Part shown: positions 1 through 64,000 of the stretch, one piece after another
Layout of the letters: each line of letters starts with the position of its first letter
How positions within the stretch are numbered: the first letter of the stretch is position 1
From: an uncultured Lachnospiraceae bacterium
GTDB taxonomy: Bacteria > Bacillota > Clostridia > Lachnospirales > Lachnospiraceae
Length of the DNA: 64,000 nucleotides
Assembly (NCBI GenBank): GCA_910578605.1
Contig: CAJTQG010000007.1
Location: 1,577 to 65,576, forward strand
Reading direction: 5' to 3'
Program-made: the position numbers and the translations under genes
The notes under the pieces: model-generated
Databases searched by the model: none
What the model saw: only the letters and a program-made list of their open reading frames with translations
What the model was told of the DNA's origin: nothing

Positions 1-10060: not shown

Positions 10061-11599
10061 CTATTGGCTCTCTGGGCTCATAATTAACTCTACCTGGAAT
10101 ACTTTGTCCTGCCCAGGTACAACCTTATACGCCTCACTTAGCCGATAACCTATCACCCATATTATTTCACTTCCATCTGCTAACAACAATATATCATCTC
10201 GTTTTTCTGCGGGAATTTTACAATCAATAAAAAAATCCTTTAATTTCTTGTGCCCGCCAGACTTACAAACCGCAATCATATCCTTGCTTCTTCGAGTTCT
10301 AATTTGCAGACTATTTTTAATCTTATCACAATTCAGCCATTTCGTATAGGTATTTTCTGGGAAAATCACATTTTTTTCCTGAATTTTTTTTTCACAATAC
10401 CGAAAAACTGCCTCTGCCTCAGGTATATATACTTCTCCTGACATCCTTCCTTGTTCTAAAACAATCTCTACAACCTTGTTATTTTGCCGATTATTTTTCT
10501 TTTTATTCTCTTCTAAATCCCTTTTCAATGGGATTTCTTTCATTATACTATGAATCACTATATTTTTATCTATTTTCTTATCTATTGATTTTTTTTCTCC
10601 ACAAACATCCTTTATATTGGTCTTATAAAAAAAGATTTGCTCATATCCCACTCTTCCACGAACAAAATGAGGAAAATCCACAATACTTCCTGTTCTCCCC
10701 CTAAGCATAGCCACTGCCTGTACAATATGCACCATTGACACATCCTTTATCTTTCCCCCTGTACATTCCAGCGCCCTGCGCATCACACCTGACTGTATTG
10801 CCCCCGGCATCCCCCCAAGCTTTTTCTTATCAATTTCTAGTTCACCATTCCTATTCCATTTGCTCATCAAGACAAAAGCTTCCTCTATGCGTTCCTCCAT
10901 ATAATCCTGTATCTGCCTTTGCTGCCATGCCGCCTGAAGGACATGCTGACCTGCCTTGGCATTGACATTCTCTTCAAGCCATGGAAGCAATTGATTTCTT
11001 ATGCGGTTCCTCATATAAATATCCATTGCATTTGTAGAATCACTGCAATAGGAAATTTGATTTTCTTCTAACTCCTGCACAATTTCATTTTTTGTACAAA
11101 ACAGCAGAGGGCGGATAAGCTCTCCACTGACTGGCGCCATACCGCACAGTCCTTTGCTCCCACTCCCCCGAAACAAGTTCATCAAAACTGTCTCTATCTG
11201 GTCATCTCCGTGATGTGCTACCGCTATCCTGTCACAGCCATACTTTTTTGCAGTTGCCCTCATATGACGATAGCGCAGTATTCTCCCTGCCTCCTCATGA
11301 CTTATTTTATGTGTGCGGGCATATTTTGGAACATCCTCCAATCTCTCATAATATTGGATTCCCCACTTAGCACACAGCTCCTTGGCATAAGCTCTATCCC
11401 TGTCTGCCTCCTCCCCCCTGATGCCATGGTGCATATGGAACGCACACACCGAAAAATCATATTTGCCGCTCAGCCTAAAAAGCAATAAAAGCAGACAGAC
11501 AGAATCAGCGCCCCCGGACAAACCTACGAGAACGCTGCTTCCTGCTGCTACCATTTGATACTGCTCACATGTATTCCAAACCTTTTCTTCCAGATTCAT
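10061..11599 (-). CDS. tilS: tRNA(Ile)-lysidine synthetase
   Basis: SGGADS PP-loop motif near the N-terminus. The position upstream of ftsH matches conserved tilS-(hprT)-ftsH synteny. Confidence 0.85.
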   Translation of the reverse strand: MNLEEKVWNTCEQYQMVAAGSSVLVGLSGGADSVCLLLLLFRLSGKYDFSVCAFHMHHGIRGEEADRDRAYAKELCAKWGIQYYERLEDVPKYARTHKISHEEAGRILRYRHMRATAKKYGCDRIAVAHHGDDQIETVLMNLFRGSGSKGLCGMAPVSGELIRPLLFCTKNEIVQELEENQISYCSDSTNAMDIYMRNRIRNQLLPWLEENVNAKAGQHVLQAAWQQRQIQDYMEERIEEAFVLMSKWNRNGELEIDKKKLGGMPGAIQSGVMRRALECTGGKIKDVSMVHIVQAVAMLRGRTGSIVDFPHFVRGRVGYEQIFFYKTNIKDVCGEKKSIDKKIDKNIVIHSIMKEIPLKRDLEENKKKNNRQNNKVVEIVLEQGRMSGEVYIPEAEAVFRYCEKKIQEKNVIFPENTYTKWLNCDKIKNSLQIRTRRSKDMIAVCKSGGHKKLKDFFIDCKIPAEKRDDILLLADGSEIIWVIGYRLSEAYKVVPGQDKVFQVELIMSPESQ

Positions 11600-11655
11600 T
11601 GTACGCCATACCTTTCTGTCGCATATTATTATTACTTCTGTTTATATTTACATCC

Positions 11656-14112
11656 CTATGCCGCCGACTTGTTCCAAATTCCTGTCACCAACACGGTCAT
11701 ATCATCCGTCGGTACATTATCCACATGCTCCATTGCTTTTCTCAAAATCGCCCTTGCCATTTCTTTTGGATTTTTTAATTGTATATCCTGAATAATAGAG
11801 CTCATAGCATATTCCTTATTTTTTGCCTCCAACGCTTCCACAATACCGTCAGAAACCATTATTACATAATCTCCATCATATAATTTTTTGCTGGTGCTGT
11901 CAAGGTCCACCTGCCCAAGCACTCCCATTGGCATAGATGTACTTTTCATCACCTCCACCCAATTTCCTCTCTTAATAAATGTAGATGCTGCCCCCAACTT
12001 TACGAAATCACACATTCCCGAATATAAATCTATCACCCCCATATCCAAGGTGGTAGGGCCCTGAACCTGAGGATTCATCAGCAGACAGGAATTAATCAGC
12101 CTTAATGCCGCCTCCGTAGCAAAACCACACTCCAACATCTGCCCTAACAACTCCATCACCATGGCGCTGTCATGGTTTGCCTCCAGACCAGAGCCCATCC
12201 CGTCCGACAATCCGATAAAAAACTGTCCGTTTTCCAATTGCGATACAATAAAATTATCACCGGATATTCTCTCTTTGTCCTTCACCTTTTTTACACACCC
12301 ATGAAGCACACGAAATTTTGTGTCCTCACGAAAAGTAATGCTTACCTCCTCCTGTCCGATTACATTTCTGCTGTCCGCCGCCATTATCATATCCATCTCC
12401 ATACATTCGCCCAATAAATTGGCGGCCTCCTTTGTAGTAATACAATTTCCTCTCTCCGCTCTCAAAGTTAATATCATCTCTCTGTTGTGACGCCTGTCCT
12501 CCAGCATTGTCATTCTTTTTATCACCATCTTGGCACTCTTAAATCTTTTTCGTATGTACTCCTCCCTCTCCTGGGGGATAGACACCATAATGTACTCATC
12601 GCTTGTGCAGCTCTGGAGAATCTGGGACATTTCCTGAAGCTGGAGGGCCACCGCCTCCCTAGAGTCCATCAACTTATTTTTCCACAGCAAGTCCAGCCTT
12701 GCCTTTTCCAAATCATGGTTAACATCTATTAAAAACCGTTCTATATCACTGCACTCATCCACAAAGACATCTGGTATATCCCCCCTGTCCAGCACGCCCT
12801 TTCTTTTTGCCTTTGTAGCCATTTTTTTTAAGTTTCGCATCAATTCATCTCTCTTTTTTGCCCTTATCTCGTTTTGCTGCCTTAACTCCTCCATCCGCTG
12901 CCGCCTTTTTTGCTGTCTTAACTCCTCCAAGAGCAAAGGAGGCATCCCTTGAAACACGCCCTTTTCCTCCTCCATCTCCATTTCCTGCTGAATTTCCATC
13001 TCTATCTCCCCAGGAAGCTCATCCACAAACATAATTTCATACTTGTCCATCACACTGGCCGCATGTTCATTTACAATTTCATTTACCTGCCGCATGGCAA
13101 GTCCCTTTACTTGAGTTGGAATCTCCCACAGGGTTCCCGCCATATGCCCAAAGAGCTCTGCTATATGCTGTATTTGACTGTGATTTTCCAATATCACCTC
13201 CTCAGGAGGCTCCTCCTTTTTCTTGGCATGATAGACAAATGCTACGCTGGAAGGCAAAAGCATAAACACCACACCGGAAGCTAAGAAGCCTTGTATCCAT
13301 CCATTTTCCAAAAGCACCGGACAATAATTGTACCCAATCATCAGAACTCCAAACAGTACTCCTAATATGCTAGTAAGGCGCCCTAACTCTCGAAAAGCTC
13401 CCGCAAAAATTCCCAATATCCCCAGAAAACCTATCATTTCCAAATTTCCTGTGGCAAGTCCCCACACTATGCCGCAGGCAGTTCCCGTGACGGCACCCAT
13501 CCCCACACCATATTTAAAGCCTAACAGCAGCAGGGATGTGTAGATAAATGTCTGCGTCAAGGCAAATGGCAATGTAGTCTTATCACTGATAAAAAACAAA
13601 CTGATTCCTACAATAGATGCCATACTGATAATTTCTTCCCCCGAAAAATCCATATGAGAGTTATGCTCCAATATTCCTTCCATGCCTACACTAAAAATAA
13701 CTGTCAATGCAAAAGTCAATATTCCAACCGCCAGCTCCATCACCATCTCTTTCCCAGTGGCCGTACTAGACATTGCCTGCATAATAGTATCGGTCCATTC
13801 CATTATTGTTATGGAAACTCCGGCAAACAGGGCATATAAATAATAATTTTTTTGCTTTGTTCTGTATTCCGCCAAAGCCACAGAGCAAACAAGCACCAAC
13901 ATGGCCATAGTGTATTTGAGTACCTCCATAAAGCTCATAGACCAAGCTGCCCCCGCCACATAGAGCAGCAGCGTCAGCACTCTCATGCCGCAGTTGCCGT
14001 AAAGCGCCGCAAAATACCCCATTCCAATGGGAAAATATCCCATCACCATGCTGGTAGTCATCACCAGACCAATTATCTGCAGTAAAATTTCCTTTCCCTT
14101 TTTTTGATACAT
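11656..14112 (-). CDS. spoIIE: stage II sporulation protein E (PP2C phosphatase with polytopic membrane domain)
   Basis: About 10 N-terminal TM helices plus a C-terminal PP2C-like domain (GLSDGMGSG). An RBS (GGGGAGG) favours the ATG at 14112 (MYQKKGK…). Confidence 0.85.
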   Translation of the reverse strand: MYQKKGKEILLQIIGLVMTTSMVMGYFPIGMGYFAALYGNCGMRVLTLLLYVAGAAWSMSFMEVLKYTMAMLVLVCSVALAEYRTKQKNYYLYALFAGVSITIMEWTDTIMQAMSSTATGKEMVMELAVGILTFALTVIFSVGMEGILEHNSHMDFSGEEIISMASIVGISLFFISDKTTLPFALTQTFIYTSLLLLGFKYGVGMGAVTGTACGIVWGLATGNLEMIGFLGILGIFAGAFRELGRLTSILGVLFGVLMIGYNYCPVLLENGWIQGFLASGVVFMLLPSSVAFVYHAKKKEEPPEEVILENHSQIQHIAELFGHMAGTLWEIPTQVKGLAMRQVNEIVNEHAASVMDKYEIMFVDELPGEIEMEIQQEMEMEEEKGVFQGMPPLLLEELRQQKRRQRMEELRQQNEIRAKKRDELMRNLKKMATKAKRKGVLDRGDIPDVFVDECSDIERFLIDVNHDLEKARLDLLWKNKLMDSREAVALQLQEMSQILQSCTSDEYIMVSIPQEREEYIRKRFKSAKMVIKRMTMLEDRRHNREMILTLRAERGNCITTKEAANLLGECMEMDMIMAADSRNVIGQEEVSITFREDTKFRVLHGCVKKVKDKERISGDNFIVSQLENGQFFIGLSDGMGSGLEANHDSAMVMELLGQMLECGFATEAALRLINSCLLMNPQVQGPTTLDMGVIDLYSGMCDFVKLGAASTFIKRGNWVEVMKSTSMPMGVLGQVDLDSTSKKLYDGDYVIMVSDGIVEALEAKNKEYAMSSIIQDIQLKNPKEMARAILRKAMEHVDNVPTDDMTVLVTGIWNKSAA

Positions 14113-14185
14113 AAGTATCCTCCCCTTCTTCATAATTTTTCGCCCTGGTGCAATGAATATTTTCTCTATTCACAGTACTTTCATA

Positions 14186-14222
14186 GCAAACAAAAAGACA
14201 TGCACCTTGGGTGTGCATGCCA
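14186..14222 (-). terminator. intrinsic terminator downstream of divIC
   Basis: Minus strand: GCATGCACACCCAAGGTGCATGTC followed by TTTTTGTTTG. Confidence 0.5.
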
Positions 14223-14369
14223 TTATAGCCGCTGTGCTATTCTTTTTTTGTCAAACGAAAGAAGAAAAATCTAATAATTTTTAGACAAAAACACGTTCAA
14301 ACCTTCATTTGAATCGAATGGAGGGATTTCATTTTTATTAAGAAATTCATCTTAATAACTTGCTGCTAA

Positions 14370-14669
14370 CTATTCCGCCGGCTTAAAAATTATCTCATCC
14401 GGATATACAAGCCCAAGCTTTTTTGCCATTTCCTCCACATATTGTTTTGTCTGAACGTATACTCTTTTCTCTTCCAGTTCCTTGGAACGCTCCTGTTCCT
14501 CGGAAAGCCGTTCCTCAAGCTCCTGCTCTCTTGCTTCCAACTGGTTATTTTTTTCTTTCAACCCGTCGGTGCGAATCGCTATCACTGCACAGAAAGCAAT
14601 CACCACAATGGTAATACCAAGCATTCCCAGTCTGTTAGAGTTCCTTTTTCCCCTTGCCATCTCTTTCAC
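14370..14669 (-). CDS. divIC: septum formation initiator (FtsB/DivIC family)
   Basis: 99 aa with a single TM segment followed by a coiled coil (QLEAREQELEERLSEEQER). It sits in the yabP-yabQ-divIC position. Confidence 0.7.
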   Translation of the reverse strand: MKEMARGKRNSNRLGMLGITIVVIAFCAVIAIRTDGLKEKNNQLEAREQELEERLSEEQERSKELEEKRVYVQTKQYVEEMAKKLGLVYPDEIIFKPAE

Positions 14670-15183
14670 CTCTTTTTGAACTTAATTTATCCTCTGCATG
14701 CTGCTTTCTCATCTCGTCCTTTAACCTTTGTCTCTTTATTTTGTCGTTTTTTCTTTTTTGCCTTTTTTCATTTAGTTTTTGCTTGTGTCTTATTCTAACC
14801 ATTTTTATAAAATTTTTCAATGGTTTTAGCAATCTTTTTATTTGCCTGCCGAAAAAACGAAGAGGTGAAAGTAAAAATTGAATAAACTTTGACACATACT
14901 TAACAAGCAGCTTGCTTATAGTAGCAAAATATAAGTATGCCCCCATTCCAATGCCTGCCAGATGATACCAGCGGATATTGCCACTGTTTTTACGCAAAAT
15001 AAGAGAAAACACTAATATACCACACACAAGCCAGTAACATACATCTTGGGCACCTACCGACCATTTCTGCTGCCTGCATACTCTTCTAAATATTCTTAGA
15101 ACATCATAGCCAACAGAAAGAATCATTCCACACACCATGGAATCCCAAAGCAGCTGAAGTTCATATATAATTTCATCACTCAT
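14635..15183 (-). CDS. yabQ: spore cortex biosynthesis protein YabQ-like membrane protein
   Basis: Small polytopic membrane protein with a basic C-terminal tail, immediately downstream of yabP. Confidence 0.6.
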   Translation of the reverse strand: MSDEIIYELQLLWDSMVCGMILSVGYDVLRIFRRVCRQQKWSVGAQDVCYWLVCGILVFSLILRKNSGNIRWYHLAGIGMGAYLYFATISKLLVKYVSKFIQFLLSPLRFFGRQIKRLLKPLKNFIKMVRIRHKQKLNEKRQKRKNDKIKRQRLKDEMRKQHAEDKLSSKRGERDGKGKKEL

Positions 15184-15509
15184 CGAAATAACCTGCTCAA
15201 TACCGATTCGCTTTTCTTGGCAAAATTAGTCACCTCTGAATAGGTCAGGCTGTCCACTCTGCCCTCAATATCCACCTCTCCCTTTTCCACATTAATTCGG
15301 TTTACATGAAGATCCTCCCCCTTGATATGAAGCATCCCCTGCTGGGTCTCCAAAAGCACTTCCTTTAAATCAAATGAAATCACATCACTGATTCCCGTCA
15401 AGACAGCAGAATTCCTATTATTCAATGATAATTTATGACTGCCCACCCTAGGCTGGGGCTTGCCTGTTCTCTCTTCCATATTTGTGATCCTCGCTTTCCT
15501 AATAAACAT
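15180..15509 (-). CDS. yabP: sporulation protein YabP
   Basis: 109 aa; HKLSLNNR…LTGI…SFD…LLETQQGMLHIKGEDLHVNRINVEKGEVDIEGRVDSL matches the YabP family pattern. Confidence 0.75.
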   Translation of the reverse strand: MFIRKARITNMEERTGKPQPRVGSHKLSLNNRNSAVLTGISDVISFDLKEVLLETQQGMLHIKGEDLHVNRINVEKGEVDIEGRVDSLTYSEVTNFAKKSESVLSRLFR

Positions 15510-15648
15510 TTTTACGCTTTACAATACTTTTCATTATATCTTTTGATTGCTAATTCCAATCTATGAAAGCAAGGACACATTTATTCTTTATTTATCTTAT
15601 ATTTCTCTTTTCACAAATAGACTCCATTTGAAATTCATAAGAATACTA

Positions 15649-15888
15649 CTACAGCTCCTTGTACATTTCCTTCGCATCCTCCTTGCGAACCGCCTGGGCA
15701 ATATCTGTAACCTCTACCTTTACACTGCGGGTTCCAAACTGAATCTCAATCACATCTCCCACCTTTACATTCAGAGAAGCCTTGGCTGTCTTTCCGTTTA
15801 CCAGCACTCTGCCTGCGTCACATGCCTCATTGGCTACGGTTCTTCTCTTAATCAATCTAGATACCTTTAAATATTTATCTAATCTCAT
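15649..15888 (-). CDS. S4-domain RNA-binding protein (YabO/Hsp15-like)
   Basis: 79 aa; MRLDKYLKVSRLIKRRTVANEACDAGRVLVNGK is a classic S4 fold. Confidence 0.8.
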   Translation of the reverse strand: MRLDKYLKVSRLIKRRTVANEACDAGRVLVNGKTAKASLNVKVGDVIEIQFGTRSVKVEVTDIAQAVRKEDAKEMYKEL

Positions 15889-16088
15889 ATTTATTCACAT
15901 ATTTTCCTTTCTGCTTATTCTAGTCTCATATATTTCTATGTTGTTTCTATATTTACACCTGTATTCCCAAAGATTTTTCTATATAAAACAAAAAATCAAG
16001 AGGAATTGTGTACATGTTAATGGATTAAGTAAAAGAAAAAATGCCTTGCTTATACAAGCAAAGCATTTTCCTTTTGTCATGATCCACT

Positions 16089-16364
16089 CTAGCTATTGAC
16101 TTCGTCCTTTAACTGCTTACCAGCCTTGAACTTAGGAGCCTTGGAAGCGGGAATATTCATTGTCTCACCTGTCTGTGGGTTTCTTCCTTCTCTTGCAGCT
16201 CTCTCAACTACCTCGAAAGTACCAAAACCTACTAACTGGATTTTCTCACCTTTCTTCAACTCTTCTGTAACTACATCAATAAATGCTTTTAATGCTTTTT
16301 CAGAATCCTTTTTTGATAATTCTGTCTTTTCAGCGATTGCTGCTACTAATTCAGCCTTGTTCAT
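16089..16364 (-). CDS. hup: DNA-binding protein HU
   Basis: 91 aa; [32 protein letters not shown]…[22 protein letters not shown] is an HU/IHF signature. Confidence 0.9.
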
Positions 16365-16760
16365 GGATTGACTCCTCCTCTGTTATATTATTTTCAATTC
16401 GCTCTTTCTTTCAAAGAAAGCTTTGTGGAATGGGCTTTTACGCTCAAACCTTCCTGTTTATTTATAACTGTTTCCCGACCGTTTGTCAAGAAATTTTCAT
16501 GAATTTATTAGGCTTTCTCACTAAAAAAGAACTTTTCTAGCACTTATTATTTATAAATATACGAAAATTATTACAGTTATCAGATATTTTTTGATTTTTT
16601 CAGCATTTATCTGCCAGCTTTACATTTCACAATTTTCTGCTTTTATGCTTGTTTTTCAAGGTTTTTACAATATTTTAATCATATAATAATTGTTTTCCTA
16701 GCCTCTGTATGCTAAAATATTGGCATAATTTTTAAAAATTTTTTATATGGAGGACCTGTT

Positions 16761-18116
16761 ATGACCATCTCAAATGAATTAAAAACTCAAGTGCATGAAC
16801 AAGTAAACCACGTAAAAAGCAAGCTTACTATTTATCATTATCTTCACATGCAATTTATACGTGTTGGTTTTATTGTAGGCATTTTAATGAGTATCTTAGG
16901 AATCTTTGCCATCTATGAAGGGATTAAACTTGCCAAGTTAGATACCACTCACAAGCTTCCCTCTAGCACACGAATCGGCCTATCAATATGTATTATAGCC
17001 GCCTTTGTTATTATATGTATTGTAATCATTGATTTGTTCCTTAGAAAGATTGTCGTCCAAACTCTCAAGCGAATCAATACCCCCATACATATTATGGATG
17101 ACATTATGAGCAAAATTGCCGCCGGAACACTGGACAAAAAATCAAATTATACCTATAAAGATGAATTTAGCGACATGATGACAAACGCTGACAAGGCAAC
17201 TGCTGAGCTGGCCTATTATGTTAATAATATATCGGAAACCCTGCAGGAACTAAGCAATAAAAATATGAATGTTCAGGTGAACCAAGATTATATCGGAGAT
17301 TTTTCAAAAATACAGTCATCTATGCTGAATATTATTGACAGCTTAAATACAACCTTGGGGGAAATCAAGGCAGCATTTTCCCAAGTGAGTGAGGGCGCAA
17401 ACTCTCTAGCCTCCTCCTCCCAGGCTATTGCTGCTGGTGCTGAGCTCCAAGAAAGTCATATTCGCTCTCTCGTTGACAATATTAAACAGATTTCTGATTC
17501 CGTACACAACAATACCATTGCTGCACAGAGCGTAGAAAGGCTTTCTCAGGATTCCATGAAACAAATGTTAGACAGTGAACATAAGATGGATGAATTATCC
17601 AGCGCTATGGATGTTATTCGCAAGGAATCCGATGAAATCGGAAATATTCTCACCCTGATTTCCGGTATTGCAGAGCAGACCAACCTGCTGGCTTTAAACG
17701 CTTCTATAGAAGCAGCCAGGGCAGGAGAACACGGAAAGGGCTTTGCCGTTGTGGCAGGAGAAATTGGAACGCTGGCAAGCTCCAGCGCCCAAGCAACCCA
17801 AGATATTGCTCAGCTGATTCACAGCAGCATGACAGCAGTAGATAACGGTGTTAGCCTATCCCAGGAAACTATTACCATGATTAAGGGCATGACCTCCACC
17901 AACGCCGAAATTTCCGACAGCATCACAGCTATTACAAACCGCAGCAAAAAGCAAGATGAATACTTAAAAAATATGCTGGAATCTGCAGATGAAATATCCG
18001 CCGTTGTTGACCAAAACACTGCTGCTGCTCAGGAAAGCTCCGCCCTTTCAGAAGAATTATTAGAACAGACTGACAGTGTAATGTCTATGATTAACCAATA
18101 TCAATTAAAAGACTAA
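16761..18116 (+). CDS. methyl-accepting chemotaxis protein
   Basis: Two TM segments, a HAMP domain, and the MCP signalling domain ([26 protein letters not shown]). Confidence 0.85.
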
Positions 18117-18294
18117 ATCCTTCCCCATTCACAATAAGAACAATTTAAGAGTACAGAATACTTTCAGACAAAAAAGATGTTGTTTCCATTTATATTAATG
18201 AGACAACATCTTTTCCTATTGATTTTATAGCCTATATGTTTAAAGCCTACACGAAAGTCCATATATTTCACAAAATTATATTTCTTATTCTTTC

Positions 18295-18846
18295 CTATCC
18301 TTCCATTTGACGTCCCAGAAATGTAGCAGCTACCCCTGCCAGCTTATTTTCCGTATCACTCATTTGATTCTTTGTATCTTTTCCCATAATCACTACACAG
18401 CCAATCACATCTCCCTCACATATAATCGGATAAATTACTTGAGAAACAGACACATCCATCTCATCCTCTGGAGTAAGGGGCAGTGGATTGCGGTTATCCT
18501 TGCTGGTATTTAAAGTTCCCCTCTCAGACATTAAATCCTCCAAATGAGGGCTGATTGCCTTACCTATATAATCTTTTTTTAACCCCCCTGCTGTAGCTAT
18601 AATTTGGTCCCTGTCGGTGATTGCCACCAAGTGCCCTGCAATATGAGCCAAACTCTCCGCATACTCCTTCGCAAAGCTGCTTAATTCACCGATAGGTGAA
18701 TACTTTTTTAAAATAACTGTTCCGTCTGTATCTGTATATATTTCCAGGGGATCACCTTCCCGAATCCTAAGAGTTCTTCTGATTTCTTTTGGAACTACCA
18801 CTCTTCCTAAATCGTCTATTCGACGTACAATTCCTGTTGCTTTCAT
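18295..18846 (-). CDS. spoVT: stage V sporulation protein T (AbrB-N plus GAF)
   Basis: N-terminal AbrB-type swapped-hairpin domain (MKATGIVRRIDDLGRVVVPKEIRRTLRIREGD) plus a GAF-like C-terminal domain; 183 aa. Confidence 0.85.
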   Translation of the reverse strand: MKATGIVRRIDDLGRVVVPKEIRRTLRIREGDPLEIYTDTDGTVILKKYSPIGELSSFAKEYAESLAHIAGHLVAITDRDQIIATAGGLKKDYIGKAISPHLEDLMSERGTLNTSKDNRNPLPLTPEDEMDVSVSQVIYPIICEGDVIGCVVIMGKDTKNQMSDTENKLAGVAATFLGRQMEG

Positions 18847-18989
18847 TTAAAAAATTCCTCCATTTACAAATTCTAGTTTAATATAAACCTAGTATCTGTA
18901 AAGGGAGAAATTTTATACCTTATTTATCATTCAAAAAATGATAGTTTTTATCAAACAATTCAAACTTATTCTGAATCGTTTTATTTCAA

Positions 18990-19295
18990 TTATTGTATAT
19001 TTCCTTCCTTACAAATGTACTCATACAATGCCTTTGGCATTTTAAATTCTAACGGTGTCTGCCTGGAATTTCCAATCGCAACATACGTCCCATCTTCGCT
19101 AATACCAAGCATAGCTCTTCCATTATGGAAATCTACCCATATCTCTGCATGCTCCCCCTGGGGTACATTTGCTATTTCCCATGAAATAGAGCACTGTGAT
19201 ACAATATTGGCTATTATTTTCTCATCTTTAATTTCTATTGTATCCTTTCCCTCCTGAGATATACTAATTTTCTCTGGCTTAGGATATTCAAACAT
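18990..19295 (-). CDS. hypothetical protein
   Basis: An RBS (GGGGAGGG) favours the start at MFEYPKPEK; no known motif. Confidence 0.35.
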   Translation of the reverse strand: MFEYPKPEKISISQEGKDTIEIKDEKIIANIVSQCSISWEIANVPQGEHAEIWVDFHNGRAMLGISEDGTYVAIGNSRQTPLEFKMPKALYEYICKEGNIQ

Positions 19296-19740
19296 GCCTG
19301 TTCCCTCCCCGCCTTTTACTCTTTCACTATCAGCTTCTTTATTTTTTTCGATGCCATAAACACCACCCAATGATTCTTATATGTGGGATGGGATGCTAAA
19401 CCTACAATAACAGGACACTTTACATCTATTTTATTTTTAATCTTAGATAATACTTTCTTCGGATCATCTGATCTCAAATAATTTTTTATCCATGAACAGT
19501 ATTAAATTTACAATTATATTTCATATTTTCAATTATAAATTTTACTGACATAGTATACATAACAAACAAATAAAAGCTACAAAGAATTTTATCTTTGTAG
19601 CTGAATCATCTTGGAATATTATCATTATTGATTATATATGTCAACCGCCCTATATCGACATTTTTTTCTAGTTACAATTCTATAAAATTTCCTCTTACTT
19701 TTTATTCATTCAATCACCTGATACAATTTATTTAAATACA

Positions 19741-19781
19741 CAAAAACAAATCCCCCTGTCTGTCACACCAAACAAGGGGAT
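19741..19781 (-). terminator. intrinsic terminator downstream of the che-like operon (after Hpt gene)
   Basis: Minus strand: CCCCUUGUUUGGUGUGACAGACAGGGGG followed by AUUUGUUUUUG. Confidence 0.5.
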
Positions 19782-19837
19782 AAAATACATATTAAACTAT
19801 TTTTTATTCCGTTATAAATCACCGCTGCATAGTTACT

Positions 19838-20191
19838 TTATTCCATATACTTTTTAATGCACTGAATAATCTCCTTCTGTACAGGCAGTACCTCCTCAAG
19901 AATTGGCTTTGCTTTCTCCGGCTCTCCAGCCCGCAGTAAGTTTACAATCTCAGTGTAAGCCTTATAAATAGGTGTAATGGAAAGATTTCCCGCTGTTCCC
20001 TTAATAGCATGTGCCTTTTCAATCTCCTGTGCATAATCATTCATATCGAAATCGGGGGATACGCTATGGGTGTCAATTGCCTTCACAAAGGAACCAAGAA
20101 GTCTTTTATACAAGTTCTCATTTCCGCCAAGACGTTTCAAACCATCATCAATATCCACACCTAACGTTTTTAACTCTTCAAACAAAGTCAT
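19838..20191 (-). CDS. Hpt (histidine phosphotransfer) domain protein
   Basis: 117 aa single domain with the HAIKGTAGNLS phosphohistidine motif. Confidence 0.75.
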   Translation of the reverse strand: MTLFEELKTLGVDIDDGLKRLGGNENLYKRLLGSFVKAIDTHSVSPDFDMNDYAQEIEKAHAIKGTAGNLSITPIYKAYTEIVNLLRAGEPEKAKPILEEVLPVQKEIIQCIKKYME

Positions 20192-20210
20192 ATATGGGCA
20201 CCTCCCTTAT

Positions 20211-21560
20211 TTAATATTTTCCAAAATCATCTCCCAATGAAATCACTGGTTCGCTTGAACCGGATGCAGAAGATGGAGAATAGGATGATGTATTATGGTA
20301 TGTGGAACCGCCATTGCTTGTTCCCAAATTGTAAATGGAGAGCATCTCTCTCATTCTAGAAGCCTGGTTGGACAGTTCTTCGCTGGCTGCCGCACATTGT
20401 TCGCTTGTAGCAGAATTGCTCTGAACTACTTGTGAAACTTGTGCAATGGCCTGCTCAATCTGTGATACTGCGGTTGCCTGATAATTAGAGGATTCCGCAA
20501 TGCCATTGATAATTACTTCACTCTCCTGTACTCTGTTTGTAATGGCTTCTAAAGCATGTGCTGTATTATCTACAATCTTAGAACCAGAACCAACCTTTTC
20601 AATAGAATCCTCAATCAATTCTGTTGTCTCTGCTGCTGCAGATGCACTTCTAGCTGCAAGGCTTCTAACCTCCTCTGCCACTACGGCAAAGCCTTTTCCT
20701 GCCTCACCTGCTCTGGCAGCCTCAACTGCTGCATTTAAAGCAAGAATATTTGTCTGGAATGCAATATCATCAATTACTTTAATAATCTTTGAAATACTGT
20801 CAGATGACTTGTTGATATCCTGCATAGCCTTCATCATATCCTGCATCTGCTGATTTCCCATCTTTACGTCATCAATTACTTTAACTACAAGGTTTGCAGC
20901 AGAATTTGCCTGCTCTGCATTCTGTTTTGTCTTCTCTGCAATCTCGTCGATAGATGCGGTAATCTCCTGAATAGCGCTTGCCTGCTCAGTAGAGCCCTGA
21001 GCCAAAGCCTGGCTGGCACTTGCCACCTGTGAAGAGCTGATTGTAACTTGTGAACCTGCATCACTGATATTTGTCAGCGCATTTAAGTTGTCATCCACTA
21101 ATTTCTTTAAGGAATTGCCCAACACATCATCTGCAGACTTTGGAACTACTGTGATAGTCAGATTACCGTTTGACACCTCTTCCGCAATCTTTGCCTGATA
21201 CTTAATGTTGTCAATTACCTTGTTGTACTCATCTACCAAATCACCAAACTCATCATTATTATACTTTACCAAGTCAATGTCTACCTGACCCATAGCAATG
21301 CGCTTTGCAGCATCTGATAACTGAATAACAGCCCTCTCAATTGCCTTGATTAAAAGCACTGCCATCACAATTGTAATGACAGAGCACACTACCATCAATA
21401 CAATTGTAAAAATAGTTGAATTTACTAAATATCTTTCTTGATCTTCTGCCTTCAGTGCGCCTTTTGTTGTGGAATTGCCAAGCAGCACATTGATAATCAT
21501 CAGTAAAATAGGAACCGCAAATCCTATAATCATCTTCGTTTTCATCTTCATGTCTCTCAT
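20211..21560 (-). CDS. methyl-accepting chemotaxis protein
   Basis: TM segments, a HAMP domain, and the MCP signalling domain ([31 protein letters not shown]). Confidence 0.85.
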
Positions 21561-21572
21561 AAATCATACCTC

Positions 21573-22118
21573 TCATTCTTCTATATTACTATCACCTTTC
21601 TGCTCCATTGCAGCAAGCTCCTCGTCATTTAACAACTTATCTGGATCTAACAGCAATTTTACAGAATCACCAACCTTGCCAATACCATATACATATTTGT
21701 TCTGCTGCGATTTTTCACCACGTTTCATAGTAGGAGGCGGCAAAATATCTTCTTCCTGAATCTCAATTACCTCTGCAATTTTTTCCACAATCAGTCCTAC
21801 AACTGTAGATTTTACATCAATAACAATAATACAGGTTCTGTCATTATACTCAAATGGCTCCTGTTTAAAACGCAGACACACATCAATTACAGGAATAACC
21901 TTACCTCTCAGATTAATCAAGCCTTTCATGTAGTCTTCAGTATCAGGAATAGCTGTAATTGCTTGATATTGAATAATCTCACTTACATATTCAATTTTTA
22001 ACCCAAAATATTCATCTCCTGATTTGAATGTCATGTACTTCTCTTTTTGCACATCCTGCTCACCTGAAGATTCCATTTCGTCGTCTGTCTGCTGTAATAA
22101 TTCGATTGTTTCCTCCAT
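21573..22118 (-). CDS. cheW: chemotaxis coupling protein CheW
   Basis: 181 aa CheW-like domain (YMTFKSGDEYFGLKIEYVSEII…LINLRGKVIPVIDV). Confidence 0.85.
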   Translation of the reverse strand: MEETIELLQQTDDEMESSGEQDVQKEKYMTFKSGDEYFGLKIEYVSEIIQYQAITAIPDTEDYMKGLINLRGKVIPVIDVCLRFKQEPFEYNDRTCIIVIDVKSTVVGLIVEKIAEVIEIQEEDILPPPTMKRGEKSQQNKYVYGIGKVGDSVKLLLDPDKLLNDEELAAMEQKGDSNIEE

Positions 22119-22144
22119 ACGCTATACCGTTCCTTTCTATCTGT

Positions 22145-24283
22145 TTAATCAATTAATCCAGCGGCATCTAATATTAAGGCAATACTGCCATCCCCAAGCT
22201 GTGTACATCCTGATAAGCCTTTTACCTTCTTCACATAAGAAGGAATCGGTTTTACAACAATCTCCTGCTCTCCAATCAGTCTGTCAACAAAAAGACAAAT
22301 CTTCTTGTCTTCCACTTCCAGAATCAGCATAATACCATCCTCCACTGATTCCTTATAATCATTCAGACCATACCATTGGCCCAATCTAAGTACAGGGAAA
22401 CATTCTCCGCGGATCATAATATATTCATCTCCGTTTGGCTCATGAATCATCATATCTTCCTTCACGCTGATAAAGGACTGAATCACACCTGTTTCCAATA
22501 CAAAGGAGGAATTTCCTGTCTCCATCACAATACCATCAATAATTGCCAGCGTTAAAGGAATCTTTAAGTTCATTATGCTGCCGCAACCCGGGGTACTCTC
22601 AATGTCCAGCATACCGCCGATTGCCTGAATATTCTGGACAACTACGTCCATTCCTACGCCTCTTCCTGAATACTCTGTAATCTGTTCATTCGTAGAAAAT
22701 CCAGGTAAGGTAATAAATTGATATACTTCCTTGTCTGTGTAAGCAGATTCCGGTTTGCTCTCATCCAATATTCCCTGCTTCTTTGCCTTGGCAAGAATCT
22801 TCTCCCTGTCAAGTCCTGTTCCGTTATCCTCCACACTAATCCAAACCTTGCCTGCCTCAGTTCTAGCAGAGAGAACCACCTTACCTTTTTCTCTCTTGCC
22901 GCTAGCAGCACGCTCTTCATTTGTTTCAATACCATGATCAACAGCATTACGAACCAAATGCATAAGCGGATCGGAAATATGTTCAATAATATTCTTATCC
23001 ACCTCTGTCTGTTCCCCAACCATCTCAAATTCAATGTCCTTGCCCAATTTTCTGGACACATCAAAAACAATACGGTTCATTTTCTGGAACGTATTTGTCA
23101 AAGGAACCATTCTCATGGACATAATAACATTTTGTAAGTCAGTGGATATTTTTGATAACTGAGCAGCCGCTTTGTTAAAGCTGTTTAAGTTCAGTCCCGG
23201 AACCTTTAAATCCGGATTCTGCAGAACAACCGACTCAGCGATAACCAATTCTCCAATTAAATCCATTAACTGATCCATTTTTGTGACATTCACGCTGATA
23301 AAGGAAGCTTTTTCTGCCTTTGGCTTATCTCTTGCCAGCTTTTTCTGCTTACCTGGCTCTTTGGATTTAATCACAAAATCACCAGGGGCTATTTTCTTTT
23401 CGCCTGCTTCCTTGTTCTCTTTATTGTCCTGATCAGAGGCCTCACTGGCTTTTTCCTCTGTCTCTACATTACTTGCTGCTGCTGGAGCATCCTCATTTTC
23501 TCCATTGAAATCAAAGCCCTGAAGGAACTCCTCCGCCTTACACTCATAAACATCTACCTTATCAATTACATAGCTTTCTCCAATTATCTTGCGTACCTCT
23601 TCCTCATTGCACTGTGCCTGCAAAAGAATCTTAAAGCCCTCATCCACAATTACCTGTGCATTTGACTCATCCGAAATAATATCCTCGGGATAGTACAATA
23701 AATCCTCCGCAATCTCCTTTAATGCATACACCACTTTATAGGCATGCACGTTAGCCATTTCCGTCTCTGGGAAAAAGCTGATATAAATTTTATAAAAGCG
23801 GCTGGCGCTGGTGGCAACAGGCGCAATATAAAATTGCTTCGGCTCCTCATGCACATTCTCCGGCTGCTCTTCACCACCCTTAATCTTATCTAGAAACTTA
23901 TCCAGACCTTTAATCAATTTTTTCGGGTCACCGTCTACCGGATCGCCGTTGCGAATCTTCTCCATCTCATTTGATATAAAATCCTCTACCTCCAACACAT
24001 GCTCCACCAATTCCATATGCGGCACATTATCAGGTTGGGATTCCCTCAAAAAATAAAAGACATCTTCCAGCTTATGGGATATAGCCGTTATGTTATCGAA
24101 CATCATAATACCTGATGAACCTTTAATTGTGTGCATTGTTCTAAAGATTTCATTGATGCTGTCTTCGTCAAAGCAGTCAGCATCCTTCTGCTCCAAAACC
24201 ATTTCCTGAAGCTGTTCAAGTAATTGCTCGTTCTCAAACAAATATATATCTAGCATGTCTTCTGTATTAAATCCTTCAGCCAT
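22145..24283 (-). CDS. cheA: chemotaxis histidine kinase CheA
   Basis: P1 Hpt (HTIKGSSG), a dimerisation domain, HATPase motifs (DNGTGLD, GRGVGMDVV), and a C-terminal CheW-like P5 domain. Confidence 0.9.
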   Translation of the reverse strand: MAEGFNTEDMLDIYLFENEQLLEQLQEMVLEQKDADCFDEDSINEIFRTMHTIKGSSGIMMFDNITAISHKLEDVFYFLRESQPDNVPHMELVEHVLEVEDFISNEMEKIRNGDPVDGDPKKLIKGLDKFLDKIKGGEEQPENVHEEPKQFYIAPVATSASRFYKIYISFFPETEMANVHAYKVVYALKEIAEDLLYYPEDIISDESNAQVIVDEGFKILLQAQCNEEEVRKIIGESYVIDKVDVYECKAEEFLQGFDFNGENEDAPAAASNVETEEKASEASDQDNKENKEAGEKKIAPGDFVIKSKEPGKQKKLARDKPKAEKASFISVNVTKMDQLMDLIGELVIAESVVLQNPDLKVPGLNLNSFNKAAAQLSKISTDLQNVIMSMRMVPLTNTFQKMNRIVFDVSRKLGKDIEFEMVGEQTEVDKNIIEHISDPLMHLVRNAVDHGIETNEERAASGKREKGKVVLSARTEAGKVWISVEDNGTGLDREKILAKAKKQGILDESKPESAYTDKEVYQFITLPGFSTNEQITEYSGRGVGMDVVVQNIQAIGGMLDIESTPGCGSIMNLKIPLTLAIIDGIVMETGNSSFVLETGVIQSFISVKEDMMIHEPNGDEYIMIRGECFPVLRLGQWYGLNDYKESVEDGIMLILEVEDKKICLFVDRLIGEQEIVVKPIPSYVKKVKGLSGCTQLGDGSIALILDAAGLID

Positions 24284-24319
24284 ATCATTCTCCTTTCCTG
24301 CATATTGTTCAATCTTTTG

Positions 24320-24712
24320 TTATATCAATTGCAGTTTCTTCAATGCTTGCTCAAACTTATCCTGGTCAATCGGTTTGCCGGAATAAATAGTACATCCCAG
24401 CTCAAATGCCATCTTCACATTTTTTTCCTCATTGAGAGCAGTTGTCATAATTACCTTTACTGCCTTATCCTCAGGAATATTTCTATCCTTTTCTAAGTTG
24501 CGGATACCTACCAGTGCCTGATATCCATCCATGACCGGCATCATAATATCAAGACATACCAGGTCGTAAGGTTCTTCATCTTCCAAAGCCATCATAAATG
24601 CGTCCACTGCTTCCATTCCGTCCACAGTAACATCACATTCGCCATACTTTGACAAGAAATTTACCATAAATTTTCTTGTTGCAAAATCATCTTCTGCTAA
24701 TAGAATCTTCAT
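24320..24712 (-). CDS. cheY: CheY-like single-domain response regulator
   Basis: 130 aa receiver domain with the phospho-acceptor context LDIMMPVMDG. Confidence 0.85.
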   Translation of the reverse strand: MKILLAEDDFATRKFMVNFLSKYGECDVTVDGMEAVDAFMMALEDEEPYDLVCLDIMMPVMDGYQALVGIRNLEKDRNIPEDKAVKVIMTTALNEEKNVKMAFELGCTIYSGKPIDQDKFEQALKKLQLI

Positions 24713-24726
24713 ACATTTGATCTCCT

Positions 24727-25755
24727 TTACATTTTATTTAATAATGCGTATGTTCTCTTTGCAATATCGGACAATTTCTCCTGATATTCCACCGCACCAA
24801 GGTCATAAGCCACCTTCGGCATACCATACACGACACAGGTAGATTCATCCTGTCCTATGGTTCTGGCCCCTGCCTTTCTCATTGCCAGAAGCCCCTTTCC
24901 TCCATCTCCTCCCATTCCCGTAAGAATAATTCCTACTGCATCTGAACCTGCCGCCTTGGCAACAGAGTGAAATAATACATCCACCGAAGGACAATGTCCA
25001 TTTACCTTGCCCTCCTTCCTGCATTCCACCTGATACCCTCCATTCACCTTTACAAGATGCATTTGAGTATCTCCTCCTGGTGCTAAAAGCAGTTCTCCTG
25101 GCATCACTCTATCTCCGGTTTTTGCCTCCTTTGCCTTAATTCGGCATTGGTCATTGAGCCTCTTGGCATACATGGCTGTAAAGCCTGCCGGCATATGCTG
25201 CACCACAACAATCCCTGGTACATCCGGCCCAAATCGCTTAACCACATCAAAGATTGCCTCTGTTCCTCCTGTTGATGCGCCAATGGCAATCAGCAAATTC
25301 TTTTTGTTTTCCAGCACATGCTGATTTTCCTGCAGCATAGTAGAATTTTTAATGTTGCCGACTTTTGCAGCAGAGGCAATTTTAATCTTTACCAGCAGTT
25401 CATTTTTTATGAAATCCTCCAACTGCCCCCTGCTTGATATAGCAGGCTTTGCCACAAAATCAACCGCCCCTGCATTTAAGGCGTCAAACACCTTGTCGCT
25501 GAGAGCGCTGATGACCACTACAGGAAGTGGATATTGAGGCATCAGCTTACGCAGAAATTCAATTCCATTCATTCTTGGAAGCTCCACATCCAATGTCATT
25601 ACATCCGGCTTATATTGTACAATGGCATCTCTTGCCTCAAAAGGATCTTTGGCTGTGGCTACAACCTGTATCGAAGGATCTTTATTAAGATTTTGAACCA
25701 ACAATTCCCGAAACACAATGGAATCTTCCACAACCAGCACCCTGATTGTCTTCAT
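24727..25755 (-). CDS. cheB: protein-glutamate methylesterase CheB (REC plus methylesterase)
   Basis: N-terminal receiver domain and a C-terminal CheB methylesterase domain (GASTGGTEA…, HMPAGFT). Confidence 0.9.
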   Translation of the reverse strand: MKTIRVLVVEDSIVFRELLVQNLNKDPSIQVVATAKDPFEARDAIVQYKPDVMTLDVELPRMNGIEFLRKLMPQYPLPVVVISALSDKVFDALNAGAVDFVAKPAISSRGQLEDFIKNELLVKIKIASAAKVGNIKNSTMLQENQHVLENKKNLLIAIGASTGGTEAIFDVVKRFGPDVPGIVVVQHMPAGFTAMYAKRLNDQCRIKAKEAKTGDRVMPGELLLAPGGDTQMHLVKVNGGYQVECRKEGKVNGHCPSVDVLFHSVAKAAGSDAVGIILTGMGGDGGKGLLAMRKAGARTIGQDESTCVVYGMPKVAYDLGAVEYQEKLSDIAKRTYALLNKM

Positions 25756-25774
25756 ATTTTATCATTCCCTTCCT

Positions 25775-26581
25775 TTATTTCCTGAATATTGACGGTTGAA
25801 TAATCTGAAACGGGGTACTGCCTCTGTCAAGTGTCTCGGTTGTTCCTATAAACAGATAACCACCAGGCTCTAAGTAATCATACACCTTTTGAACCAGCTC
25901 TCGTTTTGTCTTATCATCAAAGTATATCATAACATTTCTCAAAAATATTGTATGCATTTTTCTCCTAAACGGAAAATCATCCATCAAGTTAAACTGGCGA
26001 AAAAGAACTTCTTTTTTTAATTTTTCTTTCACTCTATACTGTTTTCCCCCAGCCATTTTATCAAAAAACCGCTTTAACCATTGCTCCGGAACACTTTTAA
26101 GCTGGTCTGCATTGTAAATGCCTAAGGTTGCCTTCTGAAGCACCTGAGTAGATATATCGGTTGCCAGAACCTTTGTATCCCACTGGTCATGCTCCATGCC
26201 AAAGAAATCCATTAAAACCATAGCAATCATATATGGCTCTTCCCCCGAAGAGGCAGCGCCACACCAGATTCTCAAGTCCTTTTTTGCGCTTTCCCTTTTC
26301 TTCAACTCCGGCAGCACCACTTTCTTAAAATATTCCAAATGTTCAAATTCTCTCATAAAAAAAGTATGATTTGTCGTTAGCTGATTCACCAGCATTCTCT
26401 CCAACTCACCGGTGGTATCCTGCTCCATCGCATCCATGTAGGCATTGAAGTCCTTCCAGTGTCCTGCCTTAATGCGATTTTCCAATCGGCCGTTTACAAT
26501 TACTTTCTTTTCACTTAAGTCAATACCATATTTTCTTTTCATATAAACTGATATTCTCAAAAATTCTTCATCGGTTATCAC
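25775..26581 (-). CDS. cheR: chemotaxis protein methyltransferase CheR
   Basis: CheR N-terminal domain plus a SAM-dependent methyltransferase domain (TTNHTFFMRE…RIWCGAASSGEEPY). Confidence 0.85.
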   Translation of the reverse strand: MITDEEFLRISVYMKRKYGIDLSEKKVIVNGRLENRIKAGHWKDFNAYMDAMEQDTTGELERMLVNQLTTNHTFFMREFEHLEYFKKVVLPELKKRESAKKDLRIWCGAASSGEEPYMIAMVLMDFFGMEHDQWDTKVLATDISTQVLQKATLGIYNADQLKSVPEQWLKRFFDKMAGGKQYRVKEKLKKEVLFRQFNLMDDFPFRRKMHTIFLRNVMIYFDDKTKRELVQKVYDYLEPGGYLFIGTTETLDRGSTPFQIIQPSIFRK

Positions 26582-26622
26582 AGCTTTTTCCTCCTGAAAA
26601 AAATATACCTTTTCGTGTCTAA

Positions 26623-27684
26623 TCAGCTTAATTGACGTGATATTTTACAGCAAATTTCAAAAATATCGGGATTTAACATGACACCTGCATACTCTCTCAT
26701 ACTCTCAAGTGTCTGTTCCCTATCCCTTCCACTCTCCTCTCTCATGCTGCCATACAGCTCCGCAACAGAGACAATCTGTGCTGCAAGAGGAATCTCCTCT
26801 CCCTTTAGACCAGACGGATAGCCGCTTCCGTCCCATTTTTCATGATGATGCTGCACAATATCAATAGAGGTACTTATAAAATCATTATAATCATTGCTGG
26901 CATTCAAGTCCTTTAATATTTTTGCACCAATACTAGTATGACCTTGAACGATTTCCAATTCCTTGTCACTTAGAACCTTACCTTCCTGGAGAAGCTCTTT
27001 GGGTACCCCTATATTTCCAATATCACACAGGGGGGCCGCCAACTCTATTGTATCCACAAAAGTATCGGAAACCTTACCCTCAAACAGAGGTGACAGCTGC
27101 ATTCCTTGCGCTAATATTTTGCAATTGTGTCCTAGCCGCCTCAAATGTTCTTTTTTATTATCCGAATCCTGCACTGCTATATTCGCCAAAGCATACAATA
27201 TATTCTTTTTTTCCTGTTCCATCTGTTTAAGCTGTTCCGTGACGGAAATCTGAAGACGCCGGTTCGTTTGCATCAAATCCCTCTTCGCTTCATGAAGGCG
27301 AAGGTGAACACCAACACGAGCCTTTACCACCTCAGAAATAAAGGGCTTCGTAATATAATCCTCGCCTCCGATAAAAAAACCTTCCACTATATCTTCCGGA
27401 TTATCATATGCGGAAATAAAGACTACAGGAATATTTTTTGTTTCTTCCTTGCCCTTAAGAATTTTGCAAAGCTCATATCCATCCATTCCCGGCATAGATA
27501 TGTCCGTCAAAATCAACTGGGGGCAACAGTCCTTCAACATCTCTAGCGCTTGTTCCCCGCTCTCTGCCAAAATAGGACAATAACCCATATTTTTTATGAT
27601 TTCCTCCAAAACCAGACGGTTGGTTTCCACATCGTCTATAATCAAAATATTTTCATTATGGTTCATCTGCTCCTCATAAAGCAT
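26623..27684 (-). CDS. response regulator with HD-GYP c-di-GMP phosphodiesterase domain
   Basis: Receiver domain (LTDISMPGMDG) plus HD-GYP (HHEKWDGSGYP). Confidence 0.85.
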   Translation of the reverse strand: MLYEEQMNHNENILIIDDVETNRLVLEEIIKNMGYCPILAESGEQALEMLKDCCPQLILTDISMPGMDGYELCKILKGKEETKNIPVVFISAYDNPEDIVEGFFIGGEDYITKPFISEVVKARVGVHLRLHEAKRDLMQTNRRLQISVTEQLKQMEQEKKNILYALANIAVQDSDNKKEHLRRLGHNCKILAQGMQLSPLFEGKVSDTFVDTIELAAPLCDIGNIGVPKELLQEGKVLSDKELEIVQGHTSIGAKILKDLNASNDYNDFISTSIDIVQHHHEKWDGSGYPSGLKGEEIPLAAQIVSVAELYGSMREESGRDREQTLESMREYAGVMLNPDIFEICCKISRQLS

Positions 27685-27703
27685 CCCTGCACCTCCTTCC
27701 CAA

Positions 27704-29125
27704 CTACAGCAAATCGTTCAAGCCGTTATATTCTGCAATAACCTTGTCATAATTTGCCTTCTGAATTGCCATTTTCAAACGTAAAACCTTTCGTCCCACA
27801 TCCTGGGGTGCTCCCTGGGTTAACTGTTTTACAATTTCCATAAACATCTCCGCTTTTTCCCAATTATCCATCTCCACGCAGAGAATGAGTTTTGACAAAT
27901 TCCTTTTAAGATTTTCCATATTTTTAGGTGAGCCGTAGGTCTTTACATCCCCCGACTCGCCGCCATCTAAATCAGCAGATGCGAATAAATAGGAGGGGGC
28001 TTTCACATCATTGTCCTGAGAAGAGGAATTTTCCTCCTCCTCACATTGACCAACCCATATAGAGAAGGAGAAGGAGCTTCCTCTATTCTTCTCGCTCTCC
28101 ACTTCAATATTGCCGCCCATCAATTCCACCAACTGCTTGCATATATTTAAGCCAAGGCCGGTTCCTCCATATTTTCTGGAGATGGAGGCATCCACCTGGG
28201 AAAAGCTTTGAAACAGCTTATCTTTATCCGCCTTGTCAATTCCTATTCCTGTATCTGTAACTATAAAAAACAATTCCACTTTATCATTCACCCTGGCTGT
28301 CTTCACAACTTCAAGGGTGATTTTGCCCAAAGATGTAAATTTTTGTGCATTTGAGAGCAGATTGTTAAGAATCTGTACAATCCGCAGTTCATCTCCAATG
28401 ATATGCTCTGGCACTTGGGGGGATACTGTCATAAAAAAATCCAAGCCTTTTTCTGTCATTCTGTTAATATGTTGAGACTTTACATAGTCAAGCATATTTC
28501 TAAAATGAAACTTCCGAGGCTCCAAAGTGAATTTGCCGGCTTCCAGCTTGGAAAAATCCAGAATATTATTGATGATTTTGTTCATATCACCGCAGCAGCG
28601 CTCTATAATCTGCAGCACTTTTACTGCCTGCTCCTGCAAATCCGCATCCTGCAATTCCCTCACATGTCCAAGTATACCGTTGACCGGTGTACGCAGCTCA
28701 TGTGTCACATTGGCAACAAACTCAGACTTAACCTTCAATGCCTGCTGCGCCTCCTGCCTTACCTGCTCCACTTCCCTGCTCAAATACTCTTTTTCTAATA
28801 TATCATTTGCCATGCATATATAAATCTGTGAGTCTGGGTTTTCAACAATCCTTGCCTCCACCGGAAAACAAGTCATATTTTTGCGATAAGCCGAAAGGCT
28901 GTGCACTTCACTTCCAAAGGGATAATCTGTCTGAAGACCCTCATGTGAGACCTTAAACATATTAGGAAAAACCTCACTGATATTTCTGCCCTGCAGATTA
29001 TTTTCATATTCTAATTTTTTTAATGCCGCCCCATTGGCATAGGTTATTTCTCCGGTATGATCAAATACCAGAATCATCTCCAATGCATCCTCAATAGGAA
29101 ACACAAAATTTTCCATATGTTCCAT
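27704..29125 (-). CDS. PAS-domain sensor histidine kinase (no receiver)
   Basis: PAS domain, HisKA H-box (THELRTPVNGILG), HATPase domain (GTGLGL), and a ~100 aa C-terminal extension. An RBS (GGAGG) favours the start at MEHMENF. Confidence 0.8.
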   Translation of the reverse strand: MEHMENFVFPIEDALEMILVFDHTGEITYANGAALKKLEYENNLQGRNISEVFPNMFKVSHEGLQTDYPFGSEVHSLSAYRKNMTCFPVEARIVENPDSQIYICMANDILEKEYLSREVEQVRQEAQQALKVKSEFVANVTHELRTPVNGILGHVRELQDADLQEQAVKVLQIIERCCGDMNKIINNILDFSKLEAGKFTLEPRKFHFRNMLDYVKSQHINRMTEKGLDFFMTVSPQVPEHIIGDELRIVQILNNLLSNAQKFTSLGKITLEVVKTARVNDKVELFFIVTDTGIGIDKADKDKLFQSFSQVDASISRKYGGTGLGLNICKQLVELMGGNIEVESEKNRGSSFSFSIWVGQCEEEENSSSQDNDVKAPSYLFASADLDGGESGDVKTYGSPKNMENLKRNLSKLILCVEMDNWEKAEMFMEIVKQLTQGAPQDVGRKVLRLKMAIQKANYDKVIAEYNGLNDLL

Positions 29126-29305
29126 ATTATTCCTCCAAAACAAAAGCAGGCAATGCCAAAGTGCCATAAAAGTTTTTCTTATACAAGAAAGAATCCTGCT
29201 TTGCAGGATTCTCCGCCTGCGGCGGGTCCAAACTTTCCTATACAGTGAAAAAAGGCAGCAAAAGCATATTTGGTTCTTTGCTGCCCTATTGCCTATTTTA
29301 AAACA

Positions 29306-30397
29306 TTACGAAAAACTAAACATCTTAATCACTTCAACAATGTTAAAGAAATCTTCCTTTGCCAATGCGAAGCACTCAAGCACATCCGGTGAAAATTGTC
29401 CACACTCGCCTTTCATAATCATATCATATGCTATATCGTTAGCATATGCACTTTTGTATACTCTTGGACTAACCAATGCATCATAAACATCTGCAATAGC
29501 AACAATCTGAGCGCTGATTGGGATTTCATCTCCCACCAGATGATCTGGATAACCGTTTCCATCCCATCTCTCATGATGGTGCCGGCATATATCATAACAA
29601 TAACGATAAAATTCATCATCCTGATGCTCTTGGAACTTTTCTAATATTTCACATCCAAGTGTTGTATGAGTCTTCATCGTCTCAAACTCTTCCTCTGTCA
29701 GGCGTCCCGGCTTCAACAAAATGGCATCCGGTATTCCAATTTTACCCACATCATGAAGAGCTGCCGCTCTGGCTATCTCATCTACCTGAACATCTGTCAA
29801 ACCATACTTAGGGAAATACTTCACAAGATACTTTAACATAATTCTTGTAAAATATTTAATCCTCTTAATGTGATCTCCAGTTTCTAGATTTCTAAATTCT
29901 ACTACAGAGCTGAGAGCGTCAATCATAAATTCATTATTCTCACGAATCTTCTTCTCCTGCTCTCTGATTTCCTGTTCCTGCTCTTTTAATCGAATCTCCA
30001 TATTGCGCTTATTTTGATAAAGCTCCATAATATTTCTGCTTCTCTTGCGCACAATATGCGGATAGAAAGGCTTATGTATTACATCCGCCACCCCATACTT
30101 ATATGCCTTTTCCTCACTGTCTAAAACTGTCTCTCCAGTGACAATGATTACTGGAATCTTCTCCAGCAAATCGTGTTCTTTCATATACTCCAACACTTGA
30201 AAGCCATCAACAATAGGCATTACAATATCCAACAATATCAGTGCAATATCAGGATTATTCTCAATGCAAGAAATTGCTTCCTGACCATCTGCTGCCTCCA
30301 GCGTTTCAAACTTATCCTGAAATGCCACGTTGAGCACTGCACGATTGATGTCTTCATCATCCACAATTAATATGTACTGCTTATCCATTGCCATCAC
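29306..30397 (-). CDS. response regulator with HD-GYP c-di-GMP phosphodiesterase domain
   Basis: Receiver domain (LLDIVMPIVDG) plus HD-GYP (HHERWDGNGYP). It is the first gene of the operon. Confidence 0.85.
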   Translation of the reverse strand: MMAMDKQYILIVDDEDINRAVLNVAFQDKFETLEAADGQEAISCIENNPDIALILLDIVMPIVDGFQVLEYMKEHDLLEKIPVIIVTGETVLDSEEKAYKYGVADVIHKPFYPHIVRKRSRNIMELYQNKRNMEIRLKEQEQEIREQEKKIRENNEFMIDALSSVVEFRNLETGDHIKRIKYFTRIMLKYLVKYFPKYGLTDVQVDEIARAAALHDVGKIGIPDAILLKPGRLTEEEFETMKTHTTLGCEILEKFQEHQDDEFYRYCYDICRHHHERWDGNGYPDHLVGDEIPISAQIVAIADVYDALVSPRVYKSAYANDIAYDMIMKGECGQFSPDVLECFALAKEDFFNIVEVIKMFSFS

Positions 30398-30837
30398 CTA
30401 AATTATCCTTTTTGCAATTAAAATTTAACGATACAAATATACCACCTTTCCAATTCAATGTCAATACACAAACTTTTGAAAACACAAGCGAATATCCCCC
30501 TTTTGTCCCTTCCATTTTGTGGAATCCCAAACAAATGACATCTCATTTTCAAGGATGGCTTTTAGAATTATTTTAAAGCAAAATATATCCTGTTTTTGTA
30601 TAGATTTTACAACAGCAACTGACATTTTCCTAAACATATGCTAAAATACATATGCTCACATAATGAAGTCCATCAGAATTTATATGAAGCTGTTTTAAAT
30701 TCTATTTTATATTTATCCATTTATTACAATTTATAAATAAATATATTCAGTATCACTTATTAAGAATTGACATGCCCTTATAGCTGCACATCTTTTAGTC
30801 AAGCATAACAGATACAGGAACGAAAGGAAAATTCTAT

Positions 30838-31392
30838 ATGTTAAAACAAAATAACCCCCTAAGTATTGAATATAGGCAATTACGTGAAACAGAAATCAAT
30901 CGGGAATTATTTTCAAACTTTATCCGACATCAAAACGTCACCAAATGTTGGAGAAAGAATAATGGAACTTGGACAATTCAAGATGCTCCTTTTATTGATG
31001 ACTGGTCCGAATCAGATTACCAAACACTGATTACATGCCTAAAAAACACGTTATCCTCCCACGGCTTTGTATATGCTGCATTTTTTTATGACAGCTTAAA
31101 AGGGTTTACCTCCGTTGAGCCTGCTATATTTGGAGGCAGCCACAGGTATATGGACTTGTCATGTATTCATGTATCCGAAGATATGCGGGGGCAGGGAATA
31201 GGAAAGGCCCTTTTTCTCGCCGCTAAAGAATGGGCAAGAAAAAAGGGCGCTAAAAAGCTGTATATATCAGCTCACTCTTCTGTTGAAAGCCAAGCATTCT
31301 ACAAGGCAATGGGCTGCTCAGAAGCACAGGAATACAATCAGCAGCATGTGGAAGCCGAGCCCTTTGATTGTCAGTTGGAATGTGAGCTATAA
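30838..31392 (+). CDS. GNAT family N-acetyltransferase
   Basis: Acetyl-CoA binding motif RGQGIGKALF. Confidence 0.6.
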   Translation: MLKQNNPLSIEYRQLRETEINRELFSNFIRHQNVTKCWRKNNGTWTIQDAPFIDDWSESDYQTLITCLKNTLSSHGFVYAAFFYDSLKGFTSVEPAIFGGSHRYMDLSCIHVSEDMRGQGIGKALFLAAKEWARKKGAKKLYISAHSSVESQAFYKAMGCSEAQEYNQQHVEAEPFDCQLECEL

Positions 31393-31451
31393 AAATATGA
31401 TAAACAAAAACAGGAAGGGCTGCTATTTTTCACTGCAGCCCAGCCAGGTCT

Positions 31452-32549
31452 CTATGCTCCCACTAGTTTACCTAATTGTTCTATCAAGCCTCCATTGCCA
31501 TTCACGGAAATTTCGCCAACCCTGTGGCATATCTTTTCCAAATACTCCAATTCTTTTAGCTTATAAAGAGTTTTATTTTCATCCATCAGCTTAGCCGTAT
31601 TCAACAATGACCTGGTGGAAGCTACCTCCTCCCTCCTGGCAATCACATTTGCCTGGGCCGTCTTTTCAGCCACAAGCACCGAATTCATTATGTTCTGAAT
31701 TTCCCCCGGCAATATAATATCCTTAATACCTGCGGAAATAAATTGTACACAGAACAACTCTTCCTTCTCCTTTAGCTTTGCATAAATCTCCTTTGATATA
31801 TTGTCCTTCAATTCCAAAATCTCATCCAGCTTGTAGTTTCCGGTCATTTCCCGAATCGCCAACTGTACACAGGAATACAACTGTCCCTTCAAATCAGAAA
31901 TCTTTTCAATAAATTCCACGGCATCCCTAATTTTATACATACAAGTCACATTCATACGAATACCGATTTTATCCTTTGTGAGAATTTCCTGACCTACAAT
32001 ATCCATCGTCTTCTGCTTCATATCAAAAATCTTAACAGAAACCTCCCGTGAATAATTCCAGAAAGAATAAATACCTTTTGTAAGCTGCCTCTGCAAAATA
32101 TTATTATAATAGAGCAAGCCTACCTCGCCCTCTCCGATTGCCGCCGTCTTATAATACTTTATAGGCACAATGGAGAGCATCTGCTTTGTCACCTGGCCGC
32201 CAATCTCCGGCTGTTCCATAGAAACCAGCTTAACGGAATACTTGTCAAATACATTCCAGAACACATACTCCTTTTTTGCTGCCAGTGAATTGAGTTTACC
32301 GTTTACATACAAGAATCCCAAAAAGCCGTCCTCTATTTGTATATGTATTGTTGCCTGCCGAAATGCGTCATCCTTTTCCAACACCTGGTACGGCGCCTCT
32401 TCAAACTCTACCTCCCCCTTCATATCCTCCACATGGACATGGTACCCAAGCATTTTAGAAAAGTGATATACCCCCGCGCCAATCATCTTTACAAAAATTC
32501 CATTTTTAATTACAAATCCTGCCTGATTGTCTTTTATAATTATCTTCAT
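31452..32549 (-). CDS. SPFH/band-7 domain protein
   Basis: 365 aa with stomatin/flotillin-like SPFH core features; no TM helix is evident at the N-terminus. Confidence 0.5.
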   Translation of the reverse strand: MKIIIKDNQAGFVIKNGIFVKMIGAGVYHFSKMLGYHVHVEDMKGEVEFEEAPYQVLEKDDAFRQATIHIQIEDGFLGFLYVNGKLNSLAAKKEYVFWNVFDKYSVKLVSMEQPEIGGQVTKQMLSIVPIKYYKTAAIGEGEVGLLYYNNILQRQLTKGIYSFWNYSREVSVKIFDMKQKTMDIVGQEILTKDKIGIRMNVTCMYKIRDAVEFIEKISDLKGQLYSCVQLAIREMTGNYKLDEILELKDNISKEIYAKLKEKEELFCVQFISAGIKDIILPGEIQNIMNSVLVAEKTAQANVIARREEVASTRSLLNTAKLMDENKTLYKLKELEYLEKICHRVGEISVNGNGGLIEQLGKLVGA

Positions 32550-32912
32550 AATTTACCTCATTTCTGTGCTATCCTATTTCTGTGCTATCCTATTGATATA
32601 TTTTTCCCTTTCTTTTAACTGCCGCAAAGCTGCCTCCACATTTCCATATTGCGGAAGAATCATTGAGCAGGCAATAAAGTGGGAGGACGCCGGAACATTG
32701 ACTGCCAGTTTCTTGAGATAACTTGCCGTTTATTCCTTTGCTGTCCCTCTTCATTTATGCAAACCTATCCAAACAATCTATTGTCCAAACAGATTTTCAT
32801 AAATACCTGCGGTATCCTGACTCTCCAGGCAACATAGTAAATTTGCCTTCTCCTCTCGGTGCGGGTAGAGGAGCTCTGCCGCATTTTCATGGTGAAATGT
32901 CTTTACAAACAT

Positions 32913-33075
32913 TTTAGAGATGGATTCGAACCATCGGGCTTAAAAGGCCTGCCATTTTCGTTGTGTGCTCTACCCGTTGAGCTACTGCTTTCGCAGGGTG
33001 GATTCGAACCACCAACACCACAATACCTTATCCCATATAAGGTGAAATATTTATGGTATACCAAACAGTACACTG
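32913..33075 (-). pseudogene. two tRNA-like fragments (T-arm/acceptor-like and D-arm-like segments; no canonical cloverleaf)
   Basis: Minus strand carries GGTGGTTCGAATCCACC and GATGGTTCGAATCCATC (canonical G53-TΨC T-arms) plus a GTAGCTCAACGGGTAGAGCAC D-arm. Acceptor and anticodon stems do not pair in any register tried. Confidence 0.3.
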
Positions 33076-33191
33076 CCGGCACCGCCGGGCAGGAAATGCA
33101 ATCCATGCACTCCAATACCCAAGCATAAATAAATTATTTCCAAAGTAATATTCATCTTCCGGCCGGAGTAATAATAGCCGGAGTTATCATT

Positions 33192-34433
33192 TTATCCCTT
33201 TACAACGCCAACCGTTTTCAGCTTGCGTATGGGGGTAACCAAATCTTTTTGCTGCTCCATTACCATATCTATATCCTTGTAGGCAAATCTACATTCCTCT
33301 GCCACGTCATTTTTCTTATGCTTTCCTAGTACAATTCCCTGCTCCTTCAAATCCACCATCACCTGCTCTGTTGTAAACGCAGCCATGGCGCCGCTTCTTG
33401 AGTAATTTCTTCCTGCTCCGTGAGAGGATGTGCAGAAGGTTTCAGGATTCCCCTTACCCTTCACCACATAGCTGTAGGAGCCCATAGCGCCTGGAATCAC
33501 AGCCAACTCCCCTTCTCTTACTCTTGTGGCACCCTTGCGGTGCACCCACACATTTTCCCCATAGTGATTTTCTATGGCGGCGTAATTGTGATGGCAATTG
33601 ATTTCACTGTTAAATTCTACAGTAATGTCCGTAAACTTTTCAATTTGCGTTTTTACCACATCACACACTGCCTCCAGCATACTTGCTCTGTTCTCAAAAG
33701 CATAATCCATTGCCAACTGCATCCAATTCACATATTGCCTTCCCTGGGGCATATTGATTGGCAGGAATGCCAATCTGTAAGTTTCCGGCACACTGCTGTA
33801 CCAAATGTTATTTAACTCTCTTGCCATTTTATGAAAGTAATCACAGATTTCCTTACCTAGGTGGCGGCTTCCCGAATGAATCATAATACATAAATAACCA
33901 TCCTCATCCTCCTGCAATTCGATAAAATGATTGCCCCCGCCAAGAGTACCTACTTGATAATAGCCCTCGTCAATCAAATGAAGAAGCTCCTGATTTGTCT
34001 CATACTTATCCATTTCCTTCTTTGCCAGGTCTAGGACTTTAGACACCTGAGGCTGCTTATGCTTCATAGTGCCAACAGGAACCGCCCGCATAATGGCGCC
34101 TACAATGGACTGAATCATCGTTCCGTTTCCTGTCTGAATATCTTTGATTTCCTCTACCTTCACATTGGTTGCGGCAAAAACCATTCCGCATCCAATATCC
34201 ACTCCAACCGCATTGGGAATAATGACATCCTTAGCGGCGATTACACCGCCGATTGGCATTCCCTTTCCTGCGTGGGTATCCGGCATTAAACATACCCATT
34301 TATGTATAAAGGGAAGATTTGCTAAATGGTACGCCTGTTCTAGACAATTTTCTTCCAAATCACTTTTTTCCTTCAACCACACCTTCACCGGAAATTTTGT
34401 ATTTTCATCATATAAAACAAACATCACATCCAC
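33192..34433 (-). CDS. rtcB: RNA-splicing ligase RtcB
   Basis: PDTHAGKG, GGGNHF, HNYA and SSHGAGR metal-binding and active-site motifs; 413 aa. Confidence 0.85.
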   Translation of the reverse strand: MDVMFVLYDENTKFPVKVWLKEKSDLEENCLEQAYHLANLPFIHKWVCLMPDTHAGKGMPIGGVIAAKDVIIPNAVGVDIGCGMVFAATNVKVEEIKDIQTGNGTMIQSIVGAIMRAVPVGTMKHKQPQVSKVLDLAKKEMDKYETNQELLHLIDEGYYQVGTLGGGNHFIELQEDEDGYLCIMIHSGSRHLGKEICDYFHKMARELNNIWYSSVPETYRLAFLPINMPQGRQYVNWMQLAMDYAFENRASMLEAVCDVVKTQIEKFTDITVEFNSEINCHHNYAAIENHYGENVWVHRKGATRVREGELAVIPGAMGSYSYVVKGKGNPETFCTSSHGAGRNYSRSGAMAAFTTEQVMVDLKEQGIVLGKHKKNDVAEECRFAYKDIDMVMEQQKDLVTPIRKLKTVGVVKG

Positions 34434-34454
34434 TTCCTCTCTTTTTATTTATAT

Positions 34455-34560
34455 TTTAAATGTTTGCGAAACTCCTTCGAAAAAGTTCATAATTGTGCAA
34501 AATTTACAATTTTTGTTAGATGCAATTCGGTTTGTGTTTTAGAAGTTCTTAGTGTTCTTT
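34455..34560. repeat. ~110 bp repeat (copy A), shared with 50715-50830, containing palindrome AATTGTgcaaaatttACAATT
   Basis: aaaagttcataattgtgc[a/g]aaatttacaattt…ttagatgc…gttcttagt[g/a]ttcttt is conserved between the two loci. Both copies lie just 5' of minus-strand gene starts. Confidence 0.5.
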
Positions 34561-34701
34561 ACTTAACATAGCAATATTTGCACACGAGGGGCAAATAAGA
34601 TGACAATTGAGCCATGGAGGGCGAATTGGCATCGGTTGCGTGCTCTTCCAATCAATATGATAAGAACACTTAGTACTTCTTAGACACAATTAGATGCATC
34701 T
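34518..34701. mobile_element. MITE-like element / IS terminal inverted repeat remnant
   Basis: Imperfect ~42 bp inverted repeats (ttagatgca…taagaagt.cttagtgttctt) flank a ~100 bp core with no ORF. Confidence 0.35.
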
Positions 34702-35101
34702 AATGAAATTAGTAAATTTGTACAATACAAAACTAAAAATAATGAGTTTCGCAATTACCTATATTTATATTTTTAAGTTTGTTGATTTTGTTATATTTGT
34801 TTTTTATTTTTATTTGCTTTTTTGTTTTTGTTACATTAACGTTATCCGCTTTATGAATTTTATGAATTAATTCTAATTGATGTGTTTTCTTATGTATGCA
34901 TTATATGGCATCATCTGGAAAATATCATTTCAAAAAAGTTGCGAACTCTTATCTTTGCAAATTTATTTTAATTTAGGATACAATGTTAAAACTTCAAAGT
35001 TTTGAAAGATATGAGTGCTACAATATACTAGAACATTTCTTTTATTTATGATACTCTATATAATGATTTTTAATCTCTTTAAAATAGAAAGGAACACTGC
35101 C

Positions 35102-36376
35102 ATGTCCGAATTTAAAGAATTGGTCAAAAGTTTTGCTAAATCAAGAGAATATGTTCGTGATTTTTTTGTATATGGTTTTAAAACAAGAGAAGATTTTAAC
35201 AGGAAAAGCACACGAACCTATGACAACGAGCGACGCCGAATTGAATGCTGGCTTCAAGGCTTTGTAAAACAAGACTACACTAAAAAAGGAAAAAATATTT
35301 CCCTGGCCATAGACAGCAACCTGCTTGACACAAACCCTCTGTTTCGTGTCTGGAAAACGAAAAGCTTTACTGATAATGATTTGATATTGCACTTTACCCT
35401 TCTTGATTATCTAGCCCAAAACCCCTGCTGCAGTGCGGAAATGCTGACAGATGCACTGAACCTAAAATATAACCTTCTCTTTGATGTGCAGACTGTGCGC
35501 CGCAAATGCAACGCATATGTAAAGGAAGGTATTTTTATTAAGACAAAGCAAGGTAAAGAAATAAAGTATTCTGCCGCCAAAGATTTTACTCCTCTATTTC
35601 ACCGCTATCCCGCTTTCAGGCAGGCAATTACTTTTTATCAACTAGCCGAACCACTGGGTATTATAGGAAATACTATTATGGATAACTTCTCTATGGATAA
35701 CTTTTCCTTTCGGGTAAAGCACAGCTTTTTTGTTCACACCTTAGAGGATGAAGTTTTGTTGGAACTGCTGCATGCTATGCATTCTAAAGAAAGCATTTCC
35801 TTGGAGCTTTGCAGCACGAAGAACCAAAACAAAAGCACCCGCACTTGTATTCCCCTGCAGATATTTACAAGCACCCGCACAGGCAGACGTTTTTTGTGTG
35901 CATATCAGCCCAAATCCAAACGTTTTAACTGTATCCGCATAGATTCCATCAAAAACGTAACTCCCCTCCCCCCTGACTCACAGGAAAACAAAGATTTTTC
36001 ACGATTATGGGACGAACACCAAAGTAATCTCATAAAAAACCATCCTTATATATGGGGCGTTTCCTTTCAAAATACAGACAAAACTCACCTTCAACATGTA
36101 AAACTTACTCTTCGCATCAGGGAACCGGAGGAACATTATATAATGGAGCGATTAATAAGGGAGGGCAAAGATGGCATTATCACCTGCATTGCCCCCAATA
36201 CATACACCTACGAAAAAGATATTTTTGATGCCAATGAAATGCTGCCATGGCTTCGCACATTCATAGGCAGAATTGTGAATTTTACTTGCAGCTCCCCTGT
36301 GGTGGAGAGACGATTCTTTCAGGATTTACAAAAAATGTATGATATGTATGATATTAAAAATGCATTTAGGGACTAA
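35102..36376 (+). CDS. WYL-domain transcriptional regulator (wHTH plus WYL plus WCX-like C-terminus)
   Basis: A wHTH-like region (LLDYLAQNPCCSAEMLTDALNLKYNLLFDVQTVRRKCNAYVKEGI) precedes a WYL-like core (RTGRRFLCAYQPKSKRFNCIRIDSI). RBS AAAGGA lies before the ATG at 35102. Confidence 0.5.
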   Translation: MSEFKELVKSFAKSREYVRDFFVYGFKTREDFNRKSTRTYDNERRRIECWLQGFVKQDYTKKGKNISLAIDSNLLDTNPLFRVWKTKSFTDNDLILHFTLLDYLAQNPCCSAEMLTDALNLKYNLLFDVQTVRRKCNAYVKEGIFIKTKQGKEIKYSAAKDFTPLFHRYPAFRQAITFYQLAEPLGIIGNTIMDNFSMDNFSFRVKHSFFVHTLEDEVLLELLHAMHSKESISLELCSTKNQNKSTRTCIPLQIFTSTRTGRRFLCAYQPKSKRFNCIRIDSIKNVTPLPPDSQENKDFSRLWDEHQSNLIKNHPYIWGVSFQNTDKTHLQHVKLTLRIREPEEHYIMERLIREGKDGIITCIAPNTYTYEKDIFDANEMLPWLRTFIGRIVNFTCSSPVVERRFFQDLQKMYDMYDIKNAFRD

Positions 36377-36490
36377 TATTTTGTGAATATTCATTGTCAA
36401 ACATGAAACAATGTGTTAAAAAGGTAATTGTAACAAAGCTTAAGCAACAAGATGGGATATTATTATATCGCATGCTTATTTGTGATAGGA

Positions 36491-37477
36491 ATGGATATCA
36501 ATATGAATTTATTTAGCGAAACATACAATTGTTATTATCAGATTATGAAGGAAATTTTAAAGGATAAATCTTCTTTTACCCTGGATGAGCTGAGAACAAA
36601 AATCAGCTGCCATGGCTTCGAGGAAAGTCTGCTCTATATAATACCTAAGCTTTCCTCAGGGGAATGGAGCCTCCTTAAAAAAAACGGAGAACTTTACTGC
36701 ACTAAGTTGTCTGGCAGTTTTTATGTTCCTTTAACTACACTGCAAAAATCCTACCTGAAAACTATTTTACAAGACAAAAAAATGCAGCTTTTTCTTGATG
36801 AGCCAAGCATAACAAATCTTACAACAATGCTGAAAGATGTACCCACATTGTGGGACAACGACACCTTTTACTACTATGACCGCTACAGTGACGGAGATGA
36901 TTTTACGGCTCCTGCTTATAAAAAACATTTCCGCATGCTGCTTGCCGCTATTGAACAAAAGCGTTTTGTAGATATAGACTATACCTCCCCCTCACGGAAT
37001 CGGGTACACCATCACTACCTGCCATGCCGTTTAGAATACTCTATTAAAAACAATAAGTTTCGGCTTTTGGCAAAAACTCTCCCCCTGCACAAAGGTGGGT
37101 TGGAGACTTTAAACTTAGAGAGAATGACAAAGGTAGAGTTCTTAGACCAGTTTGCCGAAAACACCGTAGACTTAAATCAATTGATTCGTTCCTCCTATTA
37201 TAAGGAGCCTGTCTGTCTTCATATATATAATGAGAGAAATGCATTAGAGAGAACAATGCTTCACTTTGCAAATTATGAAAAAAATACTACTAAAATAGGG
37301 GATAATTTATATGAATGTCTGATTTATTATAATAAAATGATGGAAACCGAACTGTTGATAGAGGTGTTGTCCTTCGGACCGATGCTGAAGGTGCTTGGCA
37401 GCGAACATTTCCTAAAACAAATAAAAGGAAGACTTTACAGACAAAATCGCCTGGAATGCCTTCCTAATCACACATAA
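36491..37477 (+). CDS. WYL-domain protein (paralogous partner, WYL plus WCX-like)
   Basis: WYL-like core (YLPCRLEYSIKNNKFRLLAKTLP…LNLERMTKVEFL) plus a C-terminal WCX-like region. Confidence 0.45.
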   Translation: MDINMNLFSETYNCYYQIMKEILKDKSSFTLDELRTKISCHGFEESLLYIIPKLSSGEWSLLKKNGELYCTKLSGSFYVPLTTLQKSYLKTILQDKKMQLFLDEPSITNLTTMLKDVPTLWDNDTFYYYDRYSDGDDFTAPAYKKHFRMLLAAIEQKRFVDIDYTSPSRNRVHHHYLPCRLEYSIKNNKFRLLAKTLPLHKGGLETLNLERMTKVEFLDQFAENTVDLNQLIRSSYYKEPVCLHIYNERNALERTMLHFANYEKNTTKIGDNLYECLIYYNKMMETELLIEVLSFGPMLKVLGSEHFLKQIKGRLYRQNRLECLPNHT

Positions 37478-37515
37478 AATCTATACTCCATAAACAGAAG
37501 TCAAAAAATCCTATC

Positions 37516-38979
37516 TTATTCCTCTTCCTCTATGGCGCCATACCAAGGAAGGGATGTGTCAAAAAAATAATTTTGTATTGCCTGGGCATTAATCATATCC
37601 TCCTTGTGATAGCAAATATAAATTTGGCATTGCTGCAGTACAGAAGACATTGCATCCTCACTCATACTGCTCCATTGCACTGTTGTTGCGTTTTTTCCAA
37701 GAACAGAATCAAAAGCTGTCAAGAATTTATCATATACAACCGCCTTGCTGCCAAGCTTTAGCCTGCACTCTCCATCTACAAAATCTACCTGTATATTGTC
37801 AATAATTCCCTGATACATATATTTGTCTTTATATTTGCTGTTATCTGCTATAATGCGCACATACACATTTTCTGAAGCTACTTGAAGGTCTTTGGGAACT
37901 AAATGATTTTCTTTTGCTTCCTCTAGCTCTATCCAACCGATTGTACAAACAAGATCGTCAAGATCATCATAAAATTCACCTGCATTATTCTTGTCAAAAT
38001 TCACCTTATTCCCGTCTAACTTGCCTGCATGGATTGTTCTGTCGCTTGTAATCGCCATGCCATCCTTTATATCCTGTTCTAAATTTCCACATCCTGATTC
38101 TATATTCACCATTTCACTTGTGCCATCACCTGACTTCAGCATAATGGCCATAATAGAAAATACATATATCATCACCAAGGCAAATCCTATGATTCCCTTC
38201 ATATCTTCCCGCCAACTGTGAATCAGCATAACAATACAATAGGCAAGAAGTAAAAAGACTGCCGCCGAGCCCAATACACGCACTAGCGCCGCTGTATATC
38301 CCATATCCTTTTCCATGTAGAAACCCCACAGCTTCACCAATATTTTTAGCAGCATTCCTTTGTATAAAAGCACACCCCCTGTTACCATAATAACGGCAAG
38401 CCCTGCCAACGAATACTTTGGTCCCGCCTTTACTGCCAAACAATAGAGCAGTATAAAAAAATTGTAAACCAATATAAAATAAGCCAGGCACAGAGTACCT
38501 CTCATCAAAAATGTCTTCCAGTCAAACATCACATACTCCCAAATTGGACCTCCTGCCTTTGCAATTATTTTTGTCACACTCATACCTAATAAATGGGCTG
38601 CCATAAAACAGACAGCTCCGCTGCACAGCAAACTGTAATCAAATAAAATACGACTGATAACTCTGGTTCTCACAGTCCCGGGGTACATAGTCAAATTGGG
38701 TGCCGTCAAAATATTTGCCCCAAATATACACATGATAATCAATATAATAAACATGTAAGCTCCAAAACTGTTGCCGCTTCCTATCATCAAATACCAAGAC
38801 GAAGGCTTGTAAAATAAGCGGTCGATTATTGTCCCTATCAATCCTATAACCGCCACAACTGCCATTGCCATCAGCCAACTCCATCTCTGTATCCATTGAA
38901 ATTGATACAGTTTTTTCACATTTTCCCACTCCGCCTTGCCGCTGCTTACTTTTACTTCTTCCATTACTTCCACAGACAT
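37516..38979 (-). CDS. ABC-2 type transporter permease / polytopic membrane protein
   Basis: Multiple TM helices. It is translationally coupled to the upstream ATPase: its ATG at 38979 overlaps the ATPase stop, with AGGAGG upstream. Confidence 0.55.
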   Translation of the reverse strand: MSVEVMEEVKVSSGKAEWENVKKLYQFQWIQRWSWLMAMAVVAVIGLIGTIIDRLFYKPSSWYLMIGSGNSFGAYMFIILIIMCIFGANILTAPNLTMYPGTVRTRVISRILFDYSLLCSGAVCFMAAHLLGMSVTKIIAKAGGPIWEYVMFDWKTFLMRGTLCLAYFILVYNFFILLYCLAVKAGPKYSLAGLAVIMVTGGVLLYKGMLLKILVKLWGFYMEKDMGYTAALVRVLGSAAVFLLLAYCIVMLIHSWREDMKGIIGFALVMIYVFSIMAIMLKSGDGTSEMVNIESGCGNLEQDIKDGMAITSDRTIHAGKLDGNKVNFDKNNAGEFYDDLDDLVCTIGWIELEEAKENHLVPKDLQVASENVYVRIIADNSKYKDKYMYQGIIDNIQVDFVDGECRLKLGSKAVVYDKFLTAFDSVLGKNATTVQWSSMSEDAMSSVLQQCQIYICYHKEDMINAQAIQNYFFDTSLPWYGAIEEEE

Positions 38980-39875
38980 TCTAATGCATCCTCCTTTCCC
39001 TCTGATGTAAGATAAACACATACATCCTCCGGGGGCACCGGACTCACCTGCAGTCCCTCCTGGCGGGCCTGCATTGCCAACCGGCAATTGACTTTTCCTC
39101 TGCCAATGCAAAAGCTTCCCAGCTCCCCATCACTGCTGTAACAAATTTCTTCTCTATTTTTAAACCCCTGTACTTTATCCTTATCTCCGTCCACCCGAAA
39201 CAGCATTTCCCTCACAGAGTCCATCTCCTCATAAAAAATCAAATTCCCCTCATGTATCAGCACCATCTCTGACAGCACGCTCTCCAGCTCTGCCAGATTA
39301 TGGCTGGAAATTACAAAAGTCCTAGGATGCTCCATATAATCCCTCAGCAAAATCTCATATGCAATTTTTCTTTTTTCGATATCAATTCCAATAAATGGTT
39401 CATCTAACAAAGTCACTTTCGTCCGCGCAGCAATTGCACACATAAAATGCACTGCGCTCTCCATTCCCTGTGATAGAGAACCTATTGTTTTTTTCAAGGG
39501 GATTCCGAAAATCCCCAAGGATTTAACCGCAAACTCCAAATCAAAGCGGGGATACATAATGTTGTAACACTTCAGAACCTGCTTTACCCTCATGGATTTT
39601 CCAACCGGCAGGGCATGCATGGAATAAATCATTTCCTCTTTCAGCCGAATATCCCGGGAAGCATTGCCTCCCAATATTTTAATTTCTCCCTCTGTGGGCT
39701 CCAAAGCACCGTTACACAACTTAAAAAAAGTAGTTTTTCCGCTTCCGTTTGCCCCGATTAGTCCGATAATCTGATTTGCATGCAGTTTTAAATTTAAATG
39801 ATTCAACGCAGCTTTATCTTTCCTTCTATACTTTAACAGTAAATCCTCGGCGGCAATAATGTAATCTTCCATCAT
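38964..39875 (-). CDS. ABC transporter ATP-binding protein
   Basis: Walker A GANGSGKTT, an LSQGM signature, and Walker B LLDEP. RBS AAAGGAG lies before the ATGATG at 39875; the ORF-track start is a TTG extension. Confidence 0.8.
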   Translation of the reverse strand: MMEDYIIAAEDLLLKYRRKDKAALNHLNLKLHANQIIGLIGANGSGKTTFFKLCNGALEPTEGEIKILGGNASRDIRLKEEMIYSMHALPVGKSMRVKQVLKCYNIMYPRFDLEFAVKSLGIFGIPLKKTIGSLSQGMESAVHFMCAIAARTKVTLLDEPFIGIDIEKRKIAYEILLRDYMEHPRTFVISSHNLAELESVLSEMVLIHEGNLIFYEEMDSVREMLFRVDGDKDKVQGFKNREEICYSSDGELGSFCIGRGKVNCRLAMQARQEGLQVSPVPPEDVCVYLTSEGKEDALECLWK

Positions 39876-39930
39876 GAAAACTTCTCCTTTCTGCAATTCT
39901 CATTTTATTGCTTTTTATAGCCTTTTTTCC

Positions 39931-40308
39931 CTACATATCTAACTTTTTACAGCAATCACGCATTTTAACGATAAGCTCCTCCTGCCCAATTCCTAATTTT
40001 CTTGCCTCCAAGACAACAGCATTTATCATCTCCCCCAATGTCTCCTCCACCTTTCTCACCTTAATCATCTCCACCGCTCCTTCCTTCACTGTCATGGCCT
40101 GCCCCCTCACCTTATCTAAAATTCCTCTTTCTACCAACAATCGAATTCCTTTTGCCGCTGTAGCCGGATTGATATTCAGCTCCCTGGCGATTACAATCTG
40201 AGAATAACATTTGTCTCCCTCCAAAAGCTTGCCTGCCAAAATATCATCCTCTATGGCATCCGCAATCTGGATATATATGGGGACAAGCTGATTGAAGTCC
40301 ACTTTCAT
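39931..40308 (-). CDS. GntR family (YtrA-like) transcriptional regulator
   Basis: 125 aa with a wHTH (YSQIVIARELNINPATAAKGIRLLVERGIL). It is the first gene of the GntR-ABC operon. Confidence 0.8.
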   Translation of the reverse strand: MKVDFNQLVPIYIQIADAIEDDILAGKLLEGDKCYSQIVIARELNINPATAAKGIRLLVERGILDKVRGQAMTVKEGAVEMIKVRKVEETLGEMINAVVLEARKLGIGQEELIVKMRDCCKKLDM

Positions 40309-40444
40309 TCTTAGCCTCCTCGTCTGCCAAATATTTGTTGTGACTGTTTACACACTTTTTCTTACACATTTTTCCTTATATCCTAATATTTAATATTAAG
40401 TTTTCTCTTGTTCTCTTATTCCCTTATACACTTATATGCTTATC

Positions 40445-40480
40445 AACCATACCACATTACTCATGTAATGTGGTATGGTT
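40445..40480. promoter_or_regulatory. perfect 16 bp inverted repeat (candidate operator)
   Basis: AACCATACCACATTACtcatGTAATGTGGTATGGTT, about 140 bp upstream of the gntR start. Confidence 0.35.
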
Positions 40481-40728
40481 ATTGTAATCCAATTTCTTTT
40501 TTCTGTCAAGCATAGATTTCCATTTACTAATATACTGTTCCATGCACCTTTCCATCTCTTTTCATAAGCAGCCACATAACATGGTTTGCTACACGGAAAC
40601 AACCTTGTAAGTTTTGTGTAGTCTGGCAGGTTATGCCTGTAATAATTTTTTCAAGATTTTGCGTTGATTTAAAAAATACATTACACTATAATGGGCAAGT
40701 TACAAGGGAAAGTTTTTCTTATTCAGTT

Positions 40729-40875
40729 TTAATTCATTCCCACAACCTTATCCAAGAGTTTTGCAGATTCCCGCTTAGCATCTCTTGTAGCGTGTGCATA
40801 GACATTCATGGCAGTGCTTACGTCCGAATGCCCTAAAAGTTCCTGCACGTCTTTTGGCTGCGCCCCGTTTGATAA
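40729..40875 (-). pseudogene. tyrosine integrase C-terminal fragment (Tn916/ICE-type)
   Basis: Minus-strand frame reads …KDVQELLGHSDVSTAMNVYAHATRDAKRESAKLLDKVVGMN*. This covers the catalytic Tyr region only; there is no upstream integrase sequence. Confidence 0.6.
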
Positions 40876-41114
40876 CAGGTTTGTTGTGTAGGTGTGTGTA
40901 GTGGTTGCTTATAGGGAACAAGAGGTTGAAAAATCCGCCAAAGAGAACGATAGATTGCCAGCAACAAATGACGGTTAAGAGCAAGGACCGAAGTGCAAGA
41001 TAATATTTCAATCCTTGCTCTTACATAACAGTTTTTAAATGATGAATATTGAAAAATATGTTATGATAGGTTTGTAGCAGATAGCTTATAGTTTTTGGAG
41101 GAATATATAAAAAT

Positions 41115-41972
41115 ATGGAAAAATGGGACTTGTATACAAAATATAGAGAAAAGACAGGAAAAGAACAGATTCGGGGAGAAAAGATTCCAAACGGTTTCTA
41201 CCATTTGGTAGTGCATGTATGGATACGAAATTGCAAAGGGGAATATCTCATTTCCCAACGTTCAGTTAGCAGACCAACATTTCCGCTTATGTGGGAGTGC
41301 GTTGGAGGTTCTGTTTTGATGGGAGAAAGCAGTATTGATGGAGCACTTAGAGAAGTAAATGAAGAAGTGGGACTGGATTTACAACCCGAAGCCGGAAAAC
41401 TTCTTTTTACTAAAATCCGAGGCACTGATATTAAATATGAATGCAAAGAATTTAATGATATTATGGATGTATGGCTTTTTGAATACGATGGAGACCTGCA
41501 TTTGGAAGATGCAACAACGGATGAAGTTGCTGACTGTAAATGGATGACAGTTTCTGAGATTAGAAAGTTATATGAAAACAAGAAGCTTGTGCAGACATTG
41601 GACTATTTTTTCTGTGTTATGGAAGCAGATGAACCGGATTACAGCTATATTATTGGGAAAATGGTAGACGGAACTGTTGACAGACCATTAGGCACCGCTC
41701 ATCCTCGTCATTCAGAGATGATTTATCCAATCAATTATGGATATGTAAATAATGTACTTGCTGGTGATGGAGCAGAACAAGATGTTTATATATTTGGAAA
41801 AAATAAACCGCTGAAGAGTTTTCGTGGCAAAGTAGTCGCAGTATGGCATCGTTTTGACGATGTGGAGGATAAGTGGATTGTGTCTTTGAATGGAGAAGAT
41901 ATTGCAGAAGAGAAAATATTAGGTGACATTTCATTTCAAGAGCAGTTTTTCTATGGGAAATTGTATAAATAA
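41115..41972 (+). CDS. NUDIX hydrolase fusion protein
   Basis: Nudix box GGSVLMGESSIDGALREVNEEVG, with an unassigned ~130 aa C-terminal domain. Confidence 0.65.
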   Translation: MEKWDLYTKYREKTGKEQIRGEKIPNGFYHLVVHVWIRNCKGEYLISQRSVSRPTFPLMWECVGGSVLMGESSIDGALREVNEEVGLDLQPEAGKLLFTKIRGTDIKYECKEFNDIMDVWLFEYDGDLHLEDATTDEVADCKWMTVSEIRKLYENKKLVQTLDYFFCVMEADEPDYSYIIGKMVDGTVDRPLGTAHPRHSEMIYPINYGYVNNVLAGDGAEQDVYIFGKNKPLKSFRGKVVAVWHRFDDVEDKWIVSLNGEDIAEEKILGDISFQEQFFYGKLYK

Positions 41973-42009
41973 TATTAAATTGCAATTGGTATTTATGGAA
42001 TAGGAGAGG

Positions 42010-42453
42010 ATGCCCCGTATGGTTAGAGAAATAGAAAAAAATGATTTAGAAGGTTTATTAAGATTGTATATGCAGCTACATAATAATCCCCTGCCGGAAA
42101 AGACCGCAGAAATATTGCAGATTTGGGATACCATTTTTCAGGATGAAAACCATCATGTGATTGTTGCAGAGGAAAATGGAAAAATCGTATCTTCCTGTGT
42201 CTGTGTTATTATTCCTAACCTGACGCACAACCAGCAACCCTATGCTTTTATTGAAAATGTGATAACGGATGAAAAGTTTAGAAAAAGAGGACTGGCAACG
42301 CAATGCTTAGACTATGCAAAAGAGATTGCCATAAAAGAAAACTGCTATAAAATGATGTTGCTCACAGGTTCTAAGAAAAAAAGTACATTGGATTTTTACA
42401 GAAAGGCAGGGTACAACAGTGACGATAAAACAGCATTTATTCAATGGATATAA
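42010..42453 (+). CDS. GNAT family N-acetyltransferase
   Basis: 147 aa with the GNAT fold motif (RKRGLATQCLDYA). Confidence 0.7.
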   Translation: MPRMVREIEKNDLEGLLRLYMQLHNNPLPEKTAEILQIWDTIFQDENHHVIVAEENGKIVSSCVCVIIPNLTHNQQPYAFIENVITDEKFRKRGLATQCLDYAKEIAIKENCYKMMLLTGSKKKSTLDFYRKAGYNSDDKTAFIQWI

Positions 42454-42820
42454 CGTGGCAAAGGAAACGCGTGACTTGTATTTTGAAATTCAAAACCTAA
42501 ATCGGGCAACAATAAAGTATGCTGCTGATATAATTAAAGTCGGGATGAATCTATCGGATATTAATACATTGTGTGAAAATTATTTGTTGGAACATGGTGC
42601 AGATTCATTTTGGTATTGGGATGTTGGTGTGTTTGTTTTTGCGGGAGATGAAACTGCTGTTTCCATATCAGGCAAAGATTATAAAGTATTGGAAGAACAG
42701 ACTACAAAAATTTTTCTTACCATAGTTCAAGTCTATCTTCTGAGTCAATCCGCAGGATATACCCGTCAAAGGTGGTTATATCAACACTGTTGTGGTACAT
42801 ATCGTATTCTGCATATATGA
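42419..42820 (+). CDS. hypothetical protein, possibly a truncated fragment
   Basis: The ORF overlaps the previous gene and ends at the repeat-rich element boundary; no confident motif. Confidence 0.2.
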   Translation: MTIKQHLFNGYNVAKETRDLYFEIQNLNRATIKYAADIIKVGMNLSDINTLCENYLLEHGADSFWYWDVGVFVFAGDETAVSISGKDYKVLEEQTTKIFLTIVQVYLLSQSAGYTRQRWLYQHCCGTYRILHI

Positions 42821-42949
42821 ATCTCATATCCTATCTGTCCTTTCTTAGTTAATTATATTTTGGAGCAATTTTAGAAAGCATTTCAATTAGTTCTTCCTGT
42901 CCTGTTCATTTCATGTTATAATTTGTTACAGGTTTTTCTTTCCCTTATT

Positions 42950-43110
42950 TTTGCCCTTATGAGGGTTCGTAACATGAGGGAAAAGGATATAACACAAGGG
43001 AAAGCATAAGGGCAAACTCACTTGCTATAAATTTAGCGTTTTCAAGGGATTTTGACCGTTTAATGCTCAAGCCTTACGTTTTGCCCTTACGAGCAGAAAC
43101 AAGGGCAAAT
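42950..43110. repeat. arm-like short inverted/direct repeats (TTTGCCCTTATG / CATAAGGGCAAA) adjacent to integrase fragment
   Basis: tttttgcccttatgag…cataagggcaaa…ttttgcccttacgag…aagggcaaa. A related block lies at 46010-46130. Confidence 0.4.
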
Positions 43111-43112
43111 AT

Positions 43113-43190
43113 TTTACTGCCCGACTACCATATCCAGAAGTTTAGCGGATTTTTTCTTCACCTCCCTTGTGGCGTGGGCATAGACATTCA
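43113..43190 (-). pseudogene. tyrosine integrase C-terminal fragment (second copy)
   Basis: MNVYAHATREVKKKSAKLLDMVVGQ*, homologous to the fragment at 40729-40875. Confidence 0.5.
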
Positions 43191-43232
43191 TCGATAGACA
43201 TAGAAAAACCGCCGTTATAGTGTTATCCATAA
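43190..43232 (-). terminator. intrinsic terminator after ABC permease gene
   Basis: Minus strand: GCCGCCGTTATggataacactATAACGGCGG followed by TTTTTCT. Confidence 0.5.
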
Positions 43233-43254
43233 CGGCGGCATACATTTCCCCCTG

Positions 43255-44403
43255 TTACTCAATCATAATTTCCTTGATAGAAATCTTCTTAATTTTTTCG
43301 GAATATACATACATCAGAATTTCATAAATCGTGATAAAACAAACAAGAGAAATAAGCATAACAGGAAAGTCAAATTTATATGTAGGTACACCCTCAACAT
43401 CCTTAAATACAATATCCACCATAAGCCTCAACAATCCATACTGATATACTGTCCCAATTATAAAACCAATATAGGACATCGGTCTGTATCCTCCTAAAAT
43501 TGCCCTGCAACATTCTTTCTGCGAATAGCCGAATACCCTCATCATAGCAATAGTTTTTGTATTTCCGTTTATTACTGTAGTTATAGCAAGAAACAGAGTT
43601 GTAAACGCTAATACAAGTCCAATGACCAGCATCATCACACCCATCATTTCACTTGATAAATCTTTCATACTAAACGACATTTGTGTCATAGCTGAAAAGC
43701 AAAACGAAGCAAAAATAATGAAAAATACAAGTGCCTTTTTAGATTTCAAGGTATTCCTTTTCAAATCCTCTACAAACGACAATTCTCTGTTTTTTTCGAT
43801 TCTGTGATTTGGTGTTTTAGAAGCAGTTTGTGGATTATCTTTCAAAAGCAACAACACAGGCTTTTTTAATTTGTACCAAGCGTAATAAACCGAAAGTGCC
43901 GAAAAATACACAGTCGGCAATACCACGAAATAAAATAAAATGATTGGATGAAAATTTATAGTTATCTCAGGAAGCATTTTATCTTCATTTTGTAGAGCGT
44001 AAAACCATGGCATTATAATAAATGCTCCTCCATATCCGATTGCAGTTCCGATAAAAGTACTAATTCCAAATACCCAAAAGCTTTTTGCAATTTTGATATT
44101 TGAATATCCCAATGCCTTTAATATCCCAAGTTCCTTCTTATGTGTGTCAATATAATGCTTAATATAAAACAACAACATAACAACCGCAGTTAAAAGCAAG
44201 CATCCGCCACTTACAAGACAAACGACTTTTGCGGTAGAAACCTGAGCATTATAAAAAAACATTGATAATTCAGATGTTATTTCACTCTCAATTAACCGAA
44301 CATCAAAATAAAAGTTCAGAAACATTGTACAAACAAGCACAGCACAACAGGCGATAATGGAAATGCCGATGAGTTTTGAAACATTTTTTATTCCAACGAG
44401 CAT
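43255..44403 (-). CDS. ABC transporter permease (FtsX-like)
   Basis: 382 aa polytopic protein with FtsX-type helices; downstream of the MacB/LolD-like ATPase. Confidence 0.7.
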   Translation of the reverse strand: MLVGIKNVSKLIGISIIACCAVLVCTMFLNFYFDVRLIESEITSELSMFFYNAQVSTAKVVCLVSGGCLLLTAVVMLLFYIKHYIDTHKKELGILKALGYSNIKIAKSFWVFGISTFIGTAIGYGGAFIIMPWFYALQNEDKMLPEITINFHPIILFYFVVLPTVYFSALSVYYAWYKLKKPVLLLLKDNPQTASKTPNHRIEKNRELSFVEDLKRNTLKSKKALVFFIIFASFCFSAMTQMSFSMKDLSSEMMGVMMLVIGLVLAFTTLFLAITTVINGNTKTIAMMRVFGYSQKECCRAILGGYRPMSYIGFIIGTVYQYGLLRLMVDIVFKDVEGVPTYKFDFPVMLISLVCFITIYEILMYVYSEKIKKISIKEIMIE

Positions 44404-44407
44404 ACCA

Positions 44408-45100
44408 TCACCACCCTATCTCATAAGCGGTCTTTTGTGCTTCATTTGTATAAATTTCAAATATTTTTCCACTATTCATTTTTATAACTGTGTTTGCCAT
44501 TTCCGCAATATTCAAATTGTGCGTTACCATTACGATTGTAAAATCATATTCCTTATGAAGTTTATAGATATAATCAAGAACCTGTCGTCCTGTTTGTTCG
44601 TCTAATGCTCCTGTCGGTTCATCAAGAAATAATACTCTCGGTCTTTTTGCCAAAGCTCTTGCAATAGATACTCTTTGCTGTTCGCCACCCGAAAGTTCGC
44701 TGGGATATTTATGTAGTTTTTCTCCGAGTCCCACCGCTTCAATGACAGTTTTATAATCTTTATTATTTGCTAAATCAGCACCCATTTTCACATTTTTATC
44801 AACGCTCATATTGGGCAGCAAATAATACTGCTGAAAAATAAATCCGACATTTTCCTTACGAAATGAAGTTACTTCATTATCAGAAAGTGCTGTAATATCC
44901 TTTCCGTCATAAAACACTTTACCGCTGTCAGGGCGTTCAAGACCTGAAATTACATTCAAAAAGGTTGACTTGCCAGAACCCGACGCGCCGAGAATAACCA
45001 CAAAATCATTATCCTCAATATCAAGACTGATGTCCTTTAATACTTGAAATCGGCTTTCTCCGTTTCCGTATGATTTTATTATATTTCTCGCTTTAATCAT
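44408..45100 (-). CDS. ABC transporter ATP-binding protein (MacB/LolD-like)
   Basis: Walker A GASGSGKST, an LSGGEQQRV signature, and Walker B LFLDEPTGALD. Confidence 0.85.
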   Translation of the reverse strand: MIKARNIIKSYGNGESRFQVLKDISLDIEDNDFVVILGASGSGKSTFLNVISGLERPDSGKVFYDGKDITALSDNEVTSFRKENVGFIFQQYYLLPNMSVDKNVKMGADLANNKDYKTVIEAVGLGEKLHKYPSELSGGEQQRVSIARALAKRPRVLFLDEPTGALDEQTGRQVLDYIYKLHKEYDFTIVMVTHNLNIAEMANTVIKMNSGKIFEIYTNEAQKTAYEIGW

Positions 45101-45674
45101 TATTTTCCTCCTCCTTTATCTTTTTCAAAATGCTCATACATACCTCAGTAATCATTGTACTGATTTCTTCGTCTGTAAAGCGGCACATTTTTGTGGCACA
45201 AAGCGATGCAATTCCGTGTGTATATATCCAAAGATGATGATATAATTTTTTCGCAGATGCCTTGCAAATTTTGTAATCATCTTGAATTGACAATAGAATT
45301 TGCTCATAACTTTCATCTATCAGCAAAAGTACACCTGATAAGTCGGGAATTTGTTTTTGCTCCGTCATAAAGAGGAGCTGAAAAAGTTTTGACTCATTAA
45401 CAGAAAAAAGAATATATTGCGTACCTACGCCTTTGAAAGGGTGCGCCGCTGCTAAACCTTTATTGACATATTCTTTATACAAAGTTTTAGCTGCCTCAAT
45501 CATAGCCTGCTGAACTTCTTCCATATTTTTGAATACAGTAAAAATCGGTCTTGCTGAGCTAGCCAGGTATGTTCCCAATGCTCTGGAAGTTAAAGCTTCA
45601 TATCCGTCTGTCCTGACAATATTTAATGCGGCTTCTATAATTTCTGCTTTTGTAAATTTTGCTTTCGGTGGCAT
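45093..45674 (-). CDS. TetR/AcrR family transcriptional regulator
   Basis: N-terminal TetR HTH (FTKAEIIEAALNIVRTDGYEALTSRALGTYL). It overlaps the ATPase start, consistent with an operon. Confidence 0.8.
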   Translation of the reverse strand: MPPKAKFTKAEIIEAALNIVRTDGYEALTSRALGTYLASSARPIFTVFKNMEEVQQAMIEAAKTLYKEYVNKGLAAAHPFKGVGTQYILFSVNESKLFQLLFMTEQKQIPDLSGVLLLIDESYEQILLSIQDDYKICKASAKKLYHHLWIYTHGIASLCATKMCRFTDEEISTMITEVCMSILKKIKEEENND

Positions 45675-46219
45675 ACTCTATTTCTCCTTTTATTAAATCA
45701 CTTGTTTTAAATCACATGATTTAATTATAATCAAAGCCGTCCTAAAAGTCAATAAGGCAGCAGAGAATACTCCCTGCCGCCTTATTGGCTGTTTATACTA
45801 AGATGATGTCCCCATACGTCTATTGGCTGTTCTTTCTCGGCGGGTAAAACAAGACAAGGAGTATAATAATCTCCTTGCAGTTCATACCACAGATTATTTT
45901 TATCATCGTAAATGTACTTGTCCATTTTGAAATCCTCCAGTATAATATATTCGCACATATATCACAGTTCTCCGATTGCCATACTTTGTTATATCTTGTT
46001 ATGAGATTTTCTTGCCCTTGATTTTGCCCTTATGAGCAATCAAAGCAAGAGTAACATTGTGTGAAACCATATAAAGGGATAAGGCGATCACATTGCGATA
46101 AATCCTTTGTTTTCAAGGAATTTGTAGGATTTTATTAAAACTCTATGAGGTGTGATAAGCACCTATAGAATCGTTAGTTTATAATCGGGATTTGCAGAGG
46201 TGTTACAAGGAGATATTTT

Positions 46220-47074
46220 ATGGATATTAAAGAAATTATTGAAAATGAATTTAATTTAATCGTTCACAATATTATTGTTTTAGGGCAGGGTCTTGATAGT
46301 ATTGCCTATCTTGTAAATAATGAATACATATTTAAGCAGTCAAAACATGATATAGCAAGAATTAACTTAAAAAAGGAGATGCGGGTATTAAACTATCTAA
46401 AAAATCAAATCACATTACAAATACCAGATATTGAGTATTATAGCGAAGAATATAGTGTTTGTGGTTATAAAGAGATTAAAGGTAATAAGTTGACTCCCAG
46501 TATTTACAAAAGTTTGAGTGATGATGAAAAAGACATATTAGCACAAGACATTGCGTTGTTTCTAAGAGAAATGCATGCTATCCCTTTACCTAATATAGCT
46601 GGACTAGAATTACATGTAATGGATGATTATAGAAGTGATTATGAGACTTTAAGGGAAACCATCTATGATAAAATATCTGATAAATCAAAAGAATATATAG
46701 ATGATTTATATAAAAGAATACTTAATGATGAACGAATCTCTCAATATGTTAAGGCGCTATGTCATAATGATTTGGGCTGTAATCATATCATAATTCAAAA
46801 TAACAAAGCTGTTGGTATAATTGATTTTGGAGATGTTGCTATTACTGACAGAGATAAGGATTTTGTATATTTACTTGAGGATAGCAGTGAGGAAATTGGC
46901 AGAGAATTTGGAATAAAAGTCTTGGAATATTATAATCATCCAAATAAAGAAATACCAATATTAAAAGCAGATTGGAATGATGAGTATTACCCTATTGAAC
47001 AAATTTTAGGGGGACAAGCAATGAAATTAGATGATATGTATAACAAAGGATTAAATAAAATAATAAACATTTGA
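46220..47074 (+). CDS. aminoglycoside phosphotransferase, APH(2'')-like
   Basis: Catalytic loop CHNDLGCNHIII…GIIDFGD and a C-terminal stretch closely resembling APH(2'') enzymes (YLLEDSSEEIG…YYPIEQI). Confidence 0.8.
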   Translation: MDIKEIIENEFNLIVHNIIVLGQGLDSIAYLVNNEYIFKQSKHDIARINLKKEMRVLNYLKNQITLQIPDIEYYSEEYSVCGYKEIKGNKLTPSIYKSLSDDEKDILAQDIALFLREMHAIPLPNIAGLELHVMDDYRSDYETLRETIYDKISDKSKEYIDDLYKRILNDERISQYVKALCHNDLGCNHIIIQNNKAVGIIDFGDVAITDRDKDFVYLLEDSSEEIGREFGIKVLEYYNHPNKEIPILKADWNDEYYPIEQILGGQAMKLDDMYNKGLNKIINI

Positions 47075-47157
47075 ATTGACGCTTAATACCCAAAACCATT
47101 GATGAGTACCACACATTCCCATTTATTAAATTGGCAGCAATGAGGTTTTACATAGAT

Positions 47158-47577
47158 ATGGATTATAAAATTCGAGAAATTAGAAAAAATGAATATCCAA
47201 TATTATCTGATTTCCTATATGAAATAATTTTTATTCCAAAGGGGATAAATAAGCCGCCAAAATCAATTATAGAACAGCCAAAGTTACAAGTATATATTGA
47301 TGATACAACCCCCTCATTTGCCATATCACTGTATGAAGAATACAGGAATTTGGGCATTGGTACAGCACTTATGGAAGCTATGTTGCAATTTTTAAGAGTG
47401 AAAGGATATAAGCAGACATCTCTATCTGTACAAAAAGCGAATTATTTAGTTCATATGTATAGAAAAGCAGGATTTGAGATGGTTGACGAGAACAAAGAAG
47501 AATACATAACTCTTTTTGGTCATCGTTATATTTTACATTCCATCCTGATGCAATTTCTAATGCGTATTTCTCAGTGA
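47158..47577 (+). CDS. GNAT family acetyltransferase
   Basis: GNAT motif (NLGIGTALMEAML); lies immediately after the APH gene. Confidence 0.6.
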   Translation: MDYKIREIRKNEYPILSDFLYEIIFIPKGINKPPKSIIEQPKLQVYIDDTTPSFAISLYEEYRNLGIGTALMEAMLQFLRVKGYKQTSLSVQKANYLVHMYRKAGFEMVDENKEEYITLFGHRYILHSILMQFLMRISQ

Positions 47578-47724
47578 GAACGGGATAAAAAATAGGCTGT
47601 TCAGATAATCTGGGTGGAAATTTGCTATAATTGCTTTCCTCTATGAGTTTTAATTCTTATGTGCCAATAGGTCTATATAAAATCATTCCGCCATCTCCTC
47701 CATCAATTCAAATTTATAGGATTT

Positions 47725-48396
47725 TCACTGCACTTCCCATTCAAAGTTTTCTTTGCCTGCACCAACTTCAAAATGGTATTTTCCGATACCAAGGTCAATA
47801 CCTGAAAAATGTCCGTCTCCTGCAGAAATAGATACTTTATTACCATTGCCTTTTACAACAAAGGGCTGCTTATTTAACGCTGTAGGTGCATAAAGTAACG
47901 CATTTACGCCATCAACAAACCATTGCGGTGCATTACCGTTATATTCACTGATTTCTGCTGCGGTTTTTGATTTATGGGGAACACCTTGAGTCCCACCGTA
48001 ACCAATCGCAATCACACCGTTTATACGCACATCCTTATTGCTGAGATTTTTTAATGCACCCTTCCTATTAAACATGCCTCCAATCCACCATGTATTAAGT
48101 CCCATCGTTTGAGCATAGAGAATTAAATCCGCACCGCAATAGCCTAATTTTTCGTCAAGTTCGTGAGTATCCATGCCTGCAAGAACAATATAATTGTTTA
48201 CCGTCTTTGAAAGTAATAGTCTTGCCATACCGCTGATACCATCAGAATTATTGACGACTAAGGTAAGGTGAAGATTATATTTTTTATTGTTCTGGACAAT
48301 ACGTTCATTAATCAATTCTACAATATCTGCAGGAATTGCCGTGTTTGTGTATTGTCTTACCATATGCCTTTCTTTGATTGCTTCTTTAATCGTCAT
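47725..48396 (-). CDS. nitroreductase family protein
   Basis: An RBS (GGAGG) favours the start at MTIKEAIKERHMVRQY; nitroreductase-like N-terminus and length (~224 aa). Confidence 0.65.
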   Translation of the reverse strand: MTIKEAIKERHMVRQYTNTAIPADIVELINERIVQNNKKYNLHLTLVVNNSDGISGMARLLLSKTVNNYIVLAGMDTHELDEKLGYCGADLILYAQTMGLNTWWIGGMFNRKGALKNLSNKDVRINGVIAIGYGGTQGVPHKSKTAAEISEYNGNAPQWFVDGVNALLYAPTALNKQPFVVKGNGNKVSISAGDGHFSGIDLGIGKYHFEVGAGKENFEWEVQ

Positions 48397-48555
48397 GTTT
48401 TCCTCCATAAATTTTCGATTTAGTTTCGTATAAAAAACAGGAATTTGATTATCTCTTTTTGTATACAATGATTTCAGACTCAGCACCATTACATCCATAT
48501 TCACATACAAGTAAATAGTTATTATCTGCAACAAGCCCATAGCATCTATCACTAT

Positions 48556-48696
48556 TTATTTTTTTTTACCCCAAACCAACGCATATCTTCTTCTTCCTGT
48601 ATTCCTCCAAACACCGCTAATAATAGATAAACTGCTGAAATATATCCAATTATTATATTTACAAAATAAATAAAAAGACTCTTTAATAATTTCATC
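48556..48696 (-). CDS. small membrane peptide (paralog of 48855-49193, about 46 aa)
   Basis: MKLLKSLFIYFVNIIIGYISAVYLLLAVFGG…; below the ORF-track size cut-off and homologous to the N-terminus of the next small protein. Confidence 0.3.
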   Translation of the reverse strand, partial: DEIIKESFYLFCKYNNWIYFSSLSIISGVWRNTGRRRYALVWGKKK

Positions 48697-48699
48697 TTG

Positions 48700-48790
48700 C
48701 CCTCCCCCTAATTGTACTGTTTAAACAATTTAAAATATTCATAACAAGCTTCCCCATAACTATCTTCTCCATTATATTTTGCCAAACTTA
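48700..48790 (-). pseudogene. 3'-terminal gene fragment (duplicate of the end of 49205-50683)
   Basis: Encodes …KIAKYNGEDSYGEACYEYFKLFKQYN*, matching the last ~25 aa of the neighbouring secreted protein. The upstream frame is broken. Confidence 0.45.
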
Positions 48791-48854
48791 TGCAATTTTC
48801 CTTTTACAATAGACATTCTTACTTTTCATAATCTAATAGTTTAAAACAATACAC

Positions 48855-49193
48855 TTAAATATAATACCAGTATATTACTCCTAAAATAATACATACTGCT
48901 ATTGGTAAATAGCAAAACAATATATTATTCCACATTATCCTGTTTGCTTCAATAATTTTCATATCTTGACTTAACAATTTGCCTAATCCTACATTAATAA
49001 GATATACTAAAAATATCCAAAACATCAACATTACCACTCCAATCCATCGAAGACCTTCTCCCTCTGGATTATAATAATGAGGACCTTTCAATGTATTTTG
49101 TATAACTAATGTGGAAAATAACAAATAACGTGCTGAAATATAACCTATTAATATATTTAAAAAACAAAAAATCAATTTTTTTCCAACTTTCAT
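48855..49193 (-). CDS. small hydrophobic membrane protein
   Basis: 112 aa with three or four predicted TM helices. Confidence 0.4.
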   Translation of the reverse strand: MKVGKKLIFCFLNILIGYISARYLLFSTLVIQNTLKGPHYYNPEGEGLRWIGVVMLMFWIFLVYLINVGLGKLLSQDMKIIEANRIMWNNILFCYLPIAVCIILGVIYWYYI

Positions 49194-49204
49194 TTCTTCT
49201 CCCT

Positions 49205-50683
49205 CTAATTATTATATTGTTTAAAAATTTTGAAATACTCATAGCAATCTTCCCCATAGCTATCTTCTCCATTATACTTTGCCATAATTTTCTTTAAACT
49301 ACTTACTTTAGCTTTATTTATATTTGATATTCCCAGTTTACATGCCTCATATTTAAGCACATATGCAACAAAGCGAACATTATAAATATTATTATCTTTC
49401 AAAGCAAACCACATTTTTCTTCTCGATTTCCAATCCTGATAGTCATATTTTTGTCCGCCTATTATCCTTCTGATATACAGATAGTTATTTGTAAGAATAG
49501 CAGTTTTAGCAAAAATTTGTCCTAGTCCTGTACTGCTATCCTTTCGCATTGGAACAGGCACAGCTGGTGGAGTCATTAATATTTGTTGATGCCAACTTTT
49601 GTTCATATATATTTCTAATTGTGCTTTATACGCATAATAATTTGTAACTGCTCCATCTGCTATATCATCTAACAAGTTTACGCATGCTAATTCTCTAAAT
49701 AAAACTGATTGAACCATCTCTTTTGGCAAATTTAATATTTTCGCAACATTAGTAATAATTGCATCATATTGTAACACTATATCCACACATTTTTTTGTTG
49801 TCCTCTTTGCAAAATTTTTCTTTTTAGGAAATCTTTTAGCAAATTCTTTATCTAATTTACTGATTAACTGTCCTTTTGACAGCCTGTTTTTATTGGTTGC
49901 CTTTAGCATTGGATAAAATTCCAACTCCATGCCTTCCTCTACTTCCTCTATTTTAATACTTTCCTCACTTTCATCTTCTTCTGGTTCATCTATTGCCTCT
50001 TCTTCTATTATCATATCATGTATGGCAATTTGATACAATTTTACCACACTAATAGTCTTTATGCTTTCTAAACTAATTGTACATTGTCCCTTTGTATCAA
50101 TATTTGCATTATAGCCCAAATTTTTTATTGTATATGTATTGTTATCCTTTTGAACAATCTCTCCTCCCTCCAAAATTCTAACAGAATCTTCTGATTCAAA
50201 GTTCATTATCCAATCTTCCAATGTACTTTCCGAGCAATTGGTTATCACTATCTTATTATCACTTATTTTATACTGAAATTCCGACTCAGGCACCTCCTGC
50301 ACTGCCATCACAAAGTTAATTGTCTGTGGAACATCAAAATCTCCCTTTGCAATCAATCCAATCTCTACCGTTTCTCCTGGCATAATATCCTGATTATAAC
50401 CTGCATTTTTTATGCAATATACTCCATCTGCCAATTTTTCTTCCTCAGCGTTCCATATATTGAGTATTTCTGTCTTCATATTCACACAGAATGCCCAATT
50501 CTCAATGGAATATTTTCCTGTATTGGTAATTGACATCTGTATCTGCTGCTTGTCCTCCCAGCAGCTCACCACTACTGCATTGAACTCATAGCACAAACCA
50601 TCCTCCTGATTCTTTCCATATACAATACATGCATTCAATAAAAATAACAATAAAACAACTAACATTCTCGCTTTCTTCTTCAT
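49205..50683 (-). CDS. secreted protein with tandem N-terminal beta-rich repeats and a possible lysozyme-like (SLT-type) C-terminal domain
   Basis: Signal peptide MKKKARMLVVLLLFLLNACIVYG. Two ~100 aa repeats are present (…NTGKYSIENW… / …IKNLGYNANI…). The C-terminal region has ELACVN…DSSTGLGQIFAKTA, reminiscent of the SLT motif. RBS lies before the ATG at 50683. Confidence 0.5.
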   Translation of the reverse strand: MKKKARMLVVLLLFLLNACIVYGKNQEDGLCYEFNAVVVSCWEDKQQIQMSITNTGKYSIENWAFCVNMKTEILNIWNAEEEKLADGVYCIKNAGYNQDIMPGETVEIGLIAKGDFDVPQTINFVMAVQEVPESEFQYKISDNKIVITNCSESTLEDWIMNFESEDSVRILEGGEIVQKDNNTYTIKNLGYNANIDTKGQCTISLESIKTISVVKLYQIAIHDMIIEEEAIDEPEEDESEESIKIEEVEEGMELEFYPMLKATNKNRLSKGQLISKLDKEFAKRFPKKKNFAKRTTKKCVDIVLQYDAIITNVAKILNLPKEMVQSVLFRELACVNLLDDIADGAVTNYYAYKAQLEIYMNKSWHQQILMTPPAVPVPMRKDSSTGLGQIFAKTAILTNNYLYIRRIIGGQKYDYQDWKSRRKMWFALKDNNIYNVRFVAYVLKYEACKLGISNINKAKVSSLKKIMAKYNGEDSYGEDCYEYFKIFKQYNN

Positions 50684-50714
50684 GGCTCTTCTTTCCTTTC
50701 CCTGTTTCTTTGTT

Positions 50715-50830
50715 ATTAGGCATTGCAAAACACATTCAAAAAGTTCATAATTGTGCGAAATTTACAATTTACATCAGATGCGATAGGATTTGTGATTTAG
50801 ATGTTCTTAGTATTCTTTATTGTATAAGGC
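50715..50830. repeat. ~110 bp repeat (copy B) in the 5' UTR/promoter of the secreted protein gene
   Basis: Homologous to 34455-34560, including the AATTGTGCgAAATTTACAATT palindrome and one TIR-like arm. Confidence 0.5.
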
Positions 50831-50845
50831 AAAATTTACTATACA

Positions 50846-50958
50846 AATAAAAAAGGCTGCAAGAATATAGAAATTCCTGCAACCGAACTATCCTAGGTTA
50901 ATATCCCCCTTAGACTCCCAGCTTTGCGTCCATGCATTTCTGTCATGTTTGCCTTTAG
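50846..50958 (-). promoter_or_regulatory. c-di-GMP-I (GEMM) riboswitch-like leader, copy 3, with intrinsic terminator
   Basis: Minus strand: AAAGGCAAACAUGACAGAAAUGCAUGGACGCAAAGCUGGGAGUCUAAGG…GGUUGCAGGAAUUUCUAUAUUCUUGCAGCC UUUUUU. The hairpin covaries relative to copies 1 and 2. Confidence 0.6.
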
Positions 50959-51300
50959 ATTTTTGTATAGAACAGAACACGCTATTTAATGTTAACATTA
51001 CCCCTCTTTTATGTCAACTACTATTGGCACAATTTGTCAAATATTGTTAACAGTCCAGCCTAGGTCTTTGCATCAATTCATACTTCCACTGAACCATTAC
51101 AAATTCCTGTTACTATTCTCAAAATAATTTGCTTTATCCCTTGCCTTTTCTTTCCATTAGATGTATACTTTGTTCGTTTAAATCTATTGTTTTATATTTG
51201 TTTATATGTAACGATTCAGAACCATGCAGATTTATACAAAACCAACAGTTCCATATTGTTGTTTGTGTTTATCAATACATTGAAGGAGGAACCTCTTCCC

Positions 51301-52644
51301 ATGTTACAGAAGCTTTTTCGCAACGTAAGTCAAACACGGCTGATCGCTCTTAGCTTTGCCCTTGTTATATTGACCGGAGCCCTGCTGTTATGCCTTCCCA
51401 TATCATGCAGACAGGGGGAATGGACTGATTTTACGGACGCTCTGTTCACAGCCACCAGTGCCACATGTGTAACTGGTTTAATTGTGTTTGACACATACAC
51501 ACACTGGTCTCTCTTTGGACAGCTTGTCATTTTATTGATGATACAAATTGGGGGTATTGGCCTTATGTCCATTATCACCATGTTTTTTATATTTATGAAA
51601 AAGAAAATCGGCCTTCACGAGCGCATGCTTCTGATGCAGTCCGCAGGAACTATGCGTGTCAGCGGCGTTATCCGCCTTATCAAGAAAATTTTTCTAGGAA
51701 CATTAATTATTGAAGGAATTGGAGCTATTCTTTTGGCATTTCGCTTTATTCCCATGCTTGGAATCCCAATGGGAATCTATTATTCCATATTTCACTCTAT
51801 CTCTGCCTTTTGTAATGCAGGTTTTGATTTAATGGGATATTTTGAGCCTTTCTCCTCCCTCACAAGTTTTCAAACCGACTGGTATTTTAACATCATTATT
51901 ATGCTTCTGATTATTATTGGCGGAATCGGCTTTCTTGTGTGGATGGACATTGTGAAATTCAAGTTTTCCTTTTCAAAATTTCAGCTTCACTCCAAAATTG
52001 TACTGATTACCACTGCCATATTGCTTGCCGCCGGTTTTATTGGCTTCCTGTTTTTGGAACAGCAATATACTTTAAAAGGTATGTCCCCGGGAAACCAAAT
52101 TCTGTCGTCTCTTTTTATGTCGGTGACAACAAGGACTGCCGGCTACAATACAATAGACTTGAATGCACTTTCCCCTTCCTCAAGCCTGCTGTCTGTAATA
52201 TTAATGGCTATCGGCGGAAGTCCCGGCTCCACAGCAGGAGGAATCAAAACCTCCACTGTCGCCTTAATTTTTTTGACTATGGCATCCCTGACAAAGGGGG
52301 ACAATGAGGTTACATTTTTTAAGAAGCGTCTGGAAAATCGTTTGATAAAACAAGCTGCTATTATTATCATGGTATACGGCGCAGGCATATTATTATCCAC
52401 TATACTGATATGCCATATAGAACAAGCAAGCATGACGAATGTATTGTTTGAGACATCCTCAGCCATTGGGACGGTAGGCCTTACCCAGGGCTTGACGCCT
52501 ACCTTAAGTCTATTTTCCAGACTTTTGTTAATTATCATGATGTTTGGCGGGCGTATCGGTGCCGTTTCTCTGCTTCTTGTTTTCCGTGAGCACGAAAAAC
52601 AAGCTCCTACAAGCAGACCAACAGAAAAAATATTAATAGGATAG
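51301..52644 (+). CDS. Trk/Ktr potassium uptake protein, membrane subunit (TrkH/KtrB family)
   Basis: Polytopic protein with repeated M-P-M selectivity-filter-like glycine motifs (GLTQGLT). RBS GAAGGAGG lies before the ATG at 51301. Confidence 0.8.
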   Translation: MLQKLFRNVSQTRLIALSFALVILTGALLLCLPISCRQGEWTDFTDALFTATSATCVTGLIVFDTYTHWSLFGQLVILLMIQIGGIGLMSIITMFFIFMKKKIGLHERMLLMQSAGTMRVSGVIRLIKKIFLGTLIIEGIGAILLAFRFIPMLGIPMGIYYSIFHSISAFCNAGFDLMGYFEPFSSLTSFQTDWYFNIIIMLLIIIGGIGFLVWMDIVKFKFSFSKFQLHSKIVLITTAILLAAGFIGFLFLEQQYTLKGMSPGNQILSSLFMSVTTRTAGYNTIDLNALSPSSSLLSVILMAIGGSPGSTAGGIKTSTVALIFLTMASLTKGDNEVTFFKKRLENRLIKQAAIIIMVYGAGILLSTILICHIEQASMTNVLFETSSAIGTVGLTQGLTPTLSLFSRLLLIIMMFGGRIGAVSLLLVFREHEKQAPTSRPTEKILIG

Positions 52645-52710
52645 ACAGAACAAATAGATTTTGTAATAATAACTCTAAATAAGATAAGTTGCCAGAAAGG
52701 AGAAAACAAC

Positions 52711-54066
52711 ATGCATATTATGATTGTAGGATGCGGAAATGTAGGCAAGACTCTTGCCGAACAATTAAGCCAGGAAGGCCATAATATTGCCGTTGTAGAT
52801 ATACGCCCTGACCGGGTGCAAAATGTATCTAACAGCTTTGATGTGCTTGGTGTCATTGGAAATGGAGCCAGCCCAAGCGTACAGCAGGAGGCAGGTATTG
52901 AAGATACCGATGTGTTTATCGCTGTAACTACCTCGGACGAATTAAACCTTCTTTGCTGCCTGATTGCAAAGAAGGTAGGCGGCTGCCACACAATTGCCAG
53001 GGTGCGCAACCCTGTATATAGCCGTGAAAGCCAATTTATCAAGGAAGAGCTGGGCCTTTCCATGATTATCAACCCAGAGCTGGCTGCCGCCATGGAAATA
53101 TCTCATCTGCTTCAATTTCCTTCCGCCATTGAAACAGATTCCTTTGCCAAGGGCAGAATCACTTTAATTAAATTTCGTTTAGAGAAAGATATGCCTCTAT
53201 GTCACCTTGCTCTGCGGGAGGTGTCTGCAAAATTAAAGTGCGATATTTTAGTGTGCGCTGTGGAGCGGGAGGAGCATATTATTATACCTGATGGAGATTT
53301 TATCTTTCAGGAAAAGGATATGATTAGCTTTATGGCATCACCAAGGAAGGCTGCTAAATTTTTTAAACGATTAGGTCTTGGTTCCAGCCAAATAAAAAAT
53401 ACAATGATTACTGGAGGCAGCTCTATTGTCTATTACTTGGCAAATATGCTCTGCAACTCCGGCATGGAAGTAAAAATCATTGAAGCCGACGAGGAGCGCT
53501 GCGGGCAGCTCAGCGAGCTGCTGCCGGAAGCTATGATTATTCATGGGGACAGCACAGAAAAGGATTTACTTTTAGAAGAAGGGATTCAGCACAGTGGAGC
53601 TTTTATCTCCCTCACAGATTTTGATGAAGAAAATATTATGCTTTCCCTTTTTGCCAGAAGTGTTTCAAAAGCAAAGACTGTAACAAGCATTCACCGTATT
53701 GAGTATGATGACATTATCAGCAAACTAGATGTGGGAAGTACCATTTATCCCAAATTTATTACAGCTGAATATATTATCCAATATGTGCGGGCCATGAACA
53801 ATTCTATCGGCAGCAATGTAGAAACACTATATAAACTTTTTGGCAACCGAGTGGAGGCCCTGGAATTTATTATCCATGAGGGGGCTCGGGGCACCGACAT
53901 TCCCCTAAAAGACTTAAAACTAAAATCCAACCTTCTTATCTGCAGTATTATAAGAAAGGGAAAGATACTCACTCCTGGCGGTGATGATGTGATTCAAGTG
54001 GGTGACAATGTAATCGTCGTCACTACCCACAAAGGTTTACAGGATATTAAAGATATTTTACAATAG
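52711..54066 (+). CDS. trkA: Trk system regulatory subunit TrkA (two RCK N/C pairs)
   Basis: Rossmann motifs MHIMIVGCGNVGKTLA and a second ITGGSSIVYYLA; 451 aa. Confidence 0.85.
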   Translation: MHIMIVGCGNVGKTLAEQLSQEGHNIAVVDIRPDRVQNVSNSFDVLGVIGNGASPSVQQEAGIEDTDVFIAVTTSDELNLLCCLIAKKVGGCHTIARVRNPVYSRESQFIKEELGLSMIINPELAAAMEISHLLQFPSAIETDSFAKGRITLIKFRLEKDMPLCHLALREVSAKLKCDILVCAVEREEHIIIPDGDFIFQEKDMISFMASPRKAAKFFKRLGLGSSQIKNTMITGGSSIVYYLANMLCNSGMEVKIIEADEERCGQLSELLPEAMIIHGDSTEKDLLLEEGIQHSGAFISLTDFDEENIMLSLFARSVSKAKTVTSIHRIEYDDIISKLDVGSTIYPKFITAEYIIQYVRAMNNSIGSNVETLYKLFGNRVEALEFIIHEGARGTDIPLKDLKLKSNLLICSIIRKGKILTPGGDDVIQVGDNVIVVTTHKGLQDIKDILQ

Positions 54067-54104
54067 AAAAGAAAGGATAGAATACAAGTATTTTCACTTG
54101 AAGT

Positions 54105-55556
54105 TTGGTGCAGATTATGAATTATGGAATGATACTCTATATTTTATGCTGGGTTTTGCAATTTGAAGCCCTATTTCTCACATTGCCGGCGGCCTGCTCT
54201 TGGATTTATCATGAAGCCTGCGGAAACTCCTTTCTGATTGTAGCGGCCTTTGCTTATGTTGTAGGGTTTGTAGGAACAAGAAAAAAACCTTCCTCCAATG
54301 TGTTTTATGCAAAAGAAGGTTTTGTCACTGTCTGTTTAAGCTGGATTCTTTTAAGCCTTGTAGGAGCCCTGCCATTTTTTATCAGCGGTGAGATTCCTAA
54401 CTTTACTAATGCATTGTTTGAGACTATCTCCGGATTTACTACAACCGGAGCGACAATCCTTGGAAATGTGGAAGGCCTTTCTTATTCTATGCGATTCTGG
54501 AGAAGCTTCACCCACTGGATTGGCGGTATGGGAGTGCTGGTCTTTCTTATGGCCGTTCTGCCCCTTGCCGGCGGCTACAATATGCACCTGATGCGTGCTG
54601 AGGCTCCTGGTCCTAATGTTGGTAAGCTGGTTCCCCGCATTAAGGAAACTGCCAAGATTTTATATGGCATATACATAGTGCTAACTATGTTTGAGATTGC
54701 CGCTCTGCTCTTTGCCGGCATGAATATGTATGAGTCAATCAACCTATCCTTTGCCACCTTAGGCACAGGAGGCTTTGGCATATTAAACAGCAGCATTGCA
54801 TCCTACTCCACCACCGTCAAAATTATCATTACTATTTTTATGGTGCTGGCCTCCCTAAACTTTAATGTATACTATATGATAATGGTACGCAAACCAAAGG
54901 CCGCCCTAAAATGCGAGGAGATGCGGTGGCACTTGATCATATTGGGATTGTCTATTTTATTTATGACAATCAACATTCGCCATATGTTCCCAAATATAAA
55001 AGATGCCTTAGTGGAAGCGGCATTCCAGGGAGCCAGCATAATGTCCTCCACCGGATTTGCCACCACGGATTTTAATCTTTGGCCTGAATTTTCAAAAGCC
55101 ATTTTGGTCATTCTTATGATAATCGGTGCAAGCGCAGGAAGCACCGGCGGGGGAATTAAAGTTTCCAGAGTCATCACCATTGCCAAGGCTCTGAAAAAAG
55201 AACTTTCCTATATTGTACATCCACGAAGCATTAAAAAGCTTTCCCTGGAAGGACACAGCATCCCCCACGAAACTTTGCGCAGTATCAATGCTTTTGTTAT
55301 ATGCTATGGCTTTTTTGTTTTTATCTCTCTGCTGATTATTTCACTAGATAACTTTGACTTTACTACTAATTTTACTGCCATTATCGCCTGCCTGAACAAC
55401 ATTGGTCCCGGCATAGGCGGTGTTGGACCAATGGAAACCTTTGATAAATTTTCAGATATGTCAAAATATACACTTATGTTTAATATGCTGGCTGGAAGGC
55501 TGGAATTGTTCCCTATGTTAGTATTATTTTCCCCTTCCACTTGGCGCAGCCGCTAG
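54105..55556 (+). CDS. Trk/Ktr potassium uptake protein, membrane subunit (second copy)
   Basis: TrkH-family polytopic protein, paralogous to 51301-52644. Confidence 0.8.
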   Translation: MVQIMNYGMILYILCWVLQFEALFLTLPAACSWIYHEACGNSFLIVAAFAYVVGFVGTRKKPSSNVFYAKEGFVTVCLSWILLSLVGALPFFISGEIPNFTNALFETISGFTTTGATILGNVEGLSYSMRFWRSFTHWIGGMGVLVFLMAVLPLAGGYNMHLMRAEAPGPNVGKLVPRIKETAKILYGIYIVLTMFEIAALLFAGMNMYESINLSFATLGTGGFGILNSSIASYSTTVKIIITIFMVLASLNFNVYYMIMVRKPKAALKCEEMRWHLIILGLSILFMTINIRHMFPNIKDALVEAAFQGASIMSSTGFATTDFNLWPEFSKAILVILMIIGASAGSTGGGIKVSRVITIAKALKKELSYIVHPRSIKKLSLEGHSIPHETLRSINAFVICYGFFVFISLLIISLDNFDFTTNFTAIIACLNNIGPGIGGVGPMETFDKFSDMSKYTLMFNMLAGRLELFPMLVLFSPSTWRSR

Positions 55557-55634
55557 TGTTCTGCAACTCACATTTCGCCAAATAAAGCAGAATCAAATAG
55601 CATCAAATTTGGAAAAAAGAAAGGAAATCTATCT

Positions 55635-56294
55635 ATGAAATCGGTACTTGTAATCGGAATGGGCATCCTAGGGCGGCAATTGGCCTACAAGATGCAGGAA
55701 ATGGGAAATGCAGTGATGGTAATTGACAAAAATGAGGACTTAATTCAAGAGCTGTCTGACAAATTCAAGGATGCCATGGTTGGAGACTGTACCAACGAAG
55801 GCGTTCTCCGCTCTGTAGGAATCAATAACTTTGATTACTGCTTTGTTGCCATCGGAGAGGATTTTTACGCCTCCTTAGAAATCACCTCCATCTTAAAAGA
55901 ATTAGGGGCAAAACATGTGATTTCCAAGGCAAAGCTGCAGCGCCAGGCAACCTTCCTAAAACAAATCGGCGCAGATGAAGTCTTTTACCCAGAAAAAGAA
56001 ATAGCCGAAAAGCTGGCTGTGCGCTACAATGCTACCAACATTTTCGACTTTATTGAACTGACATCAGATTATTCCATTTTTGAGATTCCCATATTGCCAA
56101 AATGGATTCATAAAACCATAATGGATGTTAATGTCCGCCGCTCCTACAATATCAATATTATCGCTATTAAAAACGGAAGCACCATCAATCCGGCGCCTAC
56201 CGGAAATTATACATTCTGTAAGGACGACCATATTGTAGTGATTGGCAAACCAAGCGATGTTTTCAAATTAACGGCAAAAATTGAACAAAATTAA
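55635..56294 (+). CDS. KtrA/TrkA-like RCK regulatory subunit (single RCK N/C)
   Basis: MKSVLVIGMGILGRQLAYKM is a Rossmann motif; 219 aa. Confidence 0.8.
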   Translation: MKSVLVIGMGILGRQLAYKMQEMGNAVMVIDKNEDLIQELSDKFKDAMVGDCTNEGVLRSVGINNFDYCFVAIGEDFYASLEITSILKELGAKHVISKAKLQRQATFLKQIGADEVFYPEKEIAEKLAVRYNATNIFDFIELTSDYSIFEIPILPKWIHKTIMDVNVRRSYNINIIAIKNGSTINPAPTGNYTFCKDDHIVVIGKPSDVFKLTAKIEQN

Positions 56295-56716
56295 TCCTGA
56301 AAATTTTCTAGTGGTCCTAAGCGGAAGTATTCAAAGCTTCCCTGACAGACCACTTTTTCTTTTTCGGTCATAACCTTTACATTATAATTAATAATTGTTC
56401 TGCCTGCCTTTACTACCTGGGCCACCACATATAGCTCATTGCAATCCCTGGCCTCATGGAGATAATGCACCTGACCGTTTAGGGTAGTCACCTGGTCTCC
56501 ATGTGTCATAGCAGCAATGCCTGCCGTCGTATCCATTACAGAAAACAGGCATCCGCCATGTACCATTCCCATTCCATTTTGCAGACTCTCATCCACCCTA
56601 AGCTCCCCCTTGGCATATCCTTCCTTTAACTCAACAATTCTCAAGTTCGTCTTTTTTGTAAAAAAAGTATCTTTATTGACTTTGTTCATCAATATTTCTT
56701 TTCTTTCCTGATTCAT
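56291..56716 (-). CDS. PaaI-family hotdog thioesterase
   Basis: GMVHGG motif; 141 aa. Confidence 0.7.
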   Translation of the reverse strand: MNQERKEILMNKVNKDTFFTKKTNLRIVELKEGYAKGELRVDESLQNGMGMVHGGCLFSVMDTTAGIAAMTHGDQVTTLNGQVHYLHEARDCNELYVVAQVVKAGRTIINYNVKVMTEKEKVVCQGSFEYFRLGPLENFQD

Positions 56717-56791
56717 TGCTCCTGTTTCACTCCCTTATATCCCAATCTGCAGCCAAACTCATGTCTAGATTTTTCCTTGTTATTTTCTATA

Positions 56792-59653
56792 CTAATCTAT
56801 CTCTTCCTCCTCCAAATTATCATCTCCCTCTTCCTCCTCCCCATCATTTTCCTCATTATCATACAAATCTTTATCCTCTGTAGTATCAGATTCCATATCC
56901 CCCTTATTCCATGCCTGCTGTAAGTCCAGTCTCACCGATATTTCCGGAATAACCGGAGATTTTTTATCATGGGCAACAATTGCCTGGTAAATTCTCTCAC
57001 TGTTTTTCTTATCATCAAAATCAAAAAAGCTGTTTATCCTGTCAATATACATCTCAGGTACTTTGCAGTTTTGCTCCAAAGCCTCAATTAAAGCATCCAC
57101 GGCAGCCTCCAAATCATAGCAGACCGGCCCAAACCCATCCTTCTCATAGCTGAAATATCCCTCATCATATGTCTGGTCCGCAAAGAACTGTTCTTTGTCA
57201 AACTGGGCATATATAATATATTTCCGCAGATAAGCAAAATCAAAAATAACACTAGAATAATCCGTCACTGTCAAGGCCGCCTGTGCAAATACTTTATTGT
57301 AATCTACATAGCCCTCGTTAACCGTAAATACATCATTTCCCTGAAAATCTATCCACTGTTCCTTGTGAATCGGATGAAGACAGAACGTGCCTTTATATCC
57401 CAATGAGCGCATTTTCTCAAGAAGTCTTGGATGATTCATTAAGCCATTGTAAAACTGAAAATATTCTGTATCAACAAAACCATCAAAATAAACACTGGTA
57501 GTATTACTGTCATAACTCTGCTTAATGGATTTTCGCCATGTAGGAAGAATCAATATGTTTTTCTCTTTTTTATCATAAAGCTCATCGAACCTTGCCTGTC
57601 CTGTCAGCGCTACATTGTTCTCCTTATACCTGTAAGCATCATTGATAAAAGAAGCTCTCTCTCTCTTTGACACAGTAAATATCATTTCTATATTTTTGGC
57701 ATCCCGATTTAACCAGGAGGACAAATCTGCACATGCCACACCATGCTGAAGATAATAAAATTTGTAATGGAACAAATCCTGCACATGAGCTCTGTCCCTG
57801 CCAAAGGGATTCAGGGTAAATTCACTAGCCCCCGACGAGATAATCTTCTTTGCATCCAGGAAAGTATCCAAATACTCTTTTGTGTCAAAGAATACAACCT
57901 TCCCCTCCTTCTGCAGTCTTCCGGCGCACTCCGCATCTTTGCTGATGGCAAACACTGGCTGTACCCCTGGTATATCAATGGAATTCAAATATTTAAAAAA
58001 TACCTCTCCATTATCTCCTGCATTCATCACCCGATCAGAAAGCAGCCAGATATCCTTCTGTGGTTTATGGAATCTTCGGTGAAAGAAATAATGAATGCGG
58101 TAATTGGCAATCTTGCCAAATTTATTTTTCCTAAGCCATCTCTGATGTTTCCATATATACTTTAACTTAGTCCAAAATGACCTGTTCAATCGATATACCA
58201 TAACCACTTTCTTTTTGGGTAGATAAATCAAATTGCCATGGTTCTTAAAGATACCTTTGCTGGTATTCCAGTTTGGCACAAATTTACTGTAGCTCATTCC
58301 TATATTATATTTCTTACCGTTTAAAATAAGAGCACTTCTCACACGCCCTATCTTTCCAAGCTTAAATATCTTCATAGGAATATTGACACTAAAACAGTAA
58401 GAATGATGCACCTTCCCGTCCATTGTCATAACACCTGCGTTCGTATTTTCCCATATGTCAGGCTGATATATTTTCTTTCCAACCGCTATCACAAACTGGG
58501 GACTTAATCTTGACAGTTCAAATAACCACTTAGAAACCGTTCCCTCCATATGAAAACATTTATTTTTTATGTCAATAAAATTAACACGACACATTCCAAA
58601 GCTTTTTGGCAGTGTGAGAAGAAGCTGATCCCCCACTGCCAGCTCCGCCTCCTCCGTCAGTTCTATATCGTCCGTAAGCTTGTGACCATGCTTCACCTTG
58701 TAGGCAATTCCTTTATGAACAAAATTTCGGTGTACCGGATTGCGCAGTATCACCTCATCATCAATCTCCTGCATAATTTGGTGAGACTTGTCCAAAAATT
58801 TTTTTCTCTGCTGCTCATTTAAAGTCTCCCCTAAATCTATACGAAACCTCCATGCAAGGTCGTAGTAGATTACATATTGAATGTACGGAACAACACTTCC
58901 CTGATTCTTCCTAGACAACTCCATCAGGGCAAAATGATAGTTGTCAAGTGTCTCATCAAAAAAATCCGGCTGGTATTTTGATATCTGAACTGCCGATGTT
59001 CCGCTCTCTCTTTTTCGATAATAATATTTTGCCTTTGGAATAAATCCAAGGAGCATTTTCTTTAAAACCACCGTATTGACAAAAAGAGAGTCCTCCCCGA
59101 ATTTCAATCCCTCTTTAAATCTTACATCCTCTATGGCACTTGCCCGAAAGAACGAAGTTGCCACTTGAACTACAATAGAATTGTACTCCTCCTCCTTTGT
59201 CAAATCGGCAACCCTCTGCCCCTCATTCATTCGATAATTTAATATATGCCCCCCTGTCTTTGCCTCAAAAAATTCTATTGTGGCAGTGGCTACATCTACC
59301 TGCTTATATTTTTTAAAGAACTGATACACTCTCTTAAAGCTGTCTAACTCCCATTTGTCATCGGAATCAATAAAATTGACAATCTCCCCTTGAATATATT
59401 CCATTCCTTTATTTCTAGCCGCCGACACCCCTGAATTTTCCTGCTTTAAGTATACAATATTGTTTGGATATTTTTCCTTGTATTCTAGGCAGATAGCCTC
59501 ACTGTCATCCTGGGAGCCATCATTAATCAATATAATCTGAATGTTTTTCTCAAAACCAATATTTTGGCTGACGATACTATCTATTGCTTCCCTTAAATAA
59601 TCCTCCACATTGTAAACTGGAATTACTACCGAAAATTTAAATTTTTCACTCAT
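56792..59653 (-). CDS. bifunctional GT2 glycosyltransferase / CDP-glycerol glycerophosphotransferase (TagF-like) with poly-acidic C-terminal tail
   Basis: N-terminal GT-A motif FSVVIPVYNVEDYL…INDGSQDDS. The C-terminal ~400 aa resembles TagB/TagF. The tail is EENDGEEEEGDDNLEEEEID. An RBS favours the ATG at 59653. Confidence 0.65.
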   Translation of the reverse strand: MSEKFKFSVVIPVYNVEDYLREAIDSIVSQNIGFEKNIQIILINDGSQDDSEAICLEYKEKYPNNIVYLKQENSGVSAARNKGMEYIQGEIVNFIDSDDKWELDSFKRVYQFFKKYKQVDVATATIEFFEAKTGGHILNYRMNEGQRVADLTKEEEYNSIVVQVATSFFRASAIEDVRFKEGLKFGEDSLFVNTVVLKKMLLGFIPKAKYYYRKRESGTSAVQISKYQPDFFDETLDNYHFALMELSRKNQGSVVPYIQYVIYYDLAWRFRIDLGETLNEQQRKKFLDKSHQIMQEIDDEVILRNPVHRNFVHKGIAYKVKHGHKLTDDIELTEEAELAVGDQLLLTLPKSFGMCRVNFIDIKNKCFHMEGTVSKWLFELSRLSPQFVIAVGKKIYQPDIWENTNAGVMTMDGKVHHSYCFSVNIPMKIFKLGKIGRVRSALILNGKKYNIGMSYSKFVPNWNTSKGIFKNHGNLIYLPKKKVVMVYRLNRSFWTKLKYIWKHQRWLRKNKFGKIANYRIHYFFHRRFHKPQKDIWLLSDRVMNAGDNGEVFFKYLNSIDIPGVQPVFAISKDAECAGRLQKEGKVVFFDTKEYLDTFLDAKKIISSGASEFTLNPFGRDRAHVQDLFHYKFYYLQHGVACADLSSWLNRDAKNIEMIFTVSKRERASFINDAYRYKENNVALTGQARFDELYDKKEKNILILPTWRKSIKQSYDSNTTSVYFDGFVDTEYFQFYNGLMNHPRLLEKMRSLGYKGTFCLHPIHKEQWIDFQGNDVFTVNEGYVDYNKVFAQAALTVTDYSSVIFDFAYLRKYIIYAQFDKEQFFADQTYDEGYFSYEKDGFGPVCYDLEAAVDALIEALEQNCKVPEMYIDRINSFFDFDDKKNSERIYQAIVAHDKKSPVIPEISVRLDLQQAWNKGDMESDTTEDKDLYDNEENDGEEEEGDDNLEEEEID

Positions 59654-59666
59654 CTTGTCCTCCATT

Positions 59667-60755
59667 TTAAACAGCATCCTTCACAGCCCGTTTTGGAAAA
59701 AGTCCCCCAATAAAGCTTGAAAGCTTTCCTGTAAGATAATCAAACACCATAGCTATAAAAATTGTGCTAACCATCACCATAATCAAATACATATACTTAT
59801 GATTTACCAATCTTTGCTGCAGTATCATCATAGGAATCCTCTGCAAAATATATATGCTGAACACATGATTGCCAAACCAGACAAGCACCGGATTACAAAA
59901 GCTAATCTTCATTGTAAGAAGCACTACCATCAGCGTAAAGGACACCGCCCAGACAGTATACCCCTCTATTCCATGCTGCCACCGATATACAAAGGATACA
60001 CAGTAGGCAAAAACCATACACATTGCAGCAAAAGCATAGGTATAATCATTGTGCATCACCATTTTTTCTATTGGCTTCTTCAGCAGAGAATACCAGCAGC
60101 CCAAAGGAAGAAGAACAATGGTATTATAGGCATATCCCGGTCTTCCCAATTTCATCTGAAAATATACAAACCCAACAGCTCCTGCTGTGAGAAGAATGGC
60201 CCCGATATAACACCCTAGCTCTCTGCGCTTCTCCATCCATCTCAGACAGAAGAATGCCAGAAAATAAATTACATACAAAACTAAAACGGCAAATATATAC
60301 CAATTAGAATTGCCTACAGACTTCCATCCAATTAACGACCACAAAATTATTTTTATATCGTAGGTTTTGCCTAAAAACCATCCCACAATCAGAAACAGCC
60401 CTATTGCAATATCAAAATTGAGCAGTACCGTAAAAAATCTCTTAACAGGGATACCCTTTACATACCCAAAGCCCTTTCTTAAAGTCGCCTCCATCATTCC
60501 GTAGCCGGAATAAAACCAAAACATGGACACAACCATCTGATTTAAGTGCTTTTGCAAGGAAAGATACGGTCGGTCATATATCCCCCCCAGCTTCACATAC
60601 TGTGAAAAATGAGTAAATACAATCAATATTACAAAGATTCCTTTTATTGCGTTAGTTTTTTCCTTTGAGAGGTAATCTTTGTGAAAGCTGTTTGCATCTG
60701 CTATTTTTACCTCCTGAAACATAATCAACAACAAAAATAAAATAAAAAAGACCAT
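59667..60755 (-). CDS. acyltransferase family 3 membrane protein
   Basis: Polytopic protein with the N-terminal acyltransferase-3 pattern (…NAIKGIFVILIVFTHF…). Confidence 0.65.
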   Translation of the reverse strand: MVFFILFLLLIMFQEVKIADANSFHKDYLSKEKTNAIKGIFVILIVFTHFSQYVKLGGIYDRPYLSLQKHLNQMVVSMFWFYSGYGMMEATLRKGFGYVKGIPVKRFFTVLLNFDIAIGLFLIVGWFLGKTYDIKIILWSLIGWKSVGNSNWYIFAVLVLYVIYFLAFFCLRWMEKRRELGCYIGAILLTAGAVGFVYFQMKLGRPGYAYNTIVLLPLGCWYSLLKKPIEKMVMHNDYTYAFAAMCMVFAYCVSFVYRWQHGIEGYTVWAVSFTLMVVLLTMKISFCNPVLVWFGNHVFSIYILQRIPMMILQQRLVNHKYMYLIMVMVSTIFIAMVFDYLTGKLSSFIGGLFPKRAVKDAV

Positions 60756-60776
60756 ATTAGCTCTCCTTTCACAAGT

Positions 60777-61880
60777 CTACAACTTTGCTTTGACACACTC
60801 CAAGGCAGCCTCAATCACCTTGTCCATATCGTAATATTGATATTTTCCAAGCCTGCCGCCAAATATAACATTTTTTTCCTTCTGGGCTAACTCTGCATAT
60901 TTTTCATATAATTTATTGTTTTCACTGTTATTGATAGGATAATAGGGTTCCATGCCCGACTCCCACTCCACTGGATACTCCTTGGAAATAATAGTAAAAT
61001 CCTGGTCGCCAAATTCAAAATGCTTATGCTCTATAATTCTTGTGTAGGGCACTTCCTGTTCTGTATAATTGACAACCGCATTTCCCTGATAATTGTCTGT
61101 ATCGCTCAGTCTCTCTTCCTCAAAGCTTACAGTTCGATATTGCAGCCTGCCCAGGCAATAATCAAAATACTCGTCTATCATGCCTGTATAGACAATTTTC
61201 ATATTGGATACATCATGATTTTTCCTATATTCAAAAAAATCTGTCTCAAGCAGCACATCTGCATCCTTCAGCAGTTTCTCAATAATAGGGGTATAGCCCC
61301 CAATAGGGATTCCCTGATACCTGTCATTAAAATAATTATTGTCATAGGTAAAACGAAGAGGCAGCCTTTTAATGATAAAGGCTGGAAGCTCTCTGCATTC
61401 CCTGCCCCACTGCTTCTGTGTGTATCCCTTCACCAGTTTTTCATAGACATCTGTTCCCACCAAGGACAATGCCTGCTCCTCCAGATTTTTCGGCTGGACA
61501 ATGCCAAGCTCTCTAATCTGCCTGTCTATTATAGTCCTAGCTTCCTTTGGGGTGCGTATTCCCCACATCTTGCTGAAAGTGTTCATATTAAAAGGCATAT
61601 TGTACAGCTCATCTTTATATACTGCTATAGGAGAATTTATATAGTGATTAAACTCTGCAAATTGATTTACATAGTCCCATATTTTTTTATCACTTGTGTG
61701 AAAGATATGGGCTCCATATTTATGCACGCGAATGCCATCCACATCTTCTGTATAAATATTCCCCCCTACATGATTTCTTTTATCTATTACCAAACATTTT
61801 TTTTCGGCCTTTGCCGCTTCATGTGCAAAAACTGCCCCGAATAAACCGCTGCCCACAATTAAAATGTCATATTGTTCCAT
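60777..61880 (-). CDS. glf: UDP-galactopyranose mutase
   Basis: FAD motif YDILIVGSGLFGAV and Glf-like sequence throughout. RBS AAAGGGG lies before the ATG at 61880. Confidence 0.9.
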   Translation of the reverse strand: MEQYDILIVGSGLFGAVFAHEAAKAEKKCLVIDKRNHVGGNIYTEDVDGIRVHKYGAHIFHTSDKKIWDYVNQFAEFNHYINSPIAVYKDELYNMPFNMNTFSKMWGIRTPKEARTIIDRQIRELGIVQPKNLEEQALSLVGTDVYEKLVKGYTQKQWGRECRELPAFIIKRLPLRFTYDNNYFNDRYQGIPIGGYTPIIEKLLKDADVLLETDFFEYRKNHDVSNMKIVYTGMIDEYFDYCLGRLQYRTVSFEEERLSDTDNYQGNAVVNYTEQEVPYTRIIEHKHFEFGDQDFTIISKEYPVEWESGMEPYYPINNSENNKLYEKYAELAQKEKNVIFGGRLGKYQYYDMDKVIEAALECVKAKL

Positions 61881-62183
61881 TTTATTGCCCCTTTCTTTCA
61901 AAATTTGTTTCTATACATTTGCTTTGCATAAGCTTTTTATTAGCATTTCCAAAAAATGGGCTTCAAAACCCAATCTTTTTTATTGTAACATAGATTTCCT
62001 TATATTTCCACCATAGAAATTTATGCAACCCCCTTCCCCATACAGATAATATTAAGAAATCCATTGCTTGTCTAACAAATATTCCTATGATATAATACGA
62101 CAATAATAGTACAATCTTTCCTATTGAACGTACTTATTCTTTCAATGCTTACATGAACTATAAAAACTTAGTGAGGGCTTGTT

Positions 62184-63254
62184 ATGTCAGAAAAAAATCG
62201 TATCTATATATGGGATAATTTAAAATTTGTATTGATTTTGCTAGTTGTAATCGGTCATTTTGCAGATTGTAATATCTTATCCCCTTCTTTTAAAAGTACC
62301 TATCTTTTCATATATGCATTTCATATGCCTATCTTTATTTTTATATCAGGCTTAATGCATAAAAACGACAATATATGCAACAAAGTTTATATGTATTTAT
62401 GTTTATATTTTTTATTGAAGGTCAACCATTTTTTAGTATTGACCATTTTAGGAAAAAACCCAACATTTCAGCTTCTCTCTGAGGGAGGCACTCCTTGGTT
62501 TTTGTTTGCTCTTGCTTTTTTTGTGTTATTGTCCTACTTGCTGCGGAATGTGAACACAAAATATGTCTTAGTGTTATCCATTATTGCCGCCTGCTTTGTA
62601 GGTTATGACAACTCCATTCAGGATTTTCTCGTTTTATCCCGAGTGTTTGTCTTTTATCCTTTTTATGTGATGGGAAATCTTATACAAGAAAAAGCAGCCA
62701 CGGATATAAATGTAAACAAGCTCTGGAAATTTCCTGCTGTGCTTATTTTACTTGGTTGGGCATGGCTGTGTTTTCAAAAGCTGGATACCATGTATATGTA
62801 TCGAGGGTTTTTTACAGGACGCAACCCCTTTCCTCCAAAAGAAGCATTCCAGGGATGGAGCTTACTTTCCCAGAAGTTGTCTATCATGCCGGATTTTCTT
62901 TTAAATATTCTCCAAGAATTATATTGTGCCGGCTTTATTCACAGATTGGTATGTTATATCATATCTATTTTAACTGCCTCTGCAATCATTATTCTAATAC
63001 CGCGCATTAAACTGCCAGTTATTACCGAGTTAGGCAAAAGAACAATTCAAGTATATTTTTGGCACTATTCACTTATATATGTGATACAAAATACTTTTAA
63101 TATCGAACTGTGGTGTTCCACCGCAAAGGGCAAAATCATTTATATGTTAACTGCTGTATTTTTAACTATACTGCTGTCCTTAAAACCATTTGGAGTCCCC
63201 TTAGCTCCTGTGATGAATATAAGGAAACAGCACTGTTATGATTCTGAAAAATAA
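62184..63254 (+). CDS. acyltransferase family 3 membrane protein
   Basis: N-terminus …WDNLKFVLILLVVIGHF… and polytopic membrane topology. Confidence 0.65.
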   Translation: MSEKNRIYIWDNLKFVLILLVVIGHFADCNILSPSFKSTYLFIYAFHMPIFIFISGLMHKNDNICNKVYMYLCLYFLLKVNHFLVLTILGKNPTFQLLSEGGTPWFLFALAFFVLLSYLLRNVNTKYVLVLSIIAACFVGYDNSIQDFLVLSRVFVFYPFYVMGNLIQEKAATDINVNKLWKFPAVLILLGWAWLCFQKLDTMYMYRGFFTGRNPFPPKEAFQGWSLLSQKLSIMPDFLLNILQELYCAGFIHRLVCYIISILTASAIIILIPRIKLPVITELGKRTIQVYFWHYSLIYVIQNTFNIELWCSTAKGKIIYMLTAVFLTILLSLKPFGVPLAPVMNIRKQHCYDSEK

Positions 63255-63267
63255 AAAATGAGAATAC

Positions 63268-63306
63268 ATGCAAAAAACCGCCGCCACTGTATATACAGCG
63301 ACGGCG
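63268..63306. terminator. bidirectional intrinsic terminator between convergent genes
   Basis: AAAAACCGCCGCCACTGTATATACAGCGACGGCGGTTTTCT. Confidence 0.6.
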
Positions 63307-63319
63307 GTTTTCTATGATT

Positions 63320-64000
63320 TTATTTCTTCTCTGTGCTTTCTTTGTCTTGCTTTGAATCATCCTTCTTGTCTGCCTTAGTGGTAGATGTTTCTTTATCCTT
63401 ATCTTCCTGCGCTTTTGTGTCCTTGTTGTCCCCTGAAGCGCTCTCTGAGACGCTCTGTGTCTCATCCTCCACTATTTTTATATTTTTTGCCACAAACTCT
63501 CGAACCTTTGATGCCAAAATCATCTCTCTGAAGCTCATATTATAGTATTCCTTGTACATGGATTCAATCTCATCCTGTGACCTGGAATAATAACTAGAGT
63601 AATATTCCATCTGCTCATTGTACTCAGAATCTTCCACCTTAATATTTTCCTTCTCCGCTACTTCCTTTACAAAATGAGGCTCTTTAAATGAAAATTCCGC
63701 TTGTTTTTTCAAGTAATCCTCATACTCACCCTCTTTTATTCCATAATAATACTGGGCATATTGTTCTACATTTACACTCATGCTCTCTGCTTGTGCTTCG
63801 TCGTTAGAACGAAGGGAATCCATTTTACTTTCCAAATCCTTATCGGATATCGTCATCTCACTGCCATTTACCGTGTCCGTCCAAATAGCGTTGATAATCT
63901 GAGAAAGCTCTAATCTCTCCTTGGCAAACACTTTGAACTCCTCAACAGTGCTCACATCATTTTCCCCATAATTCTTCTTTACAAACTCATCATTCAGCTC
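63320..64000 (-). CDS. hypothetical protein (partial; N-terminus beyond window end) with K/D/E-rich C-terminal tail
   Basis: The frame is open to position 64000. The C-terminal tail is …KDTKAQEDKDKETSTTKADKKDDSKQDKESTEKK; possibly a foldase-like secreted protein. Confidence 0.3.
   Translation of the reverse strand, partial: ELNDEFVKKNYGENDVSTVEEFKVFAKERLELSQIINAIWTDTVNGSEMTISDKDLESKMDSLRSNDEAQAESMSVNVEQYAQYYYGIKEGEYEDYLKKQAEFSFKEPHFVKEVAEKENIKVEDSEYNEQMEYYSSYYSRSQDEIESMYKEYYNMSFREMILASKVREFVAKNIKIVEDETQSVSESASGDNKDTKAQEDKDKETSTTKADKKDDSKQDKESTEKK

Follow-up and report, generated by a model that had tools for sequence, protein, structure and literature searches.

In the RpfC/RpfG system of Xanthomonas, a hybrid kinase carrying REC and Hpt domains acts on a REC-HD-GYP response regulator. 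The Wsp system of Pseudomonas, of the ACF class, encodes a chemotaxis-like core (MCP, CheW, a CheA-type kinase, CheR and CheB) together with a receiver-controlled c-di-GMP enzyme, the REC-GGDEF output WspR. A review of c-di-GMP sensing gives only the ACF and TFP classes as modulating this messenger (PMC8846402). Ancestral (stage 1-2) F7 systems, such as P. aeruginosa Che2/Aer2 and V. cholerae cluster III, have a 36H receptor and their own cheY adjoining cheA-cheW, plus cheR and cheB; a function other than motility has been proposed for their output (PMC7184735). In the PA2571-PA2572-PA2573 locus of P. aeruginosa (kinase, REC-'YN-GYP' and orphan MCP), a degenerate, non-catalytic HD-GYP domain works with a methyl-accepting protein (PMC3411652). 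M. xanthus Che3/CrdSA is reported to have an extra kinase within a che cluster that acts on the same regulator as CheA (PMC3147164), and in R. centenum the second kinase CheS3 is reported to share an output regulator with CheA3 (PMC3868531). In these accounts, signalling ends in an NtrC-type transcription factor or in cyst formation rather than in a nucleotide phosphodiesterase, and neither a free Hpt nor a pseudoenzyme paralogue is present.

The cluster described here, from an uncultured Lachnospiraceae bacterium, consists of ten co-directional ORFs, g1-g10, on the minus strand at 19838-30397 of the window, by which we mean the whole 64,000-nucleotide stretch analysed. ORF coordinates and a Pfam domain search bear out the original prediction in its gene content, coordinates and domain calls. 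An orphan MCP gene lies nearby.

29306..30397, minus: g1, REC-HD-GYP with a complete catalytic site (Pfam REC and HD_5; PDB alignment, residue conservation)
27704..29125, minus: g2, soluble PAS-HisKA-HATPase kinase without receiver, start M15 (Pfam PAS, HisKA and HATPase_c, no REC)
26623..27684, minus: g3, REC plus degenerate HD-GYP, 'CD-GYP' (Pfam REC and HD_5; alignment of catalytic residues)
25775..26581, minus: g4, CheR methyltransferase (Pfam and family models)
24727..25755, minus: g5, CheB, REC plus methylesterase (Pfam and family models)
24320..24712, minus: g6, divergent single-domain CheY-like receiver (Pfam single REC; identity across loci)
22145..24283, minus: g7, CheA with P1-P5 and no receiver (Pfam Hpt, P2, dimerisation, HATPase and CheW; family models)
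21573..22118, minus: g8, CheW (Pfam and family models)
20211..21560, minus: g9, 2-TM MCP (Pfam HAMP and MCPsignal; Tsr alignment, family models, tether conservation)
19838..20191, minus: g10, free Hpt of 117 aa with a conserved H(A/T)(I/L)KG motif, type A position (Pfam Hpt; profile-profile comparison)
16761..18116, plus: second, orphan MCP whose signalling domain is Tsr-like

The genes g2-g10 are contiguous, with gaps of 12-41 nt rather than the 15-45 nt first given, but the g1-g2 gap is far larger. Across 78 related loci from genomes of other Lachnospiraceae species, the order g1-g9 is colinear in 59. As predicted, a chemosensory core is united with HD-GYP response regulators, an Hpt and a further kinase, and this cluster is conserved. 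Clustering of g1-g9 is far beyond chance. Protein identities across loci are 58-84% for all cluster genes except g6 (82-95%), the most conserved of them with a mean of 92%. All loci belong to one family-level clade, and the synteny is thus in part due to shared ancestry. The combination of a chemotaxis-type core, HD-GYP regulators, an extra kinase and phosphotransfer parts was previously uncharacterised; the original observation is partly confirmed and its interpretation partly supported.

Chemosensory core and its class

The locus encodes a complete methylation-adapting core, apparently F-class: a 36H MCP, CheW, CheA, CheR, CheB and the divergent CheY-like g6. By its features, this core looks F7-like and not Wsp/ACF-type: the receptor is 36H and tethered at its C-terminus, CheA has P2 but no receiver, and both CheR and CheB are present. 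A 36H receptor with a pentapeptide-like tether is the F7 signature (PMC9321776, PMC7184735). In g9, a loop of ~21 aa is followed by HAMP and the 36H signalling domain, which an S/G linker connects to a DFGKY pentapeptide-like tether at the C-terminus; FGKY is kept in nearly all of 74 sequences. The signalling domain aligns with Tsr without gaps (E = 3e-49), small indels being confined to the HAMP region, and among family models Vibrio Aer2 fits best, with Tar/Tsr next. The orphan MCP, 1.7 kb from the cluster and not syntenic in relatives, may provide this CheA with a further input.

The analogy drawn earlier with Wsp proved loose. In contrast to Wsp, CheA retains P2 and has no REC fused to it, the receptor is of the 36H type with its pentapeptide-like tether, the output is degradative (HD-GYP) instead of synthetic, and the host is a Firmicute; a PAS kinase, a free Hpt, a probable pseudo-HD-GYP and a single-domain CheY-like protein are added. 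The likeness to ancestral F7 systems extends to the receptor and its best model, the cheY beside cheA-cheW, and cheR and cheB. However, the present cluster is without CheD, STAS and serine-phosphatase genes and carries HD-GYP, Hpt and kinase genes in addition; its receptor is transmembrane with one HAMP instead of PAS-HAMP repeats, and the host is a member of Lachnospiraceae, not Proteobacteria.

With the E. coli CheY model, the receiver g6 reaches 33.6 bits (cut-off 189). In the PDB it is matched best by Sln1-type hybrid-kinase receivers, but their lead over CheYs is marginal (45.6 vs 40 bits).

HD-GYP regulators, second kinase and transcription

Beside the core, the locus encodes the soluble PAS kinase g2, the free Hpt g10, the catalytically complete g1 and g3 with its decayed metal site. 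Both regulators had been called c-di-GMP phosphodiesterases, and the HHExWDGxGYP motif is intact in both. Alignment of the metal-binding residues separates them: the site of g1 is complete, but in g3 the HD dyad has become CD, Asn replaces both the Glu ligand and the Lys of HDxGK, and Glu replaces the last Asp ligand. With the dyad and other ligands changed, the claim of two phosphodiesterases is unsupported.

g1 matches PDB 4r8z and 4mcw at E ~1e-35 with all metal ligands aligned; these ligands and the D/T/K of its REC are invariant in 63 sequences. It is likely an active c-di-GMP phosphodiesterase, judging from this conservation. Its HD-GYP domain (80% identity) is more constrained than its REC (65%); g3 shows the opposite, with the tighter constraint on REC. 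Cys replaces the HD histidine in 67 of 68 g3 orthologues, and the closest cluster representatives of g3 include YN variants. g3 is probably a pseudoenzyme. It resembles the PA2571-PA2573 case in that a receiver is fused to a degenerate HD-GYP with a kinase gene adjacent, but the P. aeruginosa locus is without CheA, CheW, CheR and CheB, the change there is HD to YN and not HD to CD, and the interaction is direct MCP-REC binding.

Pfam agrees that g2 is a PAS histidine kinase without receiver; overlooked before was a conserved, His-less four-helix bundle at its C-terminus (aa 413-487 of the long ORF), behind a low-complexity linker. The bundle is predicted with pLDDT 82, and its best fold matches are Hpt proteins, but at E = 0.12. 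The kinase core is of BarA/TorS type (BarA model, 297 bits); its best models are hybrid kinases (BarA, TorS, LuxQ, RcsC, ArcB) despite the missing REC.

Four elements bear on transcription.

30436..30464, minus: promoter-like site of sigma-A type, TTGACA-17-TATATT with TG (consensus match only)
29248..29286, minus: hairpin GGGCAGCAAAG...CUUUUGCUGCC plus U6, candidate terminator/attenuator (z = -3.6)
29184..29213, minus: second hairpin between g1 and g2, with a U-rich tail (seen in the contig of the window)
19740..19781, minus: best intrinsic terminator-like site, 13-bp stem plus T-run

The promoter-like site, ~40 nt upstream of g1, has 11 of 12 consensus matches and is the best within 18.8-31 kb. 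From g1, the gap measures 138 nt to the first ATG of g2 and 180 nt to M15 (29125), which is preceded by GGAGGA; it holds both hairpins with their U-runs, the first beginning 20 nt past the g1 stop. A scan retaining the single best hairpin per locus found a hairpin with U-run in this spacer in 51 of 63 loci, with the stem retained in ~60 of 64 unique sequences; the second hairpin is known from the window's contig. The conserved terminator-like hairpin partly insulates g1 from g2-g10. The spacers from g2 to g10 are 12-41 nt, and in many relatives that between g1 and g2 is 55-120 nt, too short for a promoter; g2-g10 therefore seem reliant on read-through from g1. The terminator-like site lies 57 nt beyond the g10 stop.

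Phosphotransfer components and possible wiring

g10 scores 20.3 bits against Pfam Hpt, below the cut-off of 24.6; a profile-profile match to CheA P1, at 94% probability and with the phospho-His aligned, confirms it as an Hpt. Its gene follows the MCP in 31 loci and lies directly upstream of g1 in 23. It is absent within 10 kb in at least five complete loci and hence not obligatory in cis. A hybrid kinase of ~850 aa comes right after Hpt or MCP in 16 of 33 type-A loci, and also in L032 and L036; the window itself lacks this kinase. In two loci, L050 and L068, g1 is relocated and the Hpt travels with it, forming a unit with a g6 paralogue (86-87% identical to g6 of the same genome) and a HisKA-HATPase-REC-REC hybrid kinase. 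By its gene content, this unit amounts to a complete His-Asp-His-Asp relay that has g1 as its last member and includes a g6-type receiver.

Here the likeness is to RpfC/RpfG, where an HD-GYP response regulator ends such a relay: the g2 core is of the same hybrid-kinase type, and L050 and L068 encode hybrid kinase, Hpt and REC-HD-GYP side by side. In contrast, kinase core, receiver and Hpt are separate polypeptides in the present cluster, DSF synthesis genes are missing, and the relay forms part of a che operon.

The window also contains three c-di-GMP-I riboswitches, from which we take c-di-GMP to be a live messenger in this organism.

3495..3910, minus: tandem pair of c-di-GMP-I aptamers (3807-3910 and 3495-3591), preceding a large secreted protein; candidates for reading the c-di-GMP signal further downstream
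50875..50963, minus: third c-di-GMP-I riboswitch, upstream of a CBM_2 protein (49205-50728)

As a tentative best explanation, to which we give slightly less than an even chance, the cluster may be a multi-input phosphorelay hub setting c-di-GMP hydrolysis. A branched phosphorelay had been suggested, and reading the cluster as a multi-input relay needs the fewest assumptions. CheA~P and g2~P, joined in many relatives by the Hpt-adjacent hybrid kinase, would feed the shared receivers g6, g1-REC and g3-REC, between which the Hpt would shuttle phosphoryl groups reversibly. The phosphorylation state of the g1 receiver would gate its HD-GYP domain and thereby set the cellular c-di-GMP level, read by riboswitches such as the window's three. 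g3 would not hydrolyse c-di-GMP and would act as phospho-sink or regulatory partner of g1; the hairpin after g1 would allow its expression above g2-g10; g6 may also have its own target, possibly the flagellar motor. RpfC to RpfG offers a precedent by analogy, as do the kinase pairs reported from M. xanthus and R. centenum. The hub reading is favoured by the domains and catalytic residues, colinearity despite modest identities, the opposite constraint on g1 and g3, the hybrid-kinase character of g2, the poor match of g6 to motor-type CheYs, the Hpt that links che and g1 units, the L050/L068 relay, the hybrid kinases in relatives and the riboswitches. Against it count the loci without Hpt, the missing hybrid kinase in the window, the marginal hybrid-kinase likeness of g6, the F-class core and orphan MCP expected of a taxis system, the one-clade origin, and wiring taken from gene neighbourhood; we infer phosphotransfer from CheA to the HD-GYP receivers from gene linkage only.

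An ordinary flagellar chemotaxis operon, co-transcribed with a separate two-component module, seems rather unlikely. CheA would then phosphorylate only g6, as a motor-binding CheY, and CheB; g2 and an Hpt relay would independently control g3 and g1, and co-transcription would merely co-express motility control with c-di-GMP turnover. The CheA with P2 and no REC, the single-domain cheY directly upstream of cheA, the tethered 36H receptor with full adaptation enzymes and the nearby Tsr-like MCP all suit such an operon; the extreme conservation of g6 fits a protein with many partners, and cognate partners are usually adjacent (g2-g3, Hpt-g1). Yet g6 matches E. coli and Thermotoga CheY with no more than 33-40 bits, its paralogue sits beside hybrid kinase, Hpt and g1 away from any CheA, CheC, CheD, CheV, CheX and CheZ are all absent, and the Hpt alternates between che and g1 units. 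As predicted, a scan of ORFs of at least 150 aa in the window (all but a few at 62-64 kb) revealed no flagellar or motor gene, nor GGDEF or PilZ genes, and the gene calls inspected in ~10-kb flanks on the window's own contig contain no flagellar or motor gene either. This absence, too, counts against such an operon, but reading it as a sign of non-motility function is not supported: flagella are described for Waltera, the sister genus (bioRxiv 10.1101/2025.02.21.639485), which favours the flagellar operon over the hub, and the core may have a flagellar role.

Adjacency at its simplest (g2-g3, Hpt-g1, CheA-g6/CheB) yields three insulated paths, another point against the hub. That these are co-located by descent and coupled only by shared regulation (che core to a g6 target, g2 to g3, hybrid kinase/Hpt to g1) is improbable in our view. 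The hairpin dividing g1 from the rest, the absence (L079) or relocation of g1 with g2-g9 retained, the variable Hpt and hybrid-kinase content and the single clade are consistent with it; the short spacers with apparent read-through, the g6 paralogue in the g1 module and the relocated g1, still <2 kb from the MCP gene, argue otherwise. Very improbable is the same architecture with g1 acting on another cyclic dinucleotide (e.g. 3'3'-cGAMP) or mainly on pGpG. HD-GYP enzymes can act on 3'3'-cGAMP, which also weakens the hub reading, V. cholerae V-cGAP3 (PDB 5z7c) is among the g1 HD-GYP matches (E = 1e-25), and HD-GYP substrate range is reported to vary (PMC3774798). However, the best g1 matches are the c-di-GMP phosphodiesterases PA4781 (4r8z) and PmGH (4mcw), and the window has three riboswitches of the c-di-GMP-I class but showed neither a CD-NTase gene nor one for cGAMP signalling.

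Altogether, many gut Lachnospiraceae keep a cluster in which one apparently working and one crippled HD-GYP regulator are joined to a complete chemotaxis-type machine.

Organization and transcription of the operon

ORF calling in the window finds ten ORFs at 19838-30397, all in the same direction on the minus strand, which we number g1 (first) to g10 (last). Their Pfam domains agree with those originally predicted for all ten genes; only the Hpt domain of g10 falls below its cut-off, and it was rescued by a profile-profile match.

Pfam domain content of the ten genes of the operon (19838-30397, minus strand)
g1: REC + HD_5
g2: PAS + HisKA + HATPase_c, without receiver
g3: REC + HD_5
g4: CheR
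g5: CheB
g6: single REC (CheY-like)
g7: CheA, with Hpt, P2, dimerisation, HATPase and CheW domains
g8: CheW
g9: HAMP + MCPsignal (the chemoreceptor, MCP)
g10: weak Hpt, 20.3 bits against a cut-off of 24.6

The genes had been described as contiguous, with gaps of 15-45 nt. Nine of them are indeed closely spaced (12-41 nt), but g1 is separated from g2 by 138 nt up to the first ATG, or 180 nt up to M15, the start in the public gene call, which has GGAGGA just upstream. A hairpin, GGGCAGCAAAG...CUUUUGCUGCC, followed by U6, lies 20 nt past the g1 stop; downstream of it, the same spacer holds another hairpin, which has a U-rich tail. Among related loci, a hairpin with a U-run is detected in the g1-g2 spacer in 51 of 63. 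Of 64 unique sequences, about 60 retain the stem after g1, mainly through sequence conservation, with few compensatory changes among them; what backs the predicted structure is this conservation together with the U-run, and covariation adds no support.

The best promoter-like site in the region is placed 40 nt upstream of g1 and the best terminator-like site 57 nt downstream of g10. No convincing sigma-A promoter for g2 was found in the g1-g2 spacer. In many relatives the entire spacer measures 55-85 nt, its U-run leading directly into the g2 ribosome-binding site, so that no space is left for a promoter. The likeliest reading, we infer, is a single operon in which an internal partial terminator would keep g1 above g2-g10.

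Between the operon terminator and spoVT lies a 126-aa ORF (18990-19370, minus strand; 101 aa in the public call). It has no Pfam match and carries its own promoter-like and terminator-like sites, at 19616-19644 and 19575-19602, respectively.

The two HD-GYP proteins

Both g1 and g3 match PF13487 (HD_5/HD superfamily), with 98.9 and 86.9 bits, and the HHExxDGxGYP motif is conserved in both families, in keeping with the intact motifs reported at the outset. In the rest of the site the two proteins part. Against PA4781 (4r8z) and PmGH (4mcw), two HD-GYP phosphodiesterases of known structure, g1 aligns with E ~1e-35 and with every metal ligand in register; its ligand set (E...H, HD, H, HH, D) is complete and invariant in 63 sequences. 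In the g3 of the window, the ligand Glu is replaced by Asn, HD by CD, the Lys of HDxGK by Asn and the last Asp by Glu; H249, HHE and DGxGYP are kept.

This degeneration extends to the g3 family. The His of the HD dyad is Cys in 67 of 68 orthologues, the Glu ligand position holds Tyr, Phe or Asn, and Lys has become Asn in 62 sequences. The first His is conserved in 43 and replaced by Tyr in 21, and the last Asp position accepts eight residues (E30, D8, N7, S7, Q6, A4, G3, M3). Of the PmGH site, the ligands still present in g3 (D, H, HH) presumably match one metal position only. Among the 150 nearest cluster representatives, taken from a library of 1.84 billion proteins, the dyad reads HD in 107, CD in 5, CN in 1, YD in 3 and YN in 2, which makes the CD form a small, derived branch.

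Conservation along the chains follows the same division: in g1, conservation is highest in the HD-GYP domain (80% identity; REC domain, 65%), whereas in g3 that domain is the least conserved part (59%; REC domain, 72%). Both receivers retain the phospho-acceptor Asp, Thr/Ser and Lys. From this split in ligands and conservation, g1 is plausibly a c-di-GMP phosphodiesterase, and we conclude that g3 is a probable receiver-controlled pseudoenzyme. Of the two phosphodiesterases in the original prediction, one is therefore retained: the lack of metal-binding residues on alignment, named there as a refutation, holds in part for g3 and not for g1, whose ligands are complete. In this respect g3 recalls PA2572, a pseudo-HD-GYP protein that works with the MCP PA2573 (PMC3411652).

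Chemosensory core, histidine kinase and Hpt in related loci

The receptor g9 aligns with E. coli Tsr (residues 113-413 with 223-518, E = 3e-49), gap-free in the signalling domain and with small indels confined to the HAMP region; the match to the T. maritima MCP 2ch7 reaches only E = 1e-20. Among NCBIfam models, Vibrio Aer2 scores highest, ahead of Tar, Tsr and Trg. EQ/QE motifs of the methylation type can be read in the sequence, and a variable Ser/Gly linker leads to a C-terminal xFGKY. Nearly all of 74 sequences keep this terminus, which is similar to the aromatic pentapeptide that tethers CheR and CheB. Published work names 36H receptors as the mark of F7-class systems (PMC9321776; PMC7184735). 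The cognate receptor g9 is of the 36H type, which points to F7.

The CheA g7 contains P2 and lacks a receiver; it scores 331 bits with its E. coli and 308 bits with its Thermotoga counterpart, and PDB and NCBIfam scores do not discriminate its class. None of CheC, CheD, CheV, CheX and CheZ is encoded in the locus. The single receiver g6 is the best-conserved gene: its mean identity is 92%, while CheA reaches 81% and most other genes 65-74%. Yet it scores only 33.6 bits with E. coli CheY and about 40 bits with Thermotoga CheY. In the PDB, hybrid-kinase receivers of the Sln1 type rank first for it, leading by only about 5 bits, and NCBIfam is non-committal; these matches give a weak hint of a hybrid-kinase-type receiver.

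A second MCP is encoded at 16761-18116 (plus strand), 1.7 kb from the operon, with two transmembrane segments, a HAMP_2 domain and a signalling domain that aligns with Tsr nearly without gaps. It is an orphan: all 77 other loci lack it at this position, and we rejected it as a member of the conserved module.

The catalytic core of g2 is of the hybrid or unorthodox kinase type, although the protein has no REC domain: NCBIfam ranks BarA (296.7 bits) and TorS (264.8 bits) first, followed by LuxQ, RcsC and ArcB. All of these scores stay under the full-length cut-offs, as g2 lacks the REC and Hpt parts. No receiver or His-containing Hpt is covalently attached; separate genes, g6 and g10, encode these instead. 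Beyond a poorly conserved linker, g2 ends in a conserved segment of 75 residues:

27704-27928, minus strand: His-less four-helix bundle of g2 (residues 413-487), consensus LSKLILCVEMeNWEKAEMFM...LrLKMAiQK

AlphaFold models it as a four-helix bundle with a pLDDT of 82, and the family alignment contains no conserved His in it. Foldseek places Hpt proteins on top (TM 0.64), at a non-significant E = 0.12-0.7, and cytochrome c' and PsbQ match equally well. Identification of the tail as an Hpt domain was rejected, with a profile-profile probability of 0.3% and a fold-level likeness that is non-significant; the modelled bundle may still be a degenerate Hpt left over from an unorthodox kinase.

By its sequence, g10 itself is identified as a genuine Hpt. 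Its family profile matches the CheA P1 domain with 94% probability (E = 1e-7), the phospho-His being aligned, and its H-x-x-K-G motif is conserved.

To compare loci, we scanned one genome per species, which gave 532 CheA relatives, and retained the best 80 of the 532; the compared set consists of the 78 best loci, with CheA identities of 78-84%. They fall in a single Lachnospiraceae clade that includes the type strains Acetatifactor muris DSM 23669 and A. aquisgranensis DSM 110981. Fifty-nine loci keep g1-g9 colinear. Another four retain g2-g9, their g1 being relocated, cut off or missing; cheA-cheW-mcp is duplicated in two, and in the remainder contig ends cut the gene order. Homologue searches with CheA and the CheY-like protein yielded, among the matches listed, orthologues of at least 82% identity and no distant contexts. 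The locus is highly abundant in gut metagenomes, where single variants of the CheY-like protein occur on more than 600 contigs.

The Hpt gene comes in two types. Type A, as in the window, lies downstream of the MCP gene in 31 loci; the diverged type B immediately precedes g1 in 23 loci and scores 50.7 bits with Pfam. The phospho-His is the consensus residue, at a level of 90% or more, in the 33 type-A and the 24 type-B sequences alike. Nine loci show no Hpt, about half of them on truncated contigs. Where cheA-cheW-mcp stands in tandem (loci L004 and L012, 9997-18900), a single cheY-like gene precedes the second cheA, and no Hpt is found within 10 kb.

Two related species carry a relocated module in which type-B Hpt and g1 are followed by a further CheY-like receiver and a hybrid kinase:

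11203-17106 in locus L050
14287-20078 in locus L068

In both, g1 sits downstream of the MCP gene together with the type-B Hpt. The second receiver is 86-87% identical to g6 of its own genome, and the kinase has 1183 residues arranged as HisKA-HATPase-REC-REC. In L050, a 70-aa remnant of g1 is left at the ancestral site (about nt 712).

Another hybrid kinase, of about 850 residues, is encoded directly behind the Hpt or MCP gene by 16 of the 33 type-A loci and by two others. Its N-terminus of about 330 residues has no Pfam match and precedes HisKA, HATPase and two REC domains. The window lacks it, as do A. muris (L020) and A. aquisgranensis (L046).

Loci encoding the hybrid kinase of about 850 residues
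After type-A Hpt: L006, L007, L009, L018, L028, L033, L034, L042, L053, L063, L065, L069, L070, L071, L075, L077
After the MCP: L032, L036

Together, the relocated modules and the hybrid-kinase variants show Hpt and g1 pairing as the predicted terminus of a His-Asp-His-Asp relay; from the relocated modules, the g6-type receiver would belong to that relay as well as to CheA.

A phosphorelay model and its alternatives

An Rfam search of the window (gathering score for c-di-GMP-I, 35) identified three c-di-GMP-I riboswitch aptamers:

3495-3591, minus strand: c-di-GMP-I aptamer, 70.5 bits
3807-3910, minus strand: c-di-GMP-I aptamer, 48.5 bits
50875-50963, minus strand: c-di-GMP-I aptamer, 61.9 bits

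The first two stand in tandem upstream of a large secreted ORF, and the third upstream of a CBM_2 protein (49205-50728). With three such riboswitches in the window, c-di-GMP appears to be an active messenger with local readers. The ORF directly behind the tandem (1-3390, minus strand) is open-ended, running past the window start; it exceeds 1130 aa and has a signal-like N-terminal segment and an RHS/YD-like 'DPxG' core motif close to the window edge. A TwoAYGGAY RNA motif was also found (34527-34694, plus strand, 97.7 bits), between rtcB (33192-34433, minus strand) and two WYL-domain genes (35015-37477, plus strand).

The best-supported model is a multi-input phosphorelay hub that sets c-di-GMP hydrolysis, and we rate it slightly below an even call. 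CheA, the PAS kinase and, where encoded, the hybrid kinase would load g6 and the receivers of g1 and g3, which a reversible Hpt would link. Phosphorylation of the g1 receiver would gate c-di-GMP hydrolysis, and g3 might act as a phospho-sink or partner. The domains in this model are those detected by the searches, whereas its transfer steps all derive from linkage and precedents. One such precedent is the RpfC/RpfG relay, with a similar logic; here the parts are split over separate proteins. Others are M. xanthus Che3-CrdSA (PMC3147164) and R. centenum CheA3/CheS3 (PMC3868531).

The analogy to Wsp-type systems drawn originally stands in so far as an adapting receptor array is joined to a c-di-GMP enzyme. 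It fails for the hybrid CheA-REC of the WspE kind, absent here as g7 has no REC, and for the REC-GGDEF output of Wsp and ACF systems, since the scanned ORFs contain no GGDEF domain. To our knowledge, chemosensory control of c-di-GMP is established only through synthesis (Wsp) and through the TFP (type IV pilus-associated) class. In a review of c-di-GMP sensing, ACF and TFP are the only classes said to modulate c-di-GMP (PMC8846402). Our literature searches, of incomplete coverage, turned up no account of a chemosensory cluster whose output is an HD-GYP protein.

A fuller scheme, which we put forward with considerable reserve, assigns the locus to an F7-type array of methylation-adapting receptors in gut Lachnospiraceae. 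Phosphorylated CheA would pass its phosphate to a dedicated CheY-like receiver, then in a reverse Asp-to-His step to the free Hpt and on to the HD-GYP phosphodiesterase, buffered by the pseudo-HD-GYP and with one or two more kinases feeding in. Not, or not only, steering a motor, such an array would turn chemical gradients of the gut into c-di-GMP levels and, through c-di-GMP-I riboswitches, act on large surface proteins.

The main alternative is that the core is a flagellar taxis system and the HD-GYP module a co-expressed two-component system, a reading that we find possible but rather doubtful. The F-class features of the core speak for it, as do the orphan Tsr-like MCP nearby, syntenic in no other locus, and the related genus Waltera, described as flagellated in the sole literature statement found on flagella of this organism's relatives (bioRxiv 10.1101/2025.02.21.639485). 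Among the ORFs of the 64-kb window, scanned from at least 150 aa upwards (small ORFs and a few at the 62-64 kb end fall outside the scan), there are no flagellar, motor, GGDEF or PilZ genes, as had been predicted for the flagellar and motor genes. The other ORFs belong to sporulation and housekeeping (spoVT, yabPQ, spoIIE, tilS, ftsH, rtcB), transporters and cell-wall genes. Three insulated pathways seem improbable. A different nucleotide substrate would be a minor variant of the hub, and a most implausible one next to the riboswitches.

The locus is a defined, testable candidate for the output of non-motility F7-like systems, with a compact parts list; cultured type strains account for two or more of the 78 related loci. 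Natural variants, in the position of Hpt, the presence of the hybrid kinase and the duplication of CheA, amount to built-in perturbations, and the pair of a probably active and a degenerate HD-GYP offers a clean system for the role of HD-GYP pseudoenzymes. If the fuller F7-type scheme holds, it would give a first example of chemosensing that works through c-di-GMP degradation and a first identified output for a non-enteric F7-like system. If the core is instead a flagellar taxis system, the operon would still mean that taxis and c-di-GMP are under hard-wired joint control in gut commensals that produce flagellin.

What the first reader, a model, noticed from the sequence alone, without database searches (positions are those of the whole stretch)
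33192..37477. RtcB RNA ligase divergently paired with two tandem WYL-domain regulators
rtcB (PDTHAGKG, GGGNHF, SSHGAGR motifs) is transcribed divergently from two adjacent paralogous proteins that each carry a WYL-like core and a WCX-like C-terminus; the first also has a wHTH. Tandem WYL pairs are reminiscent of PafBC-type ligand-sensing regulators, and WYL and CARF regulators have been noted next to RNA-repair genes. The pair may sense an RNA-damage-derived ligand and control rtcB. The ~670 bp divergent intergenic region is unusually long and carries mobile-element scars.
Basis: partly seen in the sequence, partly recalled or inferred. Interest (0 to 1): 0.65.

Follow-up and report, generated by a model that had tools for sequence, protein, structure and literature searches.

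The report
WYL regulator pair controlling RNA-repair operon
A gut Lachnospiraceae bacterium carries an RNA-ligase (RtcB) repair operon, with a tRNA-like small RNA and a Band-7 protein, next to two partner WYL-domain sensor-regulators and one invariant promoter motif. The kind of system has been predicted before, but this version has not been studied.

Summary
rtcB (33192-34433, -) is divergent from two wHTH-WYL-WCX proteins: WYL-A (35102-36376) and WYL-B (36503-37477). Pfam WYL scores fall just below threshold. PADLOC WYL profiles and Foldseek support the assignment; the top 32 PDB hits for each model are all WYL regulators (DriD, PafBC, BrxR, CapW, WYL1).

Of 83 related loci, 74 keep rtcB beside the pair. 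Four 781-855 aa proteins carry the WYL-A N-terminal domain; three were compared and are natural WYL-A+WYL-B fusions, one of them beside rtcB and Band-7. This indicates that the two proteins work as one unit, as PafB and PafC do.

An invariant 23-bp motif (34924-34946) overlaps the rtcB promoter. Its 22 exact matches in the metagenome collection lie at this locus wherever the contig shows neighbours.

Downstream of rtcB lie a covariation-supported ~210-nt tRNA-like (YrlA-like) RNA and a Band-7 gene, the RtcB/Band-7/tRNA-like system predicted in 2016. The long intergenic region is caused by a ~293-bp palindromic TwoAYGGAY element, absent from every relative searched.

The ligand, and whether the pair activates or represses, remain inferred. 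Verdict: a new variant of a known kind, of moderate interest.

The parts
31452..32549 (-). Band-7/SPFH protein gene (365 aa), last gene of the rtcB operon
   Evidence: Pfam Band_7 at 1.9e-25. A homologue lies downstream of rtcB in 46 of 83 related loci.
32916..33127 (-). Conserved structured ncRNA of about 210 nt between rtcB and the Band-7 gene. It has a 5' two-hairpin domain (about 33042-33124) and a tRNA-like core (32916-33026). The core is a UUGUG/CACAA stem enclosing T-arm 1, a GNRA-capped acceptor-like hairpin and a D-arm, followed by an anticodon-like hairpin and T-arm 2.
   Evidence: Rfam YrlA gives 36.4 bits (gathering score 69) and tRNA 22 bits (gathering score 29). nhmmer finds the region in 47 loci. 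RNAalifold shows compensatory changes in 24 of 44 pairs. In the core, 98.2% of cells pair and 16 of 25 pairs change on both sides, with 0 of 500 shuffles reaching this. In the 5' domain, 97.1% of cells pair. Covariance model R1 scores 106.7 bits in the window and above 70 bits in 46 loci, all just downstream of rtcB on its strand.
33192..34433 (-). rtcB RNA ligase gene (413 aa)
   Evidence: Pfam RtcB at 2e-111 over the full profile. Relatives share 72-83% identity.
34462..34754 (+). Inserted palindromic element of about 293 bp that carries a TwoAYGGAY RNA (Rfam core 34527-34694, +). Its terminal inverted repeats are TTGCGAAACTC and GAGTTTCGCAA, and it is flanked by a direct repeat TATTTATATTTT. 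It lies in the rtcB 5' UTR, antisense to rtcB.
   Evidence: RF01731 scores 97.7 bits against a gathering score of 43. The fold is -103 kcal/mol with z = -9.8. nhmmer at E <= 10 found nothing in the 80 loci L001-L080, Rfam found nothing in 10 of those loci, and the element is missing from the aligned intergenic regions of the closest relatives L081 and L082. A partial second copy lies at window 50715-50850.
34900..34946 (-). Core of the divergent promoter-operator. The predicted rtcB promoter has -10 TATAAT at 34905-34900 and -35 ATGATA at 34928-34923. The invariant 23-bp motif ATCATTTCAAAAAAGTTGCGAAC lies at 34924-34946.
   Evidence: The motif is present, in fixed register with the -10 box, in 43 of 43 loci with short intergenic regions. 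It occurs once per locus in 63 of 83 loci under a strict regex. It occurs once in the window, against 0 expected. The promoter scan gives 10 of 12 matches. All 22 exact matches in metagenome contigs lie at rtcB/WYL-A loci wherever the contig is long enough to tell.
35102..36376 (+). WYL-A (424 aa). An extremely conserved N-terminal domain (residues 1-94) of unknown fold is followed by wHTH, WYL and a WCX-like domain.
   Evidence: Pfam WYL E = 3e-4 and PADLOC WYL 1.5e-7. Foldseek against the PDB gives only WYL regulators in the top 32: DriD 8tp8 at 8e-11, then PafBC, BrxR, CapW and WYL1. The homologue search returned 2053 proteins; the relatives with named sources are mostly Lachnospiraceae. 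The N-terminal domain occurs in 602 cluster representatives, at the N-terminus in nearly all of those listed.
36503..37477 (+). WYL-B (324 aa from the homologue-supported start; the mechanical ORF starts at 36452). Architecture wHTH, linker, WYL, WCX-like.
   Evidence: Pfam WYL E = 6e-4 and PADLOC WYL 6.3e-10. Foldseek gives PafBC 9fnd at 4.7e-11 and DriD 8tp8/8tpk with TM 0.56-0.58 over about 350 columns. It lies directly downstream of WYL-A in 82 of 83 loci; the one exception is a 2-kb contig. It is fused to WYL-A in P0257, P0265 and P0289.

Best explanation
WYL-A and WYL-B most likely form one hetero-oligomeric, PafBC-like, ligand-sensing transcription factor. It is dedicated to a single promoter, that of an RNA-repair operon made of rtcB, a tRNA-like/YrlA-like ncRNA and a Band-7 (SPFH) gene.

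The pair would bind the invariant, asymmetric 23-bp motif ATCATTTCAAAAAAGTTGCGAAC. That motif overlaps the weak -35 box and the upstream region of the rtcB promoter, and it also abuts the pair's own promoter. Binding of a nucleic-acid damage signal to the WYL domains would switch the operon on. RtcB would then reseal RNAs cleaved to 2',3'-cyclic-phosphate and 5'-OH ends. The ncRNA and the Band-7 protein would act as cofactor or scaffold, as proposed for Ro with Y RNA.

**Shown here**
- Gene content, folds and synteny.
- Natural fusions of the two regulators.
- Conservation and exclusivity of the motif.
- The structure of the ncRNA.

**Inferred**
- DNA binding by the pair.
- The ligand. I favour RNA fragments, for example tRNA halves with a 2',3'-cyclic phosphate, at about 0.4. 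ssDNA, as for PafBC, DriD and CapW, is about 0.3.
- The sign of regulation. I put PafBC-like activation at about 0.55 against derepression.

The TwoAYGGAY element is a recent insertion of a repeat-type element into the rtcB 5' UTR of this genome only. It is not part of the conserved circuit.
For: - **Fold:** both proteins match only WYL regulators in the top 32 PDB hits. WYL profiles support this.
- **Synteny:** the divergent rtcB | WYL-A, WYL-B arrangement is kept in 74 of 83 loci from different species while the flanking genes differ.
- **One regulator, several operons:** the same pair and motif front three operon versions: rtcB+RNA+Band-7 (46 loci), rtcB alone (18), and tRNA-like RNAs+DUF2828/vWA+rtcB (10).
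- **Fusions:** P0257, P0265 and P0289 are natural WYL-A+WYL-B fusions. P0257 sits divergent from rtcB, the RNA and Band-7, with the motif in between.
- **Motif:** it is invariant in 43 of 43 short intergenic regions and keeps a fixed register with the -10 box. It overlaps the predicted -35 box. It is unique in the window. All 22 exact metagenome matches are at this locus where the contig allows a check, and the motif stays on the rtcB side when insertions split the pair from rtcB.
- **Asymmetry:** the motif is not palindromic, which fits a heteromer. The part of WYL-A that is nearly invariant is its N-terminal domain.
- **Precedent:** RtcR (CARF) activates rtcBA in response to damaged tRNA (PMC7790460). 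The literature states that WYL and CARF transcription factors are predicted to sense RNAs with cyclic ends and to regulate RNA repair (PMC9503650).
Against: - There are no binding, expression or ligand data.
- Pfam WYL scores fall below the gathering threshold. Profile searches against PDB sequences give no significant hit, so family assignment rests on predicted structures of moderate confidence (pLDDT 64 and 74).
- Every characterised transcription factor among the matched structures (PafBC, DriD, CapW) binds ssDNA, not RNA. This weakens the RNA-ligand step.
- Nine loci show the pair without rtcB in the stretch fetched. Some metagenome contigs show rtcB and the motif with no WYL-A within 1.6-3 kb.
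- The predicted -35 and -10 boxes are consensus matches only, and the scan found no more promoter-like sites than shuffled sequence gives.
Confidence: 0.65

Rival explanations
1. The pair is a DNA-damage sensor like PafBC, DriD or CapW. Its WYL domains bind ssDNA, and the rtcB operon is one output of a DNA-damage response rather than of an RNA-damage sensor.
For: The best structural matches (DriD, PafBC, CapW) are solved with ssDNA bound or are known to respond to it. In Salmonella the rtc RNA-repair operon is expressed during the SOS response (PMC9879122, listed).
Against: The exact motif is found only at the RNA-repair locus, so there is no sign of a wider DNA-repair regulon. The regulated genes are all RNA-centred: RtcB, tRNA-like RNAs, Band-7 or the TROVE-like DUF2828. 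WYL1 of Cas13d systems, also among the hits, is described in the literature as binding ssRNA (own knowledge).
Confidence: 0.3
2. The two WYL proteins are not transcription factors. They are RNA-binding accessory factors, like WYL1 with Cas13d, that bind the tRNA-like ncRNA or damaged substrates and assist RtcB after transcription.
For: WYL1 (6oaw) is among the significant structural hits. WYL-A has an extra, arginine-rich, near-invariant N-terminal domain of unknown fold.
Against: Both models contain wHTH domains and align over their full length with DNA-binding regulators. The genes are transcribed divergently from the operon, which is typical of regulators. A 23-bp DNA motif that does not vary between species, in fixed register with the -10 box, calls for a sequence-specific DNA binder encoded nearby.
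Confidence: 0.1
3. The TwoAYGGAY RNA in the intergenic region is a functional part of the circuit, for example a cis-regulatory RNA or a protein sponge that controls rtcB or the WYL genes.
For: A high-scoring, very stable structured RNA element lies between the promoter and the rtcB start codon. It must be transcribed in antisense as part of the rtcB 5' UTR if the predicted promoter is used.
Against: It is absent from the 80 loci L001-L080 by nhmmer, from 10 of those loci by Rfam, and from the aligned intergenic regions of the closest relatives, whose WYL-A is 82% and 70% identical. It has terminal inverted repeats, flanking direct repeats and a second partial copy 16 kb away. TwoAYGGAY elements are reported as multi-copy, mobile-like repeats (bioRxiv 10.64898/2026.09.22.753630).
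Confidence: 0.05
4. The adjacency of rtcB and the WYL pair is incidental; the pair regulates only itself or unrelated genes.
For: Nine of 83 loci lack rtcB in the fetched stretch.
Against: 74 of 83 loci keep the arrangement. The fused regulator has the same neighbours. The motif tracks rtcB. Several of the nine exceptions still keep the ncRNA with Band-7, or the DUF2828 module, beside the pair (L009, L025, L036, L058).
Confidence: 0.03

Closest known systems
PafBC (mycobacterial and Arthrobacter WYL-domain activator; PDB 6sj9, 9fnd)
   Same: It is built from two distantly related HTH-WYL-WCX proteins encoded in tandem. Natural single-chain fusions exist in some lineages. The fold matches at E of about 5e-11. 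The candidate DNA site is asymmetric and lies just upstream of, and overlapping, the -35 region of a promoter with a good -10 box.
   Different: There is no detectable sequence similarity. WYL-A carries an extra conserved N-terminal domain. The host is Bacillota rather than Actinobacteria. The target appears to be a single RNA-repair promoter, not a DNA-damage regulon. The ligand is unknown.
RtcR-rtcBA (and rsr-yrlBA-rtcBA) RNA-repair operon of E. coli and Salmonella
   Same: A divergently encoded ligand-sensing regulator sits next to an RtcB operon. In Salmonella that operon also carries tRNA-like Y RNAs (YrlA) and a scaffold protein. The logic is the same: damage signal, regulator, RNA ligase (PMC7790460; bioRxiv 10.1101/312249).
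   Different: The regulator is a WYL pair acting at a sigma-70-like promoter, not a CARF-AAA+ sigma-54 activator. There is no RtcA. Band-7 replaces Ro/Rsr in this window.
RtcB / Band-7 / 'b7a-tRNA' system predicted by Burroughs and Aravind 2016 (as described in bioRxiv 10.1101/312249)
   Same: rtcB lies next to a Band-7 gene with a tRNA-like ncRNA between them. The module is interchangeable with a TROVE-like (DUF2828/vWA) module that carries its own tRNA-like RNAs. Both versions are seen here under the same regulator.
   Different: The RNA here is a composite of about 210 nt: a 5' two-hairpin domain, a YrlA-type permuted tRNA-like domain, and an extra anticodon-like hairpin with a second T-arm. 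It is not a simple tRNA look-alike: ARAGORN finds none and Rfam tRNA scores 22 bits, below the gathering score of 29. I could not read the 2016 paper, so I cannot say whether it noted the WYL pair.
YrlA (Rfam RF02553)
   Same: The tRNA-like domain has the same permuted order: stem, T-arm, acceptor-like hairpin, D-arm, stem. It aligns to model positions 23-88.
   Different: It scores 36 bits against a gathering score of 69. The Ro-binding stems are not matched. No Rsr/TROVE gene lies nearby in the window. It carries extra 5' and 3' modules.
TwoAYGGAY RNA (Rfam RF01731)
   Same: It matches the full length of the model at 97.7 bits and has the long basal stem described for Bacillota versions.
   Different: It is a bystander insertion at this locus. 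The two terminal loops read ACGAGG and AUGGAG rather than strict AYGGAY (sequence).

Membership tests
HTH-WYL-WCX transcription regulators (DriD, PafBC, BrxR, CapW) | WYL domain (Pfam PF13280) | tested here: inconclusive
   By sequence profile the result is borderline. Pfam gives 21.1 and 20.1 bits against a 21.8-bit cut-off, E = 3e-4 and 6e-4. PADLOC WYL profiles give 1.5e-7 and 6.3e-10. By fold the feature is clearly met.
HTH-WYL-WCX transcription regulators (DriD, PafBC, BrxR, CapW) | N-terminal winged helix-turn-helix followed by WYL and a C-terminal WCX domain, in that order | tested here: met
   The AlphaFold models align over 330-370 columns with full-length DriD, PafBC, BrxR and CapW. 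WYL-B reaches TM 0.56-0.58 to DriD. All top 32 hits for each model are WYL regulators. Model confidence is moderate (pLDDT 64 and 74). No Pfam WCX hit was returned.
HTH-WYL-WCX transcription regulators (DriD, PafBC, BrxR, CapW) | Sequence-specific binding to promoter DNA, modulated by a ligand bound to the WYL domain | not testable with these tools
   Only a candidate operator was identified: an invariant 23-bp motif.
PafBC-type heteromeric WYL regulator | Two distinct HTH-WYL-WCX subunits encoded in tandem, fused into one chain in some lineages | tested here: met
   The tandem arrangement holds in 82 of 83 loci. P0257, P0265 and P0289 are fusions, with full-length alignments to both halves.
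PafBC-type heteromeric WYL regulator | Physical heterodimer that activates transcription by contacting RNA polymerase at a promoter with a non-canonical -35 region | not testable with these tools
   This is inferred only from the asymmetric motif overlapping a weak -35 box (ATGATA), spaced 17 nt from TATAAT.
Rtc system (RtcR-RtcA-RtcB) | RtcB ligase | tested here: met
   Pfam RtcB at 2e-111 over the full-length profile.
Rtc system (RtcR-RtcA-RtcB) | RtcA cyclase and a CARF/sigma-54 activator RtcR next to rtcB | tested here: not met
   The neighbours are Band-7, GNAT, HD-GYP, the two WYL proteins, a membrane protein, an ABC ATPase and a GntR regulator. No RtcA or AAA+ regulator lies in the locus.
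RtcB / Band-7 / tRNA-like RNA system (Burroughs and Aravind 2016) | rtcB adjacent to a Band-7/SPFH gene with a tRNA-like ncRNA | tested here: met
   Band_7 matches at 1.9e-25. The structured RNA has T-arm, D-arm and acceptor-like elements supported by covariation.
YrlA (RF02553) | Score at or above Rfam's gathering threshold, including the Ro-binding stem | tested here: not met
   The window scores 36.4 bits and L077 35.7 bits, against a gathering score of 69. In L077 only the tRNA-like domain (model positions 23-88) aligns.
TwoAYGGAY (RF01731) | Score at or above the gathering threshold over the full model | tested here: met
   97.7 bits against 43, covering model positions 1-168 of 168.

The most novel reading that the evidence does not exclude
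The WYL-A/WYL-B heteromer would be the first WYL transcription factor shown to sense damaged RNA rather than ssDNA. One specific version: the operon's own tRNA-mimic RNA acts as a decoy substrate for anticodon or T-loop nucleases, and its cleavage products are the inducing ligand. The cell would then detect an RNA-targeting attack through a dedicated sentinel RNA and respond with RtcB. The near-invariant N-terminal domain of WYL-A would be a new DNA-binding module that reads the 23-bp motif.
Probability: 0.2. Interest if true: 0.8.

Novelty: new variant of a known kind. Interest (0 to 1): 0.55.

Why it matters
RNA-repair operons are widespread, but their induction signal is understood only for the proteobacterial CARF regulator RtcR. 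Here a different sensor type, a PafBC-like WYL pair that is sometimes fused, appears dedicated to one promoter driving RtcB, a tRNA-mimic RNA and Band-7 or a TROVE-like protein. The module is found in many gut Lachnospiraceae species, some of them cultured.

That gives a compact, testable system for three open questions:
- What do WYL domains sense when they guard RNA-repair genes?
- Do the predicted Band-7 with tRNA-like RNA and Ro-like with Y-RNA cofactor modules really serve RtcB? They swap under the same regulator.
- Does PafBC-style activation exist outside Actinobacteria?

The 23-bp motif and the covariance model give direct handles for experiments and annotation.

Tried and rejected
- **TwoAYGGAY as part of the circuit:** I first suspected the intergenic TwoAYGGAY RNA belonged to the regulatory design. 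I rejected this. nhmmer at E <= 10 found nothing in the 80 loci L001-L080. Rfam found nothing in 10 loci with enlarged intergenic regions. The closest relatives have intergenic regions of 214-252 bp without it.
- **Close paralogy of WYL-A and WYL-B:** not supported. hhalign gives E = 0.036 over the WYL region only.
- **Sequence-profile searches of both families against PDB sequences:** nothing significant was returned. A PafBC chain appeared only at E = 2.1.
- **A genuine tRNA or a full YrlA downstream of rtcB:** ARAGORN finds none. Rfam YrlA and tRNA scores fall below their gathering scores.
- **A long-range closing helix for the ncRNA (AUAAA/UUUAU):** it is 92% paired but A/U-rich, with little covariation. 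I left it as possible only.
- **A sigma-54 promoter, as for RtcR:** I looked by eye and the GG/GC spacing does not fit.
- **Phage origin:** there are no relatives of WYL-A in viral contigs.
- **The Burroughs and Aravind 2016 paper:** it could not be read, so its content is cited second-hand from bioRxiv 10.1101/312249 and from my own recollection.
- **The N-terminal domain of WYL-A:** it was modelled poorly (pLDDT below 50), so its fold remains unknown.

Full report
**1. Observation**

The gene at 33192-34433 (-) matches Pfam RtcB over the whole profile at E = 2e-111, and the quoted active-site strings are in the translation.

The two downstream-divergent ORFs give Pfam WYL hits at E = 3e-4 and 6e-4. 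These are 21.1 and 20.1 bits, just under the 21.8-bit gathering score. PADLOC's WYL profiles score 1.5e-7 and 6.3e-10.

Homologue alignments set the true starts at 35102 for WYL-A (424 aa) and probably 36503 for WYL-B (324 aa). The rtcB to WYL-A spacer is 668 bp.

**2. The two regulators**

AlphaFold models were built from family alignments. WYL-A has pLDDT 64 and WYL-B 74. Both were searched against the PDB with Foldseek. For each model the top 32 hits are all WYL-domain regulators: DriD (8tp8, 8tpk), PafBC (9fnd, 6sj9), BrxR (7qfz, 7t8k), CapW (7tb5, 7tb6, 9c5g) and WYL1 (6oaw). The best E-values are about 1e-10.

WYL-B aligns with full-length DriD at TM 0.56-0.58. So both proteins, not only the first, have the order wHTH, WYL, WCX-like.

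WYL-A has in addition a roughly 94-residue N-terminal domain. It is the most conserved part of the protein, was modelled poorly, and matched no Pfam family. phmmer against 1.84 billion representatives finds it in 602 clusters, at the N-terminus in nearly all of those listed.

The two proteins are only remote paralogues: hhalign gives E = 0.036 over the WYL region alone. Sequence profiles do not reach any solved structure. Family membership therefore rests on fold plus weak profile matches.

**3. Conservation**

WYL-A has 2053 detectable homologues. A scan of one genome per species found relatives in 307 stretches, and 80 loci were fetched, mostly Lachnospiraceae. Three closer relatives were added.

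tblastn shows WYL-B directly after WYL-A in 82 of 83 loci; the one exception is a 2-kb contig. rtcB is divergent from the pair in 74 of 83 loci, while the genes outside the module differ.

Three operon versions share the same regulator pair:

| Operon version | Loci |
|---|---|
| rtcB, ncRNA, Band-7 (the window's type) | 46 |
| rtcB alone | 18 |
| tRNA-like RNAs, DUF2828/DUF7788-vWA protein, rtcB | 10 |

From my own knowledge, DUF2828 is TROVE/Ro-like. A few loci keep the RNA with Band-7, or the DUF2828 gene, without rtcB (L009, L025, L036, L058). No relative was found on viral contigs.

**4. Fusions of the two regulators**

Four hits to the WYL-A N-terminal domain are 781-855 aa long. I compared three of them, P0257, P0265 and P0289. 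Each carries a C-terminal half that aligns with the whole of WYL-B at E = 1e-53 to 1e-62 and 32-38% identity. The N-terminal half of P0257 aligns with the whole of WYL-A at 42% identity.

The contig encoding P0257 reads Band_7, then RtcB, both leftward, then the fusion gene rightward. It carries the ncRNA (42.6 bits) and a variant of the promoter motif.

This mirrors PafB/PafC, which are fused in Arthrobacter (6sj9). It is the strongest evidence that WYL-A and WYL-B act as one unit tied to the rtcB operon.

**5. Promoter and operator**

In all 43 loci with a short spacer (119-306 bp), and in the window, the spacer contains ATCATTTCAAAAAAGTTGCGAAC (window 34924-34946). The motif keeps a fixed register with an ATTATAT box, which reads TATAAT on the rtcB strand.

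The promoter scan's best minus-strand site is -35 ATGATA (34928-34923), a 17-nt spacer, and -10 TATAAT (34905-34900). The motif therefore overlaps the -35 box and extends upstream of it. That scan found no more sites than shuffled sequence, so this is only a consensus match. WYL-A promoters with extended -10 boxes lie at variable distance on the other side.

The motif occurs once in the 64-kb window, with 0 expected, and once per related locus. Its 22 exact matches among 241 million metagenome records all sit beside rtcB and/or WYL-A wherever the contig is long enough. The motif stays on the rtcB side when insertions separate the genes. It is thus a dedicated local operator.

The motif is asymmetric, which fits a heteromeric binder.

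**6. The missed ncRNA**

Rfam flags a sub-threshold YrlA match at 32939-33031 (-): 36.4 bits against a gathering score of 69. The roughly 230 nt downstream of rtcB are conserved in 47 loci.

- **Whole region:** RNAalifold finds 44 pairs, 24 of them with compensatory changes.
- **5' domain:** two hairpins, 97.1% paired, 9 pairs changed on both sides.
- **Core:** a 5-bp stem (UUGUG/CACAA) encloses a T-arm, a GNRA-capped acceptor-like hairpin and a D-arm. This is the permuted tRNA-like domain of YrlA. It is followed by an anticodon-like hairpin and a second T-arm.
- **Core support:** 98.2% of cells pair and 16 of 25 pairs change on both sides. None of 500 shuffles reaches this, and sliding the partners drops pairing to 20-56%.
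- **Covariance model:** it finds the RNA above 70 bits in 46 loci and at 106.7 bits in the window, always just after rtcB on its strand.

The RNA fails membership of YrlA and of tRNA.

The arrangement of RtcB, Band-7 and a tRNA-like RNA, and its interchange with Ro-like protein plus Y-like RNA, was predicted by Burroughs and Aravind in 2016, as related in bioRxiv 10.1101/312249.

**7. The long spacer**

Positions 34527-34694 (+) match TwoAYGGAY (RF01731) at 97.7 bits against a gathering score of 43. The match is the centre of a roughly 293-bp imperfect palindrome (34462-34754). It folds at -103 kcal/mol with z = -9.8.

The palindrome has terminal inverted repeats TTGCGAAACTC and GAGTTTCGCAA and is flanked by TATTTATATTTT on both sides. 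A partial copy lies at 50715-50850.

The element was not found in the 80 loci searched by nhmmer or in the 10 loci searched with Rfam. It is also missing from the aligned spacers of the closest relatives, which are 214 and 252 bp long.

It sits between the conserved promoter and the rtcB start codon, antisense to rtcB. A 2026 preprint describes TwoAYGGAY as a multi-copy, mobile-like repeat family with long basal stems in Bacillota.

It is therefore a private insertion. It may alter rtcB expression in this strain, but it is not part of the circuit.

**8. Mechanism**

*Shown:* the parts, their folds, their linkage, the fusions, the operator's exclusivity and the RNA structure.

*Inferred:* the WYL-A/WYL-B heteromer binds the 23-bp motif and, on binding a nucleic-acid ligand at its WYL domains, turns on rtcB, the ncRNA and Band-7. 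RtcB then reseals cleaved RNAs, with the tRNA-like RNA and Band-7 as cofactor or scaffold.

I lean towards activation, because of the weak -35 box, the asymmetric site at and upstream of -35, and the PafBC-like pair. Derepression in the style of CapW or BrxR is nearly as likely.

The ligand could be RNA ends, by analogy with RtcR and as the literature predicts for WYL transcription factors. It could equally be ssDNA, as in every structurally characterised relative among the hits.

**9. Novelty and score**

WYL regulators of RNA-repair genes, and the Band-7/tRNA-like module, have been predicted before, and nothing here is outside known categories.

What I did not find described in the papers I could search:
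- the paired or fused PafBC-like organisation with a new N-terminal domain;
- the single invariant operator;
- the composite ~210-nt RNA with its covariation-supported structure;
- the swapping of Band-7 and DUF2828 modules under one regulator.

I rate it a new variant of a known kind, with interest 0.55.

Noticed in passing
window 3495-3591 (-), 3807-3910 (-), 50875-50963 (-): Three c-di-GMP-I riboswitch aptamers (RF01051) score 48-70 bits, above the gathering score. Two are in tandem near 3.5-3.9 kb.
   Followed up: no
window 50715-50850 (+): A partial second copy (about 82% identity) of the left arm of the TwoAYGGAY-bearing palindromic element lies immediately next to the c-di-GMP riboswitch at 50875-50963. 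This suggests the element is repetitive or mobile in this genome.
   Followed up: partly
L015 6470-6800 (-); also L029, L030, L036, L039, L045, L058, L070, L073: In the DUF2828/vWA version of the operon, two tandem tRNA-like RNAs follow the promoter motif and precede the DUF2828 gene. Each has an 8-9 bp acceptor-like closing stem, a conserved AAGUCUUGnCAAAGACUU hairpin and a T-arm; only the first has a D-arm. The region is conserved by nhmmer (E 1e-27 to 1e-69), but Rfam and ARAGORN do not recognise it.
   Followed up: partly
L009, L025 (also metagenome loci L098, L102): These loci keep the WYL pair, the promoter motif, the ncRNA and Band-7 but have no rtcB between them. The RNA and Band-7 module can evidently stand under this regulator without an adjacent ligase.
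   Followed up: no
L003, L004, L007, L011, L032, L094, L095 and others: The spacer between rtcB and WYL-A is expanded to 0.9-4.8 kb in many species. The divergent promoter region looks like a recurrent insertion site. I did not examine the inserted DNA in the loci that lack DUF2828.
   Followed up: no
window 32560-32591: A perfect 16-nt tandem duplication (ATTTCTGTGCTATCCT, two copies) lies just upstream of the Band-7 start codon.
   Followed up: no
window 36404-37477: Public gene calls give WYL-B as 357 aa, starting about 27 nt after the WYL-A stop codon (P0121). Homologues are about 320 aa and begin M(N/E)LFSE, which favours a start at 36503.
   Followed up: partly
L048 2971-3532 (-): In one relative, an array of six canonical tRNA genes lies directly downstream of the Band-7 gene.
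   Followed up: no

Follow-up and report, generated by a model that had tools for sequence, protein, structure and literature searches.

Tandems, remnants and CIMEs of integrative elements have been described for Firmicutes (PMC12084326, PMC5704250), and the accretion model (Pavlovic et al., 2004; Bellanger et al., 2011) is reviewed in PMC5704250. Composites of the IME/ICE-remnant type are frequent in gut Clostridia. IMEs of the MOBQ2 superfamily, found in Faecalibacterium and Lachnospiraceae, carry a PF03389 relaxase and often a PF14198 TnpV protein, and a PF12958 (DUF3847) gene is said to accompany all MOBQ2 relaxases (PMC12084326, on the Faecalibacterium mobilome). In the 64,000-nt stretch of Lachnospiraceae DNA analysed here (the window), positions 40604-46196 very probably hold a tandem of two internally deleted IME remnants, E1 and E2, that share one integration-module family. 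Like the IME/ICE tandems and CIMEs of Firmicutes, the two lie side by side in one orientation, with recombination and transfer genes deleted and ends and adaptive cargo kept. The array adds a new, ordinary case to the known 'tandem of remnants' pattern, a type of genomic fossil that is common and already described in gut Firmicutes.

The original prediction placed two C-terminal fragments of a Tn916-type tyrosine integrase in this region, and homology searches confirmed that both are true remnants at the places proposed. Stub 1 (minus strand) was correctly positioned but is slightly longer than the 40729-40875 first given: it extends over 40729-40896 and comprises the last 55 codons and the stop (HTYTTNLLSNGAQPKDVQELLGHSDVSTAMNVYAHATRDAKRESAKLLDKVVGMN), including the LGHSD...NVYAH catalytic-tyrosine region of a retained HTYTTN...LGHSD...NVYAH series. 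With residues 392-441 of the full-length 441-aa integrase of locus L010 it shares 94% identity, and it matched 179 database proteins at E <= 1e-3, with PF00589 in nearly all of the 120 matches listed. Stub 2 (43114-43191, minus strand; last 25 codons and stop, MNVYAHATREVKKKSAKLLDMVVGQ) matches stub 1 with E = 2e-9 (tblastn); at the DNA level the two are a direct repeat of 71 nt with 76% identity. Beyond these 55- and 25-codon stubs, no copy of the same-family integrase was found in the window.

Blocks of short inverted repeats had been noted next to the stubs and again at 46010-46130, and these proved to be ends of integrative elements. The window has 6 copies of TTGCCCTTA where 0.97 would be expected and 14 of TTKCCCTTR where 4.5 would be (0/100 shuffles reached either count); 9 of the 14 TTKCCCTTR copies fall within 40703-46032, and the segment 42914-43052 is repeated at 45987-46123 with 75-82% identity. 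Across 72 loci of the family, the density of TTKCCCTTR within 160 nt past the integrase stop is 15.5 per kb over a background of 0.07 per kb, the usual copy number per arm is three, and a core-like AAAYTSSARTTT typically lies ~115-139 nt past the stop. A 12-bp near-palindrome closes both termini of intact elements, the termini being placed where similarity between independent insertions ends (alignments A1, A2 and A3; L109 and L111 junctions). The TTKCCCTTR motifs belong to the conserved arms that flank, on either side, the members of a widespread IME family of Lachnospiraceae and Clostridia, and we infer for them a role in Int binding. Because the arm repeats are conserved, an N-terminal arm-type DNA-binding domain can be argued for in the integrase, where PF14657 gave a sub-threshold match (14.2 bits, cut-off 22.3). 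That chance similarity within an ordinary core genome accounts for the stubs and repeats, a reading favoured only by the fixation of the array within the species, has practically no probability: it is refuted by the E-values and shuffles, by a more than 200-fold enrichment of the motif in the family arms and by 96.9% identity across 1767 nt to an element of a different organism.

Intact relatives measure ~7-8 kb, encode an integrase of ~441-456 aa (PF00589, 96-99 bits in full-length relatives) and share the order distal arm, TnpV or DUF6061, cargo slot, relaxase, Tn916-Xis-like excisionase, HTH regulator, integrase and proximal arm, the cargo slot between the end-proximal small gene (TnpV or DUF6061) and the relaxase being variable. 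L032, for example, contains TnpV (PF14198), ars cargo, a MobA_MobL relaxase, HTH and Int. The relaxase is MobA_MobL (PF03389; 35.7 bits in L010 and 47.5 bits in L032, cut-off 26.7), or Mob_Pre in a variant, L012. Since L012 pairs this Mob_Pre relaxase with a 94% identical integrase, the family is defined by its Int/Xis/arm module and not by the relaxase. The excisionase was recognized by PF09035 (Tn916-Xis) at 7732-7962 in L010, 7699-7950 in L032 and 7726-7956 in L012 (32.6-33.2 bits, cut-off 22.9; HTH_17 also matched); it was found in the intact relatives only and is absent from the window. The family resembles the MOBQ2 IMEs in its PF03389 relaxase (L010, L032), its PF14198 TnpV (L032, and a stub in the window), its size and its adaptive cargo. 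It differs from them in the Mob_Pre of L012 and in PF12958, for which the small ORFs scanned around the L010 and L032 relaxases gave no hit (E <= 0.1 to 1).

The Tn916 affiliation of the integrase holds loosely. Its best solved relatives are PDB entries 6EMY, 6EN0 and 6EMZ (database title only 'Int protein'), which we take to be Tn1549 Int; the best-scoring stretch of this match (E = 2e-12, 50 bits) covers only ~48 C-terminal residues, that is, the catalytic end. The family shares with the Tn916/Tn1549 Int-Xis module this C-terminal catalytic region of the tyrosine recombinase, a small PF09035 excisionase (~33 bits) and low target specificity. Insertion sites across the family are many and unrelated, with six different flanks in L002-L007. 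Unlike Tn916 and Tn1549, however, it consists of small mobilizable units without conjugation genes, and its arms have their own TTKCCCTTR repeats and 12-bp near-palindromic core. Judging from the known behaviour of Int/Xis elements and IMEs, with the element architecture taken from gene content and conserved ends, Int, aided by Xis, would bind the TTKCCCTTR repeats of both arms and recombine the 12-bp cores (AAAYTSSARTTT) at the termini to yield an excised circle. The relaxase would nick oriT, the circle would pass through the conjugation pore of a helper element, and Int would insert it at loosely defined sites in the recipient.

By comparison with such intact units, E1 (~40604-43051) is a double-deletion derivative of the element that is intact in Lachnospiraceae bacterium COE1 (L010). 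The two are colinear: 40691-40896 aligns with L010 10214-10001 (90.7%), the cargo block (40921-42687, plus strand) with 5654-3888 (96.9%, 1767 nt) and 42743-43051 with 2392-2083 (88%, blastn). The L010 segments absent from E1 encode the MobA_MobL relaxase, HTH_3, integrase, KilA-N and part of an M24 peptidase, and also the Tn916-Xis/HTH_17 protein. The cargo comprises a NUDIX-pyrophosphatase fusion (41115-41972; Pfam NUDIX and pyrophosphatase domain), a GNAT gene (42010-42453; Pfam) and the first 89 codons of the M24 peptidase gene (42419-42687, the ORF continuing to 42820). The NUDIX-fusion plus GNAT module of the original prediction is indeed carried by an eroded element, with 88-97% segment-wise identity to intact L010. 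The first gene inward from the distal end is a 5' fragment of DUF6061 (42717-42827, minus strand; 28 homologous codons, 42743-42827), homologous to L010 2308-2547 (PF19537) as well as to DUF6061 in L109 and L111. Of the distal arm the inner part remains (42828-43052, plus strand; 88% to L010 2392-2083, alignment A2), with four TTKCCCTTR (42939, 42951, 42995, 43007) and a TTTTCAAGG box (43040-43048) and without the outer ~85 nt and the terminal core; its L010 match sits 6.5 kb upstream of the L010 integrase.

The proximal, integrase-side arm of E1 (40604-40728, minus strand; blastn, alignments A3 and A4) is decayed. Good conservation is limited to the first 38 nt past the stop codon (40691-40728); blastn similarity to L009-L014 ends at 40691, beyond which alignments A3 and A4 give a weak continuation and a box. 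The arm keeps a TTTTCAAGA box (40648-40656) and a single TTKCCCTTR (40703-40711), and what adjoins stub 1 is therefore not a repeat block as first described. A degenerate terminal core is possible at ~40604-40619, with the outer limit between 40580 and 40620; the arm segment is ~99% conserved in conspecific contigs L090-L098. At the deletion junction (40897-40940, unstranded), as L010 and the conspecific L117 show, ~40 nt from the relaxase gene 3' end are fused to integrase codon ~386. The source strain has in addition lost 65 nt between TTCAACC repeats (7-bp microhomology).

E2 (~43053-46196) adjoins E1 in the same orientation and reads as a second remnant, with a widely travelled TetR-ABC-FtsX block. 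The inner part of its proximal arm (43053-43113, minus strand; blastn, alignments A1 and A3) has two TTKCCCTTR (43081, 43100), the outer part and core being gone; blastn matches to ~19 loci span 43079-43191/43193, that is, this arm and stub 2. The cargo (43244-45810, minus strand; Pfam) is a self-contained unit of an FtsX permease (43255-44403; Pfam FtsX), an ABC ATPase (44408-45100; Pfam ABC_tran) and a TetR-like gene (45093-45674; weak Pfam TetR_N match), with a promoter-like site (45752-45724) and a terminator hairpin (43239-43208). Across 2567 nt the block is 93% identical to copies that sit in other surroundings in L109 and L111-L113; of these loci, L109 and L111 are decayed elements of the same IME family. 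The TetR-regulated FtsX/MacB-type ABC exporter is, as anticipated, the load of an eroded element. A TnpV gene 5' fragment follows (45782-45958, minus strand; 58-codon ORF, TnpV homology 45867-45958; PF14198, E = 1.2e-5), at the position where conspecific MAGs retain a 102-aa TnpV.

The distal arm of E2 is complete (45959-46196, plus strand; alignment A2, matches to L032, L055, L030 and L056), with two TTKCCCTTR (46012, 46024), a TTTTCAAGG box (46111-46119) and the terminal core TAATCGGGATTTGC at 46183-46196. The distal end (45807-46144) is 87.9% identical to L032 3216-2879 and 77-80% to L055, L030 and L056; the match lies upstream of a full-length integrase gene in L030, L032 and L055, ~5.1-7.9 kb before its start, and likewise several kb upstream of the integrase gene in L056. 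The integrase stub has its nearest relative in L025 and the distal arm in L032; with ends of different affinity, E2 may therefore itself be a recombinant.

Each remnant can be traced to a discrete att-bounded unit that is intact elsewhere, E1 by its colinearity with L010 and E2 by ends that match the L032 type. Both lack relaxase, excisionase, regulator and almost the whole integrase gene; of the relaxase, the ~40 nt of 3' end in E1 are left and nothing in E2. Integration and transfer genes are lost as in a CIME, but a classic CIME keeps both att sites and targets a gene 3' end; here the right end survives in full, terminus and arm alike, the left arm has decayed and its core is doubtful, the internal att site is destroyed, and the family integrates at many unrelated places. 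One alternative takes the array as a still functional CIME or a cassette-like system, with the arms as recombination sites for an integrase supplied in trans, which would allow capture and exchange of cargo. This is very improbable, although the right end is complete, arms and stubs are kept in many genomes (19 remnants without an abutting contig end among the 80 loci of the genome scan) and cargo blocks move between family members (L109, L111 comparison): the left arm has one of the usual three motifs and an unconvincing core, both cores are gone from the internal junction, the window holds no integrase of the IME family, breakpoints in the integrase gene are scattered, as illegitimate deletion would predict, and one junction shows 7-bp microhomology.

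We propose that E1 and E2 were placed head to tail, either by integration of one beside the att site of the other or by acquisition as a pair. Illegitimate deletions would then have taken the relaxase, Xis, regulator and the integrase gene up to codon 386 or 416 from each element. Both cores of the E1/E2 junction would have gone in another deletion, probably one between the TTTTCAAGG boxes of both arms. Block A, first taken as one repeat block, is in fact the E1 distal arm fused to the E2 proximal arm. The array would no longer be able to excise by itself, and two cargo units, NUDIX-pyrophosphatase plus GNAT and the TetR-regulated MacB/FtsX-type ABC exporter, could still be expressed.

Accretion is a candidate mechanism for the present array; site-specific accretion cannot be shown, as the E1/E2 junction lacks a core, and insertion here is deduced from the element ends only, as no empty site was found. 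Acquisition of the pair as one composite, partly decayed unit, by homologous recombination or cis-mobilization, is possible though rather unlikely. Transfer of composite tandems is documented (PMC5704250), and the shared backbone (integrase 3' end, arms, TnpV) offers homology for recombination, with a different TnpV junction, at 45867, in L100. All conspecific assemblies carry the array in identical layout, so that no intermediate state is seen; on the other hand, the E1-E2 pair occurs in no other genome among the 80 loci. What distinguishes these assemblies is a ~450-nt TnpV deletion and the loss of 65 nt between TTCAACC repeats; fixed in the species, the array goes on shedding small pieces.

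A more extended history had been predicted, with three unrelated cargo modules, including an APH/GNAT/nitroreductase set, and three or more serial insertions at one hotspot spanning 40729-48800. The adjacency of eroded elements with unrelated cargo holds for the NUDIX/GNAT and TetR-ABC-FtsX modules, and neighbouring family insertions occur in other genomes (in L010 a second distal arm ~650 nt past the first element, in L062 two arms head to head). The tandem is nevertheless explained equally well by accretion at a resident att site or by joint acquisition, and the third module lies not between scars but outside the intact E2 terminus, the APH start codon being 24 nt beyond 46183-46196. The sequence right of APH lacks arm motif clusters as well as stubs of integrase, TnpV or DUF6061. 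Low G+C in the APH region (30-34%) would fit a further insertion but extends through the neighbouring CBM_2 gene and occurs elsewhere in the window. The module is present at ~98-99% identity in every conspecific contig reaching that far and has almost no other relatives at >= 90% identity (90%-identity clusters of 1 and 32 members, versus 3637 for FtsX). Serial insertion on this scale is accordingly improbable, and the APH, GNAT and nitroreductase genes are conserved flank outside the elements.

Pfam upheld all cargo gene identities (NUDIX, GNAT, FtsX, ABC_tran, weak TetR_N, and on the right APH, GNAT and TM1586 nitroreductase). The 'resistance-type' label reflects homology only: an acquired APH(2'') resistance gene was considered and rejected, the best score being 222 bits against NCBIfam cut-offs of at least 475 (475 for NF033692), which leaves the protein APH(2'')-like. 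The att site expected near 48700 is not there; 48552-48790 is instead what is left of an array of tandem paralogs that strains carry in differing copy number.

Two 3' remnants of a tyrosine integrase gene are found on the minus strand. Stub 1 (40729-40896) is the end of a tyrosine recombinase gene, with 55 codons and the stop (HTYTTNLL...LGHSDVSTAMNVYAH...VVGMN-stop), and stub 2 (43114-43191) supplies the final 25 residues of a related recombinase; the two align as a direct repeat of 71 nt (76% identity). Stub 1 matched 179 database proteins, and nearly all of the 120 listed carried PF00589. All 120 listed were short, and contig look-ups revealed that many of these come from contigs stopping inside a repeated integrase gene. 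A functional mini-protein was therefore rejected: most short homologues are contig-end truncations at the repeated gene, and full-length genes (about 420-470 residues) were recovered when the 55-residue stub was used to query species-representative genomes, a scan that yielded 80 loci. The best solved relatives (PDB 6EMY/6EN0/6EMZ, labelled 'Int protein' in the database; E = 2e-12, over the catalytic end only) are structures of what we take to be Tn1549 Int. A plasmid collection contained a single close integrase, encoded on a replicon of Agathobacter rectalis (70% identity).

Intact relatives show what was lost. In Lachnospiraceae bacterium COE1 (locus L010) the genes run DUF6061, KilA-N, M24 peptidase, GNAT, NUDIX, MobA_MobL relaxase, Tn916-Xis/HTH_17 excisionase, HTH_3 regulator and integrase; in the second intact relative (L032) they run TnpV, ArsR, ArsP, thioredoxin, low-molecular-weight phosphatase, MobA_MobL relaxase, excisionase, HTH_3 and integrase. 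Units of these two types are integrative mobilizable elements (IMEs) of 7-8 kb in which the cargo slot is bounded by the relaxase on one side and by a small end-proximal gene on the other. Under integrases that are 94% identical the relaxase itself differs, being Mob_Pre (MOBV) in L012 (5976-7256, minus strand) and MobA_MobL (MOBQ) in L010 (5646-7121, minus strand). This shows module shuffling within the family, whose constant part is therefore the Int/Xis/arm module.

The arms could be delimited by comparison across loci. In the window, the motifs TTGCCCTTA and TTKCCCTTR are six and three times commoner than expected, respectively, counts that were unmatched in 100 shuffles, and 9 of the 14 TTKCCCTTR copies lie at 40703-46032. 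Together with the integrase homology, this confirmed the original observation of stubs flanked by repeats. A block at 42914-43052 is repeated at 45987-46123 (75-82% identity). Family-wide, the proximal (integrase-side) arm covers about 140 nt 3' of the integrase stop and is dense in TTKCCCTTR (usually three copies; 15.5 per kb over 72 loci vs 0.07 per kb in neighbouring DNA). At 115-139 nt past the stop, where independent insertions diverge, comes a near match to AAAYTSSARTTT. Six of the contigs that stop inside the integrase gene are alike for about 145 nt past its stop codon and then part into six unrelated flanks, which defines an element end and shows low target specificity. In the distal arm (about 240 nt) the motif occurs four times, and the arm closes with a terminal near-palindrome of the same type. 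It also contains an invariant TTTTCAAGG box, which the proximal arm shares. Both host junctions of decayed members are visible in two further loci (L109 and L111). We infer that the TTKCCCTTR repeats are putative arm-type integrase sites and the palindrome a putative core; an N-terminal arm-binding domain was detected weakly in the integrase. No structured RNA was found in the repeat blocks, the Rfam gathering-level matches sitting elsewhere in the window.

Measured against L010, the first remnant (E1, ~40604-43051) is colinear in three pieces: 40691-40896 with L010 10214-10001 (90.7%), 40921-42687 with 5654-3888 (96.9%) and 42743-43051 with 2392-2083 (88%). The first gap (L010 5735 to about 9995) takes away the relaxase, excisionase and regulator genes and the integrase up to about codon 386, and the second (2393-3887) the 3' part of DUF6061, KilA-N and the 3' part of the M24 gene. 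In its cargo, E1 hardly differs from L010. A conspecific metagenome-assembled genome (MAG; L117) keeps the original relaxase/integrase junction, from which another 65 nt, lying between TTCAACC repeats, are missing in the window strain. Between the start of GntR and the decayed arm of E1 there is a perfect 14-bp inverted repeat (AACCATACCACATTAC...TAATGTGGTATGGTT, 40455-40490).

The second remnant (E2, ~43053-46196) has the same orientation as E1 and comprises the inner part of a proximal arm (43053-43113), stub 2, a terminator hairpin between stub 2 and FtsX, a cargo of FtsX, ABC ATPase and TetR with its own promoter-like site (43244-45810), a 5' stub of TnpV and a complete distal arm ending in the terminal TAATCGGGATTTGC (46183-46196). 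Its distal end resembles those of L032 (87.9%), L055, L030 and L056, in each case several kb upstream of the locus's integrase gene (about 5.1-7.9 kb in L030, L032 and L055). At the E1/E2 junction the arms meet at a single TTTTCAAGG box and both cores are absent; as suggested by the distal- and proximal-arm alignments, a former tandem junction would have lost ~150 nt between two directly repeated TTTTCAAGG boxes. The block at 42930-43110, taken originally for short inverted repeats beside an integrase fragment, is thus the inner distal arm of E1 joined to the inner proximal arm of E2.

The E1 and E2 cargo blocks are travelling modules. The E2 block has copies in L109 and L111-L114 at 93% identity; in L109 and L111 these sit within other decayed family members, in different arrangements, and the 90% cluster of its FtsX permease counts 3637 members. 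Family building blocks recombine in several ways. In L109 (8085-11866) and L111 (5140-9620) the TetR-ABC-FtsX block is turned the other way round with respect to the integrase stub, and in L109 a B-type distal arm directly adjoins a 25-codon integrase stub. Paired family ends less than 1 kb apart, direct or head-to-head, were observed in L010 (10970-11336) and L062 (720-1030 and 1961-2269), and neighbouring insertions of this family seem frequent.

Among the integrase remnants of the genome scan that are clear of contig ends (n=19, L009-L084), 12 begin within the last ~95 codons, a skew that a search artefact may explain in part because the query was the integrase 3' end. In genomes of Lachnospiraceae and Oscillospiraceae, short 3' stubs beside a kept arm are frequent, with the same possible bias of a 3'-end query. 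A common site-specific breakpoint was rejected, since breakpoints spread over codons 94 to 415; the L109 integrase breaks ~10 nt from the breakpoint of stub 2, yet is joined to a different partner. Such scattered breakpoints, with microhomology at one, point to ordinary illegitimate deletion.

Contig CASOQC010000002.1 (MAG GCA_949417295.1) matches the window at 99.98% identity, and the nearest named homologues are Lachnospiraceae. The same array occupies the same place in at least five other conspecific assemblies. TnpV has 102 residues in three of these genomes (L116, L117 and L124) vs the stub in the window, a difference of ~450 nt, and L100 has yet another TnpV junction. The array is older than the sampled strains, and small pieces are still being lost. 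Left-flank short-read contigs end at 40724 to 40858, in or at the integrase stub, as expected of repeated DNA. No empty site was found in this or a related species: exact-protein look-ups (GntR, 112-aa protein, ABC ATPase; 83% and 68% ATPase homologues) led only to conspecific contigs that carry the array too, to contigs broken inside the integrase stub, or to a distant species with other synteny. A tRNA or tmRNA target is absent from the window.

To the right, the APH(2'')-like kinase, second GNAT and TM1586 nitroreductase begin 24 nt beyond the E2 terminus and are present in all conspecific contigs reaching that far. Their 90% protein clusters hold 1 and 32 members, and the kinase scores far too low for the NCBIfam APH(2'') cut-offs. 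The APH(2'')-like gene appears to be species-restricted chromosomal flank that is not recently mobile, and the proposal that this trio is a third cargo module between the scars was not supported. No outward promoter from the distal arm towards the APH gene was apparent, promoter-like sites being no commoner there than in shuffles. The att direct repeats looked for at 40700 and 48700 were rejected: the termini fall at about 40604-40620 on the left and 46183-46196 on the right, and what lies at 48552-48790 is a diverged duplicate left over from a tandem paralog array whose copy number varies by strain, not an att site. Across 48552-49290 and in L100-L108, this array consists of 112/114-aa membrane-protein paralogs together with the stub of a second CBM_2-like gene, and among conspecific assemblies it is shortest in the window. 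Altogether, the cargo gene calls of the original prediction were right at the Pfam level and its interpretation was right in kind, but it erred on three details: the third module, where the right boundary lies and what the central repeat block is.

For Firmicutes, the literature describes tandems that arise when an element integrates beside a resident one, as well as remnants without recombination or transfer genes and cis-mobilizable elements (CIMEs), and reports them to be abundant in gut Clostridia (PMC5704250, PMC12084326). Like MOBQ2 IMEs (PMC12084326), the family described here has a PF03389 relaxase and a PF14198 protein; unlike them, it was not found with their accompanying PF12958 gene, and its integration module is also paired with a MOBV-type relaxase. 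IME_Rho_tet (PMC12904643) was discarded as a relative, being an unrelated serine-recombinase element. With no integrase and no relaxase, the window falls outside the IME definition, and the array fits that of a CIME only doubtfully, since only one of its att sites is intact, another being decayed and the internal one destroyed. The feature is ordinary and well explained, a further example of a described remnant pattern that entails no new principle. It is quite improbable, in our view, that the kept arms and stubs are not inert, such that, with cognate Int/Xis from an intact member in the genome or community, the complete right att and degenerate left site could recombine, the 5.6-kb array or E2 alone serving as a cis- or trans-mobilizable cargo cassette and the short-stub skew (12/19) reflecting selection for a functional proximal att, not chance.

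For annotation, a 5.6-kb run of seemingly unrelated accessory genes can now be assigned to two specific mobile-element remnants, and mobile cargo (NUDIX/GNAT, TetR-ABC-FtsX exporter) told apart from the APH(2'')-like gene. The TTKCCCTTR repeats, the TTTTCAAGG box and the 12-bp near-palindromic core provide landmarks by which to recognise further members of an IME family that is widespread in gut Clostridia and of low specificity, and also its remnants, which integrase- or relaxase-dependent tools overlook.

Elsewhere in the window, three c-di-GMP-I riboswitch aptamers reach the Rfam gathering level, two in tandem (3495-3591 and 3807-3910, minus strand) and a third (50875-50963, minus strand) preceding a 507-aa CBM_2-domain gene that adjoins the island. 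A TwoAYGGAY RNA lies at 34527-34694 on the plus strand (97.7 bits vs a gathering score of 43). An identity of about 80% over 116 nt links two gene leaders or 5' ends at ~50713-50827 and 34464-34579, as seen indirectly via conspecific contigs; a c-di-GMP riboswitch precedes one of them, and the TwoAYGGAY RNA neighbours the other.

Follow-up and report, generated by a model that had tools for sequence, protein, structure and literature searches.

In Clostridioides difficile, the class-I cyclic-di-GMP (c-di-GMP) riboswitch Cd1, located upstream of flgB, is an OFF switch that terminates transcription when the ligand is bound, and many clostridial riboswitches of this class have been reported as OFF. 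The adenine riboswitch of Bacillus subtilis pbuE (ydhL) draws the 5' arm of its terminator from the 3' strands of its aptamer, and the ligand blocks termination. For the class-I aptamers, the nucleotides G20, A47 and C92 have been listed together with a universally conserved interhelical C-G pair (PMC4744006). Of the two guanines of the ligand, one is recognised at its Hoogsteen edge by G20 and the other is Watson-Crick paired to C92; relatives selective for cGAMP have A instead of G20, and the binding of cGAMP by the wild-type G20 RNA is about a million-fold weaker (PMC6140456). In Vibrio cholerae, the Vc1 riboswitch positively regulates GbpA, a secreted polysaccharide-binding protein (PMC6140456, PMC4744006). 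In the riboswitches Bc3, Bc4 and Bc5 of Bacillus thuringiensis, the terminator shares the C of the binding site, P1 and a portion of P3 with the aptamer, and experiments in vitro and in vivo have shown that c-di-GMP turns transcription ON through these three members as well as through Bc2 (PMC4759541, PMC4933901).

The element discussed herein is the third of three such copies in the window (the whole stretch of 64,000 nucleotides that was analysed), and it is a real but ordinary class-I c-di-GMP riboswitch. It adds one more member to a known class of riboswitches, in which both the aptamer class and the contact nucleotides had already been described, and the terminator-overlap ON design has likewise been described elsewhere in the class. 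The account as a whole, namely that a class-I c-di-GMP ON riboswitch forms part of the 5' leader of an operon whose two genes encode a muramidase and a membrane protein, is considered likely. The value of the RNA lies in being a pointer to a Pfam-less family of lysozyme-like domains (~288 clusters) and to a neighbouring Rhs toxin gene, and the enzyme is more interesting than the RNA controlling it.

Architecture of the third copy

The promoter, the aptamer, the overlapping terminator, the leader and the start codon of copy 3 follow one another on the minus strand. A sigma-70-type promoter-like site was detected at 50989..51017 (-) by a consensus scan, with 10/12 matches plus an extended -10 TG. 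The -35 element TTGACA (51017-51012), which the initial annotation had already picked out, thereby becomes part of a TTGACA-17-TAACAT site, in which a 17-nt spacer containing the TG (50997-50996) leads to the -10 element TAACAT (50994-50989); transcription is predicted to start near 50982.

Between the promoter-like site and the terminator hairpin lies a structured region of 89 nt. An Rfam cmscan of the whole window assigned it to the c-di-GMP-I (GEMM-I) aptamer at 50875..50963 (-), where RF01051 was matched over the full model (1-87) with E = 1e-9 and a score of 61.9 bits, the gathering score being 35. RF01051 was the sole match in 50600-51320, where no other Rfam family appeared at E <= 1, and it was the best-scoring family for copy 3 within the Rfam clan CL00126. 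The initial annotation had proposed a third c-di-GMP-I-like copy at 50846-50958, and this identification stands, since RF01051 scores well over its gathering score; the sequence motifs quoted for it are present on the minus strand and the location is confirmed, whereas its 5' edge needs correction, as the Rfam match starts 5 nt upstream of 50958.

According to the aptamer alignment, the P2 hairpin occupies 50947-50931 (-) with its GAAA loop at 50940-50937, while P3 occupies 50923-50881 (-). In Vc2 numbering, the nucleotides for ligand and tertiary contacts on this strand are G20 (50953), C44 (50928), A47 (50925), G83 (50888) and C92 (50879), all of which are canonical in copy 3, as is the GAAA tetraloop. 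The GNRA tetraloop on P2, the receptor region of P3 and the interhelical C44-G83 pair are thus all present in the sequence. Small departures were found in the receptor strand, which reads UAGGA in place of the consensus UAUGA (likewise in the related locus L037), and in the distal P3 stem, which contains two non-canonical pairs. No conserved Watson-Crick P1 closing helix in a common register was found when the three copies and the related loci were compared by eye.

The conservation of the structure was evaluated with homologues. A generic DNA pattern scan of genome contigs returned mostly unrelated phyla, from which only ~20 Firmicutes loci were useful; eight of the Firmicutes loci from the pattern scan were combined with window copies 1 and 2 to give covariance model R1 (ten aptamers), against which copy 3, not used in its construction, scored 72.5 bits. 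In an alignment of 33 sequences, canonical pairs filled 95.8% of the cells and double changes occurred in 16 of the 22 pairs, a result that none of 500 column shuffles equalled in pairing and covariation; when the 3' partners were shifted by 1-3 columns, the pairing fell to only 26-45%. The compensatory changes that had been pointed out in P2 are real (CAUG-a-CA / UG-CAUG in copy 3 versus CCUAUG / UGUGGG in copy 1), the covariation is upheld with homologues added, and all three copies align to GEMM-I above 35 bits (70.5, 61.9 and 48.5 bits for copies 1, 3 and 2).

The intrinsic terminator was located at 50849..50884 (-) by a terminator scan. It is constructed from the stem-loop GGUUGCAGGAAU-UUCUAU-AUUCUUGCAGCC (50884-50855) followed by a U6 tract (50854-50849), in agreement with the hairpin and UUUUUU tract reported initially; the stem comprises 12 bp including 5 G-C pairs, the hairpin energy is -16.6 kcal/mol, and where 0.2 terminators would be expected from shuffles, one was found. 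The 5' arm of the stem consists of G87-U98, that is, the P3 positions G87-U90, then G91, C92 and the 3' tail; in other words, the hairpin begins inside the aptamer. The leader from the terminator to the start codon extends over 50684..50848 (-) and harbors a purine-rich ribosome-binding site, GGAAAGGAAAG, directly 5' of the ATG. A consensus scan of this leader on the minus strand revealed no second promoter-like site. The ATG at 50683 is situated 165 nt downstream of the U-tract rather than the ~125 nt given at first. Separately, the leader segment 50982-50971 was considered as an anti-aptamer that pairs with P2 (-8.5 vs -3.1 kcal/mol) and was dropped as a chance feature, because equally strong pairing arose in 46% of shuffled leaders.

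Direction of switching

The ligand-bound pocket and the terminator are mutually exclusive, because the 5' arm of the terminator contains the end of P3 and C92, and this mutual exclusion by direct overlap predicts an ON switch. We infer with good confidence that copy 3 acts on transcription and that its operon is ON at high c-di-GMP. Under this mechanism, transcription would begin near 50982 from the TTGACA/TAACAT promoter. Without ligand, the nascent RNA would fold the 12-bp terminator at 50884-50855 and the polymerase would halt at the U-tract, which would yield a transcript of ~134 nt. Bound c-di-GMP would pair with C92 and G20, stack on A47 and lock both P3 and the tetraloop contact between P2 and P3. 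The first six nucleotides of the terminator 5' arm would be kept unavailable by the ligand-locked P3 and C92, a 6-bp A/U-rich remnant alone would remain, and the polymerase would read through to switch the operon ON.

The energetics of both states were calculated. When the aptamer pairs were enforced and G20, A47 and C92 were kept free, only the 6-bp A/U-rich remnant of the terminator remained, at -2.2 kcal/mol. In the unconstrained fold the full terminator wins by about 17 kcal/mol (-35.5 vs -18.7 kcal/mol) under a nearest-neighbour model that excludes ligand energy, tertiary energy and co-transcriptional kinetics. Since the terminator state is energetically favoured, the switch must rely on ligand and tertiary energy together with kinetic control.

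The same expression platform, GGYUGCAGGA-loop-UCUUGCAGYC-U5+, also occurs in copies 1 and 2 of the window as well as in a series of Lachnospiraceae/Clostridia loci (L037, L047, L054 (twice), L088, L093, L103, L105 and L115). The overlap of terminator and aptamer was seen in 10 other loci. Across these loci, the pair that belongs to both P3 and the terminator varies among U-G, C-G and U-A, and both helices remain paired. A platform-specific pattern gave a single match in metagenome contigs, which was GC-rich and unrelated.

The riboswitch and the gene behind it were seen together only in the lineage of the window and in a close relative (L001-L006); the contigs of the closest full-length orthologues (P0001, P0003 and P0005) end short of the upstream region. 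In this sister lineage, L001-L006, the riboswitch is intact, with one U to C change at U89, and the loss of 148 bp between the 9-bp direct repeats AGATTGGAT has put the gene out of frame; in the window these repeats lie in the two CBM2 modules at 50208-50216 and 50356-50364 (-), and in L001 the site is at about 2990-3005. No riboswitch was found upstream of the distant domain homologues P0007, P0010, P0013 and P0016, and a protein-based orthologue scan of genome contigs found nothing.

Three other readings of the RNA have to be weighed against the ON switch. An OFF switch, in which c-di-GMP would stabilise the aptamer and favour the terminator as in Cd1 upstream of flgB, would suit the many clostridial class-I members reported as OFF; moreover, the unconstrained minimum free energy fold of a short construct combines a 9-bp terminator with P2 and the greater part of P3, which means that the aptamer helices alone are compatible with a shortened terminator. 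Such a switch would nevertheless need an antiterminator that is disrupted by the bound aptamer, and no separate antiterminator segment exists between the aptamer and the terminator, which abuts the aptamer directly. The ligand-pairing C92 sits inside the terminator stem, and the same overlap has experimentally proved to be ON in Bc3-5, all of which renders the OFF direction rather improbable. It is even harder to accept that the aptamer is a decaying relic without regulation, whose terminator merely silences a gene being lost. The frameshift in L001-L006 would fit such decay, as would the many fragment proteins (51, 109, 234 and 256 aa, from many contigs) in the 90% identity cluster of the regulated protein; however, neither the tetraloop nor any contact nucleotide has been lost, the bit score clearly exceeds the threshold, the open reading frame is full length in the window, and the sole substitution of the sister strain, at U89, betters the pairing of both P3 and the terminator, which leaves the relic very improbable. 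Least credible of all is the sensing of another cyclic dinucleotide, for instance 3',3'-cGAMP (GEMM-Ib), or of a variant ligand. GEMM-I relatives of altered specificity do exist in CL00126, and a related tandem copy in L054 has A at position 20, but RF01051 is the top family of the clan for copy 3, and copy 3 carries the G20 that argues for c-di-GMP and against cGAMP, the cGAMP-selective members having A there and G20 RNA binding cGAMP roughly a million-fold more weakly (PMC6140456).

As an observation in its own right, the A20 element of L054, a Lachnospiraceae MAG, is the upstream GEMM-I of a pair (5386-5488 (-); UUAGCAAAC) and precedes a small gene of 111-202 aa; the change from G20 to A20 is associated with cGAMP or dual specificity. 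A copy similar to this element was observed in L047 at 1527-1629 (-).

The predicted enzyme and its membrane partner

The gene downstream of copy 3 (49205..50683 (-)) encodes a protein of 492 aa, composed of a signal peptide, two CBM_2 modules, an acidic linker and a GH23/lysozyme-like C-terminal domain. Judged by its sequence, the N-terminus is a typical Sec signal peptide. A lipoprotein reading of its 'LNAC' motif was ruled out, because orthologues do not retain this Cys. The CBM_2 modules cover residues ~37-215 (Pfam, E = 2.2e-17) and have weak PDB sequence matches to the CBMs of chitinases and cellulases.

The C-terminal domain of 223 aa (residues ~270-492, window 49208-49876 (-)) matched no Pfam family (SLT included), NCBIfam or PHROG family at E <= 0.01, nor any PDB sequence. 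Its AlphaFold2 model, with a pLDDT of 94.9, points to a lysozyme-like alpha-helical fold. Ten homologues show Glu331 of the protein (E62 in domain numbering) to be invariant along with DSSTGLGQIFAKTA and YNG, a set that at the sequence level resembles GH23 motifs (catalytic Glu, GLxQ and YNxG). A full HMMER scan disclosed the domain in 288 representative clusters at 50% identity, nearly always at the extreme C-terminus of host proteins that range from 180 to 2783 aa. In P0184, a beta-helix, DUF6531 and 19 RHS repeats are followed by the GH23-like domain at the toxin position, while in P0070 the domain is fused to the peptidoglycan hydrolase domains Peptidase_M23 and Amidase_3. Further partners include CBM_2/TSP3/VWA (many cases), LRR and RicinB, and other homologues adjoin a holin or sit inside conjugative elements. 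Taken together, the modelled fold, the motifs, the domain partners and the neighbours suggest peptidoglycan as the most likely substrate, with chitin-like glycans as the alternative. We infer enzyme activity on this basis, and the initial description of the protein as 'possibly cell-wall-lytic' gains support from the predicted fold and motifs and from partners such as Peptidase_M23 and Amidase_3. In a different setting, a distant TSP3 + VWA + GH23-like homologue was encountered within a cluster of GH11 xylanase, CBM_2 and polysaccharide deacetylase genes (L130, 1-5808), a context hinting that the surface of plant fibres is where, or on what, the CBM2-tagged members act.

A second gene (48855..49193 (-)), starting 11 nt past the stop codon of the 492-aa gene, encodes a membrane protein of 112 aa and, from this arrangement, is predicted to be co-transcribed with 49205..50683 as a two-gene operon. 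The 112-aa protein has no Pfam, PHROG, NCBIfam or PDB sequence match. In four loci, counting the window, a membrane protein of this kind (112-125 aa) lies directly downstream of the GH23-like gene, also where the N-terminal architecture differs; the homologues at 3997-4341 in L001, 1500-1877 in L009 and 5470-5808 in the distant L130, each directly 3' of the domain gene, share 43%, 37% and 30% identity, respectively. The more distant members of the domain family have different or very short neighbour genes. The 112-aa membrane protein is a candidate immunity or accessory partner.

Compared with Pseudomonas aeruginosa Tse3, with GH23 lytic transglycosylases and with goose-type lysozymes, the sequence identity is only 11-20%. 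In addition, the 492-aa protein is predicted to be Sec-exported in a Gram-positive-type organism, whereas Tse3 is delivered via the type VI secretion system, and the 112-aa membrane protein beside it bears no relation to Tsi3, the immunity protein of Tse3.

Copies 1 and 2, the effector question and known systems

Copies 1 (3495-3591 (-), RF01051 at 70.5 bits) and 2 (3807-3910 (-), 48.5 bits) are two tandem units, both complete in having their own promoter-like site, aptamer and overlapping terminator. Copy 2 lies upstream of copy 1 and starts 13 nt past the stop codon of a 348-aa gene (3923-4969). Downstream of both is an Rhs/YD-repeat gene of >1129 aa, which starts at 3387 (-) and runs off the window start; its product contains a signal peptide, TSP3 and YD repeats and an RHS repeat-associated core (TIGR03696, E = 1.2e-19, residues 940-1023). 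By these features the gene encodes a putative Rhs polymorphic toxin, with its C-terminal end beyond the window. The small 'regulon of secreted effectors' proposed initially thus holds in one part, as copy 1 precedes a signal-peptide Rhs protein, and falls short in the other, as copy 2 is a tandem unit and contributes no separate member. Elsewhere, riboswitches with the same platform precede a homologue of the N-terminal region of the Rhs protein (L037), a surface protein with two CBM2 modules (L103) and an LPXTG-type wall protein (L105 and L115).

As regards c-di-GMP itself, two proteins that combine a response regulator with HD_5 (HD-GYP-type) are encoded at 26623-27684 and 29306-30397 (-), flanking a histidine kinase and adjoined by a chemotaxis gene cluster (~20211-26581). 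Both are candidate c-di-GMP phosphodiesterases by their domain content, and the HD-GYP-type pair is consistent with c-di-GMP turnover in the organism; no GGDEF motif was seen in the open reading frames of the window. The organism carries SpoIIE and chemotaxis genes at 38.5% GC, and the closest relatives of its riboswitches are from Lachnospiraceae MAGs. The window additionally contains a full-length TwoAYGGAY RNA (RF01731, 34527-34694 (+), 97.7 bits), placed between rtcB (33192-34433, -) and an unannotated 453-aa open reading frame (35015-36376, +).

What the enzyme is used for can be read in two ways. Even odds are given to the cargo not being an antibacterial effector, in which case it would serve self-directed wall remodelling as an autolysin, or would be a GH23-type chitinase or glycanase tethered to dietary fibre via CBM2. 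Set against such a housekeeping role are the toxin position taken by the domain in the Rhs protein P0184, the fusion to M23 and Amidase_3 in P0070, the holin neighbours and conjugative elements, and the small conserved membrane partner with which the domain travels. A trait of polymorphic toxins is also present, in that the same C-terminal domain is borne by many different N-terminal regions, including Rhs. The bolder proposal is that in this gut-type, spore-forming Clostridia lineage c-di-GMP ON riboswitches directly gate interbacterial weapons, namely the Rhs toxin behind copies 1 and 2 and, behind copy 3, a Tse3-like muramidase anchored to fibres and paired with a membrane immunity protein; it is put forward tentatively and regarded as unlikely. 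Should it be true, the release of antibacterial effectors would be confined to cells that are attached to a surface and high in c-di-GMP. Among the papers searched, none was found to tie c-di-GMP riboswitches to Rhs or polymorphic toxins, and the possible link between c-di-GMP and antibacterial effectors is the sole novel angle. If the account holds, c-di-GMP signalling would count both genes among its outputs in an uncultured gut anaerobe, and a 134-nt RNA with one ligand would offer a testable handle on when Gram-positive commensals deploy wall-degrading effectors.

Among the systems described so far, the Vibrio cholerae riboswitches Vc2 and Vc1, the founding GEMM-I members, share with copy 3 the architecture, the nucleotides G20, A47 and C92, the C44-G83 pair and the elements of a contact between tetraloop and receptor, whereas their expression platforms differ and have no overlapping intrinsic terminator of the copy 3 type. 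Cd1 is likewise a Firmicutes class-I aptamer working via transcription termination, but the terminator of copy 3 shares nucleotides with the binding pocket and the opposite sign is predicted. The pbuE riboswitch resembles copy 3 in its ON logic and differs in its unrelated aptamer fold and its ligand. The layout is matched by Bc3, Bc4, Bc5 and Bc2 of Bacillus thuringiensis, in which a class-I aptamer is followed by a directly overlapping intrinsic terminator as in copy 3; their ON direction is experimental, that of copy 3 predicted. The Bacillus thuringiensis riboswitches also occur as complete units in tandem with secreted or surface protein targets, as window copies 1 and 2 do, while copy 3 is a single unit in a Clostridia-like MAG and carries a CBM2-GH23-like cargo where the Bc cargo is a collagen adhesin.
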